A stretch of 35,665 nt of DNA from Bacteroidia bacterium (lineage in GTDB: Bacteria; Bacteroidota; Bacteroidia; 2-12-FULL-35-15), in contig JAEUTT010000083.1 of the NCBI GenBank assembly GCA_016787165.1, positions 1 to 35,665 on the forward strand, read 5' to 3'. Within the stretch, counting starts at the first letter, position 1. Each line of letters starts with the position of its first letter. The notes below the pieces were generated by a model that worked only from the letters and a program-made list of their open reading frames with translations, was not told where the DNA came from and did no database searches. A program made the translations under genes and the position numbers. Shown here piece by piece: positions 1-35,665 of the stretch.

Positions 1-690
1 ATCAACCAAAATTTCAAATTAGATAATGAAGGAAACATTGCTTTAACATTTAGTCTTCTAAATGAAAAAACTAAAATTACAACCCAAACCTTCACCGCAG
101 AAATTCCATTCAAATCTTCAGATATGAAAAACATTAAAGAAGTCTCAGAGATGGCTTCCTCTAATACGGGTGGTGTTGATCAAAAAGCTCACGGGAATCT
201 TTATGCTTCTCTGCAAGATTATATAGATAACAAACCAATTAAAGGCGTAAGAGTTAAAAATGGAAGCTTTAGCTGGTCTATGTTAAAAGGTACCGACTAT
301 AAACTTATTGATGATGACGGCAATATTAAAAAAGAAGATGCAAAAAATTTTCCTGCTGAATTATTCACCTATAAAAGGGATAATTTCTCAGAACCAATGC
401 TAATGAGACTGATTGATGGCAAACCTTATATTATTTTATCCGCAGGAAAATTAAATTATTATTCTTTGTACGAAGACCAAGTCCAACGATTTTATGCCGA
501 AGGGTGGAATGGTAAATTAAAAAAATTCAAAGAAAGTGAATTTGAAAAATATTTAGCAAAATACAGCTTGTTGGAAAATTATAAAAAAGATAAACCCAAA
601 AGAGAATTCAAGGATGATGTAAATGGATATTTTAATAAAATTGTATTCTGGCAAATAAAATATTTCAATCTTTTAAATTCAAAAATGTAA
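1..690 (+). CDS. hypothetical protein, probably 5'-partial
   Basis: Frame 1 has no stop from nt 1 to the TAA at 688-690, so the ATG at 124 is only a minimum start. No recognisable catalytic or sorting motif. A hairpin terminator follows. Confidence 0.55.
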   Translation: MNQNFKLDNEGNIALTFSLLNEKTKITTQTFTAEIPFKSSDMKNIKEVSEMASSNTGGVDQKAHGNLYASLQDYIDNKPIKGVRVKNGSFSWSMLKGTDYKLIDDDGNIKKEDAKNFPAELFTYKRDNFSEPMLMRLIDGKPYIILSAGKLNYYSLYEDQVQRFYAEGWNGKLKKFKESEFEKYLAKYSLLENYKKDKPKREFKDDVNGYFNKIVFWQIKYFNLLNSKM

Positions 691-703
691 ATTCAAAAAA
701 AAG

Positions 704-732
704 AAAAGCGAAATTTTAATTTCGCTTTTTTT
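704..732. terminator. bidirectional rho-independent terminator between convergent genes
   Basis: Perfect 11-bp stem AAAAGCGAAAT (704-714) / ATTTCGCTTTT (719-729) with loop TTTA. An A-run lies upstream and a T-run downstream. It sits between the stops at 690 (+) and 762 (-). Confidence 0.75.
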
Positions 733-761
733 ATATCCAAGAACAACATTATAATATAAAA

Positions 762-1799
762 TTAAAAAGGTTTTCCGTGTGTTGATTTAACAACTTTGGA
801 TTTCAAAAACGAGCTACGATTTAAAAAGGCAATAACAAGGTTGCTCAATCGAATATTTTTTAATAATTTTTGTAATAATTTTGAAAAGTCAATTCGCGTT
901 TTAAATTCTTTTTTCCAAAAGGTAGCGTATTTGCTTTCGAGTTCTTCTCTTGAAATTTTTTTCTCAAAATAATTCAATAGAAGTGCATTTAACACAAAGG
1001 AACTTTTCATTGCTATACTCATGCCATTTCCGCTCAAGGGTGCTATGTTTCCTGCGCTATCGCCTAGCATAAGAATGTTGTTTTCAACTGAATTTTTAGT
1101 TCCAATGGTGATGTTAGATATAGCAATAGGCTCTTTAAAAATAAAAGTAGCAGAAGTAAAAATGGATTTTAAAAATGGATTTTGCATTAAAATTTCTTCT
1201 TCCATTTTTTGTATGTTGCCATTGAATTTTTTTAAATTTTCAGAGTCGGTTAGATAGCATAAGCAACAAACATTGTTTTCTATTTTAGAAATTCCGCAAT
1301 ACCCATTTTTAAAGTTATGTAGTTCAATTAAATTGTTTTGCAAATCATATTGTACATGGTGTTTTACACCAACATAATTTTTGGTATTCTTTTTTTCTTT
1401 TGTAAAGTTGCGCTTGAGTTTAATATCTAAATTGCTTTTTTTTCCCCATGAGCCAACACATATTGCGGATGAATATTCTCCTTTTGTAGTTTCAATTGTG
1501 AATGAGTTATTGTTGAACGCAACATTATTTACTCTGCACTCATCAAGCAGAACAACACCCTTTTTGTTTGCTATTTCGGCAAGTTTGGAGTCAAGTAAAA
1601 AACGACTTATTCCAAAACCGCCTAAATCTAATTGTTGTGTTAATAGTTTTCCTGAAGGAGATGAAACGTGTAATTGATTTATTTTTGGAAGATTTAATTC
1701 ATCTAAATTTAACCCTAAGCGTTGTATAAAATTCCAGGATTCCATTGAAACATATTCGCCACAAACCTTATGAAAGGGGTATTTGTTTTTTTCAAACAA
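762..1799 (-). CDS. FAD-dependent oxidoreductase (geranylgeranyl-reductase-like flavoprotein); real N-terminus lies upstream of the listed TTG start
   Basis: GDSAGNIAPLSGNGMSIAM matches the GD-x-AG FAD-contact motif. The same frame stays open upstream to 1925 and encodes YQVAIIGGGIAGLTLAIQLADNG (a GxGxxG Rossmann motif, about 1880-1812), but contains no in-frame ATG/GTG/TTG upstream of 1799. Confidence 0.8.
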   Translation of the reverse strand: MFEKNKYPFHKVCGEYVSMESWNFIQRLGLNLDELNLPKINQLHVSSPSGKLLTQQLDLGGFGISRFLLDSKLAEIANKKGVVLLDECRVNNVAFNNNSFTIETTKGEYSSAICVGSWGKKSNLDIKLKRNFTKEKKNTKNYVGVKHHVQYDLQNNLIELHNFKNGYCGISKIENNVCCLCYLTDSENLKKFNGNIQKMEEEILMQNPFLKSIFTSATFIFKEPIAISNITIGTKNSVENNILMLGDSAGNIAPLSGNGMSIAMKSSFVLNALLLNYFEKKISREELESKYATFWKKEFKTRIDFSKLLQKLLKNIRLSNLVIAFLNRSSFLKSKVVKSTHGKPF

Positions 1800-1914
1800 A
1801 ACACAAGAAATGCCATTATCAGCGAGTTGAATAGCAAGTGTTAAACCTGCTATTCCTCCGCCAATAATGGCAACTTGATAAGGAATATGTTCATTTGTTT
1901 TGATGAACTTTAAT

Positions 1915-4900
1915 TTAATTATTTTCTAGTTTAATAACCCTGTACTTAAACTTGATTAACATTAAATACATTACCGGAATAATAATTAATGTTAAAAAAG
2001 TGGCAAATGTTAATCCAAAAATAATGGTGTATGACATAGGGCCAAAGAAAATGGCATTGTCGCCACCAAAATAAATTTTAGGATCAAGTGTGGTGAAAAA
2101 TGAAATAAAATCAATGTTTAATCCAATAGCCATTGGTAGTAAGCCTAAAATGGTTGTGATGGCAGTTAATAAAACAGGGCGCAAACGAGTTTTTCCGGCA
2201 AATTTAATACTGTCAATAACATCTTCAATTGATAGGCGTTCGTTTTCATCTAGACCAATTTCTTTCTTTTTGTTTTCCATCACTAAATTGGTATAATCAA
2301 TAAGTACAATGGCATTATTTACAATAACCCCTGCGAGTGAAATTATACCAATCATTGTCATGATGATGATAAAATCCATTTGGAAAATAACCAAGCCAAG
2401 GAATACTCCAATTAAACTAAATAGTACTGCTACCATAATAATAAATGGAGAGGATAATGAATTAAATTGTAACACCATAATTAAGAATATTAAAAATACA
2501 GCAACCAACAGTGCTTTACTTAAGAAGCTCATTTCTTTTGCTTGTTGTTCTTGTTGTCCGGTAAAGTCATAATTAAATCCTTTGTCTAATTTAAAGTCGA
2601 CAAGCTCTGTTTTTATATTTGCAACAACTTCATTTGCATTTGCACCTTCAATTACATTTGAAACAACAGTTACAATTCGTTTTTCTTTTTTGCGTTTGAT
2701 TGAACTATAAGTAGACATTGTTTTTGGCTCATCAATTAGTGCAGAGATAGGAACTTGACGAATTTTACCTGTCATTTGATCTCTGAATGTAATTTTTTGA
2801 TTTAAAAGGGTGTTTAAATCATAACGATAATTATCGGCATAACGAACATTTATTTGATAATCGTCATCATCTTCTTTGAACTTACTTATTTCATTTCCAA
2901 AAAGTGCAGTTCTAATGTTCATTGCAATTTGTTGTGTGGAAATGCCAAGCATTTTTGCTTTTTCTTTATTGATGATAATTGGAATTTCTGGTTTGCCTGT
3001 TTCAATGTTAATGCGTAATTGTTCAATTCCAGCAATGTTCTTTTTTTCCACAAAGTTTTTTAATTTTTCTGCTTGTTCAATTAAAACATCGTAATCAACA
3101 GTAACATCAGACGTTACCTCAATGTTTACTGGTGGCTCTTGTGGTGGACCGGCTGGATTTTTATCAACCGTAATTTGTACATCAGCTGTAAATTTATTGC
3201 CTAGCAAAGCACGAACATCGTTCATGATATCAGCCGTATTAATTCCTCTTCTATCAATACTTTCAACAAAGTTAACGGTAATGCGCGCCTTGTTTGGAGT
3301 GGCTGCCATGCTTGGCCCTTCGTTAGGGTCGCTGGTGCCTTTTCCAACTTGTGCAACAACAGACTGAACCATGAAATTATTTATACGCGTTATTCCATTT
3401 TCGGTAATGGTATCATTGTATTTGTTTAAATGATTGATCACCATTTTTTCAACTTCTTTTGTAAGTTTATTGGTAACGTTTATATCTGTTCCTATCGGTT
3501 TTTGAATAAAAATGTTAATGTAATTAGGTTCGTTGATAGGAAAAAATTCAACCTTTGGGGTAAATATTCCAATGAGAACAAAGGAGAAAAATAACATCCC
3601 AAGTGTTGCAAAAAATAATTTAACAGGATTTTTACCTCGCAAAGCGAAACTTAAAAACGCATAATATTTATTTTCTAATTTAGGTAAAAATTTATTTTGA
3701 AACGTTTTGGTTGCTTTGTTAAATACATGCGTATTAAGCATAAATAATAATCCACCAACGAACAAAAACATGCCAAGCAATATTGTGTTTGCAAGAATCA
3801 ACACAAACCCCAGTAACATCATTACAATTGAAATAATGGTAGCTCTTTTTTTATTTATTTCTTTTTCTTCCAATTTCATATAAACGGAAGTGATTGCAGC
3901 ATTAATAACAAGAGCAACAAATAAAGAAGAGCTTAATACAACAATTAAGGTAATTGGTAGGTACTTCATAAATTCACCCATAATTCCTGGCCACATTGCT
4001 AGGGGAACAAAAGCGGCTAGTGTTGTAGCGGTAGAGGCAATGATAGGCCAAGCAATTTCGCCAATCCCTTGTTTTGCTGCTTGTATTCTACTTTTCCCTT
4101 CGCTCATTAAGCGGTACACATTTTCTACAAGTACAATTCCATTATCAACAAGCATTCCTAGTGCCATCACCAAGGAAAATAAAACCATGATATTGAGCGT
4201 AACACCAAGGTAATCGAGGATTAAAAACGACATAAACATGGATAGTGGAATGGCAATCCCAACAAACAAAGCATTTCGCAAGCCAAGGAAAAATAATAAT
4301 ACCCCAACTACTAAAATAATTCCAAATAAAATGTTGTTTTCAAGATTACTAACTTGGTCGCGTATTTGTGTTGACTGATCGTTTGTAACGGTAATATTTA
4401 AATCGCTTGGTAAAAAATCTTTTTTAGTTTTTTCAAGCATCGTTAATATTTTATCGGAAGCCGATAGTAAATTTTTCCCCGGACGTTTAATAACATCAAT
4501 CATTACAACAGGCTTTTCAAATTCACGAGCAAAACTTTCGGCTTCTTTCTCTTCAAATTTAACATCGGCAATATCACGTAAGTAAACAGCATTAAATTTT
4601 TCATCTTTTACAATGATGTCTCCAATTTCTTCTGGTGTTTTAAATTCACCATCAATACGAATGGTTTTGCGCAAATCATCAATTAAAATTTCTCCACCTG
4701 TAGTTGTAATGTTTTGTGATTGAACAGCAGTTTGAATATCATAAAAACTAATGTTTCTAGATTCTGCTTTAAATCGATCCACTTCTATTTTTAATTCTTT
4801 TTCAGGGATACCTCTGATTTCTGCACGATCAATTTCTTCTATTTTTTTTACTTCATCTTTCAAAAACTCAGCAAATTTTCGTAATTCTTCACTGCTATAG

Positions 4901-5376
4901 TTTCCTGAAAGATTAATGTTCATGATTGGAAATTCAGAAAAGTTAATTTCAAAAACATTGGGCGGAACAGGTAAGTCTTTTGGAAACTCTGCTTGTCCTT
5001 TTACTAAGTCTACTTTGTCTTTAACCTTTCTCAATCCTTCAGTTGTGGTAACACTAAAATCAAATTCAACAATTACTGTTGAGTATCCTAAAACAGAAGT
5101 AGATGTAAGTTTATTAACACCTTTTATGGTATTGATTTCTTTTTCTAAAGGCTTTGTTATTTTACTTTCAATTACTTTTGGTGATACACCAGGGTAAGCG
5201 GTTCCAACATAAATGGTTGGAATGTTTATTTCTGGAAAACTTTCTTTAGGCATAGAGATGTATGAGCCTAAACCACCAATTGTTAAAATAAAAATAATTA
5301 AGTAAACCGACTTTCTATTATTAATTGCCCAGGTGGAAAGCCCAAACTCTTTTGTTTTTTCTTTTTCGTTATTCAT
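1915..5376 (-). CDS. efflux RND transporter permease subunit (AcrB/CzcA superfamily)
   Basis: 1153 aa. N-terminus WAINNRKSVYLIIFILTIGG...PEINIPTIYVGTAYPGVSP is typical of RND pumps. Two blocks of multiple TM helices are separated by large periplasmic domains. It lies downstream of adaptor and TolC-like genes. Confidence 0.93.
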   Translation of the reverse strand: MNNEKEKTKEFGLSTWAINNRKSVYLIIFILTIGGLGSYISMPKESFPEINIPTIYVGTAYPGVSPKVIESKITKPLEKEINTIKGVNKLTSTSVLGYSTVIVEFDFSVTTTEGLRKVKDKVDLVKGQAEFPKDLPVPPNVFEINFSEFPIMNINLSGNYSSEELRKFAEFLKDEVKKIEEIDRAEIRGIPEKELKIEVDRFKAESRNISFYDIQTAVQSQNITTTGGEILIDDLRKTIRIDGEFKTPEEIGDIIVKDEKFNAVYLRDIADVKFEEKEAESFAREFEKPVVMIDVIKRPGKNLLSASDKILTMLEKTKKDFLPSDLNITVTNDQSTQIRDQVSNLENNILFGIILVVGVLLFFLGLRNALFVGIAIPLSMFMSFLILDYLGVTLNIMVLFSLVMALGMLVDNGIVLVENVYRLMSEGKSRIQAAKQGIGEIAWPIIASTATTLAAFVPLAMWPGIMGEFMKYLPITLIVVLSSSLFVALVINAAITSVYMKLEEKEINKKRATIISIVMMLLGFVLILANTILLGMFLFVGGLLFMLNTHVFNKATKTFQNKFLPKLENKYYAFLSFALRGKNPVKLFFATLGMLFFSFVLIGIFTPKVEFFPINEPNYINIFIQKPIGTDINVTNKLTKEVEKMVINHLNKYNDTITENGITRINNFMVQSVVAQVGKGTSDPNEGPSMAATPNKARITVNFVESIDRRGINTADIMNDVRALLGNKFTADVQITVDKNPAGPPQEPPVNIEVTSDVTVDYDVLIEQAEKLKNFVEKKNIAGIEQLRINIETGKPEIPIIINKEKAKMLGISTQQIAMNIRTALFGNEISKFKEDDDDYQINVRYADNYRYDLNTLLNQKITFRDQMTGKIRQVPISALIDEPKTMSTYSSIKRKKEKRIVTVVSNVIEGANANEVVANIKTELVDFKLDKGFNYDFTGQQEQQAKEMSFLSKALLVAVFLIFLIMVLQFNSLSSPFIIMVAVLFSLIGVFLGLVIFQMDFIIIMTMIGIISLAGVIVNNAIVLIDYTNLVMENKKKEIGLDENERLSIEDVIDSIKFAGKTRLRPVLLTAITTILGLLPMAIGLNIDFISFFTTLDPKIYFGGDNAIFFGPMSYTIIFGLTFATFLTLIIIPVMYLMLIKFKYRVIKLENN

Positions 5377-5417
5377 TATCCAACTTTTTTAAATCATGTA
5401 CTACTTTTATTTGAAGC

Positions 5418-6455
5418 TTACTTTTTTTCTTGTACTTTATCGTTTTCATTAATTCCTCGAACACCATCTACAACAATTTTATCTCCTATTTTAACTCCTT
5501 CTTCTACTAAGGTTTTTCCATCAAATGCTTTTCCTGTTTTTATCAAAACTTTTTTGGCAATCATATCGGCATTTAGTGTGTATACAAAATTATTTCCTTG
5601 AGCATCTTGTAAAATTCCTGCTGAAGGAACAACAATTACACTGTCTTTGTGATAATCGCGAATTTGGACAGTAGAAATTAAGTTTGGAATTAATTGTTGA
5701 TTAGCATTTTCTAAATCAATTTGAGCTTTAAATGAACGATTGTTTGGTTCAATATAACTTCCCATACGAGAAATTTTTGCACGTTTATCATAATTCAATT
5801 GAGCAATTTTTACTCGTACTTCAGTTCCTGTTTTTACAACGCCTAAATAATTTTCAGGAACTTCTGCGATGGCATACATTTCATCTAAATTTACTATTCT
5901 TGCAATAGGCATAGCAGGGTTTGCCATTTCGCCAACCTTTACAAAAACATCGTCTACAACACCATTAAATGGAGCAATAACCGTTCCTTTTGAAAGTTGT
6001 GTTTCTCCTGTTTTTACTGATTGCTCAAGCGACTCTTTTCTAGTTTTAGCTTCAATAAATTGAATTTCTGTTCCTATTTTTTGTTCCCACAAGTTTTTTT
6101 GTTTTTCATAAACCAAGGTTACCATTTCTAAATTCTTTTTTAATTCAAGTAAATTGCTTTGTACAATATCTGTATTTATTATAGCAATTGTTTGTCCTTT
6201 AGATACTCGATCGCCAACTTTTACATGTATTGTTTTGATGGTGCCTGCAAACTCAGGATTTATAAGTGCTTCTTGTTCTGAATGCAATGTGCCTTGTAGT
6301 TCAAAAAAGTGCTCGAAACTACTTTGTTCAATTGTTTGCACAGAAACTATTGGTAAGGTTGATAGCGAGTCGGTGTTTGTGGTTGCGCCTTCTTCTTTGT
6401 TGTTTCCGCATGCAGCTAATGTTACAATTCCGGATAGAAATAAAATTTTTTTCAT
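5418..6455 (-). CDS. efflux RND transporter periplasmic adaptor subunit (HlyD/MFP family lipoprotein)
   Basis: Lipoprotein signal MKKILFLSGIVTLAAC. Lipoyl-like hairpin motif GTIKTIHVKVGDRVSKGQTIA, coiled-coil segment and beta-barrel tail. Sits between the TolC-like and RND genes. Confidence 0.9.
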   Translation of the reverse strand: MKKILFLSGIVTLAACGNNKEEGATTNTDSLSTLPIVSVQTIEQSSFEHFFELQGTLHSEQEALINPEFAGTIKTIHVKVGDRVSKGQTIAIINTDIVQSNLLELKKNLEMVTLVYEKQKNLWEQKIGTEIQFIEAKTRKESLEQSVKTGETQLSKGTVIAPFNGVVDDVFVKVGEMANPAMPIARIVNLDEMYAIAEVPENYLGVVKTGTEVRVKIAQLNYDKRAKISRMGSYIEPNNRSFKAQIDLENANQQLIPNLISTVQIRDYHKDSVIVVPSAGILQDAQGNNFVYTLNADMIAKKVLIKTGKAFDGKTLVEEGVKIGDKIVVDGVRGINENDKVQEKK

Positions 6456-6476
6456 TGTATAGTTGGTCTTGTTTTT

Positions 6477-7826
6477 TTATTGTTGAATAGTTCCGTTTGC
6501 TTTGTCAAAATTTATTTTTGCAATTACAGCTTCAAATAATGCATTGAAATAATTTGTTTGTGCTTCTTTTAAAACTGTTTCTGCTGTTAGCACTTCAAGT
6601 GAAGATCCAACACCTTGCTCTTGTTTTAGTTTTGCTACACGAAAAACGTCTTCTGCTAAGGCTATGTTTTTCTTTTGAATATCCAACGATTGTGATGCGT
6701 TTTGTAAAGTAGTAACAGCATTGGCAAGCTCAAGGTCAATTGATTTTTTAATAAAATCCATATTATTTTCGGCTTGCTGATATTTTAATTTTGCTTGTTG
6801 GATTTTGAAATGACGTTGTCCGCTAGTAAAAATGGGCATTGTAACTTTGGCCCCAATTAACGCAGTAGGAAACCAGCTTTTTTTTGTGTCAAAAATATCA
6901 AACTCATTACGTTGTGCGTTGGCGCTAATGCTTCCATATGCGTATGCTGTTGGTAAATACAAAAACCGATTTCGTTTTAAATCTAATTTTGCTAATGCTT
7001 TTTGATTTTCAAATAAGTTATACTCAACACGTTTGTTATAATCAAATTTATCTGCCGAAATATTTTCTTTTAATTCAAGTGTTAAATCTTCTAGCTTGTC
7101 GGTTAGTGTTAAGTTGGTGGCAATATCCATTCCCATTTGAAACTTTAGAAGATGATTAGCAAGCAATACTAATCGCTGAACTTTATCTTGCTCTACAACA
7201 ATGTTATTATAGGCTACAGTAATTCTATCGTAATCAATTTTTTCTACAAATCCATTTTCGTATAATGCTTTTGTGTCATCCATTGCTTTTTTTAAGCGAG
7301 TAACATTTGCATTCATCAAGCTCATTCTTTCTTGATTAACCAAAACAGTGTAATAGGCTTTACTAACTTGTGCTGTTGTTTCAATTTTAGTTCGTTGTGT
7401 TGACTTTTTAGAAATTTCTAAAAATGTTTTAGATGCTTTTAATCCTAAAAAATAATCGCCACTAAAAAGTAGCTGACTAGCATCTAATCCGGCTGTAGCT
7501 TGATACTGAGTTCCAAATTTTACTGCGGCAAATGTTCCTTCATCTCCACCAAAAAATTCGGCAGGAACAAGTGATGTGGGAATTTCAATAAAATCTTTTA
7601 AATCAAAACTAGAGTTAATTTGAGGTAACCCCATTGTTGTAATTTCATTCACATTTGCTTTTGCTATTCTTTCGTCAAGCAAAGCATTTTTAATATCGTT
7701 TTGATTTTTCATTGCAAAGTCGACAGCTTGCTTAAGTGTAAACGATAAGCTTTCTGCTACTGCTGTTTGTGCAATTGTTTTTGTAGTAATAATTCCCGAT
7801 AGAAGGAAGATAAAAAAATGTTTCAT
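6477..7826 (-). CDS. TolC-family outer-membrane efflux protein
   Basis: Signal peptide MKHFFIFLLSGIITTKTIAQ. LSFTLKQAVDFAMKNQNDIKNA matches an OEP-repeat opening. Two-fold internal repeat of long helical segments. Operon context. Confidence 0.88.
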   Translation of the reverse strand: MKHFFIFLLSGIITTKTIAQTAVAESLSFTLKQAVDFAMKNQNDIKNALLDERIAKANVNEITTMGLPQINSSFDLKDFIEIPTSLVPAEFFGGDEGTFAAVKFGTQYQATAGLDASQLLFSGDYFLGLKASKTFLEISKKSTQRTKIETTAQVSKAYYTVLVNQERMSLMNANVTRLKKAMDDTKALYENGFVEKIDYDRITVAYNNIVVEQDKVQRLVLLANHLLKFQMGMDIATNLTLTDKLEDLTLELKENISADKFDYNKRVEYNLFENQKALAKLDLKRNRFLYLPTAYAYGSISANAQRNEFDIFDTKKSWFPTALIGAKVTMPIFTSGQRHFKIQQAKLKYQQAENNMDFIKKSIDLELANAVTTLQNASQSLDIQKKNIALAEDVFRVAKLKQEQGVGSSLEVLTAETVLKEAQTNYFNALFEAVIAKINFDKANGTIQQ

Positions 7827-7871
7827 ATTTAATTTGTAAATGATTGTTGTCTTAAATGGTATAATTATTAT

Positions 7872-8486
7872 TTATTCTTCTTCAATAATTTCTTTGTATT
7901 TGTTTATGAGTTTATGTCCTTTAAGTGTACAAATGCCATGTAAAAAGTGGTCGATTAATGACAGCTGAATATCAACAAGCCTATATTCTTGAGGTGGGAA
8001 TACATCTGGATTTAATCCCATTTCTACTTGTTCAATTCTCATTTTTGATAAAATTTTTGAATTAATATCAGTTCGTACAAGTCCTTCTTTTTTACCTCTT
8101 TCAATTGATGTTTCAATCACTTTTACCATACAATCATTTTTGAATGCTTTAAATTGCGCCCAAGCTTTTGGATGGTATTTTTGTAAATCATAAAAAATGG
8201 TCGGATTTACTTTTGAAAACATAGCACTAATATGTTTCATCATATTCATCACCTCTTCAATCATATTTGCTGAATCGTGCTGTATTTGTTGAAATTCACA
8301 TTCGTCTTGCTTTAATGAAATTTTCATAAGTGTTTCTACAATTTCATTTTTATCAGAGTAAAACTGATAAATTGTTTTTTTGGATATTGTTAAATGTTTG
8401 GCAATATCATCCATTGTAACACTTTTAATTCCAAACTTAAAAAACAGCTCTTCGGCACCTTTTAAAATTCTATCTTTTGTTTCCAT
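7872..8486 (-). CDS. TetR/AcrR-family transcriptional regulator (longest ORF reaches 8567; ATG at 8486 preferred)
   Basis: METKDRILKGAEELFFKFGIKSVTMDDIAKHLTISKKTIYQFY is a canonical TetR N-terminal HTH beginning at Met28 of the long ORF. A TAGTTTTG -7 box at 8520-8513 would lie inside the longer ORF. It heads the efflux operon. Confidence 0.85.
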   Translation of the reverse strand: METKDRILKGAEELFFKFGIKSVTMDDIAKHLTISKKTIYQFYSDKNEIVETLMKISLKQDECEFQQIQHDSANMIEEVMNMMKHISAMFSKVNPTIFYDLQKYHPKAWAQFKAFKNDCMVKVIETSIERGKKEGLVRTDINSKILSKMRIEQVEMGLNPDVFPPQEYRLVDIQLSLIDHFLHGICTLKGHKLINKYKEIIEEE

Positions 8487-8512
8487 TTTTTGTGTTCTAA
8501 AAAATTCGAGCA

Positions 8513-8520
8513 CAAAACTA
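8513..8520 (-). promoter_or_regulatory. candidate Bacteroidota -7 promoter box (TAnnTTTG) for the tetR/efflux operon
   Basis: Minus-strand TAGTTTTG, 27 nt upstream of the ATG at 8486. No well-spaced -33 TTTG was seen. The motif is expected by chance fairly often in AT-rich DNA. Confidence 0.3.
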
Positions 8521-8774
8521 TGGAAACATTTTTTATTTCCAACGTTTCCGTTCAAATTATTTTCCATGTATTCTGTAAGTTGTTGATAATCAAATTAAAA
8601 AAGGAAACAAAAAAGGTGCAAAAATGTTTCTTCGAGGAGTTTTGGTCTTAAAATCTAAAAACACACAGTTTGTTTTATACAATTATTTTTTTGTACTTGG
8701 CTAAAAAGGATTATTTTAGCAGACTTTTGAAAAAAACTACTAAATCAATAATAAAACTATAAAATTCAATAAAA

Positions 8775-11700
8775 ATGAAAAAAGGATTACTTTTTGTTTC
8801 TTTTGTTGCCATTATTTGTTCTGTTTCTTTTGCACAAGATAATTGGCAGCTTAATTCATCCAATGGAATTGGAAATCCATATAACAGTACAATAAATGCA
8901 ATGCATTCATTTGGTGGACACATGTATCTTGGAATGGGAACCGACCAAGGTGTAGTTTTAAGAAGCGCAAATGCTGCTCCTGGAACATGGTCAGAGGTTT
9001 TTTCTGAGCCTTACTTTGAAAGTATTGATGCTATTAATTCTACTACAGAAGGTGGTGGATATATTTATTTTTCAGGAAAAGGTTTTGATCAAGAAGTGCC
9101 AACTATCTATAGATCAGCCGATGGTTTAACTTGGGCTCCTTATTATAGATCAATACATCGTTTAACTCACATCATTCCATTTAAAGGCCTTGGCTCTGTT
9201 GATTCAATTTATATAATAGAAGAAGGTTATGATGGAAGTAACATTTGGAAAGCAGCTTATGATAATAATGACCCAGATAATGCATTGTCAACTTGGACAC
9301 ACGTACTATCAATGGATACACTTTCATCATATTTATATGTTGTTTCTGCTCATGTTCACAGTGGAAAATTATACTTAGGAACTAACCAAGGAACATTGTA
9401 CACGACTCAAGATGGGTTGAATTATACAATGAATGCAGGTGTTGGTGTTGGTTTTGGGAATTTTGATAATTATGAAATTAGTGCTATTGGAGCTTTTGGT
9501 GGTTATGTATATGCAGCAACATTTAATTACTACATTGGTTCACAGCTATACAGAACAAACAATGGTGTTACTTGGGATTCGGTTACAACCTTTACATCAC
9601 ACATGAGAACAACAAATATAGATGTTCATAGTGGGGAACTTTGGATTTGTTTAGAAACAGAAAATGGAAATGGAGCGAATGTTTTAAGAAGTACAGATGG
9701 GGTTAGCTTTACCACTTCAACCAATGATGGTTTTGGTGAACCAAATCAAAATGCTGGTCAAAATGGGAAAACAATACAATATGGCTCTAACATTTTTTAT
9801 GGAGGAAGATATTATGCTTTTGGTGGTAAAGGCGGAAGGGGTTCGCTACAAAATGAAGGCGCTCGTTTATACCAATTATGTGTGGGAACGCCACCAGTTG
9901 TAAATCTTGGAATAGATCAAACTGTTTGTCAAAACGTTTCTTTAACATTTGATGCAGGCTCAGGGAATGCATCTTATTGGTGGAGCACAGAAGACACAAC
10001 TCAAACGATAACAACTTCTAATGGTGGTGATATTTATGTGATAGTGGTTGGTACAAATGGCTGTATCGCATCAGATACAGTAAATGTAAATCATTTAACA
10101 ACACCTTCTGTTACAATTGTTTCACCTCAAATGGATACTCTTGTTTGTAGTGGTACAAGTATTAGTTTGTTAGCAGATGCTGCCTCTGGAGTTAGAAATC
10201 CATTGCCTCCTATTCACAAACCAACCTACCAAATGATTTCTGATTACTCTTATTCTTACGATACAATTAGTGTTTCCGGAATTACAGATTCTGCAGGGCT
10301 TGCATTGTATTCGGTAACAATTGATAGTTTGGTGCACACTTATGTGGGTGATATACAAATGTGGTTAATTGCTCCTAATGGTTCATCTATTCAGTTGTAT
10401 AGCCAGCATGGTAGCGGTTCAGATGATATATATGGTATGGAGCTAAACACAACATCTACCAATGATTTAAATACGGGTACAGGTCCGTTTACCGGAACAT
10501 GGATGCCTTATGAACCATTTAGTAATTTAACAGGAACAGCAAATGGCGACTGGAAACTTGAAATGTATGATGCTGCAGGTGGTGATATTGGTGAATTAAG
10601 AGGGTGGAGTATTCGTTTTTCTGAAGCAGACAATACAGTAAACTACTCTTGGGCGCCAGCAGCTTCAATAACATCCGCAACTAATTTAGCAGCTGCTACA
10701 GCACAAGTAACCAGCTCAACAACGTATACTGTAACAGTATCAAATTCATTTGGTTGTACAGCTACTGCTGAAAGAAACATTTTTGTTCCAACCATAAATA
10801 TCACTGTTATGGATGATACTTTGTGTTATGGAGAATCAACACTAATGATAGCAATGGGACAAAATATTACTTGGTCAGAAACAGGATCAGGAACATTAAG
10901 TTCTACGTTCGGACAAACAGTAACAGCAAGCCCTATTGCAACAACTATTTATTATGCTACTGATACTATTATGGGTTGTCCAGTGATTGATTCAGCAACA
11001 GTTTACTATAGCCCACAATTTTTTGCAACAGCGAGCCCGGCTCAAACGATTTGTTATTCTGAAAGCGCAACACTTTCTTCAACTGTTTCGGGTGGAATGA
11101 CTCCATACCAATATTTATGGAGTGATGGTGCAGCATTTTCAGGAACAAATGCTACAGAGCTTGTAGCTCCTTTAACAACAACAAGCTATACACTATACGC
11201 CTTTGATGCATATAACTGTTTGGCTACAGATGTAACAAACATTACGGTAAATCCAAGTACAGATGTATTTGGTCATGTAACTTTTACAGGCGGAAACGTT
11301 ACAAACGGGACAGTGGTATTGTATAATCACTATCCATTTTTTACAAGCTTTGATACTGTTCAAACAGTAGCATTAAATGCAAATGGAGATTTCCATTTTA
11401 CAAGTGTTATATATGGTGATTATATTGTAAAAGTGTTTGCAAACAACACTGCTTTCCCAACATTATTACCAACGTATTATGGCAATGTTTATTTATGGGG
11501 CTCAGCGTCTATATTACCCCATGGCTGTGCTTTAAACGATACGCTAGTAATTACGATGTCGGAACAACAAGCATTAACAGGTCCGGGACAGCTTAGTGGA
11601 ACTGTTATTGAAGGTCCTGGTTTTGGCCGATTAGAGGGAGATCCGATACCAGGCATTGATGTGAAATTAGGGCGTAACCCTGGCGGGCAACTAGTAACAA

Positions 11701-12179
11701 GCACAGAAACGGATAATAATGGAGATTATAACTTTTCTAACTTGCCAAATGGCAGCTATACTGTTTATGTAGATATTCCTGGATTAGGTTTAGATTCAAC
11801 CTATACGGTTGAGATAACAGATACTACGAATAACTACCCTAATTTAGATTATGAAGTAGATACAAATTCTGTTTACCCTGTCAATCAAAATCCTAATAGT
11901 ATTTCAAATCTAGACTTTGCTAAAGCAACTAAATTTAGTGTATATCCAAATCCGTTTAAATCAGGATTAAATATCACGTATGCTTTGTCGCAAGATGCAG
12001 AAATGCGTTTAGAAATATACTCTGTATTAGGTATTAAGGTTCAATCAATTGTAAATAAAAATCAACAAGCAGGGGAATACAGATACACTTTTGATGATCA
12101 AATACAAAGTGGTGTATATTTTATAAGCCTAACCGTTGATGGAAAAACAAGCACACAACGAGTAATTAAAATAGATTAA
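8775..12179 (+). CDS. T9SS-sorted multidomain surface protein: BNR/Asp-box beta-propeller, Ig-like/SprB-type repeats, proprotein-convertase P-domain, tandem CarboxypepD_reg-like domains, T9SS C-terminal domain (CTD)
   Basis: Signal peptide MKKGLLFVSFVAIICSVSFAQ. Asp-box-like RSADGLTW, RTNNGVTW, RSTDGVSF. P-domain HTYVGDIQMWLIAPNGSSIQLY...GDWKLEMYDAAGGDIGELRGWSIRF. SprB-like GGMTPYQYLWSDG. CTD FSVYPNPFKSGLNITY...GVYFISLTVDGKTSTQRVIKID. Confidence 0.9.
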   Translation: MKKGLLFVSFVAIICSVSFAQDNWQLNSSNGIGNPYNSTINAMHSFGGHMYLGMGTDQGVVLRSANAAPGTWSEVFSEPYFESIDAINSTTEGGGYIYFSGKGFDQEVPTIYRSADGLTWAPYYRSIHRLTHIIPFKGLGSVDSIYIIEEGYDGSNIWKAAYDNNDPDNALSTWTHVLSMDTLSSYLYVVSAHVHSGKLYLGTNQGTLYTTQDGLNYTMNAGVGVGFGNFDNYEISAIGAFGGYVYAATFNYYIGSQLYRTNNGVTWDSVTTFTSHMRTTNIDVHSGELWICLETENGNGANVLRSTDGVSFTTSTNDGFGEPNQNAGQNGKTIQYGSNIFYGGRYYAFGGKGGRGSLQNEGARLYQLCVGTPPVVNLGIDQTVCQNVSLTFDAGSGNASYWWSTEDTTQTITTSNGGDIYVIVVGTNGCIASDTVNVNHLTTPSVTIVSPQMDTLVCSGTSISLLADAASGVRNPLPPIHKPTYQMISDYSYSYDTISVSGITDSAGLALYSVTIDSLVHTYVGDIQMWLIAPNGSSIQLYSQHGSGSDDIYGMELNTTSTNDLNTGTGPFTGTWMPYEPFSNLTGTANGDWKLEMYDAAGGDIGELRGWSIRFSEADNTVNYSWAPAASITSATNLAAATAQVTSSTTYTVTVSNSFGCTATAERNIFVPTINITVMDDTLCYGESTLMIAMGQNITWSETGSGTLSSTFGQTVTASPIATTIYYATDTIMGCPVIDSATVYYSPQFFATASPAQTICYSESATLSSTVSGGMTPYQYLWSDGAAFSGTNATELVAPLTTTSYTLYAFDAYNCLATDVTNITVNPSTDVFGHVTFTGGNVTNGTVVLYNHYPFFTSFDTVQTVALNANGDFHFTSVIYGDYIVKVFANNTAFPTLLPTYYGNVYLWGSASILPHGCALNDTLVITMSEQQALTGPGQLSGTVIEGPGFGRLEGDPIPGIDVKLGRNPGGQLVTSTETDNNGDYNFSNLPNGSYTVYVDIPGLGLDSTYTVEITDTTNNYPNLDYEVDTNSVYPVNQNPNSISNLDFAKATKFSVYPNPFKSGLNITYALSQDAEMRLEIYSVLGIKVQSIVNKNQQAGEYRYTFDDQIQSGVYFISLTVDGKTSTQRVIKID

Positions 12180-12184
12180 ATAAA

Positions 12185-14443
12185 ATGAAAAACAAGTCAA
12201 AACTTAATTTTACAACAAAAGCCTTCAAGGCTTTTGTTGTTTTAGGATTCATGGTTTCTGCCCTCAATACGATAGCGCAGCCATTAACAGCAGATGCAGG
12301 TCCTGATCAAGACATTTGTGATGGTACAGGCGGAGTAACCATTGGTGGCTCTCCAACAGCAACATTTGGAACCCCTCCATACACCTATTCGTGGGCTCCT
12401 GCAACAGGGTTGAGCTCTACAACAGTTGCTAATCCTGTAACGACTATTAATTTTAATATGACTTATACATTAACTGTTACTGATGCGGTTGCGGCAACAG
12501 CAACTGATGCTGTTTATATTGGCGTAACGTATCAAGCTATTGCTTATGCTGGAGGAGATATGACTATTTGTGCGGGTTCCCCTGTGCCCACATTGTCGGG
12601 CTCTATGGGTGGTTCTGCATCTTCCTTAACATGGACAACGTCTGGAACAGGAACGTTTTCAAATCCAACATCAATGGTTACAACCTATACTCCTTCTACT
12701 GCTGATGAGTTAGCCGGAAGTGTAGTTTTAACAATGACAACCAATGATCCCCCAGGGCCTTGCCCGGCAGCAACAAGTTCATTAACATTAACAATTAATC
12801 CTGTTCCTGTAGCAACCATAAGCAACGGAAATATGTTTTGCGAAGGAGCTCCAATTGCTTTTTCTTCTGCTACGGTATCTGGTGGAACATACAACTGGTC
12901 TGGGCCAAATGGATTTATTGCAAGTGTTCAAAATCCGACTATTGCTTCAAGTTCTACATTAAATACTGGGCTTTATACCTTAATTGTTTCTATAGGCTCG
13001 TGCTCCGATACAGCAGATATTAATATTACTGTTAATCCCACACCAACAGTAAATGTGTCTGCAACAACCAACCCAAGTTGCAATGGTTTTACAGACGGAA
13101 CGGCTACCGCTACGGTTGTGGGTGGTACAGCACCGTATATGTATTCATGGAGCCCTTCATCAAACACTACTGCAGTAGCTACAACCCTTTCGGCAGGAAC
13201 CTATACGGTTTATGTTACAGATGCAAATGCTTGTACAGGACAGGCAAATACAACATTAATAGATCCTTCAGCAATTACGATGAGTGTTTTTTCGCCTACA
13301 ATCTGTTTGGGTGATTCTGCAACATTAAATCCGATTGTAAATGGTGGAGTTGCACCCTATACTTATGTTTGGGATCAAGGTGGAACATTTTATTATACCC
13401 CTTCTTTAACGCTTGCTCCAACAAGCGGAACAACCTTTACGCTTTCGGTTACTGATGCCAACGGTTGTTATACATACGATTATCCAACCATAACAGTAAA
13501 TTCTTTAACAGATATTATTGGAGCTGTTTCGTATTCTGGTGGTGCACTTTCAAATGGTGGTACTGCAGTTTTATTTAATTATGAATTTACTGCAATGACT
13601 TTTGATACGGTACAAACTACACCACTTGATGCATCGGGAAATTATAATTTTTCATCTGCTCCTAACGGTTTTTATTTAATTAAAATTTTTGGTGATACTT
13701 TGATGTATCCGGGGGTTGTTCCAACTTATCATACAAGTGAATATTTATGGAATATGGCTACAATGGTTTCCCATGGCTGCACATCAACCACAACAGCTAA
13801 CATTACTATGGTAGAAGGTGTTGCCGGAGTGGGTCCCGGTATGATAAGTGGAAGCGTTTTTGAAGGTCCCGATTTTCAACGTATAGAAGGAGACCCAATA
13901 CCGGGTATTGATATTAAATTAGGCCGTAATCCTGGCGGACAATTGATTGCGAGTACTACAACTAACTCAACGGGGGCATTCAGCTTTACAAATCTTCCTA
14001 TTAATAATCCGGGGGAATATTATACAGTATATGTAGATATTCCGGGAATGGATAGAGACTCAACATACAATAAGGCAGTAACAGCAAGTGATTTTGTTTT
14101 TACACAATTAGATCACAAAGTAGATAGTAATTCGGTGTATCCAATTTATCCTGTTACAACTTCTATTAGCAATGTTAATATAGCAAAACAAAACAAATTT
14201 AATGTATATCCAAACCCTTTTAAAGAAAACATAACAGTATCATATACTTTAAATGCTAATGCTGAGGTGAAATTAGATGTTTATAATGTTTTGGGCGAAA
14301 GAGTTCAAAGTATTGTAAATACAAACCAGCAAGCGGGAGAATATACCTATGGTACAATGATAAATTTTAATGCAGGAATTTATTTTGTTAGTCTTAGAGT
14401 TAACGGTGTAGAAACAACATACAAAGTTGTTAAATTAGAATAA
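12185..14443 (+). CDS. T9SS-sorted surface protein with SprB-type Ig-like repeats and the shared CarboxypepD_reg-like + CTD tail
   Basis: Signal peptide ending ALNTIAQ. SprB-repeat signatures CNGFTDGTATATVVGGTAPYMYSWSPS, PPYTYSWAPATG, GVAPYTYVWDQGG. CTD FNVYPNPFKENITVSY...GIYFVSLRVNGVETTYKVVKLE. Only 5 nt after the previous stop. Confidence 0.9.
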   Translation: MKNKSKLNFTTKAFKAFVVLGFMVSALNTIAQPLTADAGPDQDICDGTGGVTIGGSPTATFGTPPYTYSWAPATGLSSTTVANPVTTINFNMTYTLTVTDAVAATATDAVYIGVTYQAIAYAGGDMTICAGSPVPTLSGSMGGSASSLTWTTSGTGTFSNPTSMVTTYTPSTADELAGSVVLTMTTNDPPGPCPAATSSLTLTINPVPVATISNGNMFCEGAPIAFSSATVSGGTYNWSGPNGFIASVQNPTIASSSTLNTGLYTLIVSIGSCSDTADINITVNPTPTVNVSATTNPSCNGFTDGTATATVVGGTAPYMYSWSPSSNTTAVATTLSAGTYTVYVTDANACTGQANTTLIDPSAITMSVFSPTICLGDSATLNPIVNGGVAPYTYVWDQGGTFYYTPSLTLAPTSGTTFTLSVTDANGCYTYDYPTITVNSLTDIIGAVSYSGGALSNGGTAVLFNYEFTAMTFDTVQTTPLDASGNYNFSSAPNGFYLIKIFGDTLMYPGVVPTYHTSEYLWNMATMVSHGCTSTTTANITMVEGVAGVGPGMISGSVFEGPDFQRIEGDPIPGIDIKLGRNPGGQLIASTTTNSTGAFSFTNLPINNPGEYYTVYVDIPGMDRDSTYNKAVTASDFVFTQLDHKVDSNSVYPIYPVTTSISNVNIAKQNKFNVYPNPFKENITVSYTLNANAEVKLDVYNVLGERVQSIVNTNQQAGEYTYGTMINFNAGIYFVSLRVNGVETTYKVVKLE

Positions 14444-16198
14444 ATGAAAAAAAGGGTATTTTTTTGTATTAATAAAAAAACAAAAAAAGGCATTGTTTTT
14501 TTGTTTTTTTTGTTTTTCTTTTTTGATTCAAATGCACAATTGGTAATTGATTCAACTAAATCTGTAACAACGCTAATCCAAAATATGTTTGTTGGTTCTG
14601 GGGTTACGGTATTTAATGTTACACATTCGGGTCCACCAAATTCTATTGCAGCTTTTGGTGGAACAACCAACCTGGGTGTTTCATCAGGAATATTAATGAG
14701 TACAGGAAGTGTATCAGTTGCTTATGGGCCAAACTTTTCTGGATCTTCTACAGTTGGAGCAACAGGAATAGTTTCTTTAGATACTGATTTAACTTCAATC
14801 GCATCGGGGACACTGTATGATGCAAATATTTTAGAGTTTGATTTTATAGCTATTTCTGATACTGTGATATTTAATTATGTTTTTGCTTCAGAAGAATATC
14901 CTGAATATGTACTTAGTGGTTTTAATGATGTTTTTGGTTTTTTTGTTTCCGGAATAAATCCTTCAGGAGGAAATTATATTGCACAAAATTTTGCCTTGGT
15001 TCCCGGAACTTCCAGTCCGGTATCAATAAACACAATAAATGCATCTGTAAATAGTGCTTATTTTTTTGATAATATAACTCCGCCAGGTTCTACAATACAA
15101 TACGATGGATTTACAACTCCACTTATTGCAAAATTTGCTGTACAATGCGGAACCGTTTATCATATAAAAATTGCTATTACTGATGTTTTTGACTCCACAT
15201 GGGATTCGGGATTGTTTTTTGAAGAGTTTAGTTTTGCAAGCATAGGAACCCCTGCGCCTTTGGTTTCCGGAATTGTTTCAAACTCTTTAGGTCCAATTAC
15301 AGACGGCTCTGTTGTTATATTTAGTAATGGTTCTTATGACTCAAAGTTCGATACGGTTAAAGTGGCTCCAATAGATGTTAATGGGTATTATGAATTTATT
15401 TCTATTCCTCCAGGAAATTATATTGTAAAAGCATTTCCCAATAAACTAATATATCCAAATGCTATAACTACATACTATGGCGATGATTTTGTTTGGGATA
15501 CAGCATTGATAATTGGTCAGACTTGTGGAATATCATATGTTTATGACATTACAATTATTGAAGGAGAAGTTTTGGTTGGCCCAGGTGGCTTATCAGGAAA
15601 AATTACGGAAGGGAATAATTTTACAAGATTAGAAGGAGATCCCATTCCTGGTATTGATGTTAAGTTAGGTAGAAATCCGGGAGGACAAATAATTTCAAGT
15701 ACTCAAACGGATGCAAGCGGAAATTATACATTTTTAAATGTTCCCTATAACGATGGAGCGGTAAACGGAATTAGTTACACTGTTTATGTTGATATGCCGG
15801 GTTTAGGAAGGGATTCTAGTTATGTTATTGTTTTAAATTCATCCTCTCCTAATGCAGATAGTTTGAATTATTTGGCAGACTCTACAACTATTTATGTGAA
15901 TTCAAATCCTCAAACAGTAATAAGTAATTATAGTTTAGCAAAACAAAACAAATTTAATGTATATCCAAACCCTTTTAAAGAAAACATAACAGTATCATAT
16001 TCTTTAAATGCTAATGCTGAGGTGAAATTAGAGGTGTACAATGTATTGGGCGAAAAAGTTCAAAGTATTGTAAATACAAATCAACAAGCAGGAGAGTATA
16101 ATTACAATACAATAAATAATTTAAACTCGGGTGTGTATTTTGTGAGTCTTTCGGTAAATGGCAAAATAAGCACACAACGAATCATAAAGATGGATTAA
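14444..16198 (+). CDS. T9SS-sorted choice-of-anchor-L domain protein with the shared tail
   Basis: N-terminal NMFVGSGVTVFNVTHSG...GILMSTGS...YDANILEFDFIAISDTVIFNYVFASEEYPEYVLSGFNDVFGFFVSG matches the choice-of-anchor L pattern. CTD FNVYPNPFKENITVSY...GVYFVSLSVNGKISTQRIIKMD. The ATG directly abuts the previous TAA (TAAATG at 14441-14446). Confidence 0.9.
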   Translation: MKKRVFFCINKKTKKGIVFLFFLFFFFDSNAQLVIDSTKSVTTLIQNMFVGSGVTVFNVTHSGPPNSIAAFGGTTNLGVSSGILMSTGSVSVAYGPNFSGSSTVGATGIVSLDTDLTSIASGTLYDANILEFDFIAISDTVIFNYVFASEEYPEYVLSGFNDVFGFFVSGINPSGGNYIAQNFALVPGTSSPVSINTINASVNSAYFFDNITPPGSTIQYDGFTTPLIAKFAVQCGTVYHIKIAITDVFDSTWDSGLFFEEFSFASIGTPAPLVSGIVSNSLGPITDGSVVIFSNGSYDSKFDTVKVAPIDVNGYYEFISIPPGNYIVKAFPNKLIYPNAITTYYGDDFVWDTALIIGQTCGISYVYDITIIEGEVLVGPGGLSGKITEGNNFTRLEGDPIPGIDVKLGRNPGGQIISSTQTDASGNYTFLNVPYNDGAVNGISYTVYVDMPGLGRDSSYVIVLNSSSPNADSLNYLADSTTIYVNSNPQTVISNYSLAKQNKFNVYPNPFKENITVSYSLNANAEVKLEVYNVLGEKVQSIVNTNQQAGEYNYNTINNLNSGVYFVSLSVNGKISTQRIIKMD

Positions 16199-16218
16199 GC
16201 TTAAAAAAAATTTAAAAG

Positions 16219-16250
16219 AAAGCCATCAACACCTGATGGCTTTTCTTTTT
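16219..16250 (+). terminator. rho-independent terminator of the T9SS cargo operon
   Basis: Stem AAAGCCATCA (16219-16228) / TGATGGCTTT (16234-16243), loop ACACC, followed by a T-rich run TCTTTTTT. Confidence 0.75.
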
Positions 16251-16273
16251 TACTTAAAATCCATTAAAAAATA

Positions 16274-16281
16274 TAATTTTG
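16274..16281 (+). promoter_or_regulatory. candidate -7 box (TAnnTTTG) for asnS
   Basis: TAATTTTG, 22 nt upstream of the asnS ATG (16303). No clear -33 TTTG. Confidence 0.3.
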
Positions 16282-16302
16282 TAAGCGATTAAAAAAATAA
16301 TT

Positions 16303-17745
16303 ATGGAAACATCAAAAAGAACAAAAGTGAAAGAGCTGTTAGACTCAACAGCATTTGGTAGTACAGTAACAGTAAAAGGGTGGGTGCGTACATTTCGTAA
16401 CAATCAATTTATTGCTATTAATGATGGTTCTACAATAAATAATATTCAAGCAGTAGTTGATTTTGAAAACACGGATGAAACATTGCTAAAACGCTTAACA
16501 ACCGGTGCCGCAATTAGCGTTACGGGAGAACTTATTGAGTCGTTAGGGAAAGGACAAAAGGTAGAAATAAAAGTAAAAGAGCTCGAAATATTAGGCGATA
16601 GTGATGCAGAAAAATTTCCTTTGCAACCGAAAAAACATAGTCTTGAATTTTTGAGAGAAATTGCTCATTTGCGTTTTCGTACCAATACATTTAATGCAGT
16701 ATTCAAAGTGCGTCACGCATTAGCATTTGCTATTCACCAATTTTTTAATGAAAGAGGTTTTGTGTATATGCATACTCCTATCATTACTGCTTCGGATGCA
16801 GAGGGTGCAGGAGAAATGTTTCGTGTAACAACATTGGATTTTGATAATCCGCCACGTACCGAAGATGGTAAAGTAGATTTTAAACAAGACTTTTTTGGCA
16901 AGTCTACCAATCTTACTGTTAGTGGACAACTGGAAGGAGAATTAGCAGCAATGGCTTTTGGAGATATTTATACGTTTGGTCCAACATTCCGTGCCGAAAA
17001 TTCAAATACAACGCGCCACCTTGCTGAATTTTGGATGATAGAACCCGAAATGGCATTTTATGATTTGAATGATAACATGCAATTGGCCGAAGATTTATTG
17101 AAATATGTTATTAAACATGCCATGACAACTTGTGCTGATGAAATTGAGTTTTTGAAAAACAGATTATTGGAAGAGGAAAAACAAAAGCCACAAGATGAGC
17201 GCTCGGAACTAGATTTAGTTACTAAGTTAAACTTTTGTTTAGAAAACAATTTTGAGCGTTTAACCTATACTGAAGCAATTGAAATTTTAAAAAATTCAAC
17301 ACCAAACAAAAAGAAAAAATTCAAATATTTAATTGAATCGTGGGGTGCTGATTTACAAAGTGAGCATGAGCGTTATTTGGTTGAAAAACATTTTAAAAAA
17401 CCGGTGATTTTAACAGATTATCCAAAAGATATAAAAGCATTTTATATGCGTCAGAATGATGATGGGAAAACGGTTCGTGCAATGGATATTCTATTCCCTG
17501 GGATTGGTGAAATTGTAGGGGGATCACAACGTGAAGAACGATTGGAATTATTAGAAAAACGAATGCAAGAAATGGAAATATCTGCCGAAGAATTGTATTG
17601 GTATTTAGATACAAGAAGATTTGGAACAGCACCACATGCAGGATTTGGATTGGGTTTTGAACGTTTGGTTTTATTTGTTACTGGAATGACTAACATTCGG
17701 GATGTAATTGCATTTCCAAGAGCACCAAAAACAGCAGAGTTTTAA
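16303..17745 (+). CDS. asnS: asparagine--tRNA ligase
   Basis: Class IIb aaRS with an N-terminal OB anticodon domain ([22 protein letters not shown]). AsnRS-type motifs [42 protein letters not shown]. Confidence 0.93.
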
Positions 17746-17767
17746 TAAAGAATAAGTTACAATAAAA

Positions 17768-17796
17768 AAGGCAATCATTAAGATTGCCTTTTTTAT
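17768..17796 (+). terminator. rho-independent terminator of asnS
   Basis: Stem AAGGCAATC (17768-17776) / GATTGCCTT (17782-17790), loop ATTAA, then TTTT. Confidence 0.75.
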
Positions 17797-17802
17797 TGTA
17801 AT

Positions 17803-17847
17803 GTCATTTCGAGCCTGCCTGTCGGCAGACAGGCAGGCTCGAGAAAT
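17803..17847. repeat. GC-rich intergenic palindromic element with a GTCATTTCGAG head
   Basis: Perfect 15-bp stem TCGAGCCTGCCTGTC (17809-17823) / GACAGGCAGGCTCGA (17828-17842), loop GGCA. The flanks GTCATTTCGAG...CTCGAGAAAT match the half-units of the elements at 27799-27962. Confidence 0.7.
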
Positions 17848-17871
17848 TTTTGCAGGTTAATAATTCTGTTT

Positions 17872-20355
17872 TTACTCTTGATAATAAACTCTTTTTACTC
17901 TTCGAGAAACGTTGGTAAGTACTTCATAAGGGATTGTGCCAATGTCACTTGCTACTTCTGTGATTGGAAGTGCATCACCAAAAACGATAACTTCGTCATT
18001 TTCGTTGGCTTTAATATCGGTAATATCTATCATGCACATGTCCATACAAACATTTCCAACAATTGGTGCTACTTGTCCTTTTACAATCATTTTTCCTTTT
18101 CCATTGCTTAGTTTTCTGCTTAAGCCATCGGCATAACCAATAGGAACGGTAGCTATTTGAATGTCTCTAGTTGCAACACCTTTTCTGCTGTATCCAATTG
18201 TTTCGTTGGCAGGAATATTTTTAATTTGAGAGATACTTGTTTTAAGTGTACTTACATTTTGTAGTTGGGCTTGTTCTGTTGCATTTGCACCAATTCCATA
18301 CAATCCAATTCCTAATCGAACCATTTCAAATTGTGCATCAGGGAAACGTGAAATACCTGCGGAGTTTAAAATATGTTTAATAATAGGTTGAGTGAAATGT
18401 GTTTTTATTTGTTCGCTCATAACATTAAATTTTTTTATTTGAAGCCAAGTAAAATCATCATGCTCGGATTCATCACTTGCTGCTAAATGAGAAAAAATAG
18501 ATTTAATGTTTAAACTTTTATTGTTTTTAATTCGAACGATTAATTCATTGATATCATTTTCCTCAAATCCCAAACGATGCATTCCTGTATCAAGTTTAAT
18601 GTGAATAGATATGGGTTGTGAATTTTTTATTTCACTTCTTTTTAATGTTTCTTCAAATAAATTTAGAACTCTAAAGCTGTAAATTTCAGGCTCTAAATTG
18701 TAGTGTATCATTGCATCATAGCTTTGTTCTTCAGGATTCATAACCATGATAGGCATTGTAATTCCTGCTTTTCGAAGCTCTATACCTTCATCGGCATAAG
18801 CAACAGCCAAATAATCAACTCGGTGAAACTGAAGAATATTGGCAATTTCAAAGCTTCCACTACCGTATGAAAATGCTTTAACCATTGCCATTATTTTAGT
18901 GTCGGCTTTTATTTTTGAGCGAAAATAATTTAAGTTATGTACAATTGAATTAAGATTTATTTCTAAAACAGTTTCATGTGCTTTTTGCTGTATAACCTTG
19001 CTGATTGATTCAAAACCAAATGCACGAGCACCTTTTAACAAAATGGTTTCATCTCTAAAAAAAGAGTTGTTGTATTGCTGTAAAAATTCAGTTGTAGATT
19101 TAAAAAAAGTTTTTTCAATATTAAATTGATTTGCTTGACTTGTAATTGCTTCACCAATACCAACTAAACGTGAAATTCCTTTTTTGTGAATTAATTCTGC
19201 CACATCTTTATAGAGCGCTTCTTCGTTGCGTCCGCTTTGTAATATATCCGAAAGAATCAGCGTTTTTTTAGGGTGTTGTTTTTGCTGATTTAAAAAATCC
19301 AATGCAATACTTAAAGAGCCTAAATCGGAATTATAACTATCATTTATAATAGAACAATTATTAATTCCTTCTTTTAATTCGAGTCGCATAGCTACCGGAC
19401 TTAACAGTTTCATTCGATCTGCAATAACATCATTTTCATAGCCCAAATAAAGCATCATAGCCCAACAGTGAATTGCATTTTCAATGCTTGCTTCATCAGT
19501 AAACGGAATATTAATTCGTATAAAATCGTTTTTATAAATTGCTTGAATTTCTGTTTCAACAGCTGTTTTTGTAATTCTACCGACCAACAAATCGGCTCTT
19601 GATTTTTTCGACCAAGCAAATGTTTTTAATGATTGAAATGCTTTATCTTCTTGAATATAATTGTGAACGGAAAGATAGTCTTTGCAATAGATAAGAGCTT
19701 CGGCATGTGTAAAAAGTTTTAGTTTTTCTTTTACTTTTTGATTTTGATTTTCAAAATTTTCATCGTGTGCTTGTCCAATATTAGTTAGCAATCCAATAGT
19801 TGGCTGTATAATTTTTTCCAATGCTTTCATTTCATTGGGCATAGAAATACCAGCTTCAAAAACACCAAGATTGTGTTCTTCATTTAATTGCCACACAGAA
19901 AGAGGAACGCCTACTTGTGAATTAAAGCTTTTAGGACTTCGAACAATACTTTTATCTTCTCGTAGGAGTTGATATAGCCATTCTTTTACAATGGTTTTGC
20001 CATTACTACCCGTTATTCCAATTATAGGAATATGAAATTGTTTACGGTGATGAGCACAAAGTGTTTGTAGTGCGCTAAGTGTATCGTTTACAAGAATAAA
20101 ATTTGCCTGTTCAAGTTTTTGGATATTTTCTGGAAGAGTTGAAACAATAAAATTGCGGACACCTTTTTCGTATAGTTCAATGATATAGGCATGTCCATCA
20201 TGACGCTCTCCTTTGATTGCAAAAAACAAGGACGTTTCAGCGTTTGCAAGTTTACGACTATCAATTAATAAATTTTTAATCTCTACGTTCAAATCGTTGT
20301 TCCGATGAATGTTCCCGTTAACAATGGAAGAGATATTGTGAATTGTATAGTTCAT
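17872..20355 (-). CDS. bifunctional UDP-N-acetylmuramoyl-tripeptide--D-alanyl-D-alanine ligase / alanine racemase
   Basis: N-terminal half is a Mur ligase (GITGSNGKT P-loop, MurF-like). C-terminal half is an alanine racemase fold (PLP-lysine region AMVKAFSYGSG, PIGYADGLSR, YEVLTNVSRRVKRVY). An 827-aa fusion of the kind I recall being annotated in Bacteroidota. Confidence 0.88.
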   Translation of the reverse strand: MNYTIHNISSIVNGNIHRNNDLNVEIKNLLIDSRKLANAETSLFFAIKGERHDGHAYIIELYEKGVRNFIVSTLPENIQKLEQANFILVNDTLSALQTLCAHHRKQFHIPIIGITGSNGKTIVKEWLYQLLREDKSIVRSPKSFNSQVGVPLSVWQLNEEHNLGVFEAGISMPNEMKALEKIIQPTIGLLTNIGQAHDENFENQNQKVKEKLKLFTHAEALIYCKDYLSVHNYIQEDKAFQSLKTFAWSKKSRADLLVGRITKTAVETEIQAIYKNDFIRINIPFTDEASIENAIHCWAMMLYLGYENDVIADRMKLLSPVAMRLELKEGINNCSIINDSYNSDLGSLSIALDFLNQQKQHPKKTLILSDILQSGRNEEALYKDVAELIHKKGISRLVGIGEAITSQANQFNIEKTFFKSTTEFLQQYNNSFFRDETILLKGARAFGFESISKVIQQKAHETVLEINLNSIVHNLNYFRSKIKADTKIMAMVKAFSYGSGSFEIANILQFHRVDYLAVAYADEGIELRKAGITMPIMVMNPEEQSYDAMIHYNLEPEIYSFRVLNLFEETLKRSEIKNSQPISIHIKLDTGMHRLGFEENDINELIVRIKNNKSLNIKSIFSHLAASDESEHDDFTWLQIKKFNVMSEQIKTHFTQPIIKHILNSAGISRFPDAQFEMVRLGIGLYGIGANATEQAQLQNVSTLKTSISQIKNIPANETIGYSRKGVATRDIQIATVPIGYADGLSRKLSNGKGKMIVKGQVAPIVGNVCMDMCMIDITDIKANENDEVIVFGDALPITEVASDIGTIPYEVLTNVSRRVKRVYYQE

Positions 20356-20356
20356 T

Positions 20357-20932
20357 TTATTTTTTAGATTCTACAAAACAATCTCTGCACAAGGGTTCAT
20401 AATTGCTTGTTTCGCCAAGTAAAACAAGCTGTTCTTCTGCAGTCATTCGGTGCGAATGGTTAGCTAAATTTCCACAACGCATACAAATTGCATGAACCTT
20501 AGTAACGTATTCTGCGGTTGCTAATAATGCGGGCATTGGTCCAAATGGTTTTCCTAAATAATCCATGTCTAAGCCGGCAACAATAACCCTTATACCGCTA
20601 TTTGCAAGTTGATTACAAACATCTACCAGCCCTAAATCAAAAAATTGAGCTTCATCAATTCCCACAACATCCACATCGGTGGCTAATAATAAAATGTTTG
20701 ATGATGCAGGAACAGGAGTGGAATGAATGGAGTTGCTATCATGAGAAACCACCTTTACATCATCATATCGTGTATCTACCGCAGGTTTAAATATTTCAAC
20801 ACTTTGTTTGGCAAATTGGGCCCGCTTCATCCGCCTTATTAATTCTTCTGTTTTTCCTGAAAACATAGAACCACAAATAACTTCAATGGAGCCTTTGCGT
20901 TTATGAGGATGTATAGTGTTTTCTAGAAACAT
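20357..20932 (-). CDS. tdk: thymidine kinase
   Basis: P-loop [23 protein letters not shown], and zinc-ribbon cysteines CMRCG...CRDC. Typical length of 191 aa. Confidence 0.93.
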
Positions 20933-20983
20933 TTTTTATAAACCGAAAAAATTAATGTAATTTTAGTGTGTTTAACGGAATAA

Positions 20984-20991
20984 CAAAACTA
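20984..20991 (-). promoter_or_regulatory. candidate -7 box (TAnnTTTG) for tdk/murF-alr
   Basis: Minus-strand TAGTTTTG, about 52 nt upstream of the tdk ATG (20932), in the divergent intergenic region. Confidence 0.25.
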
Positions 20992-21012
20992 ACAAAAAAG
21001 CGTTGTTTTAGT

Positions 21013-21020
21013 TAAATTTG
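21013..21020 (+). promoter_or_regulatory. candidate -7 box (TAnnTTTG) for the 21037 gene
   Basis: TAAATTTG, 17 nt upstream of the ATG at 21037. Confidence 0.3.
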
Positions 21021-21036
21021 CCTAAATAATATTTAC

Positions 21037-21684
21037 ATGGACAAAAATAAGATTAGAAAAGAAATAGCCGAGCTGATTAATAGCATAAAACAGCACTCTG
21101 ATGATATTGGCGATAAAAAGCATATTCCTCAACTAGAGCTGGAGTTAATTTTAAAAAAGATAGCTTCATTGTATGAAAAATCAATTGTTTTTAACTATTT
21201 AAATTCTCAAAAATCAATTGAAAATGAAATTGCAAAATTGATAGAACCTGTTGTAAATATTGAAGAGAAAATAATGCTTGAGATCTCTAAATCCAAAGAA
21301 GAGCCGGTGGTACAAAAAAAGGCAGAAGCAGAAATACAAGAAATATCAACAACAATCATTGAAGAACCTAAAGAAGAACTAAAAACAATTGAAGGGCCAG
21401 TTCAACAAGCAAATACGAATACTAAGCCAACAGTAAATATCCAAAAGCCTTCAATTGCTGATATAAAATCGGCAATAGGGATAAATGATAGATTTCAATT
21501 TTCAAATGAATTGTTTCAAGGAAATATGCAAGAATATGAAATTGGGATTCAACAATTAAATTCATCTGAAAATATAGATTCGGCAATGGTTTATTTCAAT
21601 AGCTTAAAAAAACTATACAATTGGGATATGAAAAATGAAACCGTTATACGATTGTTAGAATTGGTTGAACGTAGATATTCATAA
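21037..21684 (+). CDS. hypothetical protein (helical N-terminus, low-complexity E/K/P-rich linker, conserved-looking C-terminal domain)
   Basis: Long ORF with clean codon structure and no signal peptide. No motif I can name. The next gene starts 7 nt downstream. Confidence 0.6.
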   Translation: MDKNKIRKEIAELINSIKQHSDDIGDKKHIPQLELELILKKIASLYEKSIVFNYLNSQKSIENEIAKLIEPVVNIEEKIMLEISKSKEEPVVQKKAEAEIQEISTTIIEEPKEELKTIEGPVQQANTNTKPTVNIQKPSIADIKSAIGINDRFQFSNELFQGNMQEYEIGIQQLNSSENIDSAMVYFNSLKKLYNWDMKNETVIRLLELVERRYS

Positions 21685-21690
21685 CTATTC

Positions 21691-23019
21691 ATGAATATAA
21701 AAAAAATACTTATTTTTCTTTTTTTTATAAACTCTTGTGTTCTTTTTTCCCAAGAAACAGTTTATGCTTATGCCCGAAAAGTAGTAGATACAATGGCTTC
21801 GGCTTCAATGCATGGTAGAGGTTATGTAAACGAAGGCGATAAAATTGCTGCAAATTATATTAAAAATGAATTTGAAAAATTTGGATTAAAAAACTTCACA
21901 GAAAATTACTACCAACATTTTAATTTTAATATCAATACATTTCCAGGAAAAATCGAATTCAAAATCGAAAATTATGTCGAACACGACAAAAATTCATTCA
22001 CAACAAACAACTTAATATTCAAAGGCAATCTGGCAAAAAATTATTTAATTAATGCTTCGTCCACCCTCTGGCAGAATGTTTTTAAAATTGAAATTTTTGA
22101 CTCTACGTACGCCTCAAAAAAAGGTTTAAAGAAATTTTCAAAAAAACAATATCTGGGATTAAGTTATATTTTAATTGACGACAGAAATGTAAAAAACAAA
22201 ACCCAATTAGAATATTTTAAACTAGTTAAAAAAAATTATTTTAATTCTTCAGGAAAAATTATTTTAGTAGATAAATTAACTTGGTCGCAATCCCAAACTT
22301 TTCAGCAACCAACAATTGAAATTTTAAAAGATAGTTTTAACATAAGAGAAACGAAACTTGCTGGCTCGCTGGAGGGAAAAAATAAATTTATCCCGAATTA
22401 TCAATCACAAAATGTGATTGGCTATGTTGAGGGTTCTGTGTATCCCGATTCGTTTATTGTGTTTTCGGCACATTATGATCATTTAGGGCAATTAGGCGAA
22501 GAGGTATATTTTCCAGGTGCCAATGATAATGCAAGTGGCTGCGCCATGCTATTAAATTTAGCAAAACATTATTCTTTACCAGAAAACAAATCCAAATATT
22601 CTATTGCATTTATTGCGTTTTCTGCCGAAGAGGTGGGCTTGCTTGGCTCAAAACATTTCACGGAAAATCCACTCTTCCCTTTAAATAAAATAAAATTTGT
22701 TTTTAACATGGATATTATGGGAACAGGAGAGGATGGGATTACTGTTGTTAATGGAACAGAGTATAAAAAAGAATTTGAAAAGCTGAAAGAAATTAATACA
22801 ACACATAATTTTATTAAGGATGTGAAAATGCGTGGGAAGGCTGCAAATAGCGACCATTATTATTTTTCAGAAAAAGGGGTGAAATCGTTTTTTATTTATA
22901 CCATGGGAGGCATAAAAGCCTATCATGATATATATGATAAAGCAGAAACATTGCCCTTGAATGAGTTTGAAAATTTATTTCATCTCATTACAGCATTCGC
23001 AACTTATCTACAAGAGTAG
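21691..23019 (+). CDS. M28-family zinc aminopeptidase
   Basis: Signal peptide MNIKKILIFLFFINSCVLFSQ. M28 metal-ligand blocks SAHYDHLG, GANDNASGCAMLL, SAEEVGLLGSKHF, NMDIMG, SDHYYF. Confidence 0.88.
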   Translation: MNIKKILIFLFFINSCVLFSQETVYAYARKVVDTMASASMHGRGYVNEGDKIAANYIKNEFEKFGLKNFTENYYQHFNFNINTFPGKIEFKIENYVEHDKNSFTTNNLIFKGNLAKNYLINASSTLWQNVFKIEIFDSTYASKKGLKKFSKKQYLGLSYILIDDRNVKNKTQLEYFKLVKKNYFNSSGKIILVDKLTWSQSQTFQQPTIEILKDSFNIRETKLAGSLEGKNKFIPNYQSQNVIGYVEGSVYPDSFIVFSAHYDHLGQLGEEVYFPGANDNASGCAMLLNLAKHYSLPENKSKYSIAFIAFSAEEVGLLGSKHFTENPLFPLNKIKFVFNMDIMGTGEDGITVVNGTEYKKEFEKLKEINTTHNFIKDVKMRGKAANSDHYYFSEKGVKSFFIYTMGGIKAYHDIYDKAETLPLNEFENLFHLITAFATYLQE

Positions 23020-23089
23020 AAAATATATTTTGCTTTTTTATAAGAGTAGGAGATGTTTTTAAATTGTGAAATTAGAATAGACTTGTCAA

Positions 23090-23296
23090 ACTCTCCGATT
23101 TTTAAAGGAAGTTGATTTTAATTGTGTATTGAAATTATAATAAGAGGTTAATTAAACTCCCCCTTTAGAAGGGGGAATTGATTAACGAAAAAAGAATAAT
23201 TAATCAAAAAATAAAAAGGTGTTGAAAAATAAAAAGAATCCCCCTTACCCCCTTTAAAAGGGGGAGTTGATTAACGAAAAAAAATTGATTAACGAA
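23090..23296. repeat. intergenic direct repeats: C5/G5 hairpin followed by TTGATTAACGAA
   Basis: CTCCCCCTTTAGAAGGGGGAATTGATTAACGAAAAAA (23157-23193) and CCCCCTTTAAAAGGGGGAGTTGATTAACGAAAAAAAATTGATTAACGAA (23248-23296). A degenerate copy CTCTCCGATTTTTAAAGGAAGTTGATT lies at 23091-23117. The hairpins are 23159-23175 and 23248-23264. Confidence 0.7.
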
Positions 23297-23339
23297 TCAT
23301 AGAATAACAAAAAAATAAAACCATTTTAAAACATACAAT

Positions 23340-24053
23340 TTGAAACTTTACATTGTTCCTACACCTATCGGAAACCTTGAAGATATAACACTTCGAGCAA
23401 TACGTATATTAAAAGAGGTAGATATTATTTTAGCTGAAGACACAAGAACAAGCGGCAATTTGTTAAAGCATTTAGGAATTGAAAAACGAATGTTTGCTCA
23501 TCATCAGCACAATGAACATAAAACGATAGAATTAATTTCAGAGCGTATTGCCGGTGGTGAAAAAATTGCATTGATAACCGATGCGGGCACGCCAGGAATT
23601 TCTGACCCCGGCTTTTTGCTTATTAGGGAATGTATTGCAAAAGGAATTGAAGTGGAGTGTCTGCCGGGCGCAACAGCCTTTGTCCCTGCTCTTGTAAATT
23701 CGGGATTGCCATGTGATACGTTTTGCTTTGAAGGTTTTTTACCACAAAAAAAGGGACGCCAAACAAAAATAAAATCACTTGTACATGAACATAGAACAAT
23801 GGTTTTTTATGAATCACCACATCGTTTGGTAAAAGCATTGGAGCAGTTTGCCGAATTTTTTGGTGCCGAAAGAAAAGCTTCCGTTTCAAGAGAACTTACA
23901 AAAATGTATGAAGAAAATAAAAGAGGAACTTTACACGTCTTGGCAGAATATTTTAAGTCGAAAACAGTAAAAGGTGAAATTGTGATTGTGGTTGAAGGTT
24001 GTAAAACAAAAACAAAAAATGAAGTTGAAGAAGTAAGTGATTCAGAAGAATAA
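23340..24053 (+). CDS. rsmI: 16S rRNA (cytidine1402-2'-O)-methyltransferase
   Basis: KLYIVPTPIGNLEDITLRAIRILKEVDIILAEDTR and ITDAGTPGISDPG are canonical RsmI motifs. TTG start at 23340. Confidence 0.9.
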   Translation: MKLYIVPTPIGNLEDITLRAIRILKEVDIILAEDTRTSGNLLKHLGIEKRMFAHHQHNEHKTIELISERIAGGEKIALITDAGTPGISDPGFLLIRECIAKGIEVECLPGATAFVPALVNSGLPCDTFCFEGFLPQKKGRQTKIKSLVHEHRTMVFYESPHRLVKALEQFAEFFGAERKASVSRELTKMYEENKRGTLHVLAEYFKSKTVKGEIVIVVEGCKTKTKNEVEEVSDSEE

Positions 24054-24063
24054 ATAAACGAAC

Positions 24064-25113
24064 ATGAACAATATACAACATAAGGTGGGCGCGCCTCCCG
24101 GAACGCTTGTTTATTCTGGAGAACAACGTTCAGAAAAAGTAAAAATTACCCTCATTGAGTACAATGAAAATGAATTTATAGAAAAAGATTTTTATGATTT
24201 TGAAGAGTGTGAAAAACTTTTAAATCAAGGGATGGTTAGGTGGATTAACGTAGATGGAATTCATGATGTAGCGTTAATAGATAAGATAGGAAAACACTTT
24301 AATATACATCCGCTTACACTTGAAGACATTGTTCATCCTAATCAACGAGCAAAGTTTGAAGATTATGATAATTATGTGGTATCGATCATGAAAATGATAA
24401 CCCTTGATAGTAATGAAATACATTCCGAACAACTTGCTGTAATATTAATGGATGGAATAGTTATTTCTTTTCAGGAAGTAGAAGGAGGCGATGCTTTTGA
24501 TTTTATTCGTGACCGACTAAGACAAGGGAAAGGACGTATCAGAAAAATGGGTGCTGATTATTTAGCATACGCATTAATTGATGCTGTTGTTGATTTTTAT
24601 TTTACAATACTTGAAAAATTTGGTGATAAAATAGAAGTGCTTGAAGATGACCTCATGAATGAACCAACAAAAGAATCGCTACATCAGTTGCACGACATGA
24701 AACGCGAAATGATTTTTGTTAGAAAGGCTGTTTGGCCAATGCGCGAAATGATTAACAACATGCAACGATCTGAATCGGATTTAATAAAACCAGCAACAGA
24801 TGTATATTTGAGGGATGTACACGATCATACAATACGAGTGATTGATACTGTAGAAACATACCGAGATTTATTGTCAGGAATGATGGATATTTATTTGTCG
24901 AGCGTTAGTAATAAAATGAATGAAGTAATGAAAGTGTTAACAATTATTACTACACTTTTTGTTCCCGTTACATTTATTGTTGGAGTGTATGGGATGAATT
25001 TTGAATTTATGCCGGAGCTTCACTCTAAGTGGGGTTATCCGCTTACATGGCTTGTGATGCTTGCTATTATTATTTCATTATTATTTTATTTTAAACGAAA
25101 AAAATGGTTGTAA
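24064..25113 (+). CDS. corA: magnesium/cobalt transporter CorA
   Basis: C-terminal two TM helices with the signature VYGMNFEFMPEL (GMN motif). Cytoplasmic N-terminal domain of the usual size. Confidence 0.9.
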   Translation: MNNIQHKVGAPPGTLVYSGEQRSEKVKITLIEYNENEFIEKDFYDFEECEKLLNQGMVRWINVDGIHDVALIDKIGKHFNIHPLTLEDIVHPNQRAKFEDYDNYVVSIMKMITLDSNEIHSEQLAVILMDGIVISFQEVEGGDAFDFIRDRLRQGKGRIRKMGADYLAYALIDAVVDFYFTILEKFGDKIEVLEDDLMNEPTKESLHQLHDMKREMIFVRKAVWPMREMINNMQRSESDLIKPATDVYLRDVHDHTIRVIDTVETYRDLLSGMMDIYLSSVSNKMNEVMKVLTIITTLFVPVTFIVGVYGMNFEFMPELHSKWGYPLTWLVMLAIIISLLFYFKRKKWL

Positions 25114-25130
25114 TACATCACAAAAACACG

Positions 25131-25877
25131 ATGAAAAAATTAACGTTAATACTCAGCATAATACTATTTAGTGTTCAGCTGTTTGCTCTCACTGATACAA
25201 ATAAAGTAAATTCTATTGGTCTAAAAACAGGCTTTTGGAAAGAAAAAAAAGACCAATTAGATTGGGAAGGGAAATATGAAAATGGGTTCAAAGAAGGAAC
25301 TTGGGTTGGGTGTCATGCAAATGGAATTATTGGAAATATTGAAGTATACGAAAAAGGCAAAAAAAACGGAATACGCGTATTTATTGATCAAAATGGTTTT
25401 TATTACCTCTCCGAAAATTATTTGAATGATACACTCAATGGAACAGTAATTAGTTATAGTTCGGGTGGAAGATTGAAAAATAAAACCGATTATAAAATGG
25501 GAAAAGTGCATGGCTACAAACGAGTATATTACACCGAAGGCTTGTTACAAGAAGAAAGTGCTTATGTGAATGATGTACGACATGGTGAAACAAAATGGTT
25601 TTATCAAGGAGGAGGAGTAAGCGTTTTGTACAATTATAAAAACGGATTATTGGATGGAGTTCAAAAAACATTTTATAAAAATGGAGCGATCAATTCGGAA
25701 GTTAAAATGGTTGAAAATGTAGAGGAAGGCGAGTATCTTGAATATTTTGAAAAAGGGAAACTAAAAATTGCAGGAAAATATATTGCCGGAAAAAAAGAAG
25801 GCCCGTGGAAAGAATTTAATGAAGAAGGCAAGTTAATAAAGACCGAAAATTATAAAAATGGAGAGGTTAAAAAGTGA
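25131..25877 (+). CDS. MORN-repeat-variant (YwqK-like) secreted protein (longest ORF starts at 25104)
   Basis: Repeated G-x-W-x-x-(Y/F)-x-x-G units (EGKYENGFKEGTWVG, YEKGKKNGIRVF, DYKMGKVHGYKRVYY, YKNGLLDGVQKTFY, GKKEGPWKEF). The signal peptide MKKLTLILSIILFSVQLFA begins at the ATG at 25131. The 25104 start would overlap corA by 10 nt. Confidence 0.75.
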   Translation: MKKLTLILSIILFSVQLFALTDTNKVNSIGLKTGFWKEKKDQLDWEGKYENGFKEGTWVGCHANGIIGNIEVYEKGKKNGIRVFIDQNGFYYLSENYLNDTLNGTVISYSSGGRLKNKTDYKMGKVHGYKRVYYTEGLLQEESAYVNDVRHGETKWFYQGGGVSVLYNYKNGLLDGVQKTFYKNGAINSEVKMVENVEEGEYLEYFEKGKLKIAGKYIAGKKEGPWKEFNEEGKLIKTENYKNGEVKK

Positions 25878-25989
25878 CAAAACACTGTTTGAAGCCTTTT
25901 ACTTTCATCGATTAGCCTCAAATACGCTAATCACTTGCATATTTCCTTAACAAAACGTATTTTTAGCTCTCTTTGAAAATGCATTTAAG

Positions 25990-27789
25990 ATGGCTAAAGA
26001 AACCTTATTAGAAATTAAAAATTTAGTTACTGAATTTCGTACCGAAGACGATACGGTAAAAGCAGTAAACGATATATCATTCACTTTATCAAAAGGTGAA
26101 ACAATTGGTATTGTGGGAGAATCGGGTTCGGGTAAGTCGGTAACATCACTTTCGGTGATGCGCTTAATCCCTAACCCTCCAGGAAAAATTACCGGAGGCG
26201 AAATTATTTATCACTCTAAAACAAAAGGACCTATTGACATTGTAAAGCTTTCTGAAAAGGAAATGCGTGAGTTACGTGGAAACGAAATTGCCATGATTTT
26301 TCAAGAGCCAATGACTTCTTTAAATCCTGTTTATACTTGTGGTGATCAGGTGATGGAAGCAATTTTGTTACATCAAAAATGTACAAAAAAGCAAGCCAAA
26401 GAAAAAACAATAGCACTCTTTAATGAAGTTCAGCTTCCTCGTCCAGAAAACATTTTTGATAGCTATCCTCATCAAATTTCGGGCGGACAAAAACAACGTG
26501 TAATGATTGCGATGGCAATGAGCTGTCAGCCAAACATATTAATTGCCGATGAGCCAACTACAGCTTTGGATGTTACTGTTCAAGCAACTATTTTAGATTT
26601 GATGCTAAAACTTCAGCGTGAGCATGAAATGGGAATTATGTTTATCACCCACGATTTAGGTGTAATTGCTGAATTAGCAGATAAAGTAGTGGTAATGTAT
26701 AAAGGTAAAATTGTAGAACAAGGAAGTGTGTTAGAAATATTTTCTAATCCACAACATCCTTATACAAAAGGACTTTTGGCTTGTCGCCCACCACTGAACA
26801 AACGTTTACATTGGCTACCTACTGTTGCTGACTTTATGAAAACGAGTGAAACGGGTGAGATGATTGAAAGTAATCAATCCGTTGCTCAGGTTACCGAAAA
26901 ACTAGTGGTTACTGCGACAGAAAGAGCAGAGGCACATAAAAAATTATATGCGAAAGAACCTGTTCTACAAATCAAAAATTTAAAAACATATTTCCCAATT
27001 AAAAAAGGGATGTTTGGCAAAGCAAAAGAGTTTGTAAAAGCGGTAGATGATGTAAGTTTTGATGTATATCCTGGCGAAACGCTTGGATTGGTAGGAGAGT
27101 CGGGGTGCGGTAAAACAACTTTAGGAAGAACTGTTTTAAGATTGATTGAACCAACAAGTGGTGAAGTTATTTTTAATGGAAAAAATATTACAAGTCTTGG
27201 AACCAATGAAATGAGAGAACTTAGAAAAGACATTCAAATTATTTTTCAAGATCCATATTCTTCTTTAAATCCTCGTATTACTATCGGACAAGCCATTATG
27301 GAGCCAATGCAGGTACATGGGATTTTAGAAAATGATAAAGCGAGAAAAGAAAGAGTAGTAGAATTGTTACAGCGTGTAAATATGAATGAAAGTCATTTTT
27401 ACCGTTATCCACATGAATTTTCAGGCGGACAACGTCAACGTATTTGCATTGCACGCGCACTTGCCTTAAAACCAAAATTTATTATTTGTGATGAATCAGT
27501 TTCAGCTTTGGATGTATCTGTTCAAGCACAAGTATTAAATCTTTTAAACGAATTAAAAAGAGAGTTTGATTTTACCTACATTTTTATTTCTCATGATTTA
27601 TCCGTTGTAAAATTTATGAGCGATAGAATGGTGGTGATGAATAAAGGAAAAGTAGAAGAAATGGGTGATGCTGATTCAATTTACAATAATCCACAAACAG
27701 AATACACGAAAAAATTAATTAGTGCTATTCCTAAAGGACAATTAGAAGATATTAAAGCATCTATTGAAAAGAAAAAAATGTTTGTGTAA
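25990..27789 (+). CDS. ABC transporter ATP-binding protein with two fused Dpp/Opp-type ATPase domains (YejF/GsiA-like)
   Basis: Two complete cassettes: Walker A GESGSGKS and GESGCGKT, signatures SGGQKQR and SGGQRQR, Walker [13 protein letters not shown] and [12 protein letters not shown]. Oligopeptide-type C-terminal extension HPYTKGLL. Confidence 0.9.
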
Positions 27790-27798
27790 ACAGGCAAC

Positions 27799-27879
27799 TG
27801 TCATTTTGAGTGTAACGTAGTGAAACGAGAAATCTTTCAGTTTATAAGTATGAGATTTCTCCTTACAGTCGAAATGACA
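27799..27879. repeat. nested palindromic intergenic element (copy A), termini TGTCATTT(T/C)GA
   Basis: Terminal inverted repeats TGTCATTTTGAG (27799-27810) / GTCGAAATGACA (27868-27879). Inner perfect 9-bp stem GAGAAATCT (27827-27835) / AGATTTCTC (27853-27861). Confidence 0.75.
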
Positions 27880-27887
27880 AAAACAAC

Positions 27888-27962
27888 TGTCATTTCGAAA
27901 GAAACGAAGTGTAGTGAGAAATCTCACAATTGAGGAGATTTCTCCTCGCAGTCGAAATGATA
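27888..27962. repeat. nested palindromic intergenic element (copy B), tandem to copy A
   Basis: Termini TGTCATTTCGAA (27888-27899) / GTCGAAATGATA (27951-27962). Inner perfect 10-bp stem GAGAAATCTC (27916-27925) / GAGATTTCTC (27935-27944). Both copies are preceded by CAACTGTCATTT. Confidence 0.75.
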
Positions 27963-28002
27963 AATAAGCTAAAGTAACACATTAAGCCTAAGAGCTAAAA
28001 AT

Positions 28003-29835
28003 ATGTTTTCCATTAAAAAAATTTCTCTTCCTTCTATTTCTATTTTAATTATAGCAATTACCTGTTTGCTGATTGATTTTGATTTAAAATTATGGGAAAA
28101 GCAAGACAGAGTAATTGAACACGATGTACATTGGTACTATTCCTATTTGCCTTCTCAATTTATTTATGATGATATAAAACAAGAAAAAAGCGATTATCGC
28201 TTTGGAGATAATTATTATTTATTTTGGCCATTATTTACCGAAGATGGCAAAAAAGTAAATAAAACAACAATGGGATTATCCATTATGTATGCTCCTTTCT
28301 TTTTTGTAGCTCATGCGTATACAACTTATACAGAACACTATCCTGCCAATGGATTTTCAGAACCATATAAATTGTTTTTATTGTTCAGTGCTATTTTTTA
28401 TTTAATTATCGGTTTAGATTTTATAAGAAAAATATTACAGCACTATCAATTTTCTGATAAGGTAATTGCAATTACATTGTTTTTAATTGGGATGGGAACC
28501 AATTTGCTTTGCTACTCTTCTCAATCGGCAACTATGTCGCATGCTTTTAATTTTTGTTTGTTTGCTGTTTTCTTTTACTACACTATTCAATGGTATGCTA
28601 AATCAAGTGTAAAGCATACAATAATACTTGGATTAACTCTTGGACTTATTTCCTTAATTCGTCCTTCAAATGCATTGATTGTTTTGTTTTTTGCATTATA
28701 TGGAATAGGTTCTCTTGCAGATTTTAAAGAACGAATAGTGTTTGCGAAAGAAAAATGGCTTATGATTTTATTGATGGCAATAATGAGTTTATTGGTGTGG
28801 GTTCCACAGTTTATGTACTGGAAAATTGCTACCGGACATTATTTATTTTATTCTTATACTGATGAACGTTTTTATTTTAATGACCCACATATTTTAGAAG
28901 GATTATTTAGTTTTCGAAAAGGATGGCTGGTGTATACTCCTATTATGACCTTTGCATTGCTTGGTTTGTTTTTAAATAACGAAGCTGTTAAAAAACACAG
29001 AATCGCCATCATTAGTTTTATGGCAATTAACATTTATATCATTTTTTCGTGGTGGTGTTGGTGGTATGGAGGAACTTATGGGCAGCGAAGCATGATAGAA
29101 AGTTATGTTTTATTGGCATTGCCATTTGCATCATTTATTCAAATGGTGTTGGATAAAAAAATAATTGTAAAGATTTTATTTTTTAGTAGTTGTTTGTTTT
29201 TTGTATGGTTGAATATTTTTCAAACATATCAGTTTGAGCGCCACTCACTACATTATGAAGGAATGACTAAAGAACTTTATTTTAAGCAGTTTGGAAAATT
29301 AGAAAAGATTGAAAACTTTGAATCCTATCTTCATTATCCAAACTATGATGAAGCCAGACGCGTAAATAAAGCGTTATTGGTTAAGGAAAACAAAGAAGAG
29401 CAATCTATTGAAAACATTCCTTATGTGTTACCCGATAAAAAAATACAATCACGCAAACAAATAAATTTAATAGCAAACAACAAAAAGTTTGTTTGTGCAG
29501 ATGGTGGGCTGAATTATGTTATAATAGCCGACAAGGATAATGCCAGTACTTGGGAGCAGTTTGAGTTAATTGAATTTGAAGATGGCACTTCCGTTTTAAT
29601 TGCTTATAACAATTGCTTTATTTCAGCAGAGCTTAACAGTAAAAATGAATTAACCGCAACACGTAAAAACGCTTGGGATTGGGAAACATTTATAGTTGAA
29701 AAACAAAAAAACAACACTGTTGCTTTAAAGGCATCAAACGGAAAGTATGTATGTGTAGATAAAAAAACGAATTTGCTTTTTGCTACTTCCGATAAAATAG
29801 AAGAAAACACATTGTTTTCTTTAACCATTAAATAA
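28003..29835 (+). CDS. polytopic membrane protein, GT-C-like (ArnT/PMT-type glycosyltransferase-like), with C-terminal triple-repeat beta-trefoil (fascin-like) module
   Basis: About 12 hydrophobic helices. The first loop carries acidic/aromatic IEHDVHWYYSYLPSQFIYDD, as in GT-C enzymes; the family call is tentative. The C-terminal 125 aa (29458-29832) form three ~40-aa repeats: KKFVCADGG..IIADKDNASTWEQFELI / NNCFISAEL..LTATRKNAWDWETFIVE / NGKYVCVDKKTNLLFATSDKIEENTLFSLT. Confidence 0.7.
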   Translation: MFSIKKISLPSISILIIAITCLLIDFDLKLWEKQDRVIEHDVHWYYSYLPSQFIYDDIKQEKSDYRFGDNYYLFWPLFTEDGKKVNKTTMGLSIMYAPFFFVAHAYTTYTEHYPANGFSEPYKLFLLFSAIFYLIIGLDFIRKILQHYQFSDKVIAITLFLIGMGTNLLCYSSQSATMSHAFNFCLFAVFFYYTIQWYAKSSVKHTIILGLTLGLISLIRPSNALIVLFFALYGIGSLADFKERIVFAKEKWLMILLMAIMSLLVWVPQFMYWKIATGHYLFYSYTDERFYFNDPHILEGLFSFRKGWLVYTPIMTFALLGLFLNNEAVKKHRIAIISFMAINIYIIFSWWCWWYGGTYGQRSMIESYVLLALPFASFIQMVLDKKIIVKILFFSSCLFFVWLNIFQTYQFERHSLHYEGMTKELYFKQFGKLEKIENFESYLHYPNYDEARRVNKALLVKENKEEQSIENIPYVLPDKKIQSRKQINLIANNKKFVCADGGLNYVIIADKDNASTWEQFELIEFEDGTSVLIAYNNCFISAELNSKNELTATRKNAWDWETFIVEKQKNNTVALKASNGKYVCVDKKTNLLFATSDKIEENTLFSLTIK

Positions 29836-29841
29836 AAGTAA

Positions 29842-31254
29842 ATGTTATTTAGTAGCACTCTTTTTTTAATTTATTTTTTGCCAATATTTTTTACGCTTTA
29901 TTTTGTTTTGCCTAAAGCGGTTAAAAATTATTTTATTGTTTCTGCAAGCATACTTTTTTATGCATGGGGAGCGCCTTCTTTTGTTTTTGTTTTGTTGTCA
30001 ACTGTTGTTGTGAATTTTACTTTTGCACATCTAATTTACAATAGAACAAATAAAATAAAAAAAATATTTCTTGTTGTTGCTGTAGTCTTCAATTTAGCGT
30101 TTTTATTATACTTTAAGTATGCTAATTTTTTCATTGATAATTTTAATATTCTCCTTTCATCATTTGGAATTGAGGCCGTTTCAGTAGCAAAAATTATTCT
30201 ACCTATAGGTATTTCTTTTTTTACTTTCCACCAGCTTAGTTTCATTATTGATATTTATAGAGGTGTAAAACCCCCAATGAGAAACATTTTAGATTATGCA
30301 TTGTATATTCTTATTTTTCCTCAACTAATTGCTGGTCCAATTATCCGCTATCATGAAATTTCCGACCAAATAGAAGGGAGAAACAAAGCATTTAATGTAG
30401 ATCAAGTGTTATTAGGGTTTTTAAGATTTTCGATAGGCTTAGCTAAAAAAGTGTTAATTGCAAATGTTTTAGGAAAGGAAGCAGACAAAATTTTTGATTT
30501 GCCTGTTGAGCAACTTGATTTTGCCATGTCTTGGTTGGGTGCAATAACATATACATTTCAAATTTATTTTGATTTTTCTGGTTATTCGGATATGGCTATT
30601 GGCTTAGCTAAGATGATGGGTTTTACTTTCCCTGAAAATTTTAACAACCCATATATTGCACAGAGTATAACAGATTTTTGGAGGAGATGGCATATTTCAC
30701 TTAGTCGTTGGATGCGAGATTATTTATATATTCCACTTGGTGGCAATAAAGTTTCTGGCTTAAGGCTCTATTTTAATTTATGGATTGTGTTTTTAATTTC
30801 GGGGTTTTGGCATGGTGCCGAATGGACATTTATTTTGTGGGGCGCATATCACGGCTTTTTTCTTGCAATAGAAAGACTTTTTCTTTCTAAGATTTTAGAA
30901 AAAACAACTGTTTTTATTCGGCTTATATATAGTTTTACAATTGTTATTCTTGGCTGGGTTTTATTCAGAGCTACAACTATGGATCAAGCATTTTTATTCA
31001 TTAAAAAAATGTTTTCATTTTCATCTTTTTATGAATATGAATATTCGAATCAATTAATTGTTGTACTATTACTTGCATTTGTTTTTTCATTTGCACCATT
31101 GTTATACAAAAAAGATGTCAGTCAAAATTCAGGAGTAGCGCTTACACTAAAAAGCTATTCTTTAAATGTTGTAATAATTGTTTTGTTAATGATAATGTCT
31201 GTAAGTTCAATTACCTCAAGTGATTTTAACCCTTTCATATATTTCAAGTTTTAA
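29842..31254 (+). CDS. MBOAT-family membrane O-acyltransferase (AlgI/DltB/PatA-like)
   Basis: Multi-TM protein with MBOAT signatures FHQLSFIIDIYRG, FWRRWHISLSRWMRDYLYIPLGGN and SGFWHGAEW (conserved His). Confidence 0.9.
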   Translation: MLFSSTLFLIYFLPIFFTLYFVLPKAVKNYFIVSASILFYAWGAPSFVFVLLSTVVVNFTFAHLIYNRTNKIKKIFLVVAVVFNLAFLLYFKYANFFIDNFNILLSSFGIEAVSVAKIILPIGISFFTFHQLSFIIDIYRGVKPPMRNILDYALYILIFPQLIAGPIIRYHEISDQIEGRNKAFNVDQVLLGFLRFSIGLAKKVLIANVLGKEADKIFDLPVEQLDFAMSWLGAITYTFQIYFDFSGYSDMAIGLAKMMGFTFPENFNNPYIAQSITDFWRRWHISLSRWMRDYLYIPLGGNKVSGLRLYFNLWIVFLISGFWHGAEWTFILWGAYHGFFLAIERLFLSKILEKTTVFIRLIYSFTIVILGWVLFRATTMDQAFLFIKKMFSFSSFYEYEYSNQLIVVLLLAFVFSFAPLLYKKDVSQNSGVALTLKSYSLNVVIIVLLMIMSVSSITSSDFNPFIYFKF

Positions 31255-31260
31255 AAATAG

Positions 31261-32913
31261 GTGCAAACAAAAATTAAATACATCCTTTTTATTTTGCTTA
31301 TGGTATTGCTTTTTTTACCAATGATTCAGCAGTACACACAATATTTTACCGAAACATCCTTACAAGGAGCCTTTGTTCCTCCACCAAAACCTGAATATAC
31401 TTTTGAAAAAGTACAATCCTTTCAGTATCAAAAAGAGATTGAAGATTATCTGAATTATAATTTTGGATTCAGGCCATTTTTTGTGAAATTAAAGAACACG
31501 TGGGAATATTTGTTTTTTAAGCAAATAAATGTGGCTGACCAAATAGAAGGTAAAAATGGATACATCTATAGTTTGGGTTCTACAGAGAGAACATTCGGAC
31601 ATTATTACAATGGACAGGAGAACAACGCTAATACTGTATTTAAAATTAATTTATTAAGGAATGAAATAGAAAAAAATGGCGGAACGCTGTTTGTTGTTAT
31701 TGCACCATCTAAAGAGTCTATTTATCCTGAATATTTACCTGAAAAATATCAAAATACAAATACAGTTTTGTCCGACTACCATGATTTTATATCAGAGTAC
31801 AATAAATGGAATATTCCATATCTTGATTTATATATGCAATTTAAAAATTATAAATTAAACACATCAATTCCTTTATTTACAAAAACGGGTTTTCATTGGT
31901 CAACATATGCAACCACTTTTGTTCAAGATTCAATTTGTAGAAAACTAGAGCGTCAATTATCTATAACTTTACCAAAGTTTGAGCAGGTTGGAGTTGAAAT
32001 TTCAGATACTGCTCGAGAGGCGGATGATGATTTTGAAGAACCAATGAATTTATTGTTTAGTTTGAATTCTGGCAAATATATTTATCCAATATTTAAATTA
32101 TTACCTTCAAAGAAAGAAACTAAAAAACCGAAAGTAATTATTATTGGCGACAGTTTTTTTTGGCAAGTTAAAAACCTGAGAGTGCTTAAATCTTTACTAT
32201 CGGAGGAGTCGAGATTTTGGTATTATTTTTCTAAATCGTTTCCTTTAGGCGATATTGCAGGGGGTGAGCTGAATAAGCAAGATGCGATGAAAGAGTTGCT
32301 AGACGCAGATGCTGTAATTTTACTTGGATCAATGGGGACATTTGATAATTTTCCATACGGAGTATCTGATTATATGTATAGTAATTTGTATGATGAAAGC
32401 AGTATTAAATCAATAAAAGAAAAGTTGCGGGGCGATTATTTAACTCATAACAAGGATAACAAGGATAAAAAGGAAAAACAGAAAACAGAAATTGAATTAA
32501 CGATAGAGGCACATCAACTTTATGGAAACAGAGAAGTAGTAAAGTTAAGAGCTAATAATAATATGTTTGTGTGTGCAGATGCGGCCAATCAAAAAATTGT
32601 GTCTGCAGATAAACCTATTGCTAGCCTTTGGGAAACATTTTCTATAATAAATTTTAAGGATGGAACATCGGCTATTCTTTCTTTCGAAAATAAATTTCTT
32701 TCGGCAGAAATTGATACAGATAAAAAACTTATAGCAAATAGAGATAATCTTTGGGATTGGGAAACATTTATAGTTGAAAAACAAAAAAACAACACTGTTG
32801 CTTTAAAGGCATCAAACGGAAAGTATGTAAGTGTAGATAGAAAAACAAATCAACTCTTTGCTACTTCCGATGCTGTTGGTGAAAACGAAGTTTTTGAAAT
32901 AATTCCTTTTTAA
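31261..32913 (+). CDS. AlgJ/AlgX-type SGNH-like O-acyltransferase partner with C-terminal beta-trefoil (fascin-like) module
   Basis: GTG start and a single N-terminal TM helix. LFVVIAPSKESIYPEYLPEKY, TGFHWS (the position of the D-x-H-W motif) and IIIGDSFFW are AlgJ/AlgX-like blocks. It directly follows the MBOAT gene. The tail at 32536-32910 is paralogous to 29458-29832. Confidence 0.75.
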   Translation: MQTKIKYILFILLMVLLFLPMIQQYTQYFTETSLQGAFVPPPKPEYTFEKVQSFQYQKEIEDYLNYNFGFRPFFVKLKNTWEYLFFKQINVADQIEGKNGYIYSLGSTERTFGHYYNGQENNANTVFKINLLRNEIEKNGGTLFVVIAPSKESIYPEYLPEKYQNTNTVLSDYHDFISEYNKWNIPYLDLYMQFKNYKLNTSIPLFTKTGFHWSTYATTFVQDSICRKLERQLSITLPKFEQVGVEISDTAREADDDFEEPMNLLFSLNSGKYIYPIFKLLPSKKETKKPKVIIIGDSFFWQVKNLRVLKSLLSEESRFWYYFSKSFPLGDIAGGELNKQDAMKELLDADAVILLGSMGTFDNFPYGVSDYMYSNLYDESSIKSIKEKLRGDYLTHNKDNKDKKEKQKTEIELTIEAHQLYGNREVVKLRANNNMFVCADAANQKIVSADKPIASLWETFSIINFKDGTSAILSFENKFLSAEIDTDKKLIANRDNLWDWETFIVEKQKNNTVALKASNGKYVSVDRKTNQLFATSDAVGENEVFEIIPF

Positions 32914-34409
32914 AATTTTAATTTATTTAAATTAATGTTCCCAATATTCATTGTTGGAATTTTATGAGTATTTGTTTTTGCTGTATCTGGTTTAAGTTCG
33001 CCTCTTACTCTTGATTTATATGTAGCCGAAGCCATCCAATGATAAAAAGGGAAGGTGCCTAGTAATTCAAAACTACCATCTTGTTTTGAAATAGTATGAT
33101 AAGAGCTCGACCACCATTCATTCCATGCAAGCACTAGTCCTCCTTCAATTGGATTTCCCTTTTCATCAATTAGTTTTCCTATTATTCTGCATTTATCGCC
33201 ATTGCTATAATTGTAGTAATTATCAAAACAAATACATTCCTCTTTCTTTTTAGAGCTATTAAAGCTTTGAAAAACTTCGGCTACCGGCTTAATACTTCCT
33301 TTTACTGGAATCATTTTTTCTCCAACAGAAGTTTCGCCATTCCAATTTAAAACACCCATAAAATTTGCATGAAATAATTTCCAATCAACATCTTTATATT
33401 GCCACCAAGAATATCCGGCAGCTCCACAATTATAAGCTTGATTTATTGTTTTTATTGCAAATTGTTTTTGACTTTCATAACTTATAGAATCATTGTCAGC
33501 AGAAATTGCTGTTTCTCCCACAATCCATGGTTTTTTAATGTATTTTCCGTACCAGTAAAATTCATTTCTAACCTGTTCTGGTTCATATTCATAAGGATGT
33601 AAAGAGATAAAATCTACATCTAATACATTAGGATCCCATTCAAAAATTTCTCTAATTCCAGCCAGACCAATTGTTGTTAATTGGTAAGGGGCAATGTCTT
33701 TCACTATTTTATTCCATCGTTTAACTGTTTGATGAACATATTCTTTATCCCTTTCTTCTAAATCGAAATAAAGTGGCTCATTAAAAAAGTCATAGGCAAG
33801 GATTGATTTTTCATTTTTAAATTTAGTTACAAGTTTTTTTAAGTGTTCTTCTGTTGTTTGAACATCCACAAGCATTCGAGTTAAAAAAATCATTTTGAGT
33901 CCAGCGCTGTCTGCAATTGAAAACAGCTCAGACAAAGCGTTGAAATATTTTGTGTAATTTTCTTCATTCCATAACATGATGGTGCTGTCTTTTTCATTTC
34001 TAACTTTAACACCAAATGAAATGTTTTTTGTTTGTTCATTTTCAATGTTTATTTCCCCAATTCTAACAATCCGAATCGTATTAAAACCCATTTTTTTAAT
34101 GAGAGCCATTTCTGATTTTAACTCCATTAATGAAGAATCTTTGCTTAAAAAGCGATGTTTCCCATTTGGTGTATAGCCTTCGTATGAACTAGCCCATACA
34201 TCGGTTTGATTAGCTTGCATTGTTATTACACAATTTATAGCTATGGGATAAAAAGCAGAATCATTAATATAAAATGAATTGTTTTTTAGATAAGGGAAAT
34301 TTTTTTTAGTAATTTCTGGATTATTGTTTTTGTCGTTGTTGTTAACTAAAAGCAAAAATAGGAGCGGAATAAGGGTAATTACTATGAATATAGATAAATA
34401 TTTTTTCAT
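32910..34409 (-). CDS. glycoside hydrolase family 5 (clan GH-A) enzyme with C-terminal CarboxypepD_reg-like domain, membrane-anchored or secreted
   Basis: N-terminal hydrophobic anchor MKKYLSIFIVITLIPLLFLLL. Acid/base motif AYDFFNEP and nucleophile motif PWIVGETA. Tail CRIIGKLIDEKGNPIEGGLVLAWN...QDGSFEL. The start overlaps the upstream stop (ATGA). Confidence 0.8.
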   Translation of the reverse strand: MKKYLSIFIVITLIPLLFLLLVNNNDKNNNPEITKKNFPYLKNNSFYINDSAFYPIAINCVITMQANQTDVWASSYEGYTPNGKHRFLSKDSSLMELKSEMALIKKMGFNTIRIVRIGEINIENEQTKNISFGVKVRNEKDSTIMLWNEENYTKYFNALSELFSIADSAGLKMIFLTRMLVDVQTTEEHLKKLVTKFKNEKSILAYDFFNEPLYFDLEERDKEYVHQTVKRWNKIVKDIAPYQLTTIGLAGIREIFEWDPNVLDVDFISLHPYEYEPEQVRNEFYWYGKYIKKPWIVGETAISADNDSISYESQKQFAIKTINQAYNCGAAGYSWWQYKDVDWKLFHANFMGVLNWNGETSVGEKMIPVKGSIKPVAEVFQSFNSSKKKEECICFDNYYNYSNGDKCRIIGKLIDEKGNPIEGGLVLAWNEWWSSSYHTISKQDGSFELLGTFPFYHWMASATYKSRVRGELKPDTAKTNTHKIPTMNIGNINLNKLKF

Positions 34410-35665
34410 TTTTCTTTTATAATTACTTCAAACTCTTCCCATAAGTCAGCAGATTCTCTATCTGCAATGAGAATTCCATTTTCGTTTCGATTTGCAAAAA
34501 CATACTTGTTGTTTGTTGATTTTAAAGTCACTATTTTTTCTGTTTTATAAATTAAATTAAATGTCTCCCACTCATATGGATTCTCCCTATTTGCAATAAG
34601 AATATTGTTTTTGTTTCGATCTGCGCAAACAATTTTTTTGTTTAATGTTTGAAGGTAAATCTCACCTCGTTTTAACGTATTAACCTCAAATACGGTTGCA
34701 TCTTCTTTTTTTTCAGCCGAAGCAAACAATTCGTTTGTTTGAACATTCACGTTAACAAATTTCCCATTAGAATTTTTTAAATATACCTTTGTTCCGTTTG
34801 CAAAATCATTGAACAGAAAAAGAATAGAATCGTTTTTATAAAATTCAATATTTAAATCATCAACAAAACAATCTTTAAATCCAAAATAGTATAGGCTAAA
34901 TATAATTTCTTTTTCTGAAAAGTCATGAGGTATTGTTGCATTAAAAGAAATAGTTTTCCATCCATCTTTATGGATTTCGGTAATGCTTTCCGACTCTTTT
35001 TTAAATAGGTTAGATGATTTATCAGAAATTGTTATACCAACAGGCCTGTCTGTTGAAAAACATTTAACATTAACCTTGAAAGCATCACCTGGTTTTACCG
35101 AAAATGTTGAATAACAAGCATATGCTCCGGGTGGAATTTTAACAGAGTAATTTCCTGAAAAGCAATTTTTTGTTGAAATTAGCTCAGTATTATATAGTTT
35201 ATAATTATTTTCTTTCGGAATGAAATATGTTTTATCCGCAGAAATTGTTTCGAAATCAAAAAACCAGTTTTCTTTTTCTCCATATCTAGGTTTTATCTTA
35301 TTTTTATTTATTGTTAATAAATAAAAAGATTCTCCTGTCTGTTCGTTATATTTTAATAATTTAACACTTTTAATACAAAATTCATACCCACGAATAAATT
35401 TATTAATTATTTCTTTAGATTTTTCTCTGTCTTTTTTGCTGAAATAAAATAAGACTTGTTTGTGAGCTTGCAAAAATTCCAACGGAGTAATTTTAAAATC
35501 CCACCAATTGAGTATGTTTTCATTTCGATGAAGGTCATAAAAAAAGGAATTTGGGTATAATTTTTTTAAAACATAATTAGAATTATGAAAATATCTTCCG
35601 CCATATGTAGATCCAAAACGCAAGGCCGATTCTTGAAAACAGGAAGCTTCGTACCCTGATGTAAT
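34406..35665 (-). CDS. 5'-partial protein: unknown N-terminal region, CBM4/9-like jelly-roll, permuted beta-trefoil (fascin-like) module
   Basis: The frame stays open from the listed TTG (35623) to the window edge. The middle region NWFFDFE...GNYSVKIPPGAYACYSTFSVKPGDAFKVNVK...DGWKTISFNATIP...CFVDDLNIEF has a CBM_4_9-like pattern. The C-terminal 128 aa (34409-34792) form three trefoil-type repeats. Confidence 0.7.
   Translation of the reverse strand: MTSGYEASCFQESALRFGSTYGGRYFHNSNYVLKKLYPNSFFYDLHRNENILNWWDFKITPLEFLQAHKQVLFYFSKKDREKSKEIINKFIRGYEFCIKSVKLLKYNEQTGESFYLLTINKNKIKPRYGEKENWFFDFETISADKTYFIPKENNYKLYNTELISTKNCFSGNYSVKIPPGAYACYSTFSVKPGDAFKVNVKCFSTDRPVGITISDKSSNLFKKESESITEIHKDGWKTISFNATIPHDFSEKEIIFSLYYFGFKDCFVDDLNIEFYKNDSILFLFNDFANGTKVYLKNSNGKFVNVNVQTNELFASAEKKEDATVFEVNTLKRGEIYLQTLNKKIVCADRNKNNILIANRENPYEWETFNLIYKTEKIVTLKSTNNKYVFANRNENGILIADRESADLWEEFEVIIKEK

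Follow-up and report, generated by a model that had tools for sequence, protein, structure and literature searches.

The 35,665-nt stretch of DNA analysed here (the window) contains most of a locus conserved in Bacteroidota, an as yet uncharacterised cluster of genes that is common in uncultured members of that group. With a probability of roughly 0.55, the locus encodes a periplasmic system for building and O-acetylating an envelope glycan, using lipid-linked donors and CBM tails that hold the enzymes. This reading is built on the families, folds and conserved catalytic motifs of the proteins, the linkage of their genes and the likeness of their tails to proven glucan-binding CBM92 modules. 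CBM92 has until now been described almost only on sugar-degrading enzymes, and here it is carried by several unrelated enzymes predicted to assemble or decorate a glycan. The searchable literature yielded no account of such an arrangement, in agreement with the original prediction, whose author knew of no such system.

Organisation of the locus

All five ORFs of the original prediction were found where it had placed them. The locus features are as follows:

28003-29835, plus strand: GTC1, 610-aa polytopic GT-C-like membrane protein with C-terminal CBM92 tail (ORF; NF047440, PMT_2 homologue)
28108-28125, plus strand: RVIEHD motif, first predicted periplasmic loop of GTC1 (30-sequence alignment)
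29443-29832, plus strand: CBM92 module 1, GTC1 residues 481-610, class W/W/- (DUF7910 1.4e-13; phmmer 7ZOH/7ZOI 1e-6 to 1e-8)
29673-29751, plus strand: gene-conversion tract in the GTC1 tail, 79 nt, identical to 32751-32829 (DNA alignment)
29842-31254, plus strand: MBOAT family O-acyltransferase, 470 aa (PF03062)
31261-32913, plus strand: AlgX/AlgJ-like SGNH protein, 550 aa, with N-terminal signal anchor and CBM92 tail (PF16822)
32536-32910, plus strand: CBM92 module 2, AlgX-like tail, class W/W/- (DUF7910 5.3e-13; Fascin 2.5e-7)
32751-32829, plus strand: gene-conversion partner copy in the AlgX tail (DNA alignment)
32910-34409, minus strand: clan GH-A (GH5-like) glycoside hydrolase, 499 aa (PF00150 on homologues; AF2; Foldseek)
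34406-35665, minus strand: GTC2, C-terminal 419 aa, frame open to the window edge
34409-34792, minus strand: CBM92 module 3, GTC2 tail, class -/W/W (DUF7910 1.7e-8; 7ZOH 7.5e-7)
34895-35176, minus strand: CBM4_9-like beta-sandwich in the middle of GTC2 (PF02018, weak, E 0.014-0.05)

The predicted layout was confirmed: the genes of the plus operon are separated by 6 nt each (29835/29842 and 31254/31261), the operons converge at 32910-32913 where the stop codons of both share TTAA, and an ATGA overlap joins both minus-strand ORFs at 34406-34409. Past the window edge, the minus operon also encodes a CBM92 lipoprotein that stands alone and a GT2 predicted to synthesise polyprenyl-phosphate sugar. 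The locus thus has four CBM92 modules on four different carriers, the lipoprotein being the fourth, just beyond the window. N-terminal anchors or signal sequences are present on the AlgX-like protein, the hydrolase and the lipoprotein. Neither a flippase gene in the locus nor an evident polymer synthase or exporter near it was found, an LPG_synthase_TM family gene occurs in only ~8 related loci, and Pfam detected no SusC/SusD genes or T9SS sorting domains among the locus proteins.

The shared tail belongs to CBM92

The tails had been predicted to form a fascin-type beta-trefoil, and Pfam, phmmer and Foldseek agree with this. They score 51.5 (GTC1), 49.7 (AlgX-like) and 35.1 bits (GTC2) against DUF7910, all passing the Pfam gathering score (35 bits), and the FRG1 and Fascin models also match all three, so their sharing of the module is not due to chance. 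Against the crystallised modules 7ZOH/7ZOI, E-values were 1e-8 to 1.2e-5 with phmmer and 8.9e-14 in a profile search. The AF2 model of the GTC1 tail (residues 481-609) has 12 strands (pLDDT ~90) and was matched by Foldseek to 7ZON/7ZOI (TMt 0.90, rmsd 2.0 Å). On this sequence and model evidence the shared tail is CBM92, formerly the bacterial fascin-like domain (Pfam DUF7910), a family with proven carbohydrate binding. The module itself is not new, CBM92 having been established in 2022-2024: Hao et al. 2024 (PMC11039641) describe a beta-trefoil that binds beta-1,6- and beta-1,3-glucans through its WExF motifs. Carrageenan is a further ligand in the family. The Trp and Glu of WExF and the upstream Arg of the tails line up with the crystallographic binding residues of CpCBM92, and these particular tails would be expected to bind sugar, although their identity to CpCBM92A/B is only 22-26% and the published family set is quoted at ≥37%.

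The W-E-x-F pattern proposed for all three repeats was found in two repeats per module, the third having lost its Trp: the sites read WEQF/WETF/NTLF in GTC1, WETF/WETF/NEVF in the AlgX-like protein and ATVF/WETF/WEEF in GTC2 (ORF5). Natural CBM92 members missing one or two Trp still bind glucan, more weakly (PMC11039641). The tails fall into two classes, W/W/- (GTC1 and AlgX) and -/W/W (GTC2), and both patterns are kept across carriers and loci. The GTC1 and AlgX tails are 57% identical, whereas each is only 29% identical to the GTC2 tail. The idea of one tail common to three proteins is therefore right at the level of the CBM92 family, but oversimplified by these two classes. The tails of GTC1 and AlgX share a 79-nt gene-conversion tract, which shows sequence moving between them: it is the longest run that they have in common (≤11 nt in codon shuffles) and its flanks are ~60% identical.

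GT-C-like membrane proteins and the predicted lipid-sugar synthase

The GT-C-like call for the 28003 protein (GTC1) holds as remote homology. GTC1 gave a weak match to the putative glycosyltransferase model NF047440 (9e-12), PMT_2 was matched by one of 30 GTC1 homologues (P0108, 4e-6), and hhalign to a PMT_2-positive family from related loci gave 95% probability for GTC1 and 82% for GTC2. In L012, L013 and L016 the corresponding position of the locus is occupied by a PMT_2/PMT protein with a CBM92 tail. The AF2 model of GTC1 (pLDDT 80) and hydropathy give ~11 helices, within the GT-C range of 8-13 TM. A Foldseek search with this model returned a list filled by trefoil matches, without confirmation of a GT-C fold for the membrane domain, and a profile search of the PDB returned no match for that domain. 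Just after TM1 lies the RVIEHD motif, in which R36, V37 and E39 are invariant and D41 nearly so (30 sequences), a candidate for the GT-C catalytic acidic motif. In GTC1 the N-terminal KK lies on one membrane side with the loops rich in K/R (232-252, 325-333 and 384-386); by the positive-inside rule, the tail and the RVIEHD loop would then be across the membrane, in the periplasm. Together with the AF2 model and hydropathy, this topology supports the earlier view that the GTC1 tail is extracytoplasmic.

The minus-strand ORF at 34406-35623, earlier taken for a glycanase-associated CBM-like protein, has no upstream stop before the window end. On the source contig the gene is complete (L001 16404-18905) and encodes 833 aa: an N-terminal polytopic membrane domain of ~420 aa with at least 9-10 hydrophobic segments, then the CBM4_9-like beta-sandwich and the CBM92 tail. 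The N-terminal half of the protein is beyond the window. With its membrane domain included, ORF5 is not a free-standing CBM-like protein but a second polytopic GT-C-like membrane protein cut by the window, for which the hhalign result weakly suggests a link to GT-C.

The GT2 protein beyond the window matches PF00535 (1.2e-34) and contains a DxD-type motif, QDADLE. Its closest solved relatives are DPMS (5MLZ, 2e-14), GtrB (5EKP, 1.5e-13) and ArnC (7.5e-12), and its full-length NCBIfam matches are AglJ, ArnC and PpgS; from its sequence it is predicted to be a polyprenyl-phosphate glycosyltransferase of the DPMS/GtrB/ArnC type. It is the most conserved partner in the loci: in 47 of 81, a GT2 gene is no more than 10 kb away from a GTC1 homologue (24 of these 47 with a GT2 66-87% identical to that of the locus), and in several distant loci a GT2 gene directly adjoins the GT-C gene. 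This conserved neighbour is indirect support for the use of a lipid-linked donor by the GT-C-like proteins. The GT2 and the CBM92 lipoprotein outside the window shift the reading from modification towards assembly driven by lipid-linked donors.

Putative O-acetylation pair and hydrolase

Both acylation genes keep their original assignments, the second at family level. The MBOAT protein matches PF03062 (1.1e-37) and has its His motif, WHISL, at residues 283-287 (30688-30702); the DltB model matches at 1.5e-47, under that model's cut-off. The AlgX-like protein matches PF16822 (9.6e-12) and aligns with AlgJ (4O8V) through the THW motif. H213 (GFHWS) and S298 (IGDSF) are kept in seven of seven locus homologues, and the triad Asp of DxH is Gly in five of the seven, this one included (TGFHWS here, RTDTHW in AlgJ). 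PF16822 and PF25490 occur together in ~65 cluster representatives.

The hydrolase consists of a signal anchor, a (beta/alpha)8 barrel and a C-terminal beta-sandwich (AF2 pLDDT 88). The NEP acid/base lies at 33774-33782 and the GET nucleophile at 33507-33518 (minus strand), the residues that clan GH-A enzymes have on strands 4 and 7, respectively, and N210, E211, P212, G298, E299 and T300 are invariant among its homologues. Foldseek ranked GH157 laminarinase first (1.5e-13), followed by GH5 mannanases and GH158, with values from 1e-13 to 1e-9 across GH157, GH5, GH158 and GH2. Its homologues carry Pfam Cellulase (PF00150) and are named cellulase family, but this protein itself has no match to that model; of the earlier GH5 assignment, the clan GH-A barrel and motifs are therefore solid and the family membership is uncertain.

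Conservation across Bacteroidota

GT2, GT-C and clan GH-A hydrolase genes recur across Bacteroidota MAGs, the GH-A gene in 19 loci, and related genomes hold up to four or five GT-C-like transferases. L026 and L003 repeat the gene order, convergent arrangement included, with amino-acid identities of 41-69%. MBOAT with a CBM92-tailed AlgX is found in L002 (twice), L003, L006 and L026, and with a tail-less AlgX in L055; present in only ~6 of 81 loci, the pair is an accessory part of the locus. Among the best 150 GTC1-family representatives, about half are tail-less, at least 33 have a CBM4_9-like tail (the same module as in the middle of GTC2) and 12 have CBM92. The expectation that homologous loci would keep both linkage and module was borne out for the gene order of L026 and L003, but not for the many homologues with no tail or a CBM4_9-like one. 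Since so many homologues do without it, the enzyme family does not depend on the tail. From this survey, the conserved tail classes and the gene conversion, we propose that the tails behave as swappable targeting modules.

Proposed mechanism and alternative explanations

In the proposed system, the soluble GT2 would load a hexose onto polyprenyl phosphate, and GTC1 and GTC2 would transfer this sugar from its lipid carrier to a periplasmic acceptor glycan. An acyl group would cross the membrane via MBOAT to the AlgX/AlgJ-like SGNH protein, which would O-acetylate the same glycan. Hydrolases of other exopolysaccharide operons trim or release polymer, and the membrane-anchored clan GH-A hydrolase may do likewise. 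The CBM92 trefoils of GTC1, the AlgX-like protein, GTC2 and the lipoprotein would bind the glycan at WExF, keeping each enzyme on its acceptor or product, with the W/W/- and -/W/W classes probably each specific for a different state or epitope of the polymer. The target had been placed on the cell surface; with the enzymes in the inner membrane, it would instead be met in the periplasm. Several observations count against this reading: the locus has no flippase gene and no evident polymer synthase or exporter nearby, the structure and profile searches gave no GT-C match for the GTC1 membrane domain, the link of GTC2 to GT-C is weak, the tails have low identity to CpCBM92A/B and one lost Trp site each, the AlgX-like protein lacks the triad Asp, and many homologues have no tail.

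The same genes could serve protein O-glycosylation, a PMT_2-like GT-C transferring hexose from the lipid carrier to Ser/Thr residues of proteins in the periplasm or at the surface while the trefoils, acting like MIR, sense glycosylated or unfolded acceptors and MBOAT/AlgX acetylates the protein-linked glycan. The PMT_2 and PMT Pfam matches on CBM92-tailed paralogues of related loci, Dol-P-Man synthase as the best solved relative of GT2, the likeness of the GH-A model to GH5 mannanases and mannosidases, and the beta-trefoil MIR domain of PMTs (PMC7759382) all point this way. We nevertheless judge it unlikely: characterised CBM92 modules bind glucans, not peptides (PMC11039641), AlgX-type acetyltransferases are known for polysaccharide substrates, MIR is placed in a loop and not at the C-terminus, and several GT-C paralogues, an endo-type GH-A and a lipoprotein with a multivalent CBM are more readily explained by a polymer than by the addition of single sugars to proteins. 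It is also rather improbable that the tails are protein-protein assembly modules like fascin and FRG1, docking the enzymes together or to a scaffold. Fold and Pfam matches include these proteins equally, every module has lost one Trp site, and identity to proven CBM92 is only ~25%; against this, Trp, Glu and flanking Arg are kept at two sites per module in alignment with the crystallographic sugar sites, glucan binding persists in natural CBM92 members that have one or two Trp sites (PMC11039641), and replacement of the tail by a CBM4_9-like module in the same family suggests selection for carbohydrate binding.

CBM92 carriers are "in almost every case" GH or PL, often T9SS-secreted (PMC11039641), and nearly all those described are aimed at foreign cell walls, which would suit a locus that captures, modifies or degrades exogenous fungal or algal beta-glucans, as would the likeness of the GH-A protein to GH157 and GH158 laminarinases and a possibly surface-exposed lipoprotein. 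Such foraging is very unlikely, given that the GT-C-like and MBOAT enzymes are biosynthetic and integral to the inner membrane, that the most conserved partner is a lipid-sugar synthase, that SusC/SusD and T9SS sorting domains are absent from the locus proteins, and that the GH-A protein has a membrane anchor and not a secretion tag. Least probable is the absence of any common target, the tails having spread by shuffling or gene conversion, neutrally or independently, and the adjacency being historical. The gene-conversion tract, the many tail-less homologues and the scarcity of MBOAT/AlgX would fit this; conserved binding-site residues, and gene order and tail classes kept at 40-65% amino-acid identity in several MAG lineages, do not, and four modules on four carriers are hard to explain as neutral. 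Periplasmic assembly and O-acetylation of an envelope glycan is the preferred reading.

Comparison with known systems

CBM92 of Chitinophaga pinensis (CpCBM92A/B; 7ZOH, 7ZOI, 7ZON) and the locus tails are alike in forming a beta-trefoil of ~125 aa with three subdomains, and the family and the tails are both enriched in Bacteroidota. In CpCBM92 each subdomain ends in WExF with an upstream Arg, whereas the locus modules keep WExF in two. The carriers also differ, being GT-C-like membrane proteins, an AlgX-type acetyltransferase and a lipoprotein.

As in the AlgI/AlgJ/AlgF/AlgX, WssH/WssI and PatA/PatB systems, the MBOAT gene adjoins a gene for a periplasmic SGNH-like protein of the AlgX/AlgJ family. 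AlgX holds its polymer by a carbohydrate-binding module at the C-terminus; in the locus this module is replaced by a CBM92 trefoil, and the Asp of DxH by Gly. Unlike the alginate and cellulose systems, the locus has no Alg8/44 or cellulose synthase nearby, and its partners differ from those of alginate in being GT-C enzymes and a lipid-sugar synthase.

In actinobacteria, Ppm1 (a GT2 making polyprenyl-phosphate sugar) and MptA/B/C, EmbA/B/C and AftD build lipomannan and arabinan; several GT-C paralogues extend the polymer outside the cytoplasm, and Emb and AftD have periplasmic CBM-like domains. The locus is predicted to resemble this system in all three respects (GT2-made polyprenyl-phosphate sugar, multiple GT-C, periplasmic CBM-like domains) but belongs to another phylum with a diderm envelope, uses other GT-C families and another CBM type, and adds an acetylation module and a GH-A hydrolase.

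O-antigen glucosylation by GtrA/GtrB/Gtr(type) and lipid A modification by ArnC/ArnT likewise pair a GT2 polyprenyl-phosphate glycosyltransferase with a GT-C that modifies a glycan of the envelope from the periplasmic side. In contrast to these, the locus has no GtrA-type flippase gene, its GT2 lacks C-terminal TM helices, and it has multiple GT-C paralogues as well as CBM tails and a hydrolase, which Gtr/Arn systems lack.

Fusion of a glycosyltransferase to a trefoil on the non-cytoplasmic side is also seen in eukaryotic PMT with MIR (PMC7759382) and in ppGalNAc-transferases with a ricin-type lectin, where the trefoil domain is thought to guide acceptor choice; PMT is, in addition, a GT-C enzyme with a Dol-P-sugar donor. 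MIR, however, sits in a loop and belongs to another trefoil family, and the acceptors of PMT and ppGalNAc-transferases are proteins, whereas in the locus the trefoil is a CBM92 module at the C-terminus and occurs on enzymes other than glycosyltransferases too.

Organisation of the locus

Open reading frame (ORF) calling on the window returned the five ORFs at the coordinates originally predicted, and the sequence confirmed the 6-nt gaps of the plus operon, the overlapping ATGA at 34406-34409 and the TTAA junction of the converging genes at 32910-32913. Positions on L001, the contig extending beyond the window, correspond to the window position minus 18002. The features of the locus are as follows:

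28003-29835, plus strand: GTC1, GT-C-like polytopic membrane protein, 610 aa
29842-31254, plus strand: MBOAT protein, 470 aa
31261-32913, plus strand: AlgX-like protein, 550 aa, GTG start
32910-34409, minus strand: GH-A, clan GH-A hydrolase, 499 aa
34406-35623, minus strand: ORF5, C-terminal part of GTC2, frame open to the window end
L001 18936-19418, same minus operon as GTC2 and GH-A: stand-alone CBM92 lipoprotein, 160 aa
L001 19439-20158, same minus operon, adjoining the lipoprotein gene: predicted GT2 polyprenyl-phosphate-sugar synthase, 239 aa

ORF5 had been described as a CBM-like protein and proved to be a truncated piece: its frame is open to the window end, and the full gene on L001 encodes 833 aa with a polytopic N-terminal region of ~420 aa. 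ORF5 therefore covers the C-terminal half of GTC2, another large membrane protein, in which a polytopic membrane domain is followed by a weak CBM4_9-like beta-sandwich and the CBM92 tail. The minus operon begins with two genes outside the window, those of the GT2 and of the stand-alone CBM92 lipoprotein (jointly ~1.3-2.5 kb past the window end). With the lipoprotein added to the three tails, CBM92 occurs four times in the locus, each time on a different carrier.

The AlgX-like and GH-A genes converge with overlapping stop codons in the TTAA junction; at the same position the related loci have a gap of at least 47 nt or other genes. The promoter/terminator scan found no terminator-like site between these two genes, and its overall yield was below shuffle expectation. 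Rfam and tRNA scans of the whole window were both empty. A stand-alone gene for a GIY-YIG nuclease-domain protein (105 aa, L001 20535-20852) lies immediately past the GT2 gene, at the locus edge.

Identity and fold of the tails

The module that had been predicted to be shared by three proteins is real. All three tails scored above the DUF7910 (PF25490) gathering score, with additional Pfam matches to FRG1 and Fascin, so the module is not a chance pattern. When each tail was searched against the PDB (phmmer), only 7ZOH/7ZOI (CpCBM92A and CpCBM92B of Chitinophaga pinensis) and their relatives matched, and a profile built from 30 GTC1 homologues improved the CpCBM92 match to 8.9e-14. In the HMMER alignment, the WEQF and WETF motifs of the window and the upstream Arg fall exactly on the CpCBM92 sugar-site residues. 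The AlphaFold model of whole GTC1 (pLDDT 80, pTM 0.71) contains a 12-strand trefoil at residues 481-609, which superposed on 7ZON/7ZOI with a TM-score of 0.90 (rmsd 2.0 Å); fascin trefoils were also matched by Foldseek. The earlier prediction of a fascin/FRG1-type, lectin-like trefoil was borne out.

CBM92, previously named "bacterial fascin-like domain", folds as a beta-trefoil whose three subdomains all end in WExF; its three sugar sites are made up of the Trp, the Glu and a neighbouring Arg (Hao et al., 2024; PMC11039641). The twelve members characterised in that study bound beta-1,6-glucan-containing polymers, and the ligand of earlier-described members was beta-1,3-glucan or carrageenan; CBM92 is joined "in almost every case" to a GH or PL, and transferases or membrane proteins are not mentioned as carriers (PMC11039641).

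The tails are accordingly classed, by sequence and fold, as divergent members of an established family and not as something undescribed. WExF had been expected in all three repeats, and only two of the three carry it in each module. The picture of a single shared tail held as to the common module family and failed as to uniformity: the GTC1 and AlgX-like tails are 57% identical, and for either of them identity to the GTC2 tail drops to 29%.

GTC1 and GTC2

The AlphaFold model and hydropathy gave GTC1 ~11 helices. Its N-terminal KK and K/R-rich loops (232-252, 325-333 and 384-386) lie on one membrane side, so that the first loop and the tail at the C-terminus would fall opposite, on the probable periplasmic side. 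A cytoplasmic location of the tails was rejected on the GTC1 model and the hydropathy/charge distribution. The first loop carries an RVIEHD motif, invariant or nearly so, which would fit the acidic catalytic loop expected of a GT-C enzyme.

No Pfam model exists for the GTC1 membrane family. GTC1 matched NF047440 "putative glycosyltransferase" (9e-12), one GTC1 homologue has a Pfam PMT_2 match, and hhalign aligned GTC1 with a neighbouring Pfam-PMT_2 family at 95% probability over 305 columns, as against only 82% for the GTC2 membrane domain with the same family. The apparent homology of GTC1 to GT-C enzymes is remote but consistent. With the full GTC1 model, all 50 Foldseek matches listed were trefoils and so carried no information on the membrane domain; a GTC1-alignment profile search of the PDB likewise returned trefoils only.

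At E<=1e-30, the GTC1 membrane family numbers 2,495 representatives clustered at 50% identity. Among the top 150, about half are tail-less, at least 33 have a CBM4_9-like end and 12 a CBM92 end. The enzyme therefore bears its C-terminal module as an interchangeable add-on, a pattern that, as far as homologues tell, shows the tail to be non-essential to the family and fits a targeting role. Modular swapping of presumed periplasmic CBM tails is thereby seen across a large family.

Acyltransferase, hydrolase and donor-type proteins

The MBOAT gene product (Pfam MBOAT, 1.1e-37) retains the WHISL histidine motif. In its neighbour, the AlgX-like protein (Pfam ALGX, 9.6e-12), a signal anchor is present and His213 (GFHWS) and Ser298 (IGDSF) are conserved; Gly replaces the Asp of the AlgJ/AlgX DxH, leaving the triad incomplete. 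The AlgX-CBM92 fusion recurs in ~65 cluster representatives, named "AlgX-related" or "DUF7910 domain-containing" by annotation pipelines.

GH-A has an N-terminal signal anchor. Originally called a GH5 hydrolase, it has itself no GH5 match in Pfam (no Cellulase) or NCBIfam, so that call is indirect; the GH5-like character stands because of homologues, fold and motifs. The homologues match PF00150 and are annotated as "cellulase family", and NEP (E211) and GET (E299) are invariant. The model (pLDDT 88) is a clan GH-A barrel with a beta-sandwich, structurally closest to a GH157 laminarinase (1.5e-13), then to GH5 mannanases, a GH158 laminarinase and GH2.

The closest solved relatives of the GT2 are Dol-P-Man synthase, GtrB and ArnC, which points to a polyprenyl-phosphate-sugar synthase, the enzyme type that supplies donors to GT-C enzymes. 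In the CBM92 lipoprotein, lipoprotein-type signal residues (…FFIAC) precede an acidic stretch (DEE), an arrangement resembling a Bacteroidota surface-export signal.

Related loci

For comparison, 80 loci were retrieved with the GTC1 alignment from GTDB genomes, and partner counts are given over 81 loci. Nearly all retrieved loci were labelled as Bacteroidota MAGs, with a few records under other taxonomic labels; Vicingus serpentipes, Flavobacteriales and Chitinophagales are among the MAG assignments. A GT2 gene lay within 10 kb in 47 of the 81 loci (24 of these proteins are 66-87% identical to the GT2 of the window locus), and in several distant loci it directly adjoins the GT-C gene. The GH-A protein was found in 19 loci. 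An MBOAT gene with AlgX-CBM92 occurred in L002 (two copies), L003, L006 and L026, and L055 has the pair without the tail; the complete arrangement, convergent orientation included, was present in L026 and L003. Other polytopic proteins of related loci are also CBM92-tailed, among them a clear PMT_2/PMT protein (L012, 1.4e-19). Linkage is therefore conserved across related genomes, and coincidental adjacency of the genes was rejected.

Near GT-C/GH-A genes, a Wzy_C membrane protein (O-antigen ligase/polymerase-like) was encoded in L012 (16539-18155), L013 (18242-19849), L004 (9215-10894) and L006 (20632-21798), and a "flippase-like" LPG_synthase_TM gene recurs in ~8 related loci. Both genes are absent from the window's locus; they are possible candidates for the missing partners (ligase and flippase).

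Two classes of tail and a conversion tract

By the Trp pattern of their WExF motifs, the CBM92 modules fall into two classes, and the same split was seen in most related loci. The W/W/- class (Trp in repeats one and two) occurs on GTC1, on AlgX and in one additional membrane family, and the -/W/W class on GTC2, on the lipoprotein and in a different membrane family. That tails within one locus are generally more alike than same-carrier tails elsewhere was not found (mean 0.329 vs 0.334), and the idea was replaced by this two-class picture, with similarity within each class.

The GTC1 tail (29673-29751) and the AlgX-like tail (32751-32829) share an identical tract of 79 nt between flanks that are ~60% identical; the longest shared run in codon shuffles was 11 nt at most. 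The orthologue P0002 (86% identical) differs across this tract, which indicates that gene conversion between the two tails was recent. As a general feature of related loci, gene conversion was discarded, the long tract being confined to this genome: shared tail runs reached 30 nt in L002 and 20 nt in L004/L006, and the remaining pairs were at background.

Other features of the window

A gene for a double-ABC ATPase (ABC_tran x2, oligo_HPY; 25990-27789) lies directly upstream of GTC1 and has homologues in 14 of the 81 related loci, reflecting either functional linkage or mere synteny among close relatives. Between it and GTC1 (27790-27975), a ~75-nt palindromic element is present in two tandem copies, with outer arms TGTCATTTYGA / TCGAAATGAYA and inner arms GAGAAATCT / AGATTTCTC. 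The folding energy of the region is -60.3 kcal/mol (z = -6.55); the element had no Rfam match and no other copy within the window. A terminator, a regulatory RNA and a repetitive extragenic element are all possible readings.

Three tandem T9SS cargo genes (Por_Secre_tail, CarboxypepD_reg/SdrD_B, SprB repeat, P-domain) occupy 8775-16198, with a G+C content of 0.36-0.40 vs ~0.31 elsewhere. An RND efflux operon (OEP, HlyD-type adaptor, AcrB) beside a minus-strand TetR-family regulator gene (762-8567) is ordinary context.

Proposed mechanism and alternatives

The reading we prefer, with a confidence of about 0.55, is GT-C-driven periplasmic assembly and O-acetylation of an envelope glycan. It starts from the observed family and fold assignments, motifs and linkage, and adds an inferred topology, donor, ligand and polymer identity. 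The GT2 would make a polyprenyl-phosphate hexose, from which GTC1, GTC2 and their paralogues would move lipid-linked sugar onto the glycan on the periplasmic side. The same glycan would be O-acetylated by the MBOAT and AlgX-like proteins and trimmed by the anchored GH-A, while the CBM92 tails and the lipoprotein would bind the polymer and hold the enzymes on it. The two tail classes perhaps read two epitopes.

Four other explanations were weighed. The locus might serve PMT-like protein O-glycosylation, the trefoil taking the role of a MIR domain; PMT_2 matches do occur among CBM92-tailed proteins of related loci, but several GT-C paralogues together with a hydrolase suit a polymer better, and we consider this unlikely. 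Slightly less credible is that the tails are protein-protein modules: they match Fascin and FRG1, and their motifs align with the sugar sites of CpCBM92. Capture of a foreign glucan, the kind of ligand bound by characterised CBM92 members, appears very improbable for a module borne by GT-C-like proteins. Least probable of all is that the tails have no shared target; they fall into two classes, and those classes recur in most related loci.

A more specific and distinctly tentative proposal is that uncultured Bacteroidota possess an unrecognised GT-C-driven periplasmic pathway making an envelope polymer of the beta-glucan type, perhaps comparable to osmoregulated periplasmic glucans. Interchangeable lectin tails would keep every step attached to the chain as it grows: several GT-C paralogues would elongate or branch it, MBOAT/AlgX would O-acetylate it, the GH157/158-like hydrolase would trim it and the lipoprotein would anchor it. 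The lectin tails (two CBM92 classes and the CBM4_9-like module) would co-evolve with the polymer, partly via within-locus gene conversion.

Comparison with known systems

Neither CBM92 on biosynthetic membrane enzymes nor the window locus itself was found described in the searchable literature, and searches on DUF7910, the bacterial fascin-like domain and GT-C with beta-trefoil gave no account of such a system. Known CBM92 modules nearly always sit on GHs or PLs, whereas those of this locus are on GT-C-like membrane proteins, an AlgX-like protein and a lipoprotein; a family defined on degradative enzymes would thus have a wider use on biosynthetic, membrane-embedded ones. Their presence on GT-C-like transferases and an AlgX-type protein leads to the prediction that Bacteroidota envelopes contain a ligand of the cell's own making, plausibly with beta-glucan in it. 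For abundant environmental Bacteroidota, the locus thus provides a tractable working hypothesis of a possibly new envelope glycan.

The components are assigned to known families, and the locus as a whole may work like a combination of three known arrangements. Decoration by a lipid-linked sugar and a GT-C enzyme, as in Gtr/Arn, is likewise proposed here; the MBOAT/AlgX-like pair is likened to acetylation by AlgI/J/X, in which AlgX also bears a CBM; and the tailed GT-C enzymes are likened to lectin-guided transferases (PMT with MIR, GalNAc-T with a ricin domain, Emb with a CBM). The locus would then be a natural bacterial case of lectin-guided glycan assembly, comparable to the MIR domains of PMT and the lectin domains of GalNAc-T.
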